Shown: positions 1 to 55,327, counted from the stretch's first letter. The stretch: DNA of 55,327 nt from Acidobacteriota bacterium (GCA_009841055.1 VXMN01000112.1:1-55327), one strand, 5' to 3'. Notes: generated by a model not told the origin, from the letters alone. A program made the numbers and translations.

Positions 1-513
1 CTCGACCACCACCTCTCCGCCCACGGTCGGAACCCCGAAACAGTTGCCGTATCCGGCGATCCCGGCCACCACCCCCTCCATGATGCGCCGGTTCCGGGGC
101 TGGTCGGGCGGCCCGAAGCGCAGGGAGTTCATGGCAGCGACGGGACGGGCGCCCATGGTAAAGATATCGCGCAAGATCCCTCCGACCCCGGTGGCCGCTC
201 CCTGATAGGGCTCCACGAAGCTGGGATGGTTGTGGGACTCGATCTTGAAGGCCACCGCGTAGCCGTCGCCGATATCGACGATCCCGGCGTTCTCGCCGGG
301 TCCCTGCAGCACCTGGGGGCCTTGGGTGGGCAACCGCTTCAGGTGGAGCCTGGAACTCTTGTAACTGCAGTGTTCGCTCCACATGACGCTGAAGATCCCA
401 AGTTCCGTCAGGTTGGGGGAGCGCTCCAGGATCGACAGGATGCGATCGTATTCGGCACGGGTCAGGTTGTGCTGTTCCAGCACTTCGGCCGTAATCGACG
501 GATTGTCTTGCAT
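1..513 (-). CDS. purL: Phosphoribosylformylglycinamidine synthase subunit PurL (FGAM synthase II), N-terminal part; the gene continues past the window edge
   Basis: Not in the ORF track because it runs off the edge. Manual reverse translation from ATG at 513-511 gives [54 protein letters not shown]..., the conserved PurL N-terminus. It follows purS-purQ on the same strand. Confidence 0.85.
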
Positions 514-514
514 T

Positions 515-1210
515 TCAGACCTGGGATCGGGACTGGATCATCGACCGAAAGAGGCGCACCCCGTCCTCGCTGCCCAGCAACGGCTCGCTGGCTCTTTCCG
601 GGTGGGGCATCATTCCCAAAACGTTGCCACTGGAGTTGCAGATCCCGGCCACATTGGCTACCGATCCATTGGGGTTGGCGGCGGCGGTAATCTCACCGTC
701 CGGGGTACAGTAGCGAAAAACCACCTGCCGGTTGCGCTCCAGCTTCCGGAACGCGTCGGCGTCAAGCGCGTAGTTGCCCTCCATATGTCCGATGGGAATG
801 TTCCAGACATCGCCTTCCCTGGCCAGACCGGTAAAGGGAATCCGGGCGTTCTCCACCCGAATCGAGACCTGCCGGCACACATACTTCAGCCCGCGGTTCC
901 TCAGCATGGCTCCCGGCAGCAACCCCGATTCCAGCAGTATCTGGAAACCGTTGCATATGCCCAGGACCAGTCCGCCCCGGTCGGCGAACTGCCGCACCGC
1001 TCCCATCACCGGCGAAAACCGGGCAATGGCCCCGGTGCGCAGATAGTCCCCGTAGGAGAATCCTCCGGGAACGATGATGGCCTGGCAGTCCTTGAGGTCG
1101 GTCGACTGGTGCCAGATAAACTCCGCCGGCTGTCCCATCACCTTGCGAATGGCGTGATAGGCATCGTGCTCGCAATTGCTGCCCGGAAACATCAGCACGC
1201 CGAATTTCAT
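515..1210 (-). CDS. purQ: Phosphoribosylformylglycinamidine synthase I, glutaminase subunit PurQ
   Basis: ORF 515..1288 trimmed to ATG at 1210 ([16 protein letters not shown]...). Class-I amidotransferase motifs GICNGFQ and MPHPER are present. The stop lies 1 nt from the purL start. Confidence 0.93.
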
Positions 1211-1284
1211 CTCGAACCGTCTCCTGGAAACCGGCCGGAAGGCAGAACCCTTTCCTGCTGGCCGTTCCCCCATTCGGGACGCAA

Positions 1285-1527
1285 TCACTCGATCCGGTAG
1301 CTGAATTCCTCGATCACCGGGTTGGTCAATACGTCCCTGGCTATCTTTTCGACCTCGGCCTGAACTTCTTCCCGGGTCAGATCGGAGGCAAAGTCGATTT
1401 CGAAAAACTTCCCCTGGCGCACCTCGGTGATCTGCCGAAAGCCGATGTTCTGCAGACTGTGATGAATGGTCTTGCCCTGGGGGTCCAGAACGCTCTTTTT
1501 GAGGCTGACGTAAACTCTAGCCCGCAT
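1285..1527 (-). CDS. purS: Phosphoribosylformylglycinamidine synthase subunit PurS
   Basis: 80-aa ORF ([25 protein letters not shown]...) of typical PurS size and sequence, immediately upstream of purQ. Confidence 0.9.
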
Positions 1528-1546
1528 ATCTCACCGGGATCCTTTC

Positions 1547-2842
1547 TTACCCGCCGAAAACCCGCTCGAAAACGGCGTCCACATGGCGCAACTGGTGGTC
1601 CAGATCGAAGCTGGTTTCGATCTCGGATCGGGACAGGTACTTCAGGATTTCCTCGTCCTGAAGCACCAGGCTCTTGAATTCCGTCCCCTCCGACCACACG
1701 CGCATGGCGTTTCGCTGCACCCACCGGTAGGCCTTCTCCCGGCTGACCCCTTTTCGAGTCAGGTCGAGGAGAATCTGTCCGGAAAAGACCAGTCCCTTCA
1801 TCAAGTTCAGGTTCTCCACCATCCTGTCCGGGTAGACCAGCAGCCTTTCCAGCAGCCGGGTGGACTTGGCCAACAGGTAGTCGACCAGAATGGTTGAGTC
1901 CGGCAGAATCACGCGCTCCACCGAGGAGTGGGAAATATCCCGCTCGTGCCACAGCGTGATGTTTTCCAGGCCGGCCAGCAGGTTGGAGCGAACCACCCGG
2001 GCCAGGCCGGAGATCTGTTCGCAGGTCACGGGATTCCTCTTGTGCGGCATTGCCGAAGAACCCTTCTGCCCGGCCGAGAAGTACTCTTCCACCTCCCGGA
2101 CCTCGGTGCGCTGCAGCCCCCGGACCTCGGTGGCGATCTTCTCCAGGCTGGCGGCGATCAGGGCCAGCGCCGACAGGAACTCGGCATGGCGGTCACGTTG
2201 CACGATCTGGGTCGAGACCGGGTCGGGTTGCAGTCCCAGGATGCGGCAAACCGATTCCTCCACGGTGGGATCGAGGTGGGCAAAGGTCCCGACGGCTCCC
2301 GACAACTTCCCCACTCGCACGCATTCGGCCGCGTCCCGCAGCCGCCTCCGGTTGCGGCGAGCTTCTTCGTACCACACGGCCAGCTTGAGGCCCAGCGTGG
2401 TGGGTTCCGCATGAATCCCGTGAGTCCGTCCCACCATGACCGTTCTCTTGAACTCGTGGGCCCGCTTCTCCAGCACCTTAACGAACCGGTCCAGCCCCTC
2501 GACCAGAATTTCCGACGCTTCCTTGAGTTGCAGCGCCAGGGCCGTATCCACCACGTCGGAGGAGGTCAGACCATAGTGAACGTAGCGGGACTCCGGCCCC
2601 ACATGCTCGGCCACCGAGGTGGTGAAGGCGACCACGTCATGCTTGACCTCGCGTTCGATCTCATCGATCCGGTCCACGTCGAAGTCGGCCTTTTCCCGAA
2701 TGACCCGAGCCGCATCCCGGGGGACGACACCCCGCTCGGCCAGGACATCCGTGCAGGCCAGCTCCACTTCCAGCCACTTCCGAAACTTGTTCTCCGGAGA
2801 CCAGATCTGCCCCATGCGGGGCCGGGTATAACGTTCGATCAC
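1547..2842 (-). CDS. purB: Adenylosuccinate lyase
   Basis: 431-aa ORF with the fumarate-lyase signature GSSAMPHKRNP and a PurB-like N-terminus MIERYTRPRMGQIWS. Confidence 0.95.
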   Translation of the reverse strand: MIERYTRPRMGQIWSPENKFRKWLEVELACTDVLAERGVVPRDAARVIREKADFDVDRIDEIEREVKHDVVAFTTSVAEHVGPESRYVHYGLTSSDVVDTALALQLKEASEILVEGLDRFVKVLEKRAHEFKRTVMVGRTHGIHAEPTTLGLKLAVWYEEARRNRRRLRDAAECVRVGKLSGAVGTFAHLDPTVEESVCRILGLQPDPVSTQIVQRDRHAEFLSALALIAASLEKIATEVRGLQRTEVREVEEYFSAGQKGSSAMPHKRNPVTCEQISGLARVVRSNLLAGLENITLWHERDISHSSVERVILPDSTILVDYLLAKSTRLLERLLVYPDRMVENLNLMKGLVFSGQILLDLTRKGVSREKAYRWVQRNAMRVWSEGTEFKSLVLQDEEILKYLSRSEIETSFDLDHQLRHVDAVFERVFGG

Positions 2843-2868
2843 GGTGGGAATTCCTCCTGAAAAGCGGG

Positions 2869-3666
2869 CTAAATGCGGATGACCCTGCTCGGACCGGAGC
2901 GGGATGCCAAGAGCAGGTTTTTCGGGTCAAAGCCCTTTTTCCCCAAGGCTTTACCGGCGACCATGCGCGCGATATCGGGATGGTTGTTGTTCTCGCTCAG
3001 GTGAGCCAGCAGGATATAGGCGGCCTTTCCGTCAAAGTCTTCCTCGAAGAATTTCCCGACGCTCTCGTTGGAAAGATGGCCATGGCGACTCATGATCCGT
3101 TGCTTCACCGCCCAGGGATAGGGGCTGAGGCGCAGCATTTCCAGGTCATGGTTGGACTCCAGGACCAGCACGTCGCTCCCTGCCATGCGTTGACGCACCA
3201 AACCGGTGAGGACACCCAGATCCATCACATGAGAGATCTTGACTCCCTCGGCTTCCAGGTTGAAGGCCAGGGGATCGGCAGCATCGTGGGGAACGGAAAA
3301 CGGGGAAATCTTCAAGTCGCCAATTTGAAACGACTCTCCCGAGCGGAGGCATTCCCTCCGTTTCAGCACCGGCTTCAGCGAGAGCGCCTCGTAGGTCGCA
3401 TCTCCGACGAAGGTGAGAATATCACAGGTCTTCAGGAGCCCCGCCAGGCCCTTGACGTGGTCGCTGTGCTCGTGGGAAATGACCAGGGCATCGATGTCTT
3501 CCAGCCGTTCTCCAATGGCCAGCAGCCTCCTGGCCGTCTGAGCCCGACTGAAGCCCGCATCCAGGAGCACCTTGACTCTTCCGGTGGCAATAAAGGTACA
3601 GTTGCCGGAACTCCCGCTGCCCAGAACTGATACCGTAACCGCCACTGTTGCCCCGCCCGGCCTCAC
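2869..3666 (-). CDS. MBL-fold metallo-hydrolase (YycJ/beta-lactamase-superfamily-like)
   Basis: 265-aa ORF with the HxHxDH motif (ISHEHSDHVKG). GTG start, so the start position is uncertain. Confidence 0.8.
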   Translation of the reverse strand: MRPGGATVAVTVSVLGSGSSGNCTFIATGRVKVLLDAGFSRAQTARRLLAIGERLEDIDALVISHEHSDHVKGLAGLLKTCDILTFVGDATYEALSLKPVLKRRECLRSGESFQIGDLKISPFSVPHDAADPLAFNLEAEGVKISHVMDLGVLTGLVRQRMAGSDVLVLESNHDLEMLRLSPYPWAVKQRIMSRHGHLSNESVGKFFEEDFDGKAAYILLAHLSENNNHPDIARMVAGKALGKKGFDPKNLLLASRSGPSRVIRI

Positions 3667-3711
3667 CAGTGGAAAATCAATGAGCTTCCTGACCGTGCCT
3701 GGACCTCCCGT

Positions 3712-4980
3712 TCATCCGCAATCCAGGTCGGCGCGGCTGAATCGGACTCCCTCCAGGTTGCCCAGCACGGTGAGCGCCACCTGGCGAGTGTCGAAAACCG
3801 AACAAGCCAGCCCCTGAACCTCATCAGCGGACACTCGATCGATTTCCAGAATCGTCTGCTGCGGAGGCGTGTAGTCCCCGAAATAGAGTTCCTGCCGCGC
3901 CAGGTTGGACATGCGGCTGGAACTGGATTCCAGGCTCAGCAGCAGGCTCCCCTTCAGGTGATCCTTGGCGCGCCGGAGTTCCTCATCCTGGACTCGATGT
4001 TCCTTGAGGTCGCGAAACTCGCGCACGATGGAACCGACCACCCTGCCGGCGTTCTCGAGGGAGGTTCCCGCGAAAACCGATAGACAGCCGGTATCCCGGA
4101 ACGAACTCAATCCCGAGTAGACGGCATAGGCCAGACCCTGTTTCTCCCTGATGTTCTGAAAGAGACGCGAACTCATTCCGGCTCCCAGGATGGTGCTCAA
4201 CAGGTAGAACGCGAAGCGGTCGCGGTCGGTGAGGGCGCAGCCGGGCACCCCCATGCAGATGTGGGCCTGTTCCAGCTCTTTCTTGGTGCGCAACGAGATG
4301 GGATTGCAAGGCTTGGCCGGGGCCGGGGCGCGCCCGTTCGACCGGCCTTCCAGGTGGCCGAAATGCTGCAGGGCCAGGTCCAGGATGTTGCGGTGGTCCA
4401 GGTGGCCCGCGGCCGAGACCACCAGTTGATCCGGAGTGTAGTGCTCACGAAAAAAACCCGCCACCCGGTCCCGGTCCAGGCCGCTGACGGTCCGGCTGGT
4501 TCCCAGGATCGGCCGTCCCAGCGGTTGGTCCCTCCAGAAGTTCTGGGTGAAGATCTCGCAAACCAGGTCGTCCGGACTGTCTTCCTCCATCTTGATCTCC
4601 TCCAGAACGACGCAGCGTTCCCGCTCCATCTCATCGGGATCGAACCGCGGGTTGAGGACGAGATCCGCAAGAATGTCGAATGCCAGGGGAAGGTGGTCAT
4701 CCAGCACCTTGGCGCTGTAACAGGTGGTTTCCTTTCCCGTGAAGGCATCCAGGTGGCCGCCGATCGAGTCCACCTCCTTGGCGATTGCTTCGGCCGTGCG
4801 CCGCCGGGTGCCCTTGAACAGCAGGTGCTCCACGAAATGGGCCACACCGTTCAGATCGGAGGTTTCGCTGCGAGAGCCGGTCTTTACCCAGACTCCCAGG
4901 GAAACGGAACGGACATGAGGCATGCGCTCGGTCAGAACGGTGAGCCCATTGTCCAACACGTCCTTATTGACATTCTCCAT
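3712..4980 (-). CDS. M16-family (pitrilysin/insulinase-like) zinc peptidase
   Basis: 422-aa ORF with the inverted zinc motif HxxEH (GVAHFVEHLLFKG) near the N-terminus. Confidence 0.9.
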   Translation of the reverse strand: MENVNKDVLDNGLTVLTERMPHVRSVSLGVWVKTGSRSETSDLNGVAHFVEHLLFKGTRRRTAEAIAKEVDSIGGHLDAFTGKETTCYSAKVLDDHLPLAFDILADLVLNPRFDPDEMERERCVVLEEIKMEEDSPDDLVCEIFTQNFWRDQPLGRPILGTSRTVSGLDRDRVAGFFREHYTPDQLVVSAAGHLDHRNILDLALQHFGHLEGRSNGRAPAPAKPCNPISLRTKKELEQAHICMGVPGCALTDRDRFAFYLLSTILGAGMSSRLFQNIREKQGLAYAVYSGLSSFRDTGCLSVFAGTSLENAGRVVGSIVREFRDLKEHRVQDEELRRAKDHLKGSLLLSLESSSSRMSNLARQELYFGDYTPPQQTILEIDRVSADEVQGLACSVFDTRQVALTVLGNLEGVRFSRADLDCG

Positions 4981-5282
4981 GGAGTCCGTGTCCCGAGGGT
5001 GCGAACTGGATTGTTCCGGAAGACTCGAATGTGGCTGCGGCAGTGGGAAAATGGGTCGCGCCGCGCGGGTGATCGCTTAAGTTGAAAAGCTAACACAACC
5101 CTGGCGGGTTTTCAACGGAAAACTGCGGCAGGTTTCCATTCTGACTCTGTAGGATAACCTATTTAGAATCAGTGTATTATTCCGACATCCCTTCAGTCCG
5201 GCCCAGGCGATGCCTGCCCCCGTTCGGGCCTTCAAAAGCCGGCCGGCATTTCTGATCGGGCCCCTGGTCGCAAAGTGTGCAT

Positions 5283-6434
5283 TCACCCCTCCCCGAACAG
5301 GGGACGCTGGCCAGACTGCTCCGGGCCGGCGGAGGTCAGGTCTTCGGCATGGGAAAAGCCGCTTTCCAGCAGTTCGCGGGCTTTCGCGTTCGATTCCAGG
5401 GGAATCGTCCGGGCGCCCTCCACTCCCGGAATGATGACCAGCGTCTGCTGGATTGCACTTCTCTTGTCTCGCAACAGCTCCGGAGAATGGGTGCTCAGCA
5501 GGGTCTGCCTTCCGGTGCGGCGCTGGACCCGGGCCAGCATCTTCGGCAGTGCCCGGACCATGCCGGGATGGAGCGAGACTTCCGGTTCCTCGAGCAACAA
5601 TGGTCCCTCTTTCTCCATGGCCGACCAGAAGAGGCCGATCAGCCTCAGAGTGCCGCCGGAGAACTGCTCTTCCGTTTGCCAGGCGCCCTGGGGGCGCCAG
5701 TGACGGTATTTACCGCGAAGATGGGGTGTCCCCCGGGAATCGCGCCACAGGTCGATGGCCTCCAGTTGCGGCACCGCCATCTGAAGCGCCTTCCCGATCT
5801 GCCGGAGCCGCGCATTTCGGGTGCGTTCCCGGACCCCGGCGACCTGCTCCAGGAAGTCGCCCCCAAGGGGATTGTTAGCGCCTCCCCCCGAACGGTCAGG
5901 GTCACGGCGAAGTTGGGGGGCGATGTGCAGGTAGCGAATGGAGGCCAAGAAGGCGGACAACTCGCGAAAGTCCCGGTTGGCGTTCACCTGTTCCAGGCTG
6001 GTCTGGGTGAGACGTTCGGGATCGGCGTAATCCTGATCATCGGGACGCTTGATCAGCTCCACGCAATCGCGCAAGACCCGCTCCCTGCCAATCAGGGGCC
6101 GCCTTTGTCGGTCGTGGTGCAAACCCAGCTCGTAGTTCCACTGAATCCCTGCCTTTTCCTCGATCAATTCAACCCCGATCTCGACCACGGACTGCCTGCG
6201 GGCCGCCAGGCAGCGAATGGCGCTCACCCCGCCCCGCCGAGCCACGGCCTGCTGAAAGCCGCCACCCGGAGCAGCCAGGTCCCGCAGGAAGCGGAAGGCA
6301 TCCAGAAAGTTGGATTTTCCCGACGCATTGGGGCCGATCAGACACAGACGGTCCGGGATGGACACCTCGATGCCGGTGAAGTTTCGCCAATTCCTTAGCC
6401 GCAGTCGCCGGAAACGCAGGTTTGCGCCCATCAC
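5283..6434 (-). CDS. Stand-alone ABC/SMC-type AAA ATPase (AAA_15/AAA_21-like; OLD/AriA/RloA-like ATPase fold) with no partner gene
   Basis: 383-aa ORF with Walker A GPNASGKS, a signature-like FSGGT, Walker B/D-loop LLLEEPEVSLHP and H-loop LSTHSPELL. GGAGG lies 5 nt upstream of the ATG. Confidence 0.8.
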   Translation of the reverse strand: MMGANLRFRRLRLRNWRNFTGIEVSIPDRLCLIGPNASGKSNFLDAFRFLRDLAAPGGGFQQAVARRGGVSAIRCLAARRQSVVEIGVELIEEKAGIQWNYELGLHHDRQRRPLIGRERVLRDCVELIKRPDDQDYADPERLTQTSLEQVNANRDFRELSAFLASIRYLHIAPQLRRDPDRSGGGANNPLGGDFLEQVAGVRERTRNARLRQIGKALQMAVPQLEAIDLWRDSRGTPHLRGKYRHWRPQGAWQTEEQFSGGTLRLIGLFWSAMEKEGPLLLEEPEVSLHPGMVRALPKMLARVQRRTGRQTLLSTHSPELLRDKRSAIQQTLVIIPGVEGARTIPLESNAKARELLESGFSHAEDLTSAGPEQSGQRPLFGEG

Positions 6435-6668
6435 ACCTCCGACGCAACAGGCCCTGCATGAGGGCGGGCCTTCCGCCCTTCCGCGCCAAAACTCTCGGAC
6501 GCTTCACGCCGTGGACCGGGTCGTTGAGTCAAGCCGGAAATATAGCACCGAACACCACCGGCAACCAATAGCGACTCCCCTGCTCCGGAGCCGATTGCGC
6601 AATCTCCAATCCCTCTGTTATCATCCCCGTTCCGGTTTGAACCGATTGAAAACAGGAGACTTCCCGCA

Positions 6669-7775
6669 ATGGCTGCTTCCAGGGGCGAGCTCTTGGGGCT
6701 GACCGAAGACGAACTGGCTGCCCTGATGGTCGATTGGGGCGAGAAACCCTATCGCGGACGCCAGCTCTACCAGGCCCTATACCGCCGAAGGCAACTGGAT
6801 CCGGGATCGATGACCGAATTCTCCAGGTCCCTCCGGCGGAAGCTTGCAAGCTGCACCATTACACTGCCCCGGCTGCATAGGCGTCAGTTGGCGGCCGACG
6901 GCACCGAGAAATACCTGCTTGAGCTGACGGACGGGGAGAAGATCGAGTGCGTCCTGATCCCTGAGCGAAAGCGCAACACCCTGTGTATTTCAACTCAGGC
7001 GGGCTGTCCTCTGGATTGCCGCTTCTGCTTGACGGCCATGTTGGGGTTCAGGCGCAACCTCGACCCGGGGGAGATCCTGGGGCAGATCCTCTACGTGCTT
7101 GGTGACAAAGACCTTGCAATGGGTTCAACGGGAGATGGCAGCCGACCCGCACTCACCAACCTGGTGCTGATGGGAATGGGCGAGCCCCTTCTCAATCTCG
7201 ACAGTGTCCTCAAGTCCCTGATCATCCTGGCCGATCCCGGAGGACTGGCTCTTTCTCCACGCAGGATCACACTGTCGACGGTGGGGCTGGTGCCCCAGTT
7301 GAGGAAACTGGCCCGGGCACCCGTAGTACCCAACCTGGCCATCTCGCTTTCCGCCACCACCGATGAGGTTCGTGACCGGCTGATGCCCGTCAACCGAAGG
7401 TATCCCATTGAGGCTGTCCTGCAGGCCTGCGCCGATTATCCTCTGAAAGGAAACCAGCGGGTGACCTTCGAGTATGTCCTCATGGACGGAGTCAATGACA
7501 GCGACGACGATGCCCGGCGGCTGGTCAAACTGCTGGCCCCCCTCCGCTCGAAGGTCAACCTGCTTCCACTGAACCCCGGCAATGCCAACGGATTGAAACC
7601 CTCGCCCCCCGATCGGGTCAAACGCTTTCGGGAGATCCTCGCCGGCAAGAGCCTGCCGGCCTATGTCCGGAAACCGAGAGGAATGGAAATCTTTGCCGCT
7701 TGCGGCCAACTGCACCTGGCGGCCGATCAATTGTCCCGAACCACCCGCACCTCGCGGCTGGACACCAACCGGTAG
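6669..7775 (+). CDS. rlmN: 23S rRNA/tRNA (adenine2503-C2)-methyltransferase RlmN (radical SAM)
   Basis: 368-aa ORF with the radical SAM cluster motif GCPLDCRFCLT and a conserved MGMGEPL segment. Confidence 0.93.
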   Translation: MAASRGELLGLTEDELAALMVDWGEKPYRGRQLYQALYRRRQLDPGSMTEFSRSLRRKLASCTITLPRLHRRQLAADGTEKYLLELTDGEKIECVLIPERKRNTLCISTQAGCPLDCRFCLTAMLGFRRNLDPGEILGQILYVLGDKDLAMGSTGDGSRPALTNLVLMGMGEPLLNLDSVLKSLIILADPGGLALSPRRITLSTVGLVPQLRKLARAPVVPNLAISLSATTDEVRDRLMPVNRRYPIEAVLQACADYPLKGNQRVTFEYVLMDGVNDSDDDARRLVKLLAPLRSKVNLLPLNPGNANGLKPSPPDRVKRFREILAGKSLPAYVRKPRGMEIFAACGQLHLAADQLSRTTRTSRLDTNR

Positions 7776-8950
7776 CGCACCCGGCGCCACACGATGGAGG
7801 AGGTAAACAGGGAGACTGCAAGATTGCAGGCGGTCAGCGTCGCCGCCAGCGGCCCCAGAAACAGGTATCCCCAAAAGTCCCGCTTGAGCCTCTCCCGCTG
7901 CTCGGGGCGGATCCGGCAAATCATTCTCCAGCGGAACAGACCGCGAACGGCGCCCAGAAACCAGACCATCCCCAACAAGAGCAGCAGCGGGGCGCCCTGC
8001 AACCAGCGGATCTCGATCGCTCCCCCCAACCCCAGGGCCGAGGCCAGCAGCTCACCCAGCGTCCACCACCAGAACAGCACGAAGGGCCACTCCGAGAGCA
8101 GCGCCAGCCTCCAGCGGCCCGGCGAGTAAACCTTGGTAATGATGATTTGCCGTGTGGACCATTCCAGCAGCTCTCTCCAGGTGCAGTCCCCATGGGAGGC
8201 CACCAGACACCGAGGTTGAAAGTGGACCCGCAGGCCCGCCGCATTCACCGCCTCCGTGAGGGAATAGTCGTCACTGATGGACTGTCGCCAATAAGCCGGG
8301 ACGTCGATTGCCGCAAAGGTCGACCGCCGGATGGCCATCGAGCCTCCCCAGGCGAAGTTGTGACGGTGCTCCCCCAACAATGTGGCTATGGAGCTGTTCC
8401 AGGTGGCCCGCAAGAGGCTGGCCAGGTTTCCCCTGCGCGGGAAGAACCACCGGTATCCGGTGGAGGCTCCCACTTGCGGGTCCCCCAAGGGCGCCAGGAG
8501 GTCCCGCAGCCAATGGCGGTGCGGCCTTCCGTCCGAGTCTGCGAAAACCAGAACCTCCGAACCCGGATCCACCTGGTCCAGCGCCCTCAGGAGGCTGTGT
8601 ACCTTCTCTCCCCGCTGGTCCGAGAGCCCGGACACCACGAACTTGACCCGCCGGCCGGGAAATTTCCGGGCCGCCCGGCGCAGGTCCGCCAGCGAGGGAT
8701 CGGACTCGGTGGAGGTCACGAAGATGACCTCGCAGTCTTCAAATTCCTGGTCCAGGATGGCTTCCATGTTCTCCTGCAACTCGAAATCGGTCCCCTTGCA
8801 GGGAACGATCACGGAAGCCGGAGGCGTCCAGACGGGGGGTGTTCGTGACAACTGGCGGTTGAGATAGCGCTGGTAGCTCAGGCTGTGCAGTGCGCCGAGC
8901 AAGCCCTTGAGGAGAACCACGCCGGCAAGAAGGAGGAAAAATAATTCCAT
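7727..8950 (-). CDS. Membrane glycosyltransferase, family 21/2-like (ceramide glucosyltransferase / HpnI-like)
   Basis: 407-aa ORF with an N-terminal TM, VIVPCKG, FADSD and ISDDY motifs, and C-terminal TM segments. Its 3' end overlaps the rlmN 3' end by 49 bp (convergent). Confidence 0.8.
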   Translation of the reverse strand: MELFFLLLAGVVLLKGLLGALHSLSYQRYLNRQLSRTPPVWTPPASVIVPCKGTDFELQENMEAILDQEFEDCEVIFVTSTESDPSLADLRRAARKFPGRRVKFVVSGLSDQRGEKVHSLLRALDQVDPGSEVLVFADSDGRPHRHWLRDLLAPLGDPQVGASTGYRWFFPRRGNLASLLRATWNSSIATLLGEHRHNFAWGGSMAIRRSTFAAIDVPAYWRQSISDDYSLTEAVNAAGLRVHFQPRCLVASHGDCTWRELLEWSTRQIIITKVYSPGRWRLALLSEWPFVLFWWWTLGELLASALGLGGAIEIRWLQGAPLLLLLGMVWFLGAVRGLFRWRMICRIRPEQRERLKRDFWGYLFLGPLAATLTACNLAVSLFTSSIVWRRVRYRLVSSREVRVVRDN

Positions 8951-8987
8951 GAAGGGGAAACTGCGGCCTCGGCTTGGGGAGACGGGG

Positions 8988-10055
8988 CTATTCCCAGCGA
9001 AAAACCTTCACCGCCGCCCAGACCGAGACGATGCTCCACAGTGCCAGACCGGCCAACTGGAGCCAGAGAGCGGGAAGAGTCGAACCTTCCAGCACAATGC
9101 TTCGCATGCCGTCGGCCAGGTAGGTCAGGGGGAAGAATTCGGTGACCAGCCGAACCGGCTCCGGCAGATTGGAGCGGCTGAAGAAAACCCCCGAGAGGAG
9201 CATCATGGGAAGCGAAACCACGTTGGCCAGGGGGACGACCTGATCTTCCGTCCTGGCGATCCCGGCCAGGAAGAAGCCGATGGCCAGGAACACGGCTCCG
9301 CCCAACAGACCCATGGCGAAAAGATCCAGCAGACTTCCCAGGAACTGCAGGTCGAAGAAGACAATCCCCACCCCTACCAGGACAACGATCTGGGTCAGCA
9401 AGACCATCAGCCGCATGGCCACCTGGGCCGCGATGAAGTCCTGGGGTCTCATGGGAGTCACCGACAGTCGGCGAAGGACCCCCCGTTTTCTGAGCGCAAC
9501 GAATCCGAAGGCCACCCCGAAAATGCCACTCTGCATGATGGCCAGGGACAGCACCCCGGGAAGCAGGAAGTCGATATAGCTGGAGCGGCGACTGGCGACC
9601 GATTGAAGGGTCATTGGGACTCGACCGGGCGCCGTATGCATCCTGAAAGTCTCATCGTCCAGCACCTTGCGCAGGATGAGCAGCCCCAACTGGGTTTCCT
9701 CCGGCGTGCCGTCATTGACCAGAACCCTCAGTTCCTTCCCGCTGGCGGCATGGAATTGCTCGGGAAGGACAAGAACCAGGTGGCGCTTGCCGGCCGTGAG
9801 CTGTTCCAGTTCGGAGCTCTCGGACCCGCGGGTGACCTGAACCGTCCGGACCTCCCCGAGCTGCCCGGCGAGCTGCCCGGCCGGCTCATCCTCCCCGCCT
9901 GCCACTCCGATCCGAATTTTCCCCAAACCCTCGAAACTGACGAATCCGAACAGGAACACCATGAAGAGCGGCAGCAACATGGTCCAGATGATGGCTTCCT
10001 TCTGTCGGGTGAACATCTTCAGAGAGGCCACCGTCAATTTCCATCGAAGCCGCAT
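8988..10055 (-). CDS. ABC-2 type transporter permease
   Basis: 355-aa ORF with one N-terminal TM, a large loop and then about 5 TMs, which is ABC-2 exporter architecture. It lies directly downstream of an ABC ATPase. Confidence 0.85.
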   Translation of the reverse strand: MRLRWKLTVASLKMFTRQKEAIIWTMLLPLFMVFLFGFVSFEGLGKIRIGVAGGEDEPAGQLAGQLGEVRTVQVTRGSESSELEQLTAGKRHLVLVLPEQFHAASGKELRVLVNDGTPEETQLGLLILRKVLDDETFRMHTAPGRVPMTLQSVASRRSSYIDFLLPGVLSLAIMQSGIFGVAFGFVALRKRGVLRRLSVTPMRPQDFIAAQVAMRLMVLLTQIVVLVGVGIVFFDLQFLGSLLDLFAMGLLGGAVFLAIGFFLAGIARTEDQVVPLANVVSLPMMLLSGVFFSRSNLPEPVRLVTEFFPLTYLADGMRSIVLEGSTLPALWLQLAGLALWSIVSVWAAVKVFRWE

Positions 10056-10061
10056 ATTGGG

Positions 10062-10823
10062 TTATTCCTCTTGCAAGGCGTGGCCGGTGAGGTGGAGAAA
10101 GACGTCTTCCAGGTTGGCCAGCCGTTCCACTCTTTCCTTCTTGAATCCGGATGCCAGGAGATCGCCGATCAGCTTTGGGGGAGGGGCGTCGGCAACGATC
10201 CTGCCCCGGTCCATGATGGCCACTCGATCGCACAACTCCTCGGCCTCTTCCATGTAATGGGTCGTCAGGACCACCGTTTTCCCCTCGGAGCGGATTCTGC
10301 GGATGACTCCCCAGAGGTGTCGTCGAGCCTGAGGGTCCAGTCCGGTGGTGGGCTCGTCCAGAAATACCAGCAGCGGATCGTTCACCAGGGCCGCGGCTAC
10401 GGAAAACCGATGCTGTTGTCCCCCCGACAACTGCTCCACCTGAGCCTTGGCGCGATCCTGCAGATCCACCTCGCTCAACAGTTGCACGGGATCGACCGAC
10501 CGGCCGTAGAGTTCTCCCAACAACAGCAGCAGTTCCCTCAGATTGAGCTTCTCGAAAAAGGAAGTCGTCTGGAGCTGAACGCCAATCCGCTGCTGAACCT
10601 GCCGGGGGTGCCTGCCGACGTCCAGCCCATCCAGAGTGACAGTTCCGGAATCGATGGGCCTCAGCGTTTCAATCATTTCCAGAGTGGAGGTCTTTCCGGC
10701 GCCGTTGGGACCGAGAATGCCGAAGATTTCCTGGCGTCGGACCGAAAAGCTGACCCGATCGACGGCGACAAGGTCTCCGTATCTCTTGCACAGGTTGTCG
10801 ACAGCCAGAATCACGGATGACAC
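10062..10823 (-). CDS. ABC transporter ATP-binding protein
   Basis: 253-aa ORF with Walker A GPNGAGKTS, signature LSGGQQHR and Walker B LVFLDEPTTGLD. Confidence 0.93.
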   Translation of the reverse strand: MSSVILAVDNLCKRYGDLVAVDRVSFSVRRQEIFGILGPNGAGKTSTLEMIETLRPIDSGTVTLDGLDVGRHPRQVQQRIGVQLQTTSFFEKLNLRELLLLLGELYGRSVDPVQLLSEVDLQDRAKAQVEQLSGGQQHRFSVAAALVNDPLLVFLDEPTTGLDPQARRHLWGVIRRIRSEGKTVVLTTHYMEEAEELCDRVAIMDRGRIVADAPPPKLIGDLLASGFKKERVERLANLEDVFLHLTGHALQEE

Positions 10824-10896
10824 TTGTCTGGAATACCCCTGTTTCGCCCCGTATGAGCCGCCTCGTGGTATGGGACGGCGGCGCGCCTAGGTAAAA

Positions 10897-11060
10897 AGTG
10901 AATAGTGGCCAGTGGTTAGTGGATAGTTATTTAATCGACACGCAAAGCGTCTTGTTGGTGTCGGCGCCGTCCTTCCCAAAAGCTCGGTCAGTTCATCAGG
11001 CATTTGCCCGCTCCCGAAGCCCTCGGCTGACCACTCTTCACTCTCCACTCTCCACTTCAG
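10897..11060. repeat. Inverted arrays of a heptad repeat (nnAGTGG x3 at 10897-10926; CCACTnn x4 at 11031-11060) around a core of about 100 bp that contains a 6-bp stem
   Basis: Read directly: agtgaatagtggccagtggttagtggatag ... cgacac-N16-gtgtcg ... ccactcttcactctccactctccacttcag. It lies in the divergent intergenic region between the ABC operon and the prolyl oligopeptidase gene. Confidence 0.6.
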
Positions 11061-11188
11061 GGATTTGAGCGGCCATTGCCCTCTAACCGACCCTGTTGTA
11101 TTTTAGTCGAAGGCGCGGGAACCCTGTCCGCAAGCCTGAACCCGAAGCAACGAAACGGACCGCGCCGTTTCCCAAAATCGGAATTCCC

Positions 11189-13399
11189 ATGAAACGCTTG
11201 CTTGCCCTCCTGGTTGTCTTGATGGCGTCACTGTCCCTGGGATGGTTGGCGGCGACGATCACGCAGCCGCCGATCCATGCCTTGGGCGCCTCGCCCGAAG
11301 ATCGTTCCCTTGCCTACCCCAAGGCCAGAAAAGCCGACCAGGTCGACCGTTACCACGGCATCGATGTCCCGGACCCCTATCGCTGGCTTGAAATTCCCGA
11401 TTCGGAAGAGACCCGTTCCTGGATTGAGGCCCAGAATTCGCTGACTTTCCGATACCTCGGCAAGATTTCCCAGCGGGCGCCAATCAGGAGAAAGCTGGAG
11501 CGGCTGTGGAACTACGAACGCTACAGCGTGCCTCGCAAGGAAGGCGGCCGCTACTTCTACCGAAAAAACGACGGTCTGCAGAACCAAAGCGTGCTCTACA
11601 CGGTGGCCGGCCTGACCGGAAAGCCGCGGGTGCTGCTGGACCCCAACCGGCTTTCCGATCAGGGGACCATCGCCCTGGCCAACTACTCCATCAGTCCTGA
11701 TGGCCGTTTCATGGCCTACGGTCTCTCAACCTCCGGTTCGGATTGGATGGAATGGAAGATTCGAGAGGTCTCGACAGGCAAGGACTTGAAAGAGAAACTG
11801 CGTTGGATCAAGTTTTCCGGAGCCTCATGGGGCCGCGACAATCGGGGATTCTACTACAGCCGCTACGACGAACCCAAGGGAACTCCCGGCCCGGCCGACA
11901 CCCACTACAATCAGAAACTCTACTACCATCGGATCGGCAGGCCCCAGTCCGAGGATGTGCTGGTGTATGAGCGTCCCGACCGGAAGGAATGGGGCTTCAG
12001 TCCCCGGGTCACCGAAGACGGGAAGTACCTGGTCATTCACGTCTGGAAGGGAACCGACAGGCGAAATCGTGTTTACATCCGGTCCCTTGAGGACGCGGCC
12101 TCGAAGGTCGTTCCCCTGCTGGACGATTTCGACGCTTCCTACCGCTTCATCGGCAACGACGGCCCTCTCTTCTGGTTCCGAACCGACCTGGAGGCCCCAC
12201 GCGGGCGGGTGATTGCGGTGGATATCCGAAGGCCGGCCCGGTCAAACCGGCGGGAAGTCATTCCCGAGATGGCCGAGACTCTGGAACAGGTGAACCTGGT
12301 CAACCATCGGTTCATTGCCACCTACCTCAAGGACGCCTACTCCCTGGTGCGGCTCTTTGGACTCGAGGGACAGCCTGCCGGCACCATTGACCTTCCCGGC
12401 CTCGGCACGGTCACCGGCTTCGACGGCAAGAAAGACGACTCGGAAACCTTTTTCGGTTTTGCCGGATTCACCACTCCCCTGACTATTTTCCACCAGAACC
12501 TCGAATCGGGTAAGCGGCAGCTCTTCCGGGAGCCGAGCGTCGACTTCGACGCCGGAGCCTATGAGACCCGGCAGGTCTTCTATCGAAGCAAGGACGGGAC
12601 CCGAATCCCGATGTTTCTGACTCACCGCAAGGGTCTTTCAAGGGAGCGGACCCACCCGACCTACCTGTACGGCTACGGGGGATTCAACATCTCCCTGACG
12701 CCTCGCTTCTCCGTCTCCAACCTGGTCTGGATGGAAATGGGGGGACTGTTGGCGATCCCCAACCTGCGGGGAGGAGGCGAGTACGGAGAAGAGTGGCACC
12801 AGGCCGGGACCAAGGAAAACAAACAGAACGTTTTCGATGACTTCATTGCGGCCGCCGAATGGCTGATCCGGCACGAATACACCCGTCCTTCCCAATTGGC
12901 CATCGGCGGCCGCAGCAATGGAGGACTGCTGGTGGGAGCCGTCATGACCCAGCGGCCGGAACTGTTCGGTGCGGCCCTGCCGGGAGTCGGGGTTCTGGAC
13001 ATGCTGCGTTTCCAGAAATTCACCATCGGATGGGCCTGGGTATCGGATTACGGCTCCTCGGATGATCCCGATCAGTTCAAGGCGCTGCTGGCATATTCCC
13101 CGCTTCACAACCTTCGATCCGGCGCCCGCTATCCGCCCACCCTCATCACCACCGCCGACCACGACGACCGGGTGGTGCCGGCCCACAGCTACAAGTTCGC
13201 GGCTGCCCTGCAGGACGCCCAGGCGGGAGACGCACCGGTGCTCATCCGCATCGAGACCCAGGCGGGCCACGGAGCCGGCAAGCCCATCAGCAAGGTCATC
13301 GAGGAAGTGGCCGATCAATGGGGCTTCCTGGTCCACACCCTGAAGATGGACCTGTCCGATCTGGAGACGGCGGACTCCTCCCGGACCGGAAAGAACTGA
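11189..13399 (+). CDS. Prolyl oligopeptidase (S9A family), secreted or membrane-anchored
   Basis: ORF 11096..13399 trimmed to ATG 11189 (MKRLLALLVVLMASLSLGWLAA, a signal-like segment). It has a beta-propeller N-domain and a catalytic GGRSNGG serine motif plus DDRV and a C-terminal H. Confidence 0.9.
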   Translation: MKRLLALLVVLMASLSLGWLAATITQPPIHALGASPEDRSLAYPKARKADQVDRYHGIDVPDPYRWLEIPDSEETRSWIEAQNSLTFRYLGKISQRAPIRRKLERLWNYERYSVPRKEGGRYFYRKNDGLQNQSVLYTVAGLTGKPRVLLDPNRLSDQGTIALANYSISPDGRFMAYGLSTSGSDWMEWKIREVSTGKDLKEKLRWIKFSGASWGRDNRGFYYSRYDEPKGTPGPADTHYNQKLYYHRIGRPQSEDVLVYERPDRKEWGFSPRVTEDGKYLVIHVWKGTDRRNRVYIRSLEDAASKVVPLLDDFDASYRFIGNDGPLFWFRTDLEAPRGRVIAVDIRRPARSNRREVIPEMAETLEQVNLVNHRFIATYLKDAYSLVRLFGLEGQPAGTIDLPGLGTVTGFDGKKDDSETFFGFAGFTTPLTIFHQNLESGKRQLFREPSVDFDAGAYETRQVFYRSKDGTRIPMFLTHRKGLSRERTHPTYLYGYGGFNISLTPRFSVSNLVWMEMGGLLAIPNLRGGGEYGEEWHQAGTKENKQNVFDDFIAAAEWLIRHEYTRPSQLAIGGRSNGGLLVGAVMTQRPELFGAALPGVGVLDMLRFQKFTIGWAWVSDYGSSDDPDQFKALLAYSPLHNLRSGARYPPTLITTADHDDRVVPAHSYKFAAALQDAQAGDAPVLIRIETQAGHGAGKPISKVIEEVADQWGFLVHTLKMDLSDLETADSSRTGKN

Positions 13400-14271
13400 T
13401 GGCGAACTCCCAACCCGACCTCTCCTTCCTCTGGCCGCTGCTGAAGGGCCTGTTGGTGGTCTACGTGGTCCTGGTCGGAAGCGTCTACCTGTTCCAACGG
13501 AAACTCCAGTACTTCCCCAACGCCGACCCGGTGCCCCTGCCGCAGGAACAAGCATTCCGGGGACTCCAGGAGGTCGAGCTGGAGACAGAGGACGGCAAGC
13601 GGTTGCTGAGTTGGTACTGGCCGGGAGACAGGCCGCTCACCCTGGTCTATTTCAGTGGCAATGGCGGCAATCGCGCCGATCGCCTCGAGTGGGCGCGGGA
13701 CTTCCACCGCCTGGGCTTCGGCCTCTTCCTCCTGGAATACCGCGGATACGGAGGCAACCCGGGAACACCCAGCGAGGCGGGTCTCTATCGGGACGCCCAG
13801 GCAGCCCTGGACTGGCTCGCCAGGGACCCGGGTCGGAAACTGGCCTACCTCGGAGAATCACTGGGGTCGGGAGTGGCGGTAGAGATGGCGACCCGGGCCG
13901 CGCCTGCCGGACTCATCATTCAATCGGGTTTCTCCTCGGCGGCCGACGTCGGCCAGCACAGGTATCCCCTTCTGCCGGTGGGCCTGTTGATGAAGGACCC
14001 TTTCGATTCTCTGCCCAAGATCAGGGGCCTGGGCTGCCCCCTGCTGGCCATTCACGGCGACCGCGACAGGACGGTCCCCCTCTCCCTGGGCCGGGCGCTG
14101 TTCGAAGCGGCCCCGGAGCCCAAGGAGTGGCTGCCGGTTCCCGGCGCCGCCCACAACGATGTGTCGGGCGTAGGGGGGCAATCCTACTGGAGGAAGATCG
14201 ATGACTTTCTGACAGAAGTCTCGGTCAGCGAGCCCGATGGCGAGGCCGTGCCTCAAGTCCACCAGGAATAA
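13399..14271 (+). CDS. Alpha/beta hydrolase (S9/S33-like), N-terminal TM
   Basis: ORF 13318..14271 trimmed to ATG 13399, which overlaps the upstream stop (TGATG). Nucleophile elbow GESLGSG; HGDRDRTVP and a terminal H are present. Confidence 0.85.
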   Translation: MANSQPDLSFLWPLLKGLLVVYVVLVGSVYLFQRKLQYFPNADPVPLPQEQAFRGLQEVELETEDGKRLLSWYWPGDRPLTLVYFSGNGGNRADRLEWARDFHRLGFGLFLLEYRGYGGNPGTPSEAGLYRDAQAALDWLARDPGRKLAYLGESLGSGVAVEMATRAAPAGLIIQSGFSSAADVGQHRYPLLPVGLLMKDPFDSLPKIRGLGCPLLAIHGDRDRTVPLSLGRALFEAAPEPKEWLPVPGAAHNDVSGVGGQSYWRKIDDFLTEVSVSEPDGEAVPQVHQE

Positions 14272-14304
14272 AGGGGAAAAGGCTATCCACCAGGGAACAC
14301 CAAA

Positions 14305-14769
14305 GTGAGCAAGACCCTCTATCTGGCCAATCCCTACGGCTTCTCGGCGCAGCAGCGCCAGGGACCACTGCAAGACCTGGTGGCGGCCCTGGAATCAATG
14401 GGCGCCGAGGTCTGGGAGCCCTTTGCCCGCAACAACCAGATCGACCGGACCAGTCCGAACTGGGCTTGGCGCATCGGTCAGGCCGACCTTCGCGACGTGC
14501 GGGAGGCGGACGGACTGTTTGCCGTCGTCACCGGCTGCCCCCCGGACGAGGGCGTGATGGTGGAGCTGGGCATGGCCATCGCCTGGGGAAAGCCGGTGTT
14601 CCTCTTCCGGGACGATTTCCGCCGTTGCACCGACAGCGAGGGCTATCCCCTCAACCTGATGGTGTTCACGGGTCTTCCGGAAAAGGGCTGGGAAGAAAGT
14701 TGGTACACCTCGATCGGGGAACTGCCGGATCCGGGCAAGGCGCTGGCCCGATGGTTGATCCGGGCGTAG
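14305..14769 (+). CDS. Nucleoside 2-deoxyribosyltransferase-family protein
   Basis: 154-aa ORF, GTG start. LYLANPYGFS ... DEGVMVELGMAIAWGKPVFLF matches the NDT-family core. Confidence 0.75.
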   Translation: MSKTLYLANPYGFSAQQRQGPLQDLVAALESMGAEVWEPFARNNQIDRTSPNWAWRIGQADLRDVREADGLFAVVTGCPPDEGVMVELGMAIAWGKPVFLFRDDFRRCTDSEGYPLNLMVFTGLPEKGWEESWYTSIGELPDPGKALARWLIRA

Positions 14770-14877
14770 TGTTACGTTTTCAATTGCGACGAACGGCTTG
14801 CCCGCGTGTTTTGCATGGATAACGCCGCAGGTGGATCCCACGGATGCTCACCACATGTTACCGAGGCTTGACACAGT

Positions 14878-14921
14878 GCTTGCTGGAAGGTAAACCACTA
14901 CTGTGATACGGTTTTCTTCAG
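14878..14921 (+). promoter_or_regulatory. Conserved 44-nt leader/operator-like element, copy 1, upstream of the membrane-protein/MotA/DUF2149 operon
   Basis: gcttgctggaaggtaaaccactactgtgatacggttttcttcag is 37/44 identical to the reverse complement of 21257-21300. It can fold as an imperfect hairpin (CUgGAAGgUAAACC / GGUUUUCUUCAG) with loop ACUACUGUGAUAC. Confidence 0.5.
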
Positions 14922-14986
14922 GGCCAGGATCGCGCGAAACCATGCGTCCGCTACATCTGCCGTAGGGAATCCACCTCACAGCAGCA

Positions 14987-15619
14987 GTGCTATCGTTAGA
15001 ATGGACCGGGGCGGCGGGGCACGCGCCGAAACGTGGAGGTTCTCATTTGCTAATCCACACCGTAGCACAACTGTGTGGCTTGGCTGCCGTGGTCTTCGCC
15101 ACTGCATCGCGGGGCCGTCGCGGGGTTGCCGCACTCTCTGCGGGCTTCTTGTGCGGGCTTGGATTGCCGGTTCCATCTCCAGGATGGACAGGCGCGCTTG
15201 TCGCGGCCATGGCAGTGCTGGTGCTCATTGATTTGCGCTCCCAGGCGACCGCGCTCGCCGGCCCGCTGGCGTCCGGGATGACTGGTGGACTGTGCGCACA
15301 GATGCTTGCCAGCCACGGGATGGCAACTTGGCTGGCGTGGCCGCTCGTGGCGGGCTTTGTCGCGGCATCGGCTGTTGCGTCGCAGCGCAACCCTCGATTC
15401 GCTCGGCGGGAGATCCGCGAGGACGCGCTGGCAGCGCTCGCAGCGCTGGGCTTGGCCGTCGCCGCCGCGCCAAGCGTGGCAGCGGGTTGGCGCACGGCGG
15501 GAGTAATGAACCTTGCGGCCAATGACTTGGCTCGACCGGGGCCGAACTCGGGTCTACTATTGGGCGTCGCGGCTGTCGTTGTGCTCGGAGGCCTGCATAG
15601 GTTCTGGAGGCGTGCATGA
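14987..15619 (+). CDS. Polytopic Ala/Gly-rich integral membrane protein, hypothetical (possibly a DUF2162-type predicted transporter)
   Basis: 210-aa ORF from GTG 14987. A better start is TTG 15047, which is preceded by GGAGG at 15035-15039. It has about 5-6 hydrophobic segments. The stop overlaps the next start (ATGA). Confidence 0.65.
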   Translation: MLSLEWTGAAGHAPKRGGSHLLIHTVAQLCGLAAVVFATASRGRRGVAALSAGFLCGLGLPVPSPGWTGALVAAMAVLVLIDLRSQATALAGPLASGMTGGLCAQMLASHGMATWLAWPLVAGFVAASAVASQRNPRFARREIREDALAALAALGLAVAAAPSVAAGWRTAGVMNLAANDLARPGPNSGLLLGVAAVVVLGGLHRFWRRA

Positions 15620-16263
15620 ACTTCCTCGGAATTCTTGAGAACGGCCTGTTCGCCTTGGCCCAAGTGCTCCGCCTACCCGTGATCGCCATGCTCTGGGTTG
15701 CGGTTGGCACCGTATTCTTCATGACCGGTGCGTGTGTCATGGATTGCTTGGCGCGGCGGCGAGAGTACGACGGCTTCGATCTCAGCGCGTGGCTCGATGC
15801 AGGTCCGCTGCTTGGCATCGATGGCGCGCGGCTGGAGGCATTGCCCACGCCGCTTCGGGGGATGCTGCGCGATGTCGAGACTGAGCGAAAGAGGCTGGGG
15901 CTTGCTGACGGCGGCTTGGAGCACCTCGTTCTCGAACGGGAGGAGCGAGTGCGCCGCACACTGAACCGGTCGCGCTTGCTGGTCAGGGTTGGTCCGAGCT
16001 TGGGCTTGCTGGGCACCCTCATCCCGATGGGGGCGGCCTTGGCGTCGCTGACGGCCGGCAACCTCGAGGCGATGGCGGGACAAATGGTCGTCGCCTTCAC
16101 CACCACCATCGTCGGTCTCGCGACGGGGACGGTAGCCTACGTCATTCAGAGCGTGCGCCAAAGATGGGTTAGCGAGACCGTGCGCGAGCAGCGATTCCTA
16201 GCCGAGCGTCTCGCCGCGGAACTGACACACGATGCGCGCGGCACCCCCGCGCCGGAGGATTAG
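15616..16263 (+). CDS. MotA/TolQ/ExbB-family proton channel protein
   Basis: 215-aa ORF with the conserved C-terminal core VGPSLGLLGTLIPMG ... MVVAFTTTIVGLATG. It is translationally coupled to both neighbours. Confidence 0.85.
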   Translation: MNFLGILENGLFALAQVLRLPVIAMLWVAVGTVFFMTGACVMDCLARRREYDGFDLSAWLDAGPLLGIDGARLEALPTPLRGMLRDVETERKRLGLADGGLEHLVLEREERVRRTLNRSRLLVRVGPSLGLLGTLIPMGAALASLTAGNLEAMAGQMVVAFTTTIVGLATGTVAYVIQSVRQRWVSETVREQRFLAERLAAELTHDARGTPAPED

Positions 16264-16264
16264 G

Positions 16265-16597
16265 ATGGCACGTTTCCTGCACCTGAATTCAACAGCCGAC
16301 GCTGAGGCCGAGGACCCTCTCTCGGGAATTACGAACATCTTCGACATCTCGGTGGTCTTCATCGTCGGCCTGATGATGACTCTCTTCTCCGTGTATCGTA
16401 TCGGCGACCTCGTCGATCCGGAAAGCCAGGTGACGCTGGTCAAGACCAACGCAAACGGCTTGCAAGAGATCATCGTCAAGCAGGGCACCGAGATTACCGC
16501 GTACGAGCTCACAGGCGAGACACTCGGCGGGCAGGGCGAGCGCCTCGGCACCGCCTATCGGCTGGCCGACGGGCAGATCATCTACGTCCCGGACTGA
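16265..16597 (+). CDS. DUF2149-like small membrane-anchored protein (ExbD-position analogue)
   Basis: ORF 16232..16597 trimmed to ATG 16265, with GGAGG 7 nt upstream. The N-terminal acidic region is followed by one TM (ITNIFDISVVFIVGLMMTLFSV) and a soluble tail. The DUF2149 assignment is from memory. Confidence 0.7.
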   Translation: MARFLHLNSTADAEAEDPLSGITNIFDISVVFIVGLMMTLFSVYRIGDLVDPESQVTLVKTNANGLQEIIVKQGTEITAYELTGETLGGQGERLGTAYRLADGQIIYVPD

Positions 16598-16896
16598 GCG
16601 GATCGCCGCTCGGACCGACCGTATATTCTGGAACCAACAAGGGAAGCCGACGGCACCGTAGCGGTGCCAGCTTCGGATGGGTCGGCAGTACCGATAGCTC
16701 GACTCGGGGTGATGAAATTGGCTTCGATCCAGGGCCTGTCCTCTCCCGCCGTCACCCGGCACGCCCGACGCCCCGGTGCGAGGCTAGCATTCAAGTGATG
16801 CCCCTGAGGGACAGGGAGCATCTGCCTGACAGTCCGCCCTTGGAAACTGAGGGCCGCTTACGGCCGCTTTCGGTCTGGCCAGTTGCCTTTGGTGGC

Positions 16897-19800
16897 TCAT
16901 GATCTGCCCCTATCAAGCCGCCGCTGCCTGCGCCAAGCGGCGAGCAGCCCCAGGAGCGGAAGGCCCACCCAAAGCGGAGACCATTCATCGGGCTCCGGAC
17001 TTGCTGCCGGCAGGTTCGGGGCCGGACCGCTCGCGCTTGCAGTCTCCTGCATGCGATAGCCCTTGATGCCGGTCAGCGCCGGTGCGGCTGTCCCCGCCTC
17101 GTTGCGGCGGACGAACTCCTCTACTGCAGCCGCGGCTTCCTCGATGTCGACACCAAGCGCCTCCTGCATCGCCTCTCGGTACGCCTGAAGAGCGGGGCCG
17201 GGAATGTTCAGCGCCGCGCCCTGCTCCAGCACGTAGCGCAAGAGTCTCGGATTGCCGCAAGTGTGGGACGCACAGCCGACGCCGTGCTTGGCGACGCTCT
17301 CGACATGTTCTTGGAGCAAGCGCTCGGCTGTCGCGTCATCGGCCGCCCAATAGCCCTTGCGGATCGTCTCAACCATCCGGCCGGTGATGTCTTGATACGC
17401 GTGGGGCGAGTACTCCTCAAAGAAGGTCTTCAGGTCCAGTCGGTGCCTGTCCTCGACGTACACGGCGAATGACTCGTTCCACATCGCATCGTCGACAGTC
17501 TCGGGCACAGCAGCGTCCCAGCCCCACAGGTACTCGACGAACGCGCGCATCTCGCCGGCACCGGCGTAGCCCTCGCTCTGCATCCCTTCGATCCAAGTGG
17601 GGTTGACGTAGCGCGTCCGGAACTCCGAGCCGATGAACTCGTGGATCCCGGTCATCTCGGGTCGGCTGGGGTCGCGGGTGTTGGCGACGACCATCTGCGG
17701 GCTCTCACCGTCAATGCTCCTGACGGCGGCCGCGAGCCCGCCCATGTACATGAAGAAGTCGTCGTTGTCCAATGCGCCGTAGAGCATCGTGGAGCTACTG
17801 TGCACCACCTTGGCGGTGCCGGAGAGCGCCAAGCGAAACGCATCCTCCATCGGTTCGCCCCAGAACCCGTTGCCGTAGCCGTGCCCCATCTTCGACAAAT
17901 ACTCGTCCGCCATTGGCCGGTCGCTGTCCCAAGTGCCGCTCGCAGCGGCGATGCGCGATGTGTTCAAATTGAAGCTGCCGGGCGGCTCCTGGAAGATTCG
18001 GACGCCGGCGCGCCGGTCGGCTTCCTCGTCCGCGTAACCGCGCCCGATCAGCGCCGCCTTCGTCGCCAGGTAGTGGCGGCGCACGTAGTTGTCCGCCTCC
18101 TCCATTACCTTGACCCGCTGGACCGCCTCGTCCATCAGCCGGGTCACGTTGCTGAACATTCCCGTCGCAGTCGAGGCAATGACGACGTCCACGCGGGGCC
18201 GGCCGAGCTGGCTCGACGGAACGACATCCACTCCTACCACCTTCCCGCGGGCATCCCAGACCGGGCGCGTTCCGAGCAAGTGAAAGATCTGCGATTCCAG
18301 AATCCCTTCGTGCCGCAGAGTTTCGTCGGCCCAGATCACGAAAGACACCTTCTCGGGATATCCTCCGTGCTCTGCGACATGGTCTGCCAGCATCTGCTCG
18401 GCCAAGTCGACGCCGAGCTTCCAGGCAGCCGGCTTCGGCACCTTCTCAGGGTCGATGCCGTAGAAGTTCTTGCCGGTAGGATACGAATCCGGGTTGCGGA
18501 TCGGCTCCCCGCCGCCACCCACCGGAATGTAACCGCCGTCGAGAGCACGCAACAAGTGATCGAGTTCCCGAGGGCCGGACTCGACGATGCGCCGCTCCAT
18601 CTCCGACGCCCGGACCGTGGCGTCGTTCGGCAGGAGGCTCCGGTCCACGGAGACAATCGCCTCGACCGTGCTTGCTCGCATTTCCGGGCCCGGGACCCGA
18701 CCGAAGGCATGCAGGCCGTACGGCATGTTCTGCCCCCGCAGCTCGATCAGGTAGTCCTCGATGGCATGAACCGACTCGTGCGGGATCTCCGGGCCGCTTC
18801 CGAGGTCGATTCCGAGGTCCTTGACCATTCCCAGGTCCGTCGCCTGGCGCCGGATCTGATCGGCGTACGCCTCGGTCATTTGCACGCTCTTGTGGACGTT
18901 GGTGTGATAGTCATCGACGCTTTCTCCGAGGGCAGCCAGCGCGGGCAGCAACTCGCTGGTTCTGAACGGCGGCACCATGTGATCCACCAGAGCCGCCATG
19001 CCGCGGCGACGCGCTACCAGCCCTTCGCCCACGACGTCTACGTTGTACACGTACAGGTTGGGCAGGTCGCCGACCAGTGCATCTGGAGCGTCGTTCTCCG
19101 AGAGACCCAGGTCCTTGCCTTCAAGCCACTCGAGCGTCCCGTGCGTGCCGAGGTGAATCAACGCGTCCGCGCCAAACCCGGCGGGCTGATCCGCTTTCAG
19201 CCAAGAATAGGCAGCAACGTACTGGTGGTGCGGCGCGAGAGCCGTCGCGTGGTACAGCTTCTCAGCGTCCTCGGACCAACCCCGCGCGGGCTGAGGCATT
19301 AAGACGATGTTGCCGTAGTGCACCGCCGGTATGACGAAGCCGCCGTCCCTCGCCATCACACCGGAGTCCGCAGGGTCGCCCCAGTCGGCTACAACCTTGG
19401 CGCGGAAGGCCGGCGGGAAACCGTTAAACCAACGCAGGTAATCGCTTAACGGCACCCGAGCCGCCCCACCCTCCTCGATCAGCGCATCCAGTTCGCCCGG
19501 CGCGTACCCTGCGACATTGCGGGCGCGGTCCGAGATCGCCGCCATCACCGCTCCGGGCGACAGATCGACCCCGGCGCCTCCAACATCGTAGCCGGCCAAC
19601 AGCATCCGCCGCAGGATGTTCGAGATCGACTCCGCGACATTCAGGTAGCTGGCGCCGATGGTGGCTTTGCCCGGAGGGTAGTTGTAAAAGAGCAGCGCGA
19701 CGCGCTTGTTGGCGTTGGGCGTCGCCGCCAGCGACGCATAGGCAATGGCCCGCTGGACTGCCGTCGTCACGCGGGCAGCCAGCGGTTGGGAGACAACGAC

Positions 19801-20949
19801 AGCCATCCCGGTGCCCGGGTCTGTACGGCGCTCCCGGCTGCCGACCACGGTCGGCGCCACGAGCCCGGCCAGTTCCGGCACGAATACTTGAAAGGTCCCT
19901 TCGAACAACGACAGCCCCTGTGGTGACGCACGCCACTCGGCCTCGCTTCGCCCGTAGAGCGAAATCAGACTGAGCACCGGTATGCCCAACTGGCCGAGTG
20001 ATTTGCTCGCCTTCGGGTCGGCGAAGCGGAACATAAACGTCAGCGCGACGTCGGCCCGCACGACGCCGTCGGCACCGCGCAGCAAGGAATTGAATGTCTC
20101 CCCTGCCGGATAACCGAAGATCGGGATTGCTTCGGCCCCCTGCCGCTCGATTTCGGCGATCACCGAGTCAATGAGAACGGTGTCGCCATGGTGGAGTTTC
20201 GCCCCGTAGAAACCGATCGCGACACGCGGCGCTCCGGGACGGAGTTTGCCCGCACGCCGCCGCCAGCGGTCGAACGTCTCCCAGGTGGCGAAGGCGCGGC
20301 CGCTCAGCACTCCCCGGTCTTCGTTCTCCGCCCCGGGGTGGTAGTAGCCAGCCTCAAGGCTCGGCCGCGGGTCGGCCGCAGAGAGACCCGGAATGCCCGC
20401 CGCGGAGAGAACGTGCTTGAGCAGCCCCGCCTGGTTTGCAACGCCAGCGTGGCGCCAGAACTCGCGGGCGCGCTCGTCCCATGTCGCACCAAGCGCGACG
20501 TAGTGCTCGCGGGGCAGCAGCCCGTCGTCAACGGGCAGCACCAAGCCGTTCACGGCGACACGGCGGATGAGGTCGACGCCGTGCTCGTCGTCGAACCGTT
20601 CCAGCGCCAGGTGATCCAGAGTGTTGACGATCAGCACATCGCTCGCCAGAACATCCTCGGGATCGACCTCGTCGAACAGCGACTCAGTCAGCAGCGTCAA
20701 CGCGACGCGTTCGCGGAGATCGGGACGCTCGTGGACCACCGCCCGCCAGGCGCTCAGTATGCCCGGCACCGTGGCATCGAGCGTGACATAACAGATCCGC
20801 ACAGTTTGTGCGCTAGCTGGGCTGGAGGCCGCGCCGACCGCCAGCCAGAGGAGCGAGACAGCAATGCCGCCCAAGAGACAGCGGATACAGGTCGATGGAG
20901 AACGGGCCACAGTTCCTTCCCCTGTGCCTCCCGATGCAGGACTGTGCAC
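16897..20949 (-). CDS. cobN: CobN/BchH-family chelatase large subunit homologue with a predicted signal peptide and a C-terminal PEP-CTERM-like anchor
   Basis: 1350-aa ORF with CobN/Mg-chelatase-H hallmarks (LIHLGTHGTLEWLEGK, PNLYVYNVD, VVHSSSTMLYGALDNDDFF). The N-terminus ...CLLGGIAVSLLWLAVGAASSPASAQT is signal-like. The C-terminus is SPEPDEWSPLWVGLPLLGLLAAWRRQRR. The start is GTG at 20949 or an internal GTG at 20910. Confidence 0.9.
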   Translation of the reverse strand: MHSPASGGTGEGTVARSPSTCIRCLLGGIAVSLLWLAVGAASSPASAQTVRICYVTLDATVPGILSAWRAVVHERPDLRERVALTLLTESLFDEVDPEDVLASDVLIVNTLDHLALERFDDEHGVDLIRRVAVNGLVLPVDDGLLPREHYVALGATWDERAREFWRHAGVANQAGLLKHVLSAAGIPGLSAADPRPSLEAGYYHPGAENEDRGVLSGRAFATWETFDRWRRRAGKLRPGAPRVAIGFYGAKLHHGDTVLIDSVIAEIERQGAEAIPIFGYPAGETFNSLLRGADGVVRADVALTFMFRFADPKASKSLGQLGIPVLSLISLYGRSEAEWRASPQGLSLFEGTFQVFVPELAGLVAPTVVGSRERRTDPGTGMAVVVSQPLAARVTTAVQRAIAYASLAATPNANKRVALLFYNYPPGKATIGASYLNVAESISNILRRMLLAGYDVGGAGVDLSPGAVMAAISDRARNVAGYAPGELDALIEEGGAARVPLSDYLRWFNGFPPAFRAKVVADWGDPADSGVMARDGGFVIPAVHYGNIVLMPQPARGWSEDAEKLYHATALAPHHQYVAAYSWLKADQPAGFGADALIHLGTHGTLEWLEGKDLGLSENDAPDALVGDLPNLYVYNVDVVGEGLVARRRGMAALVDHMVPPFRTSELLPALAALGESVDDYHTNVHKSVQMTEAYADQIRRQATDLGMVKDLGIDLGSGPEIPHESVHAIEDYLIELRGQNMPYGLHAFGRVPGPEMRASTVEAIVSVDRSLLPNDATVRASEMERRIVESGPRELDHLLRALDGGYIPVGGGGEPIRNPDSYPTGKNFYGIDPEKVPKPAAWKLGVDLAEQMLADHVAEHGGYPEKVSFVIWADETLRHEGILESQIFHLLGTRPVWDARGKVVGVDVVPSSQLGRPRVDVVIASTATGMFSNVTRLMDEAVQRVKVMEEADNYVRRHYLATKAALIGRGYADEEADRRAGVRIFQEPPGSFNLNTSRIAAASGTWDSDRPMADEYLSKMGHGYGNGFWGEPMEDAFRLALSGTAKVVHSSSTMLYGALDNDDFFMYMGGLAAAVRSIDGESPQMVVANTRDPSRPEMTGIHEFIGSEFRTRYVNPTWIEGMQSEGYAGAGEMRAFVEYLWGWDAAVPETVDDAMWNESFAVYVEDRHRLDLKTFFEEYSPHAYQDITGRMVETIRKGYWAADDATAERLLQEHVESVAKHGVGCASHTCGNPRLLRYVLEQGAALNIPGPALQAYREAMQEALGVDIEEAAAAVEEFVRRNEAGTAAPALTGIKGYRMQETASASGPAPNLPAASPEPDEWSPLWVGLPLLGLLAAWRRQRRLDRGRS

Positions 20950-21256
20950 TGCTCAGCCAGGGCGGCAATCAGGCAGGCAAGCTAAAGCCTACTGCCCGTG
21001 CCTCCAACCCCGAGCGGACTCTGGAAGGCATGTGGACTCCGCGCCGACTCGCAGCCGTCAAGGAAGCGGCGGCATCGCACGGACATCCGTAGCGCATGAC
21101 TGGTCAATGATACCGGAGGCTTTCGAGCCTTTTGCAAGAATCTGGAGGCAACGGTTTCTTGGTGAGATGCCAGGCTGGGTAGAAACAAGTTCACTCGCCG
21201 TTAAATGATGGAAATTACCGAACAAGCCATCTTGGCAACGGAATGCGGACTTGTCG

Positions 21257-21300
21257 CTGAAAAACACCGTATCACATTTTAGGTTCACCTTCCAGCAAGC
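21257..21300 (-). promoter_or_regulatory. Conserved 44-nt leader/operator-like element, copy 2, upstream of the cobN-like gene
   Basis: The reverse complement gcttgctggaaggtgaacctaaaatgtgatacggtgtttttcag is 37/44 identical to 14878-14921. It has the same orientation relative to its downstream gene as copy 1. Confidence 0.5.
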
Positions 21301-21506
21301 GCCGGTTTGGTTCCCCACCCAAAATCCGGTCTTGATTCCGCGGGAAAGGTTAGGGTAATCTCTGGGTAGTTGTCCATGGCTGGTGCGTCGTGCGGCGTCC
21401 CAACCATCCTGCCAAGTCCTCACGCAATCTGCTTCAGGCGGTCGAGAATCCTGCAGGGACCAGGCAAGCCTTGGCCCGCATTTCTCACCGGGTCGCTGGA
21501 AACATC

Positions 21507-23291
21507 ATGATAGACAGTTTGTCTACAGAAATGCCTTCCCATGACGTGCTGTTGGTGGGTGGTGGAGGAGCGGGCCTGAGAGCCGCCATTGCGGTTTCCG
21601 AGGTTGACCCCGATCTGAGCGTGGCGGTGGTCTCCAAGGTCTATCCCATGAGGAGCCACACCGTGTCGGCGGAAGGCGGGTCCGCGGCCGTCATCAAGGA
21701 GGGCGACAGCCTGGACGAACACGCCTATGACACCATCTCCGGCGGGGACTGGATGTGCGACCAGGATGCCGTGGAGCTCTTCGTCAACGAGGCCCCCCGT
21801 GAAATGCTTCAACTGGAGCACTGGGGTTGCCCCTGGAGCCGGGAGCCGGACGGGCGGGTGGCCGTTCGCCCCTTCGGCGGGATGAAAAAGGAGCGTACCT
21901 GGTACGCCGCCGACAAGACCGGCTTCCACATGCTCCACGCCCTCTTTCAGACCTCTCTCAAGTACAGGTCCATCGCTCGCTACGACGAATGGTTCGTCAC
22001 CAGGCTTTTGGTGGAGGACGGCCGAGTGCAGGGCGTGGTGGCCATCGAGCTGATGACGGGCAGGATCCAGGCCATCACCGCCAAGTCCGTCATCCTCTGT
22101 ACCGGCGGTTGCGGAAAGGTGTTCCCGTTCACCACCAATGCCAACATCAAGAACGGCGACGGCATGTCGTTGGCCTACCGTGCGGGAGTGCCCCTGAAGG
22201 ACATGGAGTTCGTGCAGTACCACCCCACCGGACTCCCCTTCACCGGGATTCTGATCACTGAAGCCTCCAGGGCCGAAGGCGGGTTCCTGCTGAACAAGGA
22301 CGGGTACCGCTACCTGCAGGACTACGATCTGGGGACGCCTCAGCCCAAGCCGGTGTTGCGGTCCATGGAGCTGGGCCCCCGGGACCGCTTGTCGCAAGCC
22401 TTCATGAAGGAGTTGGACAAGGGGCGCACGCTCGAGGGTCCTTACGGGCCTTACGTCCATCTCGACCTCACCCACCTGGGCAGGAAGATCATCGACACCA
22501 AGTTGCCCTTTGTTCGTGAACTTTGCCTCAAGTACGAGAACATCGATCCGGTGAGCCAGTTGATTCCGGTCCGCCCGGTGGTCCACTACATGATGGGCGG
22601 CGTCCACACCGACATCCGGGGAGCCACGCCCCTGGATGGACTCTTCGCTGCCGGCGAGGTGGCCTGTGTGAGCATCAACGGCGCCAACCGTCTGGGCTCC
22701 AATTCCCTGACCGAGCTCCTGGTATTCGGCGCCCGGGCAGGACAGGCTGCGGCTGAACACGCTCTGCAGGACAAGCCGCTGAGCACCGGCATCGAGGCCC
22801 AGGCAGCCGACGAGAAAAAGCGCCTGGAACGGGAATTTCTCCACAAGACCGGCGGCACCGAGTCCATTGCGGACCTGCGCAGGGAAATGCAGGCCACCAT
22901 GGAAAAGAGCGCCGGCATATACCGGACGGGAGCACTGCTGGAAGAGGCTCAGGCCAGTGTCGCCGAACTGAAGGAGCGTTTCGGCCGGGTAGCCATCCAG
23001 GACCACAGCCACACCTTCAACACCGAGTTGACGGCCGCCCTGGAGCTCTCATACATGTTGGACGTGGCCGAGGCTGTGGTCGAGTGCGCCCTGCATCGAA
23101 CCGAATCCCGGGGAGCCCACCAGCGAATCGATTTTCCGCAGCGGGACGATGAACGGTTTCTGGCCCACTCGCTGGTCTCGCACCGCCCCGGCGATCGACC
23201 CAAGGTCGAATACCTGCCCGTCACCATCACCCGCTGGCCCCCGGGCGAGCGGGTGTACGGCCGGCCGGCAACTGACGCGCCACGAGGCTGA
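21507..23291 (+). CDS. frdA: Fumarate reductase (quinol) flavoprotein subunit
   Basis: ORF 21390..23291 trimmed to ATG 21507. FAD-binding motif [15 protein letters not shown]; a conserved HPTG segment and ESRGAH are present. Confidence 0.93.
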
Positions 23292-23389
23292 CCGTGCCGG
23301 CGCATCCGGTGCGCCGGTTTCGCTTTTGGAGATGACCGGATTGCTTCCGAACGAATAAACTACCGGGAATCCATCACCCCGGAGGAGAT

Positions 23390-24133
23390 ATGGCTGAAAC
23401 GATAACCATCGAAGTGGCTCGCTACCGCCCCGAGCAGGAGGGCGAGCCCACCCTCCAATCCTACGAGGTCCCCTTCAACAAGGACTGGGTGGTTCTCGAC
23501 GCCTTGAATTACATCAAGGACCATGTGGATGGTTCGCTCTCGTTTCGCTGGTCCTGCCGCATGGGCGTCTGCGGAAGCTGCGGCATGACCGTCGACGGCG
23601 AACCCAAGCTGACTTGCGCCACCTTCCTGTCCCATTATCATCCGGGACCCATTCGGGTGGAGCCCCTCCGGAACTTTCCGGTCGTTCGGGACCTGGTCAT
23701 CGAAATGACGGACTTCATGGAAAAACTGCAGTCGGTGAAACCCTGGATCGTCCGCGAGGATGATCCGGCCCCCGCGGAGGGAGAGTTCCTGCAAACCCCG
23801 GAACAGTTGGACCAATACAAGCAGTTCAGCATGTGCATCAACTGCATGATTTGCTACGCGGCCTGCCCGGTATACGGCCTCGACCCGCAATTCGTGGGGC
23901 CGGCCGCCATTGCCCTGGCGCAGCGATACAACCTGGATTCCCGCGACCAGGGCGAGCAGGAGCGCATGGATGTCCTCTCCCAGCATGAGGGGATCTGGGG
24001 ATGCACCTTCGTGGGAGAGTGCACCGAGGTCTGTCCCAAGAACGTGGACCCGGCAGGAGCCATCCAGCAGTACAAGCTCGCGGCCACCCAGGACTGGTTC
24101 AAGTCCTTCCTGATGCCCTGGAGCAAGCGATGA
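23390..24133 (+). CDS. frdB: Fumarate reductase iron-sulfur subunit
   Basis: 247-aa ORF with 2Fe-2S ([11 protein letters not shown]), 4Fe-4S and 3Fe-4S ([24 protein letters not shown]) cysteine clusters. Confidence 0.95.
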
Positions 24134-24549
24134 AGCCATCGACGGCTTATAGCCAATACCATCCCAAGTGGTACCGGACCCGGGTCTCAACCCTCTGGTG
24201 GAGCCGGAAGTGGTCGTACCTGAAGTTCATGTTGAGGGAACTCAGCAGTGTCTTTGTGGCCTCTTACATTGTGATCCTCTTGCTGCAGCTTCATGCCTTG
24301 GGAGGAGGGCCCGAGGCCTACCTGGAGTTCCAGCAATGGCTCAAGGACCCGTTGCTGGTGATCCTCAACGGCATCGGCTTTCTTTTCGTACTCTTTCACG
24401 CGGTTACCTGGTTCAACTTGACTCCGAAGGCGATGGCGGTCCGCTTGCGAGGCAAGCGGCTTCCCGACGTGCTGGTGGCCGCTCCCAACTACGCGGCCTG
24501 GCTGGCGGTTTCCGCGCTGATTGTTTTCCTTCTCATGCGACAGGGTTGA
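24130..24549 (+). CDS. frdC: Fumarate reductase membrane anchor subunit C
   Basis: ATG 24130 overlaps the frdB stop (ATGA). The 139-aa, 3-TM protein aligns by eye to E. coli FrdC (WW..K..Y..FMLRE ... H..TWF.L.PKA). Confidence 0.85.
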
Positions 24550-24552
24550 CCC

Positions 24553-24906
24553 ATGGCCAATCGATCCAACGAACCCCTTCTATGGGCCCTCTTCAGCGGG
24601 GGTGGCGTGGCGGCCGCCTTTCTGATTCCCGTTCTCCTCTTTCTTTACGGGTTGGCCTTCCCACTGGGATGGCTGCAGCCGCCCGACTACGAGAGAACGC
24701 TGGGCCTGGTCCAACATCCCTTGACCCGCCTGGTTCTGTTCATGCTGTGCTTCCTGTCGCTCTTTCACTGGGCTCATCGATTTCGCTTCACCCTCTACGA
24801 CGGCCTGCAGATCAAGCACCTCAATCCGGTCATCAATCTTTTCTGTTACGGAGGAGCCGTGACGGGAACGGTGGCGGCCGCCTACCTGTTGTGGACCCTG
24901 CCCTAA
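24553..24906 (+). CDS. frdD: Fumarate reductase membrane anchor subunit D
   Basis: 117-aa, 3-TM protein. The N-terminus SNEPLLWALFSGGG resembles E. coli FrdD SDEPVFWGLFGAGG. Confidence 0.85.
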   Translation: MANRSNEPLLWALFSGGGVAAAFLIPVLLFLYGLAFPLGWLQPPDYERTLGLVQHPLTRLVLFMLCFLSLFHWAHRFRFTLYDGLQIKHLNPVINLFCYGGAVTGTVAAAYLLWTLP

Positions 24907-25000
24907 CGCGACCGAACGGCATCGTCGGGAAGGGAGGGCGACAACGGGTCGAAGTTCTCAATCGGACGCTGTCTTGTGTGCGTCAGTCGTGCGCTGCGCT

Positions 25001-25402
25001 TCACTCCCTCCGCAGCCACTGCCAGCAGTCTCGGGGGCTCAGTATCGGTACCGGGGACGCCTCCGCCACCTCGAGCAAATCCCTGTCGCCTGTAACCAGA
25101 ACGTCAGACCGGCCATTTACCGCCGAGGCGAGCACCCATGTATCGTCGGAGTCCCGAATGCCCAGGTCAAGTGACGCGTCCGGTTTGGGAATGATCGTGT
25201 GTTCGCGAAGCTCCCGTTCAGCCTGTGCCAACGCGGATTCCGGAACCTTGAATCGATGCCCGAGGACCCTCCGGAACTCCAGCAGGTTGACCTCCCCGGT
25301 CAGCAGTTCATGTTCGGTCAGGACCAATCGAAACAGGTCAGCGCTCAGGCCGCGCGCCGTGTAGGCACTGACCAGGACATTCGTGTCGAAGAAGACTTTC
25401 AC
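25001..25402 (-). CDS. vapC: PIN-domain toxin (VapC-like, TIGR00305-type)
   Basis: 133-aa ORF with acidic PIN residues in MKVFFDTNVL, ...DSDDTWVLA... and LVTGDRDLL. The start overlaps the upstream antitoxin stop by 4 nt. Confidence 0.85.
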   Translation of the reverse strand: MKVFFDTNVLVSAYTARGLSADLFRLVLTEHELLTGEVNLLEFRRVLGHRFKVPESALAQAERELREHTIIPKPDASLDLGIRDSDDTWVLASAVNGRSDVLVTGDRDLLEVAEASPVPILSPRDCWQWLRRE

Positions 25403-25617
25403 GAGACGTCAAGAAAAACGTCCTCATCGGTCAGGTACCCTCTGGCTTCGGCAAACGGGATGATGCGGCGGCGGGTACGTTCGAAACGCATCAAACTGAG
25501 CTGTCTCCGCAGTGCGTCTCGCACAACCTCACTCCGTGTCCTCCCAAGCTGTTCGCACAGGTCGTCGAGTTCGACCTGCAACTCGGCTCCGAGACGAATG
25601 GTGATCACTTCTTTCAT
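25399..25617 (-). CDS. vapB: Ribbon-helix-helix (CopG/Arc-type) antitoxin
   Basis: ORF 25399..25626 (TTG) trimmed to ATG 25617. MKEVITIRLGAELQVELDDLCEQLGRTRSEVVRDALR is a typical RHH fold. Confidence 0.8.
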   Translation of the reverse strand: MKEVITIRLGAELQVELDDLCEQLGRTRSEVVRDALRRQLSLMRFERTRRRIIPFAEARGYLTDEDVFLDVS

Positions 25618-25723
25618 GTAATACAATGTATCATGACAACTACAGGCTGACCAGCCCGCTTCTTCATGGCTACCCCCTCATCGTGAGTACCCACGTTTTC
25701 CGGCATTTGTGGCGGGAGCCGGC

Positions 25724-26815
25724 TCAGGGCAGCTCGATCTCCACTGCCGAGGACTCGCGGGGTATTTGGGAGGTGAGTATGGCCACGGCCTCGTAGGACC
25801 CCAGCCTGATATCGTTGCGTTCGTTGTCCTTCAAGTTCCAGACTTCCTTGAACTTCCATTCCTTCTGAGGCAGCAGGGCATGGCTGCGGATCACCGGTGT
25901 GAAGAAGTACCCCTTCGACCAGCGCCAGACCTCGAATCCCGTCTGCTTCTCTCGGATAACAAAGTCATAGGTCTGGCTTGAGTCGAAGTTGAAGCTCAGA
26001 AAGTAGTCGGTCGGATTCTTGACGACAAGCAACAGATCGACCGCCTGGGACTTTTTCTGGAATTCCAGGCTCAATACCGGGTCGGCCCGGCTGATCACCA
26101 CCTCCGACCTGGGTCGTTCCGGTTCGCCCTCGCCCTCGGCCTCGGGCTCGGGCTCGGGCTGCATGGGATCACCGAAATTGCGGCCGTTGACCAAGGCCGA
26201 TTTCAGTCGGTAGCTCTCCGAGCCCCAGTCGGAAAAGACACCAACCTCCACGATCCCCAGACCCCTGTCGAAGATCATCTCCAGCCCCGAATCCTCACAA
26301 TCCGGGCAGGTCAAGTAGCTCAAGCGGTTGGCGACCGCAAGTCCGTCATCGCCGGGAGACTGGTCCAGGATGGCGTCGGCCGATTCTCCAACCGGGAAGA
26401 GGGGAACTTCCTCCTGGTCCTGATCCTGAGCAATCAAGCGAAGGAACCGGCGAGCGTCCGGATCGTAGCGAACCACCACGTTTTGCTCGCCTTCCAGACC
26501 CGGCACAAACGGAAGTTGATTGAAAACGTAGTAAGTGGTCCACTTCAAAATGGGCCTGGCGATAATCTCGACCTTGACCTGAGTGGTTCTCTGAAACCGG
26601 CTGTCCTCCCGATCGTAGATCCAGCGATTGCCGAGTTGGAGTGGGAGATAGTCGGGACTGAGAAAATAGTCCTGCCGGACGGCGTCGTCATCGGAGAGGG
26701 AAGCCGGGGTTGCGCGAGCAGAGGGCTCAACTCCGCCAGGCGCCAGGACACACCACAAGCCCCCCAACACTCCACAGGCCGCGACGGCATTGGCAATGGA
26801 ACTGAACCGTGCCAT
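25724..26815 (-). CDS. Secreted hypothetical protein with a C-terminal BsuPI-like (intracellular proteinase inhibitor) domain
   Basis: 363-aa ORF with a signal-like N-terminus (MARFSSIANAVAACGVLGGLWCVLA) and an acidic PEPEPEAEGEGEPERP linker. The C-terminus LLLVVKNPTDYFLSFNFDSSQTYDFVIREKQTGFEVWRWSKGYFFT resembles the B. subtilis Ipi/BsuPI pattern (from memory). Confidence 0.7.
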   Translation of the reverse strand: MARFSSIANAVAACGVLGGLWCVLAPGGVEPSARATPASLSDDDAVRQDYFLSPDYLPLQLGNRWIYDREDSRFQRTTQVKVEIIARPILKWTTYYVFNQLPFVPGLEGEQNVVVRYDPDARRFLRLIAQDQDQEEVPLFPVGESADAILDQSPGDDGLAVANRLSYLTCPDCEDSGLEMIFDRGLGIVEVGVFSDWGSESYRLKSALVNGRNFGDPMQPEPEPEAEGEGEPERPRSEVVISRADPVLSLEFQKKSQAVDLLLVVKNPTDYFLSFNFDSSQTYDFVIREKQTGFEVWRWSKGYFFTPVIRSHALLPQKEWKFKEVWNLKDNERNDIRLGSYEAVAILTSQIPRESSAVEIELP

Positions 26816-26820
26816 GAGGC

Positions 26821-27591
26821 TTACACAGGCGGGACTGACCAGGCCGCGACTCTCGCAATGGTCAAGACATCGACTCGATGTGCCCCCTGTTTTCCAAGCA
26901 TCCTAGCACATTCGTTCAAGATAGCGCCGGTGGTGAAGACATCGTCCACCAGGAGGACCGCCCGCTTGCGGACGGCTTCCCGATCAGCCACTCTGAACGC
27001 CCCCCGGATATTCCGGCGCCGCTGTCCGCGGGAGAGCCCCGCCTGGACCGCGGTGGACCGATGTCTGACGAGAACCCTGTCCGCCAAAGGGACTTGCGTC
27101 CAACGACTCAGGTGCCGCGCCAGCAACCAGGCCTGGTTGAAGCCGCGTTTCCTCTGGCGGGCCTTGTGGAGGGGCACCGGAACGATCATGTCCGGAACCC
27201 GGTCCCGATAGCCCTGCACCCAAAGCGTGTGGATCAGGCGGGCCAGCGGACGAGCCAAGCTGGGATGGGAGCCGTACTTGAACTGGTGGATGATGGTCTG
27301 GAGGGGGTCCTCAAGCCTGCCGTAGGATCGCGCGAAATCGAAGTGGAAGTAGCCTCGGCGGCAGGCCGCGCACAAGACCCTCCGGGCCGGGAGATTGCGG
27401 GAAGCAAAGGCATAGCCGCACAGGTCGCACAGAATTCCGTCCAGCCGGGCGATGCGCTGCCAGCAGGGCTGGCACACGACCCCGCACCCCAAGGTTTCCA
27501 CGAAGTTCTGACAGACCACGCAGGTGGCGGGCGACAGAACCGAAACGAGCGAGTCTATACAAGGGCGTAAACGCCCGAAGACGGGATTCAA
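26821..27591 (-). CDS. comF: ComF-family protein (double zinc ribbon plus phosphoribosyltransferase domain)
   Basis: 256-aa ORF with N-terminal CxxC pairs (CVVCQ..CQPCW..CDLCG..CAAC) and the PRTase motif VLLVDDVFTTGA. Confidence 0.85.
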   Translation of the reverse strand: MNPVFGRLRPCIDSLVSVLSPATCVVCQNFVETLGCGVVCQPCWQRIARLDGILCDLCGYAFASRNLPARRVLCAACRRGYFHFDFARSYGRLEDPLQTIIHQFKYGSHPSLARPLARLIHTLWVQGYRDRVPDMIVPVPLHKARQRKRGFNQAWLLARHLSRWTQVPLADRVLVRHRSTAVQAGLSRGQRRRNIRGAFRVADREAVRKRAVLLVDDVFTTGAILNECARMLGKQGAHRVDVLTIARVAAWSVPPV

Positions 27592-27618
27592 ACTACGGTT
27601 CGGACAGCGAGGGAGGGA

Positions 27619-27996
27619 TTAGTAGAAGTGGGATTCCTCCAGAAGACCTTCTTCCTGTTTCTCCTGGCAGCTAATGCAGTAGCGCGTCCAGGGAACCGCC
27701 TCCAGCCTTCTGGCTTGAATGGCGTTTCCACAGGCGGCGCACACGCCGAACGAGTCGGTGCCGACCCTGGACAGGGCCTCGTCCACCAGTTGCATGATGG
27801 AGCGTTCGCTGCTGCTGTGGCTGAAGAGAAACTCCTTGGTGTAGGAGCTGGCCGCCTTGTCGGCAACGTCCTGGGAACTCTCCTCGTCCGCCTCCCGGCC
27901 ATACTGCTCCGTTTTGGAGACCATCCGGTATAGCTCTTCTTTCTTTGTCAGCAGCATTTTCCTGAAGTGGTCCAGCTTCTTGCCGTCCATGACCAT
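27619..27996 (-). CDS. dksA: DksA/TraR-family C4 zinc-finger transcription factor
   Basis: 125-aa ORF with a coiled-coil N-terminal part and the C4 finger CAACGNAI...CISCQE. Confidence 0.88.
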   Translation of the reverse strand: MVMDGKKLDHFRKMLLTKKEELYRMVSKTEQYGREADEESSQDVADKAASSYTKEFLFSHSSSERSIMQLVDEALSRVGTDSFGVCAACGNAIQARRLEAVPWTRYCISCQEKQEEGLLEESHFY

Positions 27997-28097
27997 GCCA
28001 TCCGAACGCGTTGCTGAGACGATGACGGCCCTGCCGACCTGCCGGGCAGCGGCAACGAAATCGGGAATACTACCCCAAAAATGCGGTAAACCCCAAA

Positions 28098-28559
28098 CTA
28101 TTTGTGATAGGGAATGCGATGGACCAGGGTGAAGGCCCGATAAATCTGCTCCAGGAGCAACAGGCGCGCAATCTCGTGGCTGAAGGTCATGGAAGACAGG
28201 GAAACGACCCGATGGCTGCGGCTCCGAACCTCCTGCGACAACCCATCGGGTCCCCCAAGGACAAATACCAGCCTCTTCAGGGAGTGTTCCCTCCTGTCGG
28301 CGATGAGTCGGGCAAATTTGTCCGTATTCATGGACTGGCCCCTCGGGTCCATGGCAACCAGATAATCATCCCGGCCGAGTCCCTTGAGCAGTTGTCGCCC
28401 CTCGGCCTCGACTGCCCGGACCGGATCCTGAAACTCGACACCCTTGACTTCGGAAAGAGTCAGATCCACCAGGCCACCGACGCGAGCCTGGTAGTCGCCG
28501 ATGAGGGCCGCCAGATGAGGATTTCGGGTCTTTCCGATCCACCGCAGAATCAGTTTCAT
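28098..28559 (-). CDS. rlmH: 23S rRNA (pseudouridine1915-N3)-methyltransferase
   Basis: 153-aa SPOUT protein with a C-terminal ...FSHEIARLLLLEQIYRAF. It sits in the conserved rsfS-rlmH context. Confidence 0.92.
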   Translation of the reverse strand: MKLILRWIGKTRNPHLAALIGDYQARVGGLVDLTLSEVKGVEFQDPVRAVEAEGRQLLKGLGRDDYLVAMDPRGQSMNTDKFARLIADRREHSLKRLVFVLGGPDGLSQEVRSRSHRVVSLSSMTFSHEIARLLLLEQIYRAFTLVHRIPYHK

Positions 28560-28562
28560 GCC

Positions 28563-28967
28563 TCAGGACATTTGCGATAGCGAACCGGGGGGCGCCGTTG
28601 CGGAAGGGCTGGAGTCGTCAATCCTGCCGGCGCCGCGCCACAAGCGCTCCAGGTTGTAGTATGACCGCCTGTCCGGTGAAAAAATATGGACGACAAACTC
28701 CGAATAATCCATCAGGATCCACTGTGCCTGCCGGTAGCCCTCAATGTGGTCGGGGGTCTTTCCGGCTTTCTTCAGTCTGATCTCGATCTCGTTGGAGATC
28801 GCCTGGATCTGGGGAGCCGAGCTTCCCGAACAAATGATGAAGAAATCGGTAAAGGCCGCCATCTCCCTGAGATCCAGAACAGCGAGATCGAGCGCCTTTT
28901 TGTCCCGGGCGGCTTCAAACGCACAACTGAGGAGGGGTTCGTCTATGTTCAATAAACTAGTCTCCAC
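28563..28967 (-). CDS. rsfS: Ribosome silencing factor RsfS
   Basis: 134-aa ORF with FTDFFIICSGSSAPQIQAI and WILMDYSEFVVHIF motifs, downstream of nadD. Confidence 0.9.
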   Translation of the reverse strand: METSLLNIDEPLLSCAFEAARDKKALDLAVLDLREMAAFTDFFIICSGSSAPQIQAISNEIEIRLKKAGKTPDHIEGYRQAQWILMDYSEFVVHIFSPDRRSYYNLERLWRGAGRIDDSSPSATAPPGSLSQMS

Positions 28968-29622
28968 TGTAGAGACGGTTCTTCCCGATGTATTCCAGCA
29001 CTGCCGGCGGCAGCATCTCCTTCACCGTCTGCCCTCGCCGAATCCGTTCCCGAACCTCCGAGGACGAAACCGGGTTGGAAAACTCACGATACAGATAGCA
29101 ACGACAATGCGGATCCAGGGGAATCGGGTTTCGGCCGTCGATCAAACAGACCGACCTGAGGAAGGCTTCGGGGATTCTCAGGGTCAGCCGGCTCTCATCG
29201 AAGCCGGGCCGGGCAAAGACTAGAAACCGGCAGAGCCGGGGAAGACTCTCGAAGTCCTTCCAGCTTGAAATATCCAGAAACGTATCGATGCCCAGGATGA
29301 AAAAAACTTCCGAGGCGGCTCCAAGCTTTTTCCTGAATTGCCGAATGGTGTCCACGGAGTAGGACTTCCCCTCCCGGCCATGCTCCAGACTGGAGGGAAC
29401 CAGGCGGGGCTGGTCGATCGCGGCCAGGGCCACCATGGCGTGGCGGTCCAGAAAATTGGCCTCGGTCCTTCGAGTCTTGTGAGGGGGCCGCACCGACGTC
29501 ACCAGGTAGACCCGCTCCAGGTCCGCCACCCTGAGGGCCGCCTGCGCGAGTTGGAGGTGCCCCTGGTGAATGGGGTCGAAGGTTCCGCCCAACAAGCCGA
29601 CTCGAACCGTCCGGTCATCCAT
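28957..29622 (-). CDS. nadD: Nicotinate-nucleotide adenylyltransferase
   Basis: ORF 28957..29697 trimmed to ATG 29622 ([22 protein letters not shown], the HxGH nucleotidyltransferase motif). C-terminal SSSEVR is present. Confidence 0.88.
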
Positions 29623-30649
29623 TTGATCGATAGCCGCCTGCGGCAGGCGCGCCAAGCCTCTCCAACATTCCCCAGATTTTGACCTTGAGGGACTCAAGAC
29701 CCTGACCCGTAACCGCGGAAATGGAGTGACAATCCAGGCCGCGCTCCCGCGCCGCCCTGTTCAGCGACTCCAGGTGATTCGAATCGTCCATGGCATCGAT
29801 CTTGGAGGCGACCACCAGGGTGGGCTTCCGGAGCATTTCCGGATTGAAGGCGGCCAGTTCCCGATTGACGGTCTCGTAGTCGACTGCCGGATCGCGCCCA
29901 TGGTCTCCCGCCAGATCCACCAGGTGGAGAAGCACCTTTGTCCGTTCGATATGCCGCAGAAACTGGATGCCAAGTCCCTGCCCAAGGTGGGCTCCCGCAA
30001 TCAACCCCGGAATGTCGGCGACCACAAAGCTCCGGTAGTCTTCCAGTTCAACCACTCCAAGGTTCGGCTGCAGGGTGGTGAACGGGTAGTCTGCGATCTT
30101 GGGCCTGGCAGCCGAAAGGCGAGAGATCAGGGTGGACTTCCCCACATTGGGAAAGCCGACCAGTCCGACGTCGGCCAGAAGCTTCAATTCCAACTTGAGC
30201 TCGAGGCCCTCTCCAGGGAAACCGTACTCGAACCGGCGTGGAGCCTGGTTCACCGAGCTGGCGAACTGCGCGTTGCCCCTGCCTCCGCGTCCCCCCCGAC
30301 ACAGGAGAATTTTTTCGTCGGCAACCAGAAAGTCATGAACCAGTTCACCACTGCCCCTGTCGCGGGCAACGGTGCCGACCGGTACGGTCAGAGTCAGATC
30401 CGGGGCGTCTTTGCCGTGACATTTGCTTCCAAGACCATGGGTTCCCCGCCCGGCCCGAAACACTCTCTTGTATCGGTACTGGATCAGAGTGTTGTGGCGC
30501 ATGGAGGCCTGCATATAGATGTGCCCCCCGCGCCCTCCGTCGCCACCGGCAGGCCCTCCTCGGGGAACGAACTTTTCCCGCCGGAAGGCAACGCAGCCGC
30601 ATCCGCCGTCTCCAGCCCTGACACTGATGGAAGCTTCATCCAGAAACAT
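29615..30649 (-). CDS. obg: GTPase Obg/CgtA
   Basis: 344-aa ORF with the Obg fold N-terminus [27 protein letters not shown] and G motifs GFPNVGKST and DIPGLI. Confidence 0.95.
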
Positions 30650-30725
30650 CCCGGCTCCAAAAACAAAATCCCCTGCCGTGAACTTCCATCGTCCACACCA
30701 GGGGATTCATCCGGATCAGGTTTTT

Positions 30726-30986
30726 CTATTCAGCCGCGGGATAGATGCTGACAAACCGACCTTTTCGTCCCTTGTTTTCAAACTTCACCTGCCCACTGAT
30801 GCGGGCAAAGAGCGTGTCGTCCTTTCCGAGACCCACATTGGCGCCAGGCTTGATTCTGGTTCCCCGCTGGCGGACCAGTATGGAACCGCCGGTGACCTGC
30901 TGGCCGTCGAATCGCTTGACGCCTAGCCGCTGAGCATTGGAATCGCGGCCATTTCGGGAACTGCCCACCCCTTTTTTGTGCGCCAT
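30726..30986 (-). CDS. rpmA: 50S ribosomal protein L27
   Basis: 86-aa ORF beginning [24 protein letters not shown]. Confidence 0.97.
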
Positions 30987-30999
30987 GGGTTCTCCTCCT

Positions 31000-31326
31000 T
31001 CAACCTTCCTGTGATTCGGTCTTAATGGCGTCTATTTTGACGGCGGTGAAATCCTGGCGGTGCCCCCGCAGGACCCGATACTGTTTTCTACGCTTGAATT
31101 TCAGCACGCGAATCTTCTTGGCTCTGCCGGTCTCGACCACCGTCCCCAGGACCCTGGCCTTGTCAATGGTGGGACGACCGATGGTGTGCTGCTCCTCGTC
31201 CTGAATGGCCAGCACCTTGTCGAATTCAACCTGATCGCCTACCTGCTCCTCCATCTTGTCGAGGCGAACAATTTCTCCAGGGGTTACCCGATACTGCTTG
31301 CCTGCGGCCTTGATCACTGCGTACAT
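31000..31326 (-). CDS. rplU: 50S ribosomal protein L21
   Basis: 108-aa ORF beginning [14 protein letters not shown]..., upstream of rpmA. Confidence 0.97.
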
Positions 31327-31407
31327 GACACCTCGCTCCGTGGCCCGAGATTATAAGGGGACCTCTTCGAACCTGTCAACGTTCAGGGGCGGCTGCCGAG
31401 CCCCGAT

Positions 31408-32268
31408 TCAATCCGGATCGTCCGATCCGTCCCGGTCCGCGAACTCCACCTCGACCCGCCGATCGATTACCCCCTCCCGGTAACCCCGATCCAGCAGCAA
31501 CCGTACCGCGCGACGCTCGGCTGCCCCATAGCCCAGAGTCCTTTGATTCACGTACATGCCCACGAATCGGTCCGCCAGGCGCGGGTCCATGTCCCTGGCA
31601 AAGCTCATGGCATAGTCCAGGGCCTGGGCACGGTGGTCCAACCCATATTGAATACTCTGCTTGAGGATCCGGGCAATCCGTCCGATGGCTGCCGGCCCCA
31701 GATCCTTGCGAATGGCATTGCCGCCCAGGGGCAACGGCAGGCCGGTTTCCCGGTGCCACCACTCCCCCAGGTCGATCACGGCGTGCAGGCCCAGGCTGGA
31801 ATAGGTCAACTGGCCCTCGTGAATAATCAGTCCGGCATCGGCACGATCCTCGGCCACCGCCTCGAATATCCGGTCGAAGGGAACCACCACGGGCGTGAAG
31901 TCGGGCTGAAAGAGCCTCATGATCAGAAAGGCGGAGGTCATGGTGCCGGGGATGGCAAGGACCTTGCCCTTGAGTTCCCCGGGCTCCATCGGTTTCTTGG
32001 AAACCACCAGGGGGCCGTAGCGATACCCCATGCTGGCCCCGCTGTCCAGCAGGCTGTATCGATCGTGCAAAAAGGCATAGGCGTGAAAGGAGATGGCCGT
32101 GACCTCGTAGCGGCCTTCCAGTGCCCTTCGATTCAGCGTCTCGATGTCCTTCAGGACGTGACGGAACTCGAACCCGCCGCTGTCGATGCGGTTCTTCGCC
32201 AGCGCATAGAACATGAAGGCATCGTCCGAGTCCGGACTGTGGGCTACGGTGATCAATTGACCCGGCAT
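31408..32268 (-). CDS. MqnA/MqnD-family menaquinone (futalosine pathway) biosynthesis protein, MqnD-like
   Basis: 286-aa ORF. The N-terminal HSPDSDDAFMFYAL resembles the MqnD SPCPNDTFIFYAL motif. It has a periplasmic-binding-protein-like fold family. Confidence 0.7.
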   Translation of the reverse strand: MPGQLITVAHSPDSDDAFMFYALAKNRIDSGGFEFRHVLKDIETLNRRALEGRYEVTAISFHAYAFLHDRYSLLDSGASMGYRYGPLVVSKKPMEPGELKGKVLAIPGTMTSAFLIMRLFQPDFTPVVVPFDRIFEAVAEDRADAGLIIHEGQLTYSSLGLHAVIDLGEWWHRETGLPLPLGGNAIRKDLGPAAIGRIARILKQSIQYGLDHRAQALDYAMSFARDMDPRLADRFVGMYVNQRTLGYGAAERRAVRLLLDRGYREGVIDRRVEVEFADRDGSDDPD

Positions 32269-32641
32269 GGTGAAAAACGCTCCTGGAGGATCGACACCCC
32301 CGCGTGCATGGAAGCTTCCTGCTGAATGCTTCCGGCAGCGCTACCGGCCGCCGGAAGAGCAGGGTATCTTAGTCTTAAACCCAGCATGGACGCAATTCAA
32401 ACCGGGCTTGGGCCTCAGCCTCCATGTCTCTTTAGAAGCTGGCCGTATGCCCAAAAAATCCTGTGCATCCTGTGCATCGATGTTAATAAACCAGGAATGA
32501 GCCACTATGGTCTTATAAACAGCACGAGAAGCCGGTGTGCAGCCAGCAGAGAGTTCCGGGCGATTTTTTTGAGAGACCAGCCGGGCGGACCCGGCCCTGT
32601 GGTAAGATTCCCGGTTTTCTGCGAAATCAGCGCCCACGATC

Positions 32642-33454
32642 ATGCCCTTTCTCGATCTCTCCACTGGGGTCCGTGTCCACTATGAACGCCAGGGAACAGG
32701 GCCGCCTCTGATCCTGATCATGGGCACCGGACTGGACTGCTCCTGCTGGACCTCCCAGGTAGAAGCGTACCGGAAGGAATTCGACTGTATCCGCTTCGAT
32801 AACCGCGGCGCGGGAAAGACCGAGGCTCCTCCGGCCCCGCTGAGCGTCCCGCTTATGGCCGAGGATACGGCAGCACTGCTACATTCCCTGGAAGCCGGTC
32901 CTGCCCACGTCTCCGGGTTGTCTCTGGGTTCCTGCATCGCCCAGGAACTGGCCTTGAAACACCCCGAGCTGGTCCTGACCCTGCAGCTCCATGGGACCTG
33001 GGGACGAGCGCACGGATACGCCGCCAGAAAATTCAGGGCTCAGCTCAAGTTGCTGGAGACGCTCGATCTTGCCACCTTTTACGCCATCAACGTGTTGTGG
33101 TTCATCACCCCGGAAACCATGCACCGCCATCCCGATCGGGTGGAGCGGCAAATTCGCCACATCGTCAGCAACCTGCCGGATCGCGAACTGCTCAGGCAAC
33201 AGTACCAGGCAGACCTGGATCATGACGCCCTGGGGCGTCTCCATGAGATCAAGGTCCCGACTCTGATCACGGTGGGAAGCTTTGATCTCGCCCTTCCCCC
33301 GATGTATGCTCAAGAGGTCGCCGCCGCCATCCCCGACAGCGAGCTGGTGGTCTTTCGGGATGGCGGCCATCTGCACAACATCGAGCGGCCGGAAGAATTC
33401 AATCGCGTAACGCTGGACTTTCTCCACCGCCACCGGGCGCCGCTGTCCGGCTGA
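32642..33454 (+). CDS. Alpha/beta hydrolase (3-oxoadipate enol-lactonase-like)
   Basis: 270-aa ORF with the nucleophile elbow GLSLGS and C-terminal GGHLHNIERPEEF. Confidence 0.85.
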   Translation: MPFLDLSTGVRVHYERQGTGPPLILIMGTGLDCSCWTSQVEAYRKEFDCIRFDNRGAGKTEAPPAPLSVPLMAEDTAALLHSLEAGPAHVSGLSLGSCIAQELALKHPELVLTLQLHGTWGRAHGYAARKFRAQLKLLETLDLATFYAINVLWFITPETMHRHPDRVERQIRHIVSNLPDRELLRQQYQADLDHDALGRLHEIKVPTLITVGSFDLALPPMYAQEVAAAIPDSELVVFRDGGHLHNIERPEEFNRVTLDFLHRHRAPLSG

Positions 33455-33571
33455 AACAGGACCGAGCCACCACGCAATCGGCCGGCCTCGTGCGTCGCCG
33501 ATCGCGGGCTTAACGCCGGCTCCTCCGGGGCCGACCGGCCGAACTCGAATCCGGGAGTTCCCGCTTCTCTC

Positions 33572-34729
33572 ATGAACAGTCGAGCCCTGACCCAATTGAC
33601 GGCCGAGGAGGAGATGTTCCGGGATGCCGTTCGCGACTTCGCGCGCTCCGAGATCGGTCCCCGCGTCAAGGAAATGGACGTGCGGGAGAAGTTCGACCCC
33701 GGTCTCCTGCGGCAATTTTTCGAATTGAACCTGATGGGCATTCAGATTCCCCAGGAGTGGGGGGGAGCCGACGGCAGCTTCTTCATGTCCGTCCTGGCGG
33801 TGGAAGAGCTGTCTCGGGTGGACCCTTCTGCCGCCGTGATCGTGGACGTCCAGAATACGCTGGTCAACAACGCCCTGCTGAACTGGGGCAACCAGGCACA
33901 GAAATCCCGCTATCTTCCCCGTTTGGCCACCGGCTCGGTGGGAGCCTACGCGTTGTCGGAGGCGGCCGCCGGCAGCGATGCTTTTGCACTCCGGACCCGG
34001 GCGGTGGAAAAGGACGGCGCCTATTTTCTGAGCGGCCAGAAGCTATGGACCACCAATGCCCTGGAGGCCGACCTCTTCATTCTGTTCGCAACCCTCGACC
34101 CCGGCCTGGGGTACCGGGGAATCACCGCCTTTCTCATCGAAAAGGACTTCCCCGGGTTCTCGGTGGGCAAGAAGGAAGAGAAGCTGGGCATCCGCGCCAG
34201 CAGCACCTGCGAGCTGGTGCTGGACCATTGCCGGGTTCCTGCAGAAAATATCCTGGGCGAGCGCGGCAAGGGTTACAAGGTCTCCATTGAAACCCTCAAT
34301 GAAGGCAGAATCGGAATCGCGGCGCAGATGATCGGATTGGCTGCCGGAGCGCTCGAGCAGGCAATCCGCTACGCTGGAGAGCGGCAGCAGTTCGGGCAAT
34401 CGCTCTCCAGGTTTCAAGCGATACGATTCCAGATCGCCGAGCTCTCCACCGAGCTGGAGGCGGCCCGCCTGTTGACCTACAACGCGGCCCGGATGAAAGA
34501 CGCCGGCACGCCGTTTCTGAAGGAGGCGGCCATGGCCAAGTACTATGCCTCTCAGGCGGCCGAGCGGATTGCCTCCGAGGTGATCGAGATCTTTGGAGGT
34601 TACGGCTATACCCGAGACTACCCGGTCGAAAAATTCTTCCGGGACGCCAAGATCGGCAAGATCTACGAAGGAACCTCCTTCATGCAACTGGAGACCATTG
34701 CTCGTGCCGTGTTGAAGGATCGATCCTGA
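33572..34729 (+). CDS. Acyl-CoA dehydrogenase (short/branched-chain type)
   Basis: 385-aa ORF with ACAD signatures YALSEAAAGSDAF and a C-terminal QIFGGYGYTRDYPVEKFFRDAKIGKIYEGTS. Confidence 0.93.
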   Translation: MNSRALTQLTAEEEMFRDAVRDFARSEIGPRVKEMDVREKFDPGLLRQFFELNLMGIQIPQEWGGADGSFFMSVLAVEELSRVDPSAAVIVDVQNTLVNNALLNWGNQAQKSRYLPRLATGSVGAYALSEAAAGSDAFALRTRAVEKDGAYFLSGQKLWTTNALEADLFILFATLDPGLGYRGITAFLIEKDFPGFSVGKKEEKLGIRASSTCELVLDHCRVPAENILGERGKGYKVSIETLNEGRIGIAAQMIGLAAGALEQAIRYAGERQQFGQSLSRFQAIRFQIAELSTELEAARLLTYNAARMKDAGTPFLKEAAMAKYYASQAAERIASEVIEIFGGYGYTRDYPVEKFFRDAKIGKIYEGTSFMQLETIARAVLKDRS

Positions 34730-34730
34730 A

Positions 34731-35114
34731 ATGACTGACAAGACGGGACTTCTGATCATCGACCACGGAAGCCGCCGGCCCGAAGCCAATCGAGTGGTAC
34801 GCCAGGTTGCCGAAATGGTTCGCAAGGAGTCCCGTTTCGTGATTGTCCAGCACGCCCACATGGAACTGGCGGAGCCCACCATCCGACAGGGATTCGAGAC
34901 CTGTATGGCGGCCGGGGTGGACGCGATCGTGGTCCAGCCCTACTTCCTGGGTCCGGGAAGACACTCCACCAGCGACATTCCCAGGATGGTCCGGGAAGCA
35001 GCTCGAAACCACCCCCGGGTCACCATTCGCCTCGGCGCCCCGCTGGGACCCCATCCCAAAATGGGAGAACTGATCCTGGAGCGAATCAGGGAGGCAGAGG
35101 TCCTCTCCCACTAA
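34731..35114 (+). CDS. cbiX: Small sirohydrochlorin chelatase CbiX(S)/SirB-type
   Basis: 127-aa ORF with LLIIDHGSRR ... VVQPYFLGPGRHSTSDIP, typical of the single-domain CbiX. Confidence 0.8.
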   Translation: MTDKTGLLIIDHGSRRPEANRVVRQVAEMVRKESRFVIVQHAHMELAEPTIRQGFETCMAAGVDAIVVQPYFLGPGRHSTSDIPRMVREAARNHPRVTIRLGAPLGPHPKMGELILERIREAEVLSH

Positions 35115-35118
35115 ACCA

Positions 35119-36042
35119 ATGCAGAAGGCCAAGCCGCTTCAACCCGGGGACACGGTCGGCATTACAGCCCCGTCGGGGTGTGTCCAGCGCGAGGACCTGC
35201 TGCGCGGGATCTCGGAGATCCGGAGACTGGGCTACCGGGTACGCTACGACGACTCCGTCTTTTCCAGGCACCGCTACTTTGCAGGCTCACACCGGCAACG
35301 GGCGGAGTCGCTCGTCGACCTGTTCACCGACCCCGGGGTGAAGGCGATTTTTTGCGCCCGCGGCGGTTACGGCTGCCAATACCTGCTGGAACTGCTGGAT
35401 CGGGAGATTCTTCAGGCGCATCCCAAGATTTTCATGGGCTACAGCGATGTCACCGTCCTGCTGCAATTCCTGGAAAACCAGTGCGGCCTGGTCTGCTTCC
35501 ACGGTCCCATGGTGGCCAAGGAGTTCGCCCAGGGGGAGCCCTACTACGTTCGAGACAACCTGCTGCACTGTCTGACCGGAACTCGGCCCGGCCCGAGGCT
35601 CCACGCCCCCGACAGCCTGACTCTCCAGGCCGGAACCGCTCGCGGGCGCTTGACCGGGGGGTGCCTGTCTCTTCTGGTCGCCTCCCTGGGCACGCCCTAT
35701 GAACTGCAGTCTCAGGACAGGATTCTCTTTCTGGAGGACATCAACGCCAAGCCCTACCAGGTGGACCGGATGTTGATGCAGCTCAAGCTGGCGGGGAAGC
35801 TGAAGGGGGTTCGGGGCTTCGTCTTCGGCGAGTTGTTCGACGGCGGCCAGGCCCGGCAGGGGCCGGACATGCCGGAGATTGTCTTGAGCCTGTTGCAGGA
35901 ATTCCAGGTTCCCATCTGGTACGGACTGCATTCCGGACACACCAGCACCGGGTGCTTGACCCTTCCCTTCGGCGTGGAGGTTCGACTGGATGCCGGGCAG
36001 CGCTGGCTCCAGATCGAGGAAGCAGCCGTGGACGCGGGATGA
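35119..36042 (+). CDS. ldcA: LD-carboxypeptidase (muramoyltetrapeptide carboxypeptidase, S66)
   Basis: 307-aa ORF with motifs IFCARGGYG, GYSDVT and LHSGH. It is adjacent to mpl, a peptidoglycan-recycling pair. Confidence 0.88.
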   Translation: MQKAKPLQPGDTVGITAPSGCVQREDLLRGISEIRRLGYRVRYDDSVFSRHRYFAGSHRQRAESLVDLFTDPGVKAIFCARGGYGCQYLLELLDREILQAHPKIFMGYSDVTVLLQFLENQCGLVCFHGPMVAKEFAQGEPYYVRDNLLHCLTGTRPGPRLHAPDSLTLQAGTARGRLTGGCLSLLVASLGTPYELQSQDRILFLEDINAKPYQVDRMLMQLKLAGKLKGVRGFVFGELFDGGQARQGPDMPEIVLSLLQEFQVPIWYGLHSGHTSTGCLTLPFGVEVRLDAGQRWLQIEEAAVDAG

Positions 36043-36114
36043 ATCCCGGCGACTCCCTTCTCAACCGGAGGCATGGCTCCACCCAATCGCCCACCCCATT
36101 GGAGAAGTCCGCCC

Positions 36115-37533
36115 ATGGTTGATTTTCTCCGAGGCGTCGGACACATCCACCTGGTCGGCATCTGCGGCACGGCCATGGCCTCGCTGGCGGGCATGCTCCA
36201 GCAGAAGGGGTTCCGTGTCAGCGGCTCCGACCGGAATGTCTATCCTCCCATGTCCACCTTCCTGCAGGATCGGGGCATCCCCATCCTGGAGGGTTTTTCC
36301 GAATCCCATCTCAGTCCCCGTCCCGACCTGGTGGTGATCGGGAATGCGGTCTCCCGGGGCAATCCGGAAGTGGAGGCGACGCTGGATGAGAAGATTCCCT
36401 ACCGCTCCCTGCCGGAAATCCTCAAGGAAGTCTTTATCCGGGGGAAGACCTCGGTGGTGGTGGCGGGCACTCATGGAAAGACCACCACCGCGGCCCTGCT
36501 GACCTGGTTGCTGGAGTCCGCCGGACTGCGGCCATCCTTTCTGATTGGTGGCATTGCCCGCAACTTCAATACCAGCTTTCGGGTGGCCGATGGAGAGCAT
36601 TTCGTGATCGAAGGAGACGAATACGACACCGCCTTCTTCGACAAGGGTCCCAAGTTCCTGCACTACTTGCCCGATGTGGTCATCTTCAACAACTGCGAGT
36701 ACGACCACGCCGATATCTATCCCGATTTTTCGGCGGTCAAACAGAGTTTCCGGCGACTGCTGAACATTATCCCTTCCAGGGGAGCCTTGATCGCGGGCTG
36801 GGACGATGCGGTGGTTCGCGAGCTGAGCGCCGATTCGCCCACCAACGTCATTTCCTTCGGACTCGACCGGGCCGCCCAATGGACTGCGCCTTCCATCCGG
36901 TTTCTGGAACAGTCCACCTGCTTCCAGGTGCTTCAGGACGGCAAGGACCGGGGACGGTTCGAGGTTCCGCTCGCAGGGAGCTTCAATGTCAGGAATGCGC
37001 TGGCGGCCCTGGCCTGCGCCCACCGACTGGGCTTGTCCCGGGACGCCATTGCCGCGGGACTGGGCTCTTTCAAAAACGTGAAGCGACGCCTGGAGATCCG
37101 TGGCCAGGCAGCCGGAATCACCGTCTTCGACGATTTCGCCCACCATCCCACGGCCATTGCCGCCACCCTGGCAGCCGTCAGGAAGCAATTTCCTCAAAAC
37201 CGTGTGTGGGCGATTTTCGAACCCCGGTCCGCAACTGCCCGCCGGCGGGTGTTTCAGAGCCAATTTTCCCGTTGTTTCGCCGATGCCGACCACGTAATAT
37301 TGTGCTCGGTCTTCGCTCCGGAGAAGCTGGCCCCCGACCTTCGGCTCGACCTGGACCGGTTGGTGCGAGACCTCAGGAAGCAGGGCCGGGACGCACACTG
37401 TTTTCCAACGGCCGGCGAGATCGTCAAACAGATCGCCCCCCGCCTTCAAACGGGTGACAAGGTGGTGATCATGTCCAACGGGGGCTTCGACGGCATTCAC
37501 GCCAGGCTCCTGGCCGAGATTGCCCGGGATTGA
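36115..37533 (+). CDS. mpl: UDP-N-acetylmuramate:L-alanyl-gamma-D-glutamyl-meso-diaminopimelate ligase
   Basis: ORF 36073..37533 trimmed to ATG 36115. Motifs HLVGICGTAMASLA, GTHGKTTT and the Mpl-typical EGDEYDTAFFDKGPKFLHY are present. Confidence 0.9.
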   Translation: MVDFLRGVGHIHLVGICGTAMASLAGMLQQKGFRVSGSDRNVYPPMSTFLQDRGIPILEGFSESHLSPRPDLVVIGNAVSRGNPEVEATLDEKIPYRSLPEILKEVFIRGKTSVVVAGTHGKTTTAALLTWLLESAGLRPSFLIGGIARNFNTSFRVADGEHFVIEGDEYDTAFFDKGPKFLHYLPDVVIFNNCEYDHADIYPDFSAVKQSFRRLLNIIPSRGALIAGWDDAVVRELSADSPTNVISFGLDRAAQWTAPSIRFLEQSTCFQVLQDGKDRGRFEVPLAGSFNVRNALAALACAHRLGLSRDAIAAGLGSFKNVKRRLEIRGQAAGITVFDDFAHHPTAIAATLAAVRKQFPQNRVWAIFEPRSATARRRVFQSQFSRCFADADHVILCSVFAPEKLAPDLRLDLDRLVRDLRKQGRDAHCFPTAGEIVKQIAPRLQTGDKVVIMSNGGFDGIHARLLAEIARD

Positions 37534-37599
37534 GCTGCCGGTAACCGGAAGCAGCACCACCGTGACCCTTCTCGCTCGCCGAACGGCTATCCTCCCACT

Positions 37600-38040
37600 A
37601 TGAGTTCCCCGACACCAACCGGACACGTTCACCTTTCCTACTCGCTTATCTGCGACGATGTCCGCCTGGAAGCCGGAAACAAGCTCAGCATCATGGGGAT
37701 CTTTCAGGACATCTACCTGCCTTCGCTGCCCTCCACGGTGCTCCGCTTCGCCCTGTTGAATCACTGGGTGGGCCAGGGCCGGCATGAGACCCGGATTCAA
37801 CTGCTCTCGCCCGGCCGCGGCAAGACTCTCATGACGACCAGCCCCTCCAGTTTCTCCCTGGATGCGCGGAGCTTCGCCGACAACGTAACCCTCTTCAACA
37901 ACCTGGGTTTCTCGGAATATGGAACCCACATTCTGCAGGTCTACCTCGACGGCTTCATGGTGAAGGAACTGCCGTTGAACGTCTTGAAGCCCCCGACCTC
38001 CAGCCAGGAGCCCCCGACTTCCAGCATGAGGGTGAATTAG
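37600..38040 (+). CDS. Hypothetical protein (146 aa), no assignable function
   Basis: High third-position GC consistent with coding. Sequence MSSPTPTGHVHLSYSLICDDVRLEAGNKLSIMGIF... with a low-complexity PPTSSQEPPTSS tail. Confidence 0.6.
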   Translation: MSSPTPTGHVHLSYSLICDDVRLEAGNKLSIMGIFQDIYLPSLPSTVLRFALLNHWVGQGRHETRIQLLSPGRGKTLMTTSPSSFSLDARSFADNVTLFNNLGFSEYGTHILQVYLDGFMVKELPLNVLKPPTSSQEPPTSSMRVN

Positions 38041-38123
38041 CCCTGAATACGGTTGGTTGTCAACAACCATCGGCAGTTCCTTCCTCCGCCCCCTCGAGGA
38101 GCAAGAGCAATGGGAAGAGACGC

Positions 38124-38302
38124 CCCACCCGGGAACGCGGGCGTCCCGCCCGCATGCACTGCCGTAACGAGCCGCTGGTTTGCCTACGATAGTGCTCGCG
38201 GGTGGGTCACTTCCTTGCAAGGTGGGCTGGACTCGCCTTTGCAGGGTTCGTTGCGAGTGTGCCACGTCCTATGCGGGCGAGACGCCCGCGCTCCCGGGTG
38301 GG
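38124..38302. repeat. Inverted pair of REP-like GC-rich palindromic units (38124-38155 and 38271-38302, 30/32 identical as reverse complements)
   Basis: Each 32-nt unit contains a perfect 7-bp stem: gcgggcg-tcc-cgcccgc (38137-38153) and gcgggcg-aga-cgcccgc (38273-38289). The units are 115 nt apart, in the 430-bp gap upstream of sucC. Confidence 0.75.
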
Positions 38303-38472
38303 CTTCATTCCGTGACGCCGTCGCAGCAACGGCCGACTGTTTCTTCCTCGTATGTTCCTCCCGGGACAGCAGGCACCACCCTTGTTTGAAATGGCGGCGG
38401 CTTCCGATATACTTGGGCGCTTCGGAGGCGGCCGGGCAATCCTGTTCGGGGCCGGTTTCCGGGAGTTCCGCC

Positions 38473-39642
38473 ATGAAGATTCACGAGTACCAGGCCAAGG
38501 AGATCCTTAGGGACCACGGAGTCCCCGTGCCTCGGGGCAAGGTGGCGGACACCGGTGAGAAAGCCCGGGAAATCGCCGGCGAGCTGGGCGGACTGGTGGT
38601 CATAAAGGCTCAGATTCATGCCGGCGGGCGTGGAAAAGGAGGAGGGGTCCGCCTGGCCCGTTCTCCCGAAGAGGCTCAGGAGGTCGCCGAATCGATTCTG
38701 GGAATGCAGTTGGTCACTCATCAGACCGGACCCGAGGGACAGACCGTCAAGCGGGTTCTGGTCGAGGAGGGCCTCAAGATCCAGCGGGAGTATTACCTCG
38801 GGATCGCCATCGACCGGGATGCCGGCAAAGTGGTCTTCATGGCGAGCCGGGAGGGTGGAGTCGAAATTGAAAGGGTGGCGGCGGAAAACCCGGAGCTGAT
38901 TCTCAAGGAGGCTTTGGAGCCTGGTCTGGGGCTGACCCCCTTCCAAGCCCGAAAGCTGGCCTTTGGCCTGGATCTGCCTGCGAAGCTGGCCCCTGCCGCG
39001 GTCCGGTTCATGCTCTCTCTTTACCGGGCATTCGAAGCCACCGACGCCTCCCTGGCAGAGATCAATCCCTTGCTGCTGACCGAAGACGGGGATCTCTATG
39101 CCCTGGATGCCAAGATCAACTTCGACGACAATGCGCTCTACCGGCACCCCGGCATCCGAGCGCTCCGCGATACCGATGAAGAAGACCCCCTGGAAGTCGA
39201 GGCCGGCAAGCACGGACTGAACTACATCAAGTTGGACGGCAACGTGGGTTGCATGGTCAACGGGGCCGGGCTGGCCATGGCCACCATGGACATCATCAAG
39301 TTGGCCGGGGGATCTCCCGCCAACTTCCTGGATGTCGGTGGCGGAGCTACTGCCGAACAGGTCCGGAACGCTTTCGGCATCATTCTCACCGATCCCAACG
39401 TCAAGGCCGTATTGATCAATATTTTCGGCGGCATCATGCGGTGCGACATCGTGGCCCGGGGCGTGGTGGACGCCGCCAGGTCCATGCAGTTGGAAGTCCC
39501 CATTGTGGTCCGGTTGGAAGGCACCAACCTGGAACAGGGCCGGGAAATTCTCAAGGCATCCGGACTCAGCCTGACGGTAGCCTCGGGCATGCAGGATGCA
39601 GCCGAGAAGGTGGTTCGATTGGCATCGAGGTCAACGACGTGA
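38473..39642 (+). CDS. sucC: Succinyl-CoA synthetase (ADP-forming) beta subunit
   Basis: ORF 38053..39642 trimmed to ATG 38473 ([20 protein letters not shown]...). GGRGKGGGV is present. Confidence 0.95.
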
Positions 39643-40520
39643 GCATTCTGGTCGACCAGGACACGAGACTTGTCGTGCAAGGCGTTACCGGACGCGAGGG
39701 AACCTTCCATACCCTCCAGTGCATCCGGTACGGGACGCAGGTCGTTGCCGGGGTTACCCCGGGCAAGGGCGGAACCGTTCATGAGGAGATTCCCGTTTTC
39801 AACAGCATGGAACGGGCCTGCCGGGAGACTGGCGGCAACGCCTCGGTGATCTTCGTCCCTCCCGCAGTGGCTGCCGATGCCATCATGGAAGCCGTAGACG
39901 CCGGGGTCAACCTGGTGGTCTGTATCACCGAAGGGATTCCCACGCTCGACATGATCCGGGTTCGACAGTTCATGGCCGGAAAGAAGTCCCGCCTGATCGG
40001 GCCCAACTGCCCGGGGATCATTTCTCCGGGCAAATGCAAGATCGGGATCATGCCCGGCGCCATCCACCGGGAGGGCACGGTCGGGGTGATCTCCCGAAGT
40101 GGCACCCTGACCTATGAAGCCGTGCAGCAGTTGAGTTCCCGGGGCATCGGTCAATCGACCTGCATCGGCATCGGGGGAGATCCCATCATCGGCACCTCCT
40201 TCGTGGACGCCCTCCGCCTCTTCAAGGATGATCCGGGAACGGAAGCCATCGTGCTGATCGGGGAGATTGGAGGCACGGCCGAGGAAGCCGCCGCACACTA
40301 TGTGCATTCCCATCTTTCCAAGCCGGTTGTGGGATTCATCGCGGGTCAGACAGCTCCTCCCGGAAGGCGCATGGGGCATGCGGGGGCCATCATCAGCGGG
40401 GGCCAGGGTACGGCGGAGGAGAAAATCCGCCTGATGGAGGAGTGCGGACTCCACGTGGCCCGAAGCCCTGCCGACATCGGCGAAACGACGGCCCGGGTTC
40501 TGCCGGGGCAGTCTTCTTGA
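39639..40520 (+). CDS. sucD: Succinyl-CoA synthetase alpha subunit
   Basis: In frame within ORF 39249..40520. GTG 39639 overlaps the sucC stop (GTGA). Sequence [20 protein letters not shown]..., with SRSGTLTYE and the phosphohistidine loop MGHAGAII. Confidence 0.93.
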
Positions 40521-40557
40521 AATGACACCCTGCTGCCGGCGTGGCCCACCGACGCCC

Positions 40558-40587
40558 TTGCGGCCTCCGACTCGAAAGGGGCCGCAA
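40558..40587 (+). terminator. Perfect 8-bp stem hairpin between sucD and ndk (possible weak terminator/attenuator or RNA-stability element)
   Basis: ttgcggcc-N14-ggccgcaa followed by acctttcatcg. The U-tract is poor, so the assignment is tentative. Confidence 0.3.
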
Positions 40588-40615
40588 ACCTTTCATCGCT
40601 ACTGGAGGCTTTCCT

Positions 40616-41038
40616 TTGAGTCCGCAACGCACCCTGTCAATCATCAAGCCGGACGGCGTAGCCCAGGGCAACGTCGGGGACATTCTGAAACGGTTCGAGG
40701 AGAAGGAATTCCGGATCAAGGCTCTCAAGATGCTGCGCTTGAGTCCGCGGCAGGCCGCGGGATTCTACGCGGTGCACCGCGAACGAGGCTTCTTTCAGGA
40801 CCTGGTTCGCTACATGAGCTCCGGCGCCGTGGTGGTGGTGGTCCTTGAAGCCCCGGATGCGGTGGTTCGCCTGCGGGAGCTGATGGGAGCCACCGATCCC
40901 AGGCAGGCTGCAGAAGGAACCCTGCGCAAGCTGTACGCCACCTCCATCGAAAAGAACGTCGTCCACGGATCCGACAGCGATGAAAATGCCCGCAGGGAGA
41001 TCCAGTACTTCTTCAGCGATTCGGAGTTGCCGGATTAG
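40616..41038 (+). CDS. ndk: Nucleoside-diphosphate kinase
   Basis: ORF 40541..41038. The likely start is TTG 40616, 7 nt after GGAGG. Sequence (M)SPQRTLSIIKPDGV... with the NVVHGSDS active-site motif. Confidence 0.92.
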   Translation: MSPQRTLSIIKPDGVAQGNVGDILKRFEEKEFRIKALKMLRLSPRQAAGFYAVHRERGFFQDLVRYMSSGAVVVVVLEAPDAVVRLRELMGATDPRQAAEGTLRKLYATSIEKNVVHGSDSDENARREIQYFFSDSELPD

Positions 41039-41112
41039 GCGGACAGATTCCGGCGCCGGCTTGATTGAAGCAATTGAGGGACTAGCCACAAGGGATCAAC
41101 AAGAGATATCCA

Positions 41113-41343
41113 TTAAGGAGAACGACGAACCACAAATGGACACGAATGAACACGAATAAACGGATTGATGAGTTGCTAATTTTGGGGGAGGGGTGACAAG
41201 CGATATCAAGGGGTTTTCGACGAAGGACACGAAGCGGTACCAAAGTAACAAAATCGCAGAAGTATGTTGGTGTCGCTTGTCGCTGAAGAAAGGCGATCTT
41301 TATTCGTGTCTATTGGTGTCCATTCGTGGTTCGTCTTCTTTAA
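41113..41343. repeat. Nested imperfect palindrome of about 230 bp (MITE-like or long-hairpin intergenic element)
   Basis: The outer arms 41113-41160 and 41299-41343 are about 85% complementary (...cgaaccacaaatggacacgaatgaacacgaataaa / tttattcgtgtctattggtgtccattcgtggttcg...). An inner stem gacaagcga/tcgcttgtc is present. The region is lower in GC than its surroundings. Confidence 0.7.
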
Positions 41344-41450
41344 CGATCGGCTCTAGCGATCACTTGTTTTTCCTCAAATGATCCGCCCGCCAGGATAGGG
41401 ACCCGACTTGCCGGAGCCCTCCGCGCTTTCCGGCGGGTGGGAAGGGTCAC

Positions 41451-41663
41451 ATGGCTAAATTCTTCATTGCCCTGGGACTGGTTTTTCTGGCGATAGGCCT
41501 GATATTGAATTTTGCCGGCCACTTGTCTTTCTTGAAGTTGGGCCGGCTCCCCGGAGACCTGGTCTTCAAGCGAGACACCTTTACCCTCTATCTCCCGTTG
41601 ACCACCTCCATCGTGCTCAGCATTCTCCTGACCCTGATTCTGTCCTTCTTTTTCCGGCGGTAA
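41451..41663 (+). CDS. DUF2905-family small membrane protein
   Basis: 70-aa, 2-TM ORF with the characteristic LGRLPGDLVFKRD loop. Confidence 0.75.
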   Translation: MAKFFIALGLVFLAIGLILNFAGHLSFLKLGRLPGDLVFKRDTFTLYLPLTTSIVLSILLTLILSFFFRR

Positions 41664-41675
41664 CTCCTGGTTTCG

Positions 41676-43085
41676 GTGGCTGCCGAGGTTGCCCAAGAAC
41701 GCATGCGTTCCCTTCCCACTCAACGAATCTATGGGGTCTCCGAAATCACCGCCGAGGTGAGATCGCTCCTGGAGGGGGAATTTCAGGGCGTGCTGGTCGA
41801 GGGAGAGATCTCCAACTGGACCGTCTCCAACGCCGGGCACATCTACTTCGCGCTGAAAGATGCTCGAGCCCAGTTGAAGTGCGTCTGCTTCCGCGGCAAA
41901 GCCCGGCAGCTTCGCCAACGGTTCGAAGACGGCGACCAGGTCCTGGTCCGAGGAAGCCTGGGGGTCTATGAGCTCCGAGGCGAATATTCCCTCTATGCCG
42001 ATTCCATTGAACCCAGAGGGATCGGCGCCCTGCAGATCGCCTTCGATCGACTCAAAGCCAAGCTCGAGGCCGAGGGCCTGTTTGACGAAGCCCGCAAGAA
42101 ACCCTTGCCGGTTCTCCCTCGGACCGTCGGAATCGTGACCTCACCCACCGGAGCCGCAATTCACGACATTCTGCGGACCTTGAACCGTAGTCGCCAATCG
42201 ATCCCCGCGCTGCTGTTCCCGGCCAGGGTCCAGGGAGAGGGAGCCGCGGAGGAAATCGCGGCCGGCATCCATACCCTCAACGGCATTCCCGACGTGGACC
42301 TCATCATTGTCGGCCGCGGCGGAGGATCGATGGAAGACCTGTGGGCCTTCAACCAGGAACCGGTCGCCAGAGCCATCTCGGTCTCCCGGGTTCCCGTTAT
42401 CTCGGCGGTGGGTCACCAGGTCGACTTCACCATTTCCGATTTCGTCGCCGACATTCGGACCTCGACTCCGACCAGCGCAGCCGAGATGGTGGCTGCGACC
42501 CGGGAAGAGCTGGCCACCCGGTCAAGCCATCTTCGAGGTCGGCTGCAACAGATTTTGCAGCTCCGGCTCAGCCAATTGCGCAACCGCGTGCTGGAGTTGT
42601 CGGCCAATCGTGCCTTCGAGTCGGCGCAGGGCCGCATCCGTTCGCAGCGACAGTGGTTGGACGAGATGGGCTTTCGTCTCGGCGGGTGGACCCGGAGCAC
42701 CCTGACATCCCGGAGGGAGTTCTGGCGCCTGACAGCCGAGCGCCTGGAACGCTTCAACCTGCGCCACCTGGTGACCCAAAGACGAAAAGCCCTGAATCTG
42801 TCCGCGGAGCGGGCCGCCACCCAAATTCGCTTCACCCTGCAAGCCTTTCGGGCTCGACTCTCGGCGCAAACCGGGGCACTGCGCAGCCTGGGCCCGGCAG
42901 CCGTGCTGAACCGGGGTTATTCCATCTGCCGGGACGCCGAGGGGACCATCCTCAAGGACGCGGCACGGCTGCAAACAGGAGATCCGTTTTCCGTTACTCT
43001 TTCCAAGGGGAATATCGCGGCGCGGGCGGAGCGCATCGAGACCTCCCGGGACCTCGGCAGGACAGCCGAGCAGGAGGAGCCATGA
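41676..43085 (+). CDS. xseA: Exodeoxyribonuclease VII large subunit
   Basis: 469-aa ORF with an OB-fold N-terminal part (VLVEGEISNW...GHIYFALKD), GIVTSPTGAAIHD and RGGGSMEDLWAFN. The start is GTG 41676 or ATG 41703. Confidence 0.92.
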   Translation: MAAEVAQERMRSLPTQRIYGVSEITAEVRSLLEGEFQGVLVEGEISNWTVSNAGHIYFALKDARAQLKCVCFRGKARQLRQRFEDGDQVLVRGSLGVYELRGEYSLYADSIEPRGIGALQIAFDRLKAKLEAEGLFDEARKKPLPVLPRTVGIVTSPTGAAIHDILRTLNRSRQSIPALLFPARVQGEGAAEEIAAGIHTLNGIPDVDLIIVGRGGGSMEDLWAFNQEPVARAISVSRVPVISAVGHQVDFTISDFVADIRTSTPTSAAEMVAATREELATRSSHLRGRLQQILQLRLSQLRNRVLELSANRAFESAQGRIRSQRQWLDEMGFRLGGWTRSTLTSRREFWRLTAERLERFNLRHLVTQRRKALNLSAERAATQIRFTLQAFRARLSAQTGALRSLGPAAVLNRGYSICRDAEGTILKDAARLQTGDPFSVTLSKGNIAARAERIETSRDLGRTAEQEEP

Positions 43086-43324
43086 CCCAGACCCACTACA
43101 AGGACTTTGAATCAGCCATGAAACGGCTCGAGGAAATCGTCAAGATCCTGGAGAGGGGCGAACTGCCGCTGGCATCCCTCCTGGAGATGTACGAGGAGGG
43201 AGTGAAGCTGCAGAATTTCTGCCAGGAGAAGCTTGACGAAGCTGAACGCAAGGTCGAAATCCTGGTCCGCAAGAGCGAAGGAGCCCTGGAGCGGGAACCT
43301 TTTTCCGGCGACACTCAGCAATAG
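43082..43324 (+). CDS. xseB: Exodeoxyribonuclease VII small subunit
   Basis: ATG 43082 overlaps the xseA stop (ATGA). The 80-aa helical protein contains FESAMKRLEEIVKILERGELPLASLLEMYEEG. Confidence 0.9.
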   Translation: MTQTHYKDFESAMKRLEEIVKILERGELPLASLLEMYEEGVKLQNFCQEKLDEAERKVEILVRKSEGALEREPFSGDTQQ

Positions 43325-43330
43325 CCGACG

Positions 43331-44077
43331 ATGAAGGAAAGGATCGACAAGCTGCTGCTGGCCCGCGGCCTGGCCCGGAGCCGTCATCAGGCACAGGCCC
43401 TGGTCCTGGCCGGCTCCGTACTGGCTGACGAGCAACGGATCGACAAGCCCGGGACCAGGGTGGATTCGGCATCGAGGCTTCGCCTCAAATCCGAGGCCAG
43501 GATTTATGTCTCCCGCGGAGGACGGAAGCTCGAGCATGCCCTGCAGCATTTTTCAATCGACGCCGGTGGAAAGATCTGCCTGGATATCGGAGCCTCCACC
43601 GGAGGGTTCGCCGATTGCCTGCTCCGGCACGGCGCCGCCAGGGTCCATGCAGTCGACGTCGGACACAATCAACTGGACTGGAAGCTGCGAAAGGATGGCC
43701 GCGTCCGCAGCCTGGAGGGGGTCAATGCCCGCTACCTGAAGTTTGAGGACATAGGAGAGACCGTTGACCTGATCACGCTGGACCTGTCCTTTATCTCGCT
43801 TTGCCTGGTTCTGCCCGTGCTCGGTGTTTTCCAAGAGCCCGCGACCCGCGTCGTCTGCCTGGTCAAGCCCCAGTTTGAGCTGGGCAAGGGTCAGGTCGAG
43901 AAGGGGGGCATTGTCAGAAACCCTCAGAAGCACCGCCTGGCCGTCGACAAAGTCAGCGCTTGCGCCAGGGATCTGGGATATCGACTCCTGGGATCGGTTC
44001 CCTCCCCGATCCTGGGGGCCGAGGGGAACCGGGAGTTCTTTCTGGTGTTGGGCTCAATCACTCCGGCGCCTTGTTGA
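43331..44077 (+). CDS. tlyA: TlyA-family rRNA (cytidine-2'-O)-methyltransferase
   Basis: 248-aa ORF with an S4 domain (RIDKLLLARGLARSRHQAQ) and the SAM motif LDIGASTGGF. Confidence 0.9.
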   Translation: MKERIDKLLLARGLARSRHQAQALVLAGSVLADEQRIDKPGTRVDSASRLRLKSEARIYVSRGGRKLEHALQHFSIDAGGKICLDIGASTGGFADCLLRHGAARVHAVDVGHNQLDWKLRKDGRVRSLEGVNARYLKFEDIGETVDLITLDLSFISLCLVLPVLGVFQEPATRVVCLVKPQFELGKGQVEKGGIVRNPQKHRLAVDKVSACARDLGYRLLGSVPSPILGAEGNREFFLVLGSITPAPC

Positions 44078-44131
44078 AGCCGGCCATCCGGCTCGCATAT
44101 AATCCAACCGTCTCCCCCAGGGACCTCCGTA

Positions 44132-45673
44132 ATGCCCCCTTCCCACGATTGCGTTCTCATTCTGGATTTCGGCTCGCAATACACTCAACTCATCGCCCGA
44201 CGGGTCCGGGAAGCCAACGTCTTCTGCGAAATTGTTCCCTTTGACCTGCCCTTCGAGCAGATCCGGCAGCGCCGGCCCAAGGGCCTCATTCTCTCCGGCG
44301 GACCGGACTCGGTCTATGGAGACCAGGCGCCCCGTACTGCCGCCGAACTCTGGCGGCTGGCCGCTCCCGTCCTGGGGATCTGTTACGGATTCCAGCTCCT
44401 GGCATTGGAGCTGGGAGGCAAAGTCGAAGCGGCAGGCAGGCGTGAATACGGTCTGGCGGAATTCAACCTCGAGTCCGAAAGTCCGTTGTTCCGGGGTGTC
44501 AAGATCCGATCCAACGTGTGGATGAGCCACGGAGATCACATCGTCCGGCTCCCTCCGGGATTTCGTCCGACGGGTCTTTCAGCCAATGCCCTGGCCGCCG
44601 CCGAGAATCCGGACCGCTCCATCTTCGGCCTGCAGTTCCATCCCGAAGTGGCCCATACCGAAGAGGGCAAACGGATTTTGGAGAATTTTCTCTTCGGGAT
44701 TTGCGGGTGCCGGGGGGATTGGACGCCATCCCAATTCATCGAAGAGTCCGTCGATCGCATTCGGAGGCAAGTAGGCCCGGGTAAAGCGATTTGTGGCCTC
44801 AGCGGCGGTGTCGACTCGACGGTGGCCGCTGTTCTGGTGGATCGGGCCATCGGCGAGAATCTGACCTGCATTTTCGTCAACAACGGCGTGCTGCGAAAGA
44901 ATGAGTACGTTCGGTTGCTTTCCCGGATGCAGGACCAGCTCAAACTCCACGTTCGCGGAGTCGACGCCGGCGAACGATTCCTGGAGCTGTTGTCCGGAGT
45001 GACCGACCCCGAGCGAAAACGCAAGATCATCGGAAAGGAATTCATCGCAGTCTTCGAGCGTGAAGCCCGCCGACTGGGCCGGGTGGACTTCCTGGTTCAA
45101 GGGACCCTCTACCCCGACGTTATCGAATCGGTCTCGGTCAAGGGCCCCTCGGCCACCATCAAGTCCCACCACAACGTCGGCGGCCTGCCTGAGACCATGA
45201 AGTTGAAGCTGGTGGAGCCCCTGCGCGATCTGTTCAAGGACGAGGTCCGCAACGTCGGCAGGCAGTTGGGCCTGGCCGAGGAAGTGGTCGGGAGGCAACC
45301 CTTCCCGGGGCCGGGACTGGCTGTCCGCATCCTGGGCGAGGTGACCCCATCCAGGGTGGAGCTCCTCCAGGAAGCCGACGAAATCGTCGTCAGCGAGGTG
45401 AGGCAGGCCGGTCTCTACCAGGACATCTGGCAAGCCTTCGCCGTTCTGTTGCCCGTAAAGAGCGTCGGTGTCATGGGGGATGAACGCTCCTACGAGTACA
45501 CCTGTGCGGTGCGGGCGGTACACTCCAGGGACGGGATGACCGCCGATTGGGTCAAGCTGCCCTACTCCGTGCTGGAGAGAATCTCGACACGTATCGTCAA
45601 CGAAGTCCAGGGAATCAACCGGGTGGTCTACGACATCAGCTCCAAGCCGCCCGCCACCATAGAGTGGGAATGA
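44132..45673 (+). CDS. guaA: GMP synthase (glutamine-hydrolysing)
   Basis: 513-aa ORF with GATase motifs GICYGFQ and QFHPE, the ATP-PPase motif SGGVDSTV, and a C-terminal PPATIEWE. Confidence 0.96.
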
Positions 45674-45760
45674 CAACCGGTCCATGAATCGCTCCCGTCG
45701 ATTGGTGGTTCCCGCCATCACCCGACGGGCTTCCATCACTTGTTTCAGCCAGAGAAACCG

Positions 45761-48700
45761 ATGAGCTCAGAAGACTTCGTTCACCTGCACCTCCACACCG
45801 ACTTCAGCCTGCTGGACGGCGCTTGCGCGGCCGAGCCGCTCATGAAGCGCCTGTCCGAGCTCGAGATGCCGGCGGCGGCCATCACCGATCACGGCAACCT
45901 GTTCGGAGCCATGAGCTTCCACAAGGCGGCTCACAAACACGGCATCAAGCCCATCATCGGCTGCGAGGTCTACGTGGCCCGAGGAGCGGCCGGTGAACGG
46001 GCGGGAGGTGACAAGTCCAACCACCACCTGGTCCTGCTCTGCGAAAACGCCACCGGATACCGCAACCTGGTCAAGCTGGTGTCCCACGGATTCCTGCAGG
46101 GCTTTTACTACAAACCGCGCATCGACAAGGAACTCTTGTCCCGGCACCAGGAGGGACTGATCTGCCTTTCGGCCTGCCTGAGCGGAGAGGTCTGCTCCAA
46201 CCTGGCCGAGGGACACTACGACCAGGCTCGTCAAGTCGCAGGTGAATTCCAGGACATTTTTGGGAAAGACCGCTATTTCATCGAGCTTCAGGATCAGGGC
46301 CTGGAGGTCGAACAGCGAATCAACCCCGAACTGGTTCGGCTGGCCAAGTCCCTGGACATTCCAATCGTCGCCACCAACGACTGCCACTACGTGACCCAAC
46401 AGGACTCCCGCCCCCACGAAGTGCTTCTCTGCATCCAGACCGGCAAGACCATGAGCGACCGCAACCGCATGCGTTTCGCCACCGACCAGTTCTACGTCAA
46501 GAGCGCCCGCGAAATGGCGGACCTCTTCCGGGACCATCCGCAAGCCATCCGGCAAACTCTGGCCATCGCCGAACGCTGCCAATTTCAGTTCGAAGAAGCC
46601 GACCAGACCTTTCCGCATTTCGAGGTGCCCGGAGAGAAGAGTCTGGACGAGTATTTCGAGCAGGTGTGCTGGGAGGGATTCGAAGCCCGGGCTCCCTATT
46701 GGAATTCCCTGCAGGCTCGAGGAGAGCTGAAGCTCCCTCCGGAGGCTTACGAGGAGCGGCTCAAGCATGAAATCGGAATCATCAAGGAGATGCGCTACCC
46801 GAGCTATTTCCTGATCGTCTGGGACTTCATGCGCTACGCCAGGCAGCAGCGGATTCCGGTCGGCCCCGGCAGAGGTTCGGCGGCAGGGAGCCTGGCCTCC
46901 TACTGTCTGAAGATCACCGACATCGATCCCCTGCAGCACGGATTGCTGTTCGAACGGTTCCTCAACCCGGAACGGATCTCCTTGCCGGACATCGACATCG
47001 ATTTCTGCACCAACCGGCGCCAGGAAGTCATCAACTACGTGACCCGGAAATACGGCCGCGACAACGTCTGTCAGATCGTCACCTTCGGGACCATGGCGGC
47101 CAAGGCTGCCGTCAAGGACGTGGGCCGAGGCCTGGACATGCCTTACGCCGAGGTGGACCGCATTGCCAAACTGATTCCGGCGGAAATCGGTATGAAGCTG
47201 GCCAAGGCGCTGGAGACAACTCCCGCCTTGCGCTCCATGATCGCCAAGGACGAGCGGGTACGTGAGCTTTTCGACATCGCCATGCGACTGGAGGGAATGG
47301 CGCGCCACGCTTCCACCCACGCCGCCGGCGTGGTGATCTCCCCGGTACCCCTGACGGAGATCGTCCCCCTGTACAAGAGCAACAAGGACGAAATCACCAC
47401 TCAGTACGCCATGGACTACCTGGAGGAGATCGGGCTGCTCAAGATGGATTTTCTGGCCTTGACAACCCTGACCGTCCTCGACCAGGCAGTCAAGCTCATC
47501 CGTCAGACCACCGACAAGGAAGTCGACCTGGCAACCCTGCCGATAAACGACGGCAAGACCTACGAGATGTTCTCCAAGGGGTTGTCCAACGGCATTTTTC
47601 AGTTTGAAAGCGCCGGCATGAAGGACATTCTGCGGCGTTTCAAGCCGGAAAAGCTGGAAGACCTCACCGCTCTCAATGCCCTCTACCGCCCCGGACCTCT
47701 CGGAGGCGGAATGATCGACGACTTCATCAAGAGGAAGCACGGCCGCAAGAAGGTGGCCTACGACCTGCCCGAGCTGAGGGAGATTCTCGAGGAAACCCTG
47801 GGGGTCATCCTATACCAGGAACAGGTTCAGCAGATCGCCAACAAGCTGGCGGGCTATTCGCTGGCTGAAGGGGATCTGCTGCGACGGGCCATGGGAAAGA
47901 AAAAGCAGGAGGAGATGGAAGCTCAGCGCGAAAAATTCGTTGCCGGCGCCCAGGCCAGGGGATTCGATGCGCGCAAGACCGCGAGAATCTTCGACCTGAT
48001 GGTGAAGTTCGCCGGCTACGGGTTCAACAAGGCCCACTCCGCCGCCTACGCGATCCTGGCCTACCAGACCGGCTACCTGAAGGCCAACTATCCGGTCTGC
48101 TTCATGTCGGCGCTGCTGACCAGCGAAATCAACAACAGCGACAAGATCGTGAAGTACATCAACGAGTGCCGGGACCTGGGCATCAGGATCCTTCCTCCCG
48201 ACGTCAATGTGAGCGACCTCCACTTCACTCCATCCGGGCCGGAGATCCGATTCGGCCTGGCGGCCATCAAAAACGTGGGCACCAACGCCATCGCCTCCAT
48301 ACTTGAGGCCCGAAAACGGGTTTCCCGGTTCGGATCCCTGTTTGAATTCTGCGAGGAGATCGACCTGCGGGTGGTGAACAAGCGGGTCGTCGAGAGCTTG
48401 ATCAAGGCAGGAGCCCTGGATTCCCTGGGAGGCCATCGCTCCCAGTTGCTGGCTTCGCTCGATCGCGCCATCGACTCGGGCCAGCGGATCCAGCGGGACC
48501 GGGAATCGGGCCAGCGAGGACTTTTCGCCGGCTTCAACGGTGCTCCCTCGAGCGACGACCGGGCGCTCCAGCTCGCCCGCGAACTGCCCGACACCGCGGA
48601 ATGGCCGCAGACACTGGTCCTTGCCAACGAAAAAGAAGCCCTGGGGTTCTATATCACGGGACACCCGCTGGAAAAGTTCGTGAAACAGATCGAACAGGTT

Positions 48701-49234
48701 ACGTCCACCAAGGTCGAGGGCATCAACGAGCTGGAAACCAGTCAGGAAGTCCACCTCGGAGCCATGATCGGCTCCCTGAGGGTATTGAGGACACGGAAGG
48801 GCGATCGGATGGCTACCCTTTCCCTGGAGGACCTCAGCGGCTCGGTCGACGCCGTCGTCTTTCCGGACCTCTTCAAACGCTGCGAGTCGCTGATGGAATC
48901 GGAGGCGGCGGTACTGGTCCGGGGCATCCTCGAGCTGGAAGATTCCGGAAATCGCAAGGTGATCGTCCGAGAGATCCAGCCCATCGATGATCCGCAAGCG
49001 GCCCCGCCGGTGACCATTTACGTCAAGCTGGAGACCATGGCCCAGGATCTGCCCGTCAAGCTACGGTCAATCATGGAGGAAAACCCGGGCGACAGCCGTG
49101 TCAGCTTTCAACTTGAACACCCTCAATCCTATCTGATAACCTTGCAATCAAGGGACTTAGGTCGGGTGAAGGTCGACGGGCGGTTCGTCCGGCTGGTAGA
49201 AACCCTTTGCGGGGCGGGTTCGGTTCGCCGCTAA
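45761..49234 (+). CDS. dnaE: DNA polymerase III alpha subunit
   Basis: ORF 45740..49234 (TTG) trimmed to ATG 45761. PHP domain FVHLHLHTDFSLLDG; motifs GPGRGSAAGS, DIDIDF and FNKAHSAAY. Confidence 0.96.
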   Translation: MSSEDFVHLHLHTDFSLLDGACAAEPLMKRLSELEMPAAAITDHGNLFGAMSFHKAAHKHGIKPIIGCEVYVARGAAGERAGGDKSNHHLVLLCENATGYRNLVKLVSHGFLQGFYYKPRIDKELLSRHQEGLICLSACLSGEVCSNLAEGHYDQARQVAGEFQDIFGKDRYFIELQDQGLEVEQRINPELVRLAKSLDIPIVATNDCHYVTQQDSRPHEVLLCIQTGKTMSDRNRMRFATDQFYVKSAREMADLFRDHPQAIRQTLAIAERCQFQFEEADQTFPHFEVPGEKSLDEYFEQVCWEGFEARAPYWNSLQARGELKLPPEAYEERLKHEIGIIKEMRYPSYFLIVWDFMRYARQQRIPVGPGRGSAAGSLASYCLKITDIDPLQHGLLFERFLNPERISLPDIDIDFCTNRRQEVINYVTRKYGRDNVCQIVTFGTMAAKAAVKDVGRGLDMPYAEVDRIAKLIPAEIGMKLAKALETTPALRSMIAKDERVRELFDIAMRLEGMARHASTHAAGVVISPVPLTEIVPLYKSNKDEITTQYAMDYLEEIGLLKMDFLALTTLTVLDQAVKLIRQTTDKEVDLATLPINDGKTYEMFSKGLSNGIFQFESAGMKDILRRFKPEKLEDLTALNALYRPGPLGGGMIDDFIKRKHGRKKVAYDLPELREILEETLGVILYQEQVQQIANKLAGYSLAEGDLLRRAMGKKKQEEMEAQREKFVAGAQARGFDARKTARIFDLMVKFAGYGFNKAHSAAYAILAYQTGYLKANYPVCFMSALLTSEINNSDKIVKYINECRDLGIRILPPDVNVSDLHFTPSGPEIRFGLAAIKNVGTNAIASILEARKRVSRFGSLFEFCEEIDLRVVNKRVVESLIKAGALDSLGGHRSQLLASLDRAIDSGQRIQRDRESGQRGLFAGFNGAPSSDDRALQLARELPDTAEWPQTLVLANEKEALGFYITGHPLEKFVKQIEQVTSTKVEGINELETSQEVHLGAMIGSLRVLRTRKGDRMATLSLEDLSGSVDAVVFPDLFKRCESLMESEAAVLVRGILELEDSGNRKVIVREIQPIDDPQAAPPVTIYVKLETMAQDLPVKLRSIMEENPGDSRVSFQLEHPQSYLITLQSRDLGRVKVDGRFVRLVETLCGAGSVRR

Positions 49235-49258
49235 TTTCCGGTGGAACCGGAGTCCACC

Positions 49259-50245
49259 ATGGCCAATGACACCGCAAATCAGCGCCATGAGGTCGAGCGC
49301 CTCCAACGGCGGATCCAGGATCTCTCTCGCCAACCTTCATCCGACGGCACCGCCAAAGACCTGGAGGCCCTTCGCCGGCGTCTTGATGGCTTGCGCGGGG
49401 AATCTTCGACAGAACTGACCTCCTGGCATCGCGTCCAACTCTCCCGCCACCCCCGGCGACCCCACGTCCAGGACTTCATCGAACTTGTTTTCAGCGATTT
49501 TGCACCGCTGCACGGTGATCGCCGTTTTGCCGACGACCCCGCCATGATCGGCGGCATGGCGCGATTCCACGGGGACCCCTGCATGGTTCTGGGGACCCAG
49601 AAGGGGCGGAACACCGAGCAGAAGCTGTTCCGCAACTTCGGAATGCCCAAGCCGGAGGGCTACCGCAAGGCCTTGCGCCTGATGCAGTTGGCCCAAAAGT
49701 TCGACCGCCCCATCTTCATCTTCATCGACACGGCGGGAGCCTACCCCGGCATCGGAGCGGAGGAGCGGGGACAGGCCGAAGCGATCGCTCAGAATCTGCG
49801 GGAGATGGCCCGTCTGACGGTGCCGGTCCTGGTCACCATTACCGGGGAGGGCGGCAGCGGGGGAGCCCTGGGAATCGGGATCGGGGACCGCGTCTACATG
49901 CTGGAACACGCCTACTACTCGGTGATCTCCCCCGAAGGATGCGCCGCCATTCTCTGGAAGGACCAGTCGCGTGTTGAAGAGGCGGCCAATGCATTGAAAA
50001 TCACCTCGAGCCATCTGAAGCGCCTGGGCATCGTGGACGAGGTGATCCCCGAGCCCGAGGGCGGCGCCCACAACGACCCCGAACAGACGGCCGCTTCGGT
50101 GGACCGGCAGTTGAAAGAGGGCCTGAAGGCGTTGAAGTCGCTCTCCACCGAGCAACTGGTGCTTCAGCGAAGCCGTCGCTTCCGTGTGCTGGGAGATGCC
50201 CCTCCCCTTACCGACCCAACGCCCGACTCCGATAGCCAACCATGA
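49259..50245 (+). CDS. accA: Acetyl-CoA carboxylase carboxyltransferase alpha subunit
   Basis: ORF 49241..50245 trimmed to ATG 49259. Motifs IFIFIDTAGAYPG, AEERGQAEAIA and GEGGSGGALG are present. Confidence 0.94.
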   Translation: MANDTANQRHEVERLQRRIQDLSRQPSSDGTAKDLEALRRRLDGLRGESSTELTSWHRVQLSRHPRRPHVQDFIELVFSDFAPLHGDRRFADDPAMIGGMARFHGDPCMVLGTQKGRNTEQKLFRNFGMPKPEGYRKALRLMQLAQKFDRPIFIFIDTAGAYPGIGAEERGQAEAIAQNLREMARLTVPVLVTITGEGGSGGALGIGIGDRVYMLEHAYYSVISPEGCAAILWKDQSRVEEAANALKITSSHLKRLGIVDEVIPEPEGGAHNDPEQTAASVDRQLKEGLKALKSLSTEQLVLQRSRRFRVLGDAPPLTDPTPDSDSQP

Positions 50246-50439
50246 AAGCCGGCCTCAAGAAACTGCGCAGCTGCGCCTTTTCCAGGGAGCGAGCTCCCAA
50301 GGAGTTCTTCGGGGCCCGGACCCAGTACAACCGCAGACTGGTGTGCGACCACCCGGAAATGAAAGCGAACTGGCGCGAAGCAACCTGCGCGGATTGCACC
50401 AGCTACCGCAATCGCAATCAGGAAGACGACTCGGCCTGA
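50242..50439 (+). CDS. Small basic four-Cys hypothetical protein (65 aa)
   Basis: The ATG overlaps the accA stop (ATGA). By hand count, about 78% of codons end in G/C, similar to neighbouring real genes. It has a CxxC (CADC) plus two more Cys. No family recognised. Confidence 0.4.
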   Translation: MKAGLKKLRSCAFSRERAPKEFFGARTQYNRRLVCDHPEMKANWREATCADCTSYRNRNQEDDSA

Positions 50440-50453
50440 ACCACCAGACAGAT

Positions 50454-53174
50454 TCAGAAGGAGAGGGACTCCTTTGAGATCCTGAACCGGCTGACGAGGG
50501 TTTCCGAACAACCCAGCACCCCTGCCAGGAAGTCCTTGACCCTCATCACGGAGCCCGTATCCGGATTGAGGGAAAGTGTGAAGCTCAAGGCAAGCGGCTC
50601 CTCGCGAATCACCCTCAACTCCGCAATTCTCTCGTGCTCGGGGGAATTGCAATAGAAGGCGTTCCCGCGATCGTGATCGGCCAGGTGGCTGATCAGGTCG
50701 TAGACGCGGCCGGTGAGATCGGCGACCTCGGTTGAAGCCGGCGAGGCGGCCTGATCGGGCAGCCAGGCCCGGTAGGCAGCCTGCAGGGGGCGCGTCATCC
50801 GCACCTTTTTGCCCGCCTCCACCGCCTTGACGGTGTAGACCTGGAGACCTTCGATCAGGCAGTCGTTGAGTTGATCGGCCAGGGATCCGGACAACTCGCC
50901 AAAGGCTTCAAACTGAAGATACTCCGACCGGCTGGACATCCCCAGAGGAATGGCCGGGGAGGCCGTGAATTTCGGCCGGGGGTTGAACCCTTCGGTGAAC
51001 TTCAAGCGCACGTCGCAGCGAATCAAGGCACGCTCCAGCAGCTTGAGCACGTTGAGATGCGACAGCAGCCTTGCCGGGCCTTCCTTGCCATAGTGGACCA
51101 GGTAGGAACGGGAGGGCATTCTTTCCGTGGACGGAGCCAGTGCCGCCACTCCGGATTGCTGCTCGTGCTTTCCGGTCGTGGAGGCCGTTGCATCCGCAGG
51201 AAGGGTGATCTGGACCAGCGGTTCCTGTGACTGGACGTCCCGATCCGGGGCCGGATCGGAGCTTGCCGGGTTTCCAGCGGGCCCGCCGATCCCATCTGTC
51301 CGGGGCCAGTGGACATCCACCGGCTTCTCCTCTTCCGCGGGAATACCGGCCAGCTTGATATCCTCATAGTTTCCCGGGATGCCGCAGCCCCTGCAGTCTC
51401 CCCACTTGCAATCATAGGTCTGTATCTTGCGATAGGATCGCTCCCGCTCGGTCAACAGGAACCGCTTGGAGACTCCGATATCGATAAAGTCCCAGGGCAG
51501 CACTTCATTCAAGGCGATATCGCGGTTGTAGAAGTGAGGATCGACGCCGGTTTCCTCGAAAGCTCTCATCCAGAGCCGGTAGTTGAAGGTTTCGTCCCAG
51601 CCGTCGAAACGGCAACCCAGCCGGTAGGCCCGTATCAGAGCTTGTCCCACCTTTCGGTCTCCCCGGGAGAGAACACCCTCGATGAAACATTCGGCCGGGT
51701 CATGCCATTTGAGCCGGGCGAAAGGAAACCGCACCTTGGCTTTCAGGTAATCCAGGCGCTGGGTGGTCACCTTCAGGTCTTCAAAGCGATCCCATTGAAA
51801 CGGGGTGAACGCCTTGGGAACAAAGGTGCCGATGCTGGCGTTCACCTTGCGGGGCCCTTTGAACCGCTTTCCGATCCCGCCGATCTGGCGAATCAGATCC
51901 ACCGTCTCGCGGATATCGGCCTCGGTTTCGCTGGGCAAACCGATCATGAAGTAGAGCTTGATCAGGTTCCAACCTTGCCTGTAGGCCGTCTCGATGGCCT
52001 GGAACAGTTCTTCGTTGCTGATGTTCTTGTTTACGAACTGTCGTAAGCGAACACTCCCGGCTTCGGGGGCAAAGGTAAACCCGTTCTTTCTGACCTCTCC
52101 GACGTTCTCGGCCAGCGAGACGGAAAAGGCGTCGGCTCTCAGCGATGGAAGCGAGATGGAGACCTTGTCCCGGGAGAGCGTACGAGACAGTTCCTGCGTC
52201 AGACACTCCACCTGGCTGTAGTCGGCCGTCGAAAGCGAGAGCAGTCCAACCTCGCGGTTCCCGGTGTTTTTCAGCGTCTCCGAAGTCAGCCGCATCACGT
52301 CGTTGACTTCCAGTTCCCGGGTAGGGCGGTACCAGTAGCCCGCCTGGCAGAAGCGGCATCCCTGGGTACACCCCCGCATCACCTCGACGCTTACGCGATC
52401 CTGAATGGCGTCGATCACCGGTACCACCGGCCTGGTCGGGTAGAAGTCGGGCGACAATGCCTCCACCCAGCGTCTCTGCACCAGCGTGCGGGGTTTCCCG
52501 GGGTTCGGCTCCACCGTCCAGGGGGTTTCGGGTTGGTGCACCTGCGGCACATAGACGCCTCGCAGGGTCGCCAGTTGCTCCAGGGTCTGCCGGCGGCGCA
52601 TTCCGTTGAGCTTGGCCTCCCGGCAGAGATCCACCAACTCGAGGACAACCTCTTCCCCGTCCCCGATAACGAAGAAGTCCACCAGGTCGGCCAGGGGTTC
52701 CGGGTTGGAGGTACAGGGCCCGCCCGCACAGATCAGCGGGTCCCCTTCGCCTCGGTCTTCCGAGCGCAGGGGAACTCCGGCGAGATCCAGCATGTAGGGG
52801 ACGTTGATGTAGGTCAGCTCGGACTGGAGAGAAAACCCCACCAGGTCGAAGCGGTCGATCGGCGTCTTGGTTTCGAGACTCAACAACGGCAAACCCTCGG
52901 CTTGCATCAGGTCGGCCATATCGACCCAGGGCGCAAAGACCCGCTCGGCGTAGACATCCTCGATACCGTTCAGCAGGTGGTACAACATCCGCAAGCCGTT
53001 GTGAGACATTCCGATTTCATAAACGTCCGGAAAGGCGAGGGCGAAACGGACCTGTACCGTCTCCGGATCCTTGCGAACCATGTTGGGCTCACCGCCGATA
53101 TAACGGCCCGGCTTGGAGGCTCGCTCCAGAATGGAGAAGTACTGCTCCTCGAAGGTGGCCGATGCGATTGCCAT
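50454..53174 (-). CDS. Fused B12-binding-domain radical SAM protein (TIGR03960-like) plus radical-SAM-associated DUF2344/TIGR03936-like domain
   Basis: 906-aa ORF with the radical SAM cluster motif RGCTQGCRFCQAG, a low-complexity Pro/Ser/Ala linker around residues 610-680, and then a DUF2344-like C-terminal part (HLNVLKLLERALIRC...FTEGFNPRPK). Confidence 0.85.
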   Translation of the reverse strand: MAIASATFEEQYFSILERASKPGRYIGGEPNMVRKDPETVQVRFALAFPDVYEIGMSHNGLRMLYHLLNGIEDVYAERVFAPWVDMADLMQAEGLPLLSLETKTPIDRFDLVGFSLQSELTYINVPYMLDLAGVPLRSEDRGEGDPLICAGGPCTSNPEPLADLVDFFVIGDGEEVVLELVDLCREAKLNGMRRRQTLEQLATLRGVYVPQVHQPETPWTVEPNPGKPRTLVQRRWVEALSPDFYPTRPVVPVIDAIQDRVSVEVMRGCTQGCRFCQAGYWYRPTRELEVNDVMRLTSETLKNTGNREVGLLSLSTADYSQVECLTQELSRTLSRDKVSISLPSLRADAFSVSLAENVGEVRKNGFTFAPEAGSVRLRQFVNKNISNEELFQAIETAYRQGWNLIKLYFMIGLPSETEADIRETVDLIRQIGGIGKRFKGPRKVNASIGTFVPKAFTPFQWDRFEDLKVTTQRLDYLKAKVRFPFARLKWHDPAECFIEGVLSRGDRKVGQALIRAYRLGCRFDGWDETFNYRLWMRAFEETGVDPHFYNRDIALNEVLPWDFIDIGVSKRFLLTERERSYRKIQTYDCKWGDCRGCGIPGNYEDIKLAGIPAEEEKPVDVHWPRTDGIGGPAGNPASSDPAPDRDVQSQEPLVQITLPADATASTTGKHEQQSGVAALAPSTERMPSRSYLVHYGKEGPARLLSHLNVLKLLERALIRCDVRLKFTEGFNPRPKFTASPAIPLGMSSRSEYLQFEAFGELSGSLADQLNDCLIEGLQVYTVKAVEAGKKVRMTRPLQAAYRAWLPDQAASPASTEVADLTGRVYDLISHLADHDRGNAFYCNSPEHERIAELRVIREEPLALSFTLSLNPDTGSVMRVKDFLAGVLGCSETLVSRFRISKESLSF

Positions 53175-53417
53175 GGCAACTCTCCGTCAGAAGGTCGATG
53201 ATCTCGCCGCCATTATACGCCAAACCCTGCCGAATCGCCTCGGGGGGCCGGGAAAACCGACTCGACCAGGTCACCTGCCAGACTGACGGACCCGGTCCAA
53301 CGGTGACGACGCATTTCAAAAGGGATGTCTATGGGAATCCAGGATTGTTACAATGTTGTCAACGTTCGCACCATCATTTCTGGAGCTTCTTGCAAAGGGC
53401 TTTCCGGAGAATGCCTC

Positions 53418-54710
53418 ATGAAATCAATCAATCGGCGCACCTTTCTGATGACGTCTCTGGCGGCGGCCGGTTCCGGGCTGGCCCGGGCTTCCGCCCCCCT
53501 GGGAGCCAACAGCCGAATTCGGGTGGCGGTGGTGGGCTTGCGCGGCCGTGGGGCGGGTCACATTCGGGATTTCGCCCAACTGCGGAGCCACAACCTGGAG
53601 GTGGCGGCCCTGTGCGACGTGGACGAAAACATCCTGAATCAGCGTGCGGCCGAAGCGGAAAAGCTGACCGGCAAGAAGCCTCAATCCTTCATCGACGTGC
53701 GTCGACTTCTGGAAGACAAGGAAATCGACGTGGTTTCGTTTGCAACTCCCAACCACTGGCACGCCCTGAATACCATCTGGGCCTGCCAGGCCGGCAAGGA
53801 TGTCTACGTGGAAAAGCCCAGCTCTCACGGCATTTGGGAGGGACGAAAGATGGTGGAGGCGGCTCGCAAGTATGGCCGTATCGTTCAGGTCGGCTATCAG
53901 AACCGCAGCAGCCCGGCGCTCCAGGAAGCCATGGAGAAGATCCGCGAGGGCCTGATCGGGGAGGTCTACATGGCGAGAGGGCTCTGCTACAAGTGGCGGA
54001 AGAGCATCGGGAGGGCCAAAGTGGAACCCGTTCCGCCGGGGGTCCATTACGATCTATGGATCGGGCCGGCCCCAAGTCGCCCCTTCACGCGAAACCGCTT
54101 CCACTACGAATGGCATTGGCAGTGGGAGTACGGCAACGGAGATATCGGAAACCAGGGTCCCCACCAGATGGACCTGGCCCGCTGGGGTCTTGGCGTGGGG
54201 CTTCCGCGGAAGGTGCAGTGCATGGGGGGGCACTTTCTCTTCGACGACGACCAGGAAACTCCCAACGTCCAGATGGCCAGCTTCGAATATCCCGACCAGA
54301 AGAAGCTGTTGACGTTCGAAGTCAGGCACTGGATCACAAACTCGGAAGGCGACAGCCAGATCGGGGCCTTTATCTACGGCTCCGAGGGATATGTCGAGAT
54401 ATCCAAATACCATGCCTATCGAACCTTCCTGGGAAGAAAACGCGAACCCGGACCGGCCCGCGAAGAGGTTGGCAACCACTATGTGAATTTCATTGAAGCG
54501 GTGAGATCCCGCAAGCCCCAACATCTGAACTCCGAGATCGAGGAGGGACACATCTCGTCTTCATTGGCGCACCTGGCCAACATTGCCTATCGCACCGGCC
54601 GAACCTTGAATTTCGATCCGCAACATGAGCGATTCGCCGGCGACCCGGAAGCCAATCAATATCTGAAGCGTTCCTATCGTCCGCCCTATATCGTCCCGGA
54701 AAAAGTCTGA
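53418..54710 (+). CDS. Gfo/Idh/MocA-family oxidoreductase with a twin-arginine signal
   Basis: ORF 53325..54710 trimmed to ATG 53418. Tat motif MKSINRRTFLMTSLAAAGSGLARASA; Rossmann segment IRVAVVGLRGRG; EKP motif VYVEKP. Confidence 0.9.
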   Translation: MKSINRRTFLMTSLAAAGSGLARASAPLGANSRIRVAVVGLRGRGAGHIRDFAQLRSHNLEVAALCDVDENILNQRAAEAEKLTGKKPQSFIDVRRLLEDKEIDVVSFATPNHWHALNTIWACQAGKDVYVEKPSSHGIWEGRKMVEAARKYGRIVQVGYQNRSSPALQEAMEKIREGLIGEVYMARGLCYKWRKSIGRAKVEPVPPGVHYDLWIGPAPSRPFTRNRFHYEWHWQWEYGNGDIGNQGPHQMDLARWGLGVGLPRKVQCMGGHFLFDDDQETPNVQMASFEYPDQKKLLTFEVRHWITNSEGDSQIGAFIYGSEGYVEISKYHAYRTFLGRKREPGPAREEVGNHYVNFIEAVRSRKPQHLNSEIEEGHISSSLAHLANIAYRTGRTLNFDPQHERFAGDPEANQYLKRSYRPPYIVPEKV

Positions 54711-54733
54711 CGGGAGAACTCGAAGACTGCCGA

Positions 54734-55237
54734 CTACCCGCCGCAGCGGACCGTGTTCCCGGAGATCACCTCCAGGGCATGGGGCAGCACGGCGCGCAAG
54801 GCATCCAGGGACTCCCGAACCCCCTTGACGCTGCCGGGCAGGTTGACGATGAGAGTCCTGCCGCGCACGCCGACCAGGGCGCGAGAGAGAGCCGCCCTGG
54901 GAGTCTTCCTGATCCCCTCCGACCGCATCAACTGGGCCAGTCCGGGAACCTCCCTCTCGATGATACCGGCCGTGGCCTCGGGAGTGACGTCTCTGGGCGC
55001 CAGGCCGGTTCCCCCGGTGGTCACCACCAGTTCGGCCTTCTGAACCTCGCAGCCCTGCAACAGGCACTCTCTGATGGTTTCCAGCTCGTCCGGGACCACG
55101 GCGCGGTCCAGAACCTCACAACCCAGCGCCTCCAGGGCTTCGCAGGCGGCAGGACCGGAAAGATCCTCACGCTCCCCGCGCGATGTGGAGTCGCTGACGG
55201 TCACTACCAGCGCCCTCGGTTTGGCAAGAGGTTTCAT
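54734..55237 (-). CDS. mog: MogA/MoaB-family molybdenum cofactor biosynthesis protein
   Basis: 167-aa ORF with VVTVSDS, the VVTTGGTGLAPRDVTPEA core and NLPGS. Confidence 0.9.
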   Translation of the reverse strand: MKPLAKPRALVVTVSDSTSRGEREDLSGPAACEALEALGCEVLDRAVVPDELETIRECLLQGCEVQKAELVVTTGGTGLAPRDVTPEATAGIIEREVPGLAQLMRSEGIRKTPRAALSRALVGVRGRTLIVNLPGSVKGVRESLDALRAVLPHALEVISGNTVRCGG

Positions 55238-55293
55238 TTTCCAGTGGCTCCCTTCAAGGCAACCTTATTTGAAACAAGAGAAAAAAGAGTTAT

Positions 55294-55327
55294 CCACGAA
55301 GACACACGAAGGACCACGAAGGGACAC
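55294..55327. repeat. ACGAAG-rich short tandem motif at the window edge, related to the core of the 41.1-kb palindromic element
   Basis: ccacgaagacacacgaaggaccacgaagggacac compares with cgacgaaggacacgaagcgg at 41229-41248. It is truncated by the end of the window. Confidence 0.5.

Follow-up and report, generated by a model that had tools for sequence, protein, structure and literature searches.

The four genes studied here form a periplasm-facing module that, with a probability of about one half, is a cobalt- or cobamide-linked variant of the Hmu/BtuS type, regulation being the one line of evidence that points to the substrate. They lie in a 55,327-nt stretch of Acidobacteriota DNA (the window) and comprise a membrane protein (X), a MotA/ExbB channel, a DUF2149 protein and a convergent CobN-family gene (Table 1). 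The module is a relative of known, poorly understood bacterial metal-salvage systems such as Bacteroides HmuS-T-U-V. Judged from regulation, its function is most likely the periplasmic handling of a cobalt or corrinoid complex, probably with metal extraction. ORF calling placed all four genes where the initial annotation had put them, with the start/stop overlaps it described (ATGA between X and MotA, TAG-G-ATG at the MotA/DUF2149 junction).

Table 1. Positions of the module genes and flanking elements in the window.
Feature	Coordinates	Strand	Description and basis
X	15047..15619	+	190-aa polytopic inner-membrane protein; ORF, GGAGG-N7-TTG start, homologues
MotA/TolQ/ExbB-family proton channel (HmuU homologue)	15616..16263	+	215 aa; PF01618
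DUF2149 single-pass protein (HmuV homologue)	16265..16597	+	110 aa; PF09919
Exported, C-terminally anchored CobN/ChlH-family protein	16897..20910	-	1337 aa; PF02514
Inverted-repeat left arm, 56 nt	14878..14933	.	Repeat search; 114 nt upstream of X
Inverted-repeat right arm	21245..21300	.	Repeat search; 335 nt upstream of CobN-like start
Cobalamin riboswitch relic, decayed	20960..21100	-	CobN-like gene leader; nhmmer vs L001

The grouping of X, MotA, DUF2149 and the CobN-like gene is far beyond chance. About 70 of 80 genome loci, from Acidobacteriota, Alpha- and Gammaproteobacteria, keep the order; gene-neighbourhood conservation, proposed earlier as a check, shows the four genes to be a co-conserved unit. 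Among 42 loci with full flanks, MotA and DUF2149 were each present in 40, X in 35 and a TonB-dependent receptor in 37. X is co-located with MotA in 62 of the 80 loci. Of 67 informative metagenome loci, 66 have DUF2149 beside the CobN-like gene, to which it is tied more tightly than the receptor is. The CobN-like gene is genetically locked to the MotA/ExbB channel, the DUF2149 protein and the small polytopic protein. DUF2149 and MotA_ExbB, and in other lineages DUF2162 as well, do occur with cobN paralogues, as initially proposed, in genome and metagenome loci alike. Purifying selection acts on each of the four genes (dN/dS 0.14-0.35).

In the relatives, the receptor is of the CarboxypepD_reg-Plug TonB-dependent type and a beta-propeller lipoprotein (U396) lies downstream, while small secreted His-rich proteins (DUF6152, U302) and PepSY_TM reductase-like proteins are encoded near the module. 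The gene families that recur at these loci included no TonB gene. An iterated receptor HMM run on all window ORFs of at least 60 aa found no TonB-dependent receptor, so the absence noticed initially holds for the window, but it is atypical of the related loci. The lack of an AAA+ partner was supported, as neither ChlI/ChlD nor CobS/CobT was found among the larger window ORFs scanned with Pfam, a scan that small genes could have escaped, nor any AAA+ partner among the recurrent neighbouring families. The ORF at 34043-34882, near 34.7 kb where a second, unrelated chelatase, CbiX(S), had been suggested, gave no Pfam match.

By homology (PF02514, E 6e-295) the large protein belongs with the catalytic subunits of class I chelatases; it is secreted, and a C-terminal helix holds it on the periplasmic side of the inner membrane. 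Its ORF (16897-20949) probably starts at the GTG at 20910, which gives a length matching that of its homologues. Export, as first proposed, is borne out by a hydrophobic stretch and AxA site at the N-terminus of 115 of 118 full-length homologues and by a conserved C-terminal anchor (LWVGxPLLGLLAxW-RRRR); signal and anchor were also seen in the Geobacter (Trichlorobacter) lovleyi, Runella and HmuS proteins. From alignment, the exported protein keeps the His/Glu/Asp metal site of CobN cobaltochelatase. The HxGTHG His, GEG Glu and D-x-D-D Asp of the class I site are all present, with H603/E642/D1063 aligned to CobN H554/E593/D1100, which bind Co2+ (bioRxiv 10.64898/2026.07.21.739949), and D1063/D1064 aligned to D1100/D1101. 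The motif at D1063 reads LDNDDFFMYMGG, which is of the CobN LDNDD type, and D-x-D-D occurs in 35 of 40 aligned DUF2149-linked CobN-like proteins. However, the D-N-D-D motif is not cobalt-specific, since the same chelatase type is found in a nickel context in the Runella hyp cluster and a homologous module in P. aeruginosa is zinc-regulated (PMC4542158). The fold and these motifs are shared with CobNST and ChlHID, but the window protein differs from both in being exported, anchored and linked to a proton channel, with no AAA+/VWA partner nearby. All nine NCBIfam CobN/BchH equivalog models scored below their cut-off (best 799 bits against 1248).

The X ORF (14987-15619) probably starts at a TTG after GGAGG, giving the length of nearly all of its 36 homologues; the wider family has 162 cluster representatives of about 190 aa. 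Of the families named in the initial annotation for the four proteins, PF02514, PF01618 and PF09919 were matched and DUF2162 was not. X matched no Pfam or NCBIfam family, and DUF2162 (PF09930), which had been suggested for it, was unmatched even at E<=10, was matched by none of 41 X-family members and gave a profile-profile probability of 1-2%. X is thus not a DUF2162 protein at sequence or profile level, and by these searches it belongs to an unclassified family. The AF2 model has seven helices (pLDDT 68), and few polar residues are conserved. In other lineages the slot 5' of MotA is filled by HmuT, by DUF2162 (G. lovleyi and 19 of 50 metagenome loci) or by a NicO-like protein.

The MotA/ExbB channel (PF01618, E 1.4e-12, 47.9 bits against a cut-off of 22.9) aligns to ExbB TM2-TM3 (residues 139-195), with conserved helices GPSLGLLGTLIPMG and AFTTT, and its clade profile matches Bacteroides HmuU (E 1.7e-36). 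The DUF2149 protein covers the full PF09919 profile (1-92; E 1.2e-26, 93.3 bits against a cut-off of 27.1) and its clade profile matches HmuV (E 3.5e-29). As in ExbB-ExbD, TolQ-TolR and MotA-MotB, a MotA_ExbB channel is paired with a single-pass partner carrying an acidic residue in its TM helix; this residue, within a conserved N-x-F-D, aligns with ExbD Asp25, though the alignment is weak. Outside the TM helix no homology to ExbD was detectable and the periplasmic part is predicted to be all-beta. ExbD/TolR (PF02472) gave no Pfam match and an hhalign probability of 0.9%, confined to the TM helix, and was absent from the top 50 Foldseek matches of a low-confidence DUF2149 model. The DUF2149 protein is therefore not an ExbD member by sequence, but it may work in an ExbD-like manner.

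The link to B12 comes from the relatives. A cobalamin riboswitch lies directly before the receptor or chelatase gene in 8 of 80 genome loci, in a 90%-identical relative of the same layout (L084) and in G. lovleyi. Rfam confirmed such elements directly 5' of the CobN-like gene in L001/L003 and directly 5' of the module's receptor in L009, L017, L042, L056, L058, L069 and L076. L084 has two, one preceding the CobN-like gene and the other preceding receptor-BtuF-BtuF-BtuC-BtuD-CbiA, and in G. lovleyi tandem riboswitches precede receptor-DUF2162-MotA-DUF2149-CobN among cobamide genes. The window carries a relic at the same place as the intact L001 element (nhmmer E 9e-6), retaining 39 of 60 invariant positions with about half of the B12-box positions changed. 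It was unmatched by Rfam at E<=10 and by a custom covariance model at E<=1, and from its sequence the riboswitch is evidently decayed and presumed dead. A duplicated 56-nt element flanking the module may supply new regulation.

Similar arrangements have been described before. The BtuS family was named in 2003 (Rodionov 2003, cited in PMC6460266), and Hmu-like operons preceded by cobalamin riboswitches are described in Bacteroides (PMC6460266; PMC10100974). As far as these descriptions go, BtuS resembles the window protein in being a CobN homologue of a third type, encoded away from cob operons and associated with TonB-dependent receptors and B12 elements, and in being predicted to be periplasmic and membrane-attached. 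BtuS is found in Bacteroidota, whereas the window clade occurs in Acidobacteriota and Proteobacteria with X and U396. The BtuS-type layout of CobN homologue, receptor and riboswitch was seen in L001/L003, L009, L017, L042, L056, L058, L069, L076, L084 and L085; unlike these clusters, the window copy lacks both the receptor and an intact riboswitch. The G. lovleyi locus (L085; pSZ77 Glov_3667-3675, PMC3403914) likewise encodes receptor, slot protein, MotA, DUF2149 and a CobN-like protein, in the same order. Along its whole length the latter shows 38% identity to the window protein, whose LDNDD motif, signal and anchor it shares, and it is under cobalamin riboswitch control. The differences are a DUF2162 slot protein in place of X and an added canonical ExbB-ExbD-TonB and second receptor. 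The G. lovleyi genome has no CobS/CobT (PMC3403914).

A rather unlikely alternative, although the best of those considered, is that the module takes up a metal ion (Co2+, possibly Ni2+ or Zn2+) with no tetrapyrrole involved, the CobN-like protein being a periplasmic chaperone, X a permease and MotA-DUF2149 the energiser of the receptor. Cobalt transporters are commonly under cobalamin riboswitch control, so the riboswitches of the relatives would fit this reading as well. It also gains from the Runella hyp nickel cluster, where a NicO-like nickel permease occupies the X slot, and from the His-rich and PepSY_TM proteins near related modules. In P. aeruginosa, PA1922-PA1925 belongs to the Zur regulon (PMC4542158, PMC9431628), and cellular cobalt rises when this homologous module is induced (PMC4542158). 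From the operon description, it shares with the window module a CobN-like, a MotA/ExbB-family and a DUF2149 protein, together with a receptor, and is induced by metal limitation, but its regulation is by zinc, a slot protein is missing and the chelatase gene precedes those of the motor. Hmu homologues of the motor pair have been assigned to the receptor in the literature (PMC12583661), by assumption, HmuT/U/V being called uncharacterised (PMC12583661, PMC13227078). Against uptake of a free ion, biochemistry is available for a single member, and its substrate is a metallo-tetrapyrrole (PMC12583661); for a metal permease, X conserves very few polar residues; the co-regulated receptor operon in L084 includes genes for a BtuFCD-like transporter, a type usual in the import of corrinoids or chelates; and DUF2149 follows the CobN-like gene more closely than the receptor does.

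That biochemistry is recent, and the earlier remark that no experimental characterisation was known is outdated: work in 2025 established HmuS as a heme de-chelatase of the periplasm, and a cryo-EM structure is available (PMC12583661; PDB 9d26), and the gene content of the hmu operon is documented (PMC11681262, PMC10434189). The likeness to hmuYRSTUV is considerable, as both have an exported, anchored CobN-family protein accompanied by a polytopic protein, MotA/ExbB and DUF2149 in that order, together with a TonB-dependent receptor (in the relatives of the window module) and no AAA+ partner. It is nevertheless improbable that the window protein is a true HmuS orthologue harvesting heme iron, with X, MotA and DUF2149 as HmuT, HmuU and HmuV. 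In favour of this are the same T-U-V order of the partner genes, identical export and anchoring topology, retention of His538 and Glu577, and HmuS as the top solved-structure match. However, the HmuS scores (453 and 562 bits) barely exceed those of CobN 7c6o (434 and 545 bits), identity to HmuS is just 30%, in the C-terminal half, and the features that define HmuS (PMC12583661) fail. The methionine-rich insertion in domain IV, present in 680 of 680 reference HmuS with a minimum of 22 residues (PMC12583661), is lacking, HmuS ~700-920 being uncovered where the alignment jumps from query 766 to 781. LSLDHxxEFMGG is replaced by LDNDDFFMYMGG, with His-1209 changed to Asp and Glu-1212 to Met. In the N-terminal region, where the alignment is of low confidence, 24 of 24 clade members have Phe at the position of His-254; at that of Met-79 the window protein has Leu, and 16 of 24 members have Met. 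The window has neither HmuY nor a receptor, only the U and V homologues being present, and no relationship of X to HmuT was detectable. In the module and its relatives the chelatase gene follows the T-U-V genes or converges on them, whereas in hmuYRSTUV it precedes them, and the relatives are controlled by B12 through a cobalamin riboswitch rather than by iron. On these sequence features, the window CobN-like protein is not HmuS proper.

Equally improbable is that the window holds a stranded remnant whose original role went when receptor and riboswitch were lost by rearrangement or by transfer of an inverted-repeat cassette. The decayed riboswitch, the housekeeping genes all around (window ORFs scanned with Pfam) and the failure to find receptor, beta-propeller lipoprotein or BtuFCD genes in the 55 kb would agree with it, as would the inverted repeats that bracket the module. 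The arms are 79% complementary, and they are the only places in the window with a 34-nt core motif, for which chance would give 0 sites. In L087 the module lies between the same arms, and these mark the end of the 96% homology block shared by the window and L087, with the breakpoint exactly at one arm. However, the four ORFs are intact with dN/dS of 0.18-0.34 between two riboswitch-less copies, translational coupling is kept, and a receptor may sit elsewhere in the genome.

For the preferred reading, a cobalt- or cobamide-linked Hmu/BtuS-type module, the following mechanism could be envisaged. A receptor in the outer membrane, with its gene elsewhere in the genome, would import a cobalt-containing tetrapyrrole or chelate, which the anchored CobN-like protein would bind in the periplasm without ATP, stripping the metal or passing it on, as a cobalt counterpart to heme de-chelation by HmuS. 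X or another carrier would take the product across the inner membrane. MotA-DUF2149 would act as an ExbB/ExbD-like stator converting proton flow into mechanical work, and its likeliest client would be an inner-membrane complex (the anchored chelatase and/or X), in place of an AAA+ motor, rather than just TonB and the receptor.

The cobalt or corrinoid link is drawn from the riboswitches directly before receptor or chelatase genes in relatives and from the relic in the window; it is limited by the minority of loci with a direct riboswitch. Cobalt is kinetically very inert in corrins, therefore de-chelation of a true corrinoid may be hard. The present-day role of the window module may also have shifted, given the dead riboswitch and no receptor nearby. 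That the motor serves an inner-membrane unit is suggested by the persistence of the four genes under purifying selection with no adjacent receptor, by the separate canonical ExbB-ExbD-TonB in the G. lovleyi operon, by DUF2149 sharing only the TM Asp with ExbD and having a periplasmic part predicted as all-beta, and by the absence of an AAA+ partner from the recurrent families and of CobS/CobT from G. lovleyi. However, a motor that energises the receptor fits the co-occurrence about equally well, as the receptor is so frequent in the full-flank loci, and the motor is not strictly required for the chemistry, since heme is de-chelated by purified HmuS when a reductant is supplied, in the absence of HmuTUV (PMC12583661). 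A dedicated proton-driven stator with the anchored CobN-like protein as its client is therefore proposed only tentatively.

If true, the module would represent a class I (de)chelatase in which the proton-motive force replaces the AAA+ ATPase motor, allowing cobalt (in sister clades iron, nickel or zinc) to be pulled from tetrapyrrole-type chelates in the ATP-free periplasm.

The region contains two convergent transcription units: three coupled genes on the plus strand, encoding a polytopic membrane protein (X), a MotA/TolQ/ExbB-type channel and a DUF2149 protein, and a gene for a CobN-like chelatase homologue on the minus strand (see table). The initial annotation had placed these four genes here, and the ORFs and their matches to PF01618, PF09919 and PF02514 confirmed this. 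The probable start of X gives the length found in nearly all of its database homologues (n = 36), and all four genes are under purifying selection, with dN/dS values of 0.14-0.35 against two close relatives. The membrane protein had been suggested to be DUF2162, which did not hold, as X had no Pfam or NCBIfam match, even at an E-value of 10.

Coordinates of the features in the window and in related loci (L-numbers)
Feature	Locus	Position	Strand	Remarks
X	window	ORF 14987-15619	+	probable start TTG 15047, seven bases past GGAGG; 190 aa
MotA/TolQ/ExbB protein	window	15616-16263	+	ATGA overlap with X; PF01618, E 1.4e-12
DUF2149 protein	window	16265-16597	+	TAG-G-ATG junction at 5' end; PF09919, E 1.2e-26
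CobN/Mg-chelatase family protein	window	ORF 16897-20949	-	PF02514, E 6e-295; GTG 20910 start as in homologues; 1337 aa
Riboswitch-like relic	window	20960-21100	-
Inverted repeat, 56 nt	window	14878-14933 and 21245-21300		brackets the module; arms 79% complementary
Same arms	L087 (97% relative)	9611-9671 and 15979-16039		56-61 nt
Block common with L087	window	14864-21301		96% identical, arm to arm
ExbB-ExbD-ExbD set	L087	1488-3091		canonical
U396 lipoprotein	L002	11951-13141		also L019 13834-15108; about 45 other loci
PepSY_TM membrane protein	L007	4063-5313		PepSY-associated TM region; weak cytochrome b561 match; also 12 other loci
Tandem cobalamin riboswitches; canonical ExbB-ExbD-TonB set	L085 (G. 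lovleyi)	4176-4642 and 12633-14158		riboswitches 5' of operon; set in same operon
hmuS	L083 (Bacteroides hmu)	7195-11415		split across three reading frames
Module within hyp cluster	L086 (Runella)	3968-12002
Riboswitch near reductase genes	L057	15279-15479
Riboswitch near reductase genes	L061	3861-3984
Partial riboswitch-like match	L014	15291-15423	-	65 bits

The CobN-like protein scored below each curated CobN/BchH equivalog cut-off in NCBIfam. Its N-terminus is a Sec-type signal (…LLWLAVGAASSPASA followed by QT), and at its C-terminus RRQRR comes after a short hydrophobic helix. A hydrophobic N-terminal segment was present in 115 of 118 full-length homologues, in agreement with the earlier proposal that the protein is exported, and the C-terminal motif W-x-P-LWVGxPLLGLLAxW-RRRR is kept throughout the clade. 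A PEP-CTERM sorting signal at this end was ruled out, as the PEP of the window protein is not conserved in the homologues and there was no NCBIfam match.

The chelatase has hundreds of relatives with 55-97% identity, and the named ones carry the label 'cobaltochelatase subunit CobN'; the acidobacterial and proteobacterial clade comprises hundreds of clusters. A genome scan with one genome per species gave 80 loci, from Acidobacteriota (mostly Vicinamibacterales), Gammaproteobacteria (Steroidobacteraceae) and Alphaproteobacteria (Sphingomonadales, including the isolate Aurantiacibacter flavus). The order X, MotA, DUF2149, CobN-like on a single strand was found in approximately 70 of them. In the 42 loci with flanks of 9 kb or more on each side, MotA and DUF2149 were each present in 40 and X in 35, and a TonB-dependent receptor lay inside the flanks in 37, at no more than 3.5 kb from the module in 33. 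In the reverse approach, 80 metagenome loci were chosen by DUF2149 alone, of which 67 were informative; the CobN-like gene adjoined DUF2149 in 66 of these and was downstream in 61. Both the synteny and this adjacency bear out the proposal that the four genes are a co-conserved set, and the module is a genuine system, conserved rather than coincidental, in which the linkage of the chelatase to the MotA/ExbB-DUF2149 pair is obligatory and that to the receptor is frequent. The proposed lack of an AAA+ partner also stood, in that no recurrent ChlI/ChlD or CobS/CobT family emerged from greedy clustering of the neighbouring ORFs in related loci, which is to be read as 'no recurrent family' and not as proof, since antisense ORFs in this GC-rich DNA contaminated the all-against-all version and the greedy version was still imperfect.

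The module had been initially considered an uncharacterised system. This was not upheld, as the same architecture is that of the hmuYRSTUV heme operon of Bacteroidota, in which HmuY and a TonB-dependent receptor are encoded together with HmuS (CobN-like), HmuT (a hypothetical membrane protein), HmuU (MotA/ExbB) and HmuV (DUF2149) (PMC11681262, PMC10434189). HmuS of B. thetaiotaomicron has been studied biochemically as a membrane-bound, periplasm-directed heme de-chelatase, with a structure at 2.6 Å (PMC12583661). BtuS1 and BtuS2 of B. fragilis belong to the 'BtuS' family, which was put forward in 2003 as a third type of CobN relative for metalloporphyrin salvage (PMC6460266), and the P. aeruginosa genes PA1922-25 (receptor, CobN-like, MotA/ExbB-like and DUF2149) are strongly induced by zinc limitation (PMC4542158, PMC9431628). 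When clade profiles were compared with the Bacteroides hmu locus L083, MotA matched HmuU (E 1.7e-36) and DUF2149 matched HmuV (E 3.5e-29), but no similarity was found between X and HmuT.

Two plasmid loci show the same arrangement in other settings. On pSZ77 of G. lovleyi (L085), the order is receptor, DUF2162, MotA, DUF2149, CobN-like, canonical ExbB-ExbD-TonB and a second receptor, with cobamide genes around; the genome of this organism is without CobS/CobT (PMC3403914). On pRUNSL01 of Runella slithyformis (L086), a receptor, a NicO-like protein with HX4DH in the position before MotA, MotA, DUF2149 and the CobN-like protein lie inside a hypABF...hypCDE hydrogenase-maturation cluster, which points to a nickel-dedicated version. 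Over the full length, the window CobN-like protein shares 38% identity with its G. lovleyi counterpart and 35% with that of Runella; with HmuS it shares 30%, over the C-terminal half only. We conclude that the module is a variant of the Hmu/BtuS kind that is linked to cobamide and cobalt and occurs in Acidobacteriota and Proteobacteria. Its slot protein X is novel, and the window genome carries a decayed riboswitch.

HmuS was the best solved relative of the CobN-like protein by a narrow margin, with 453 bits vs 434 bits for CobN using the single sequence and 562 vs 545 bits using the clade profile. The window protein is not HmuS proper, as the defining features of HmuS (PMC12583661) are missing. 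It has no methionine-rich insertion, Phe takes the place of His-254 in each of the 24 aligned clade members, Met-79 is Leu in the window protein, and LSLDHxxEFMGG is replaced by LDNDDFFMYMGG, which is the cobaltochelatase form (DSDDYxQYxGG is the CobN counterpart). The CobN residues reported to hold Co2+, H554, E593 and D1100 (bioRxiv 10.64898/2026.07.21.739949), align with H603, E642 and D1063 of the window protein, and all three are kept. The protein is a class I chelatase homologue that is exported and anchored, and its CobN-type metal site is intact. The D-x-D-D motif was found in 35 of 40 DUF2149-linked chelatases and also in the G. lovleyi and Runella proteins, marking the general exported group and not cobalt in particular; D-N-D-D as a cobalt-specific motif was ruled out by the nickel-context Runella protein, which carries the identical motif.

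The HmuS sequence used for comparison was stitched from the three reading frames into which the gene is split in L083 and has 1405 aa vs 1469 in the reference, so the numbering is shifted past residue 577. The best 120 database matches to the HmuS C-terminal fragment were all truncated gene calls of 500-800 aa, and many assemblies appear to contain HmuS in fragments. Its fragmentation was reportedly noted in the original B. thetaiotaomicron genome too.

The link to cobamides comes from the regulation. Cobalamin riboswitches 5' of Hmu-like operons are on record in Bacteroides (PMC10100974). With Rfam, an intact cobalamin riboswitch was found directly 5' of the chelatase gene in the 79% relative (L001/L003), directly 5' of the module's receptor in L009, L017, L042, L056, L058, L069 and L076, and in tandem 5' of the whole G. 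lovleyi operon. In the 90% relative (L084), the layout is convergent as in the window and there are two riboswitches, one 5' of the chelatase gene and the other 5' of an operon encoding a receptor, two Peripla_BP_2 proteins, a FecCD permease, an ABC ATPase and a CbiA-type enzyme. A riboswitch directly 5' of a receptor or chelatase gene was found in 10 of the loci examined, and cobalamin riboswitch control is recurrent in the clade. The riboswitches of L057 and L061 were left out of this count and ruled out as module controls, as the neighbouring class I ribonucleotide reductase genes are their targets. These reductases are B12-independent, and their riboswitches place the gammaproteobacterial module among other B12-regulon members.

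No riboswitch was detected in the window by Rfam at E ≤ 10 or by a purpose-built covariance model. A minus-strand sequence aligned with the L001 riboswitch (nhmmer E 9e-6), at the position of the intact L001 element; 39 of 60 invariant positions are retained and approximately half of the B12-box positions are altered. Judged from this alignment, it is a decayed cobalamin riboswitch. The partial match in L014, which was obtained with the purpose-built model and lies under the Rfam gathering score, may be a second case of decay.

The inverted repeat around the window module has a 34-nt core found only at the two arms within the window, and an inward-facing transcription unit lies downstream of each arm. 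The 97% relative L087, from which the window diverges past the chelatase-side arm, has these arms too, whereas they are missing from L084. The arms could be a duplicated operator or promoter that took over from the riboswitch, or they could mark the termini of a non-autonomous cassette. Inspection by eye showed no target-site duplication at the arms, no transposase was found with the repeat, and a promoter scan gave no convincing sigma-70 site in the arms. In the window, then, a riboswitch has decayed and a duplicated 56-nt element has come to bracket the module.

The module is flanked by housekeeping genes in the window. The initial statement that a TonB-dependent receptor is lacking was correct, with none in 55 kb by an iterated receptor HMM on all ORFs of at least 60 aa. 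Seed searches found no U396 in the window, and the window ORFs scanned with Pfam included no BtuFCD-type genes.

U396, a 396-aa lipoprotein located 3' of the chelatase gene in 46 loci, has beta-propeller-like repeats with the motif W-x-D-x-R-D-G-N-x-E-[IV]-Y. It matched the CylK propeller and TIGR04275 weakly, and no Pfam family was assigned. U396 is probably a beta-propeller and, by analogy, may be a ligand-capture partner comparable to HmuY or BtuG. PepSY_TM proteins, DUF6152 and a 302-aa secreted protein also recur around the module, and the PepSY_TM proteins could be the electron source that HmuS-type de-chelation needs.

In 50 loci selected by DUF2149, the position 5' of MotA was filled by DUF2162 in 19, the X family in 15, and another or no Pfam family in 4, while the end of the receptor gene (9 loci, without a slot protein) or of the CobN-like gene (3 loci) occupied it in the others. 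The X family has 162 cluster representatives of approximately 190 aa with very few invariant residues, and 0 of 41 members matched Pfam. Its AF2 model has seven helices (pLDDT 68) and no significant PDB fold match, the best hits being generic helical bundles (E 0.08, TM at most 0.45). Comparison of X with HmuT, DUF2162 and the Runella NicO-like protein by hmmsearch, phmmer and hhalign revealed no significant similarity.

The single TM helix of DUF2149 contains a conserved N-x-F-(D/E). In hhalign, the TM Asp fell on Asp25 of ExbD with nothing else aligned (probability 0.9%). The single-sequence AF2 model, of low confidence (pLDDT 63), has one helix followed by five beta-strands, and a Foldseek search with it gave nothing significant, with ExbD/TolR not among the top hits. 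DUF2149 therefore probably acts like ExbD, yet is no ExbD member by sequence.

By analogy with HmuS, the CobN-like protein would act in the periplasm, binding a metal-tetrapyrrole or chelate that has been imported and removing or passing on the metal, most likely cobalt here, with the MotA-DUF2149 stator providing proton-driven work. The idea of the initial annotation that a proton motor drives the chelatase remains attractive as a hypothesis and can be tested. Several findings speak for the inner-membrane unit itself as the motor's client: the four genes persist together without a receptor nearby, DUF2149 tracks the chelatase, the G. lovleyi operon has a canonical ExbB-ExbD-TonB set, and the periplasmic part of DUF2149 differs from that of ExbD. 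The conventional view, in which the receptor is what the motor energises, is favoured by the frequency of receptors in the full-flank loci and by the activity of purified HmuS without HmuTUV (PMC12583661). A 2026 P. gingivalis study lists HmuT, HmuU and HmuV as uncharacterised and leaves room for an effect of theirs on HmuS activity (PMC13227078). None of the 82 genome loci had canonical ExbB/ExbD, and among 80 metagenome loci ExbD was found in 2 and ExbB in 4, which is too rare to decide on the client. The canonical set of L087, approximately 7 kb from the module, indicates that this lineage has ordinary Ton energisers besides MotA-DUF2149.

To summarise, exported CobN-like proteins with a MotA/DUF2149 pair occur in several phyla and at least four metal regimes, namely iron/heme in Bacteroidota, zinc in Pseudomonas, a nickel context in Runella, and B12/cobalt in the window clade and Geobacter, with biochemistry covering HmuS only. 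Labels given by annotation pipelines to these proteins, such as 'cobaltochelatase subunit CobN', are misleading for the reconstruction of B12 pathways in soil Acidobacteriota. The clade raises the questions of whether cobalt is salvaged extracytoplasmically from corrinoids or other cobalt chelates, and whether a proton motor takes the place of the AAA+ engine of class I chelatases. Both are made concrete and testable by the large clade, the cobaltochelatase-type metal site and the riboswitches.
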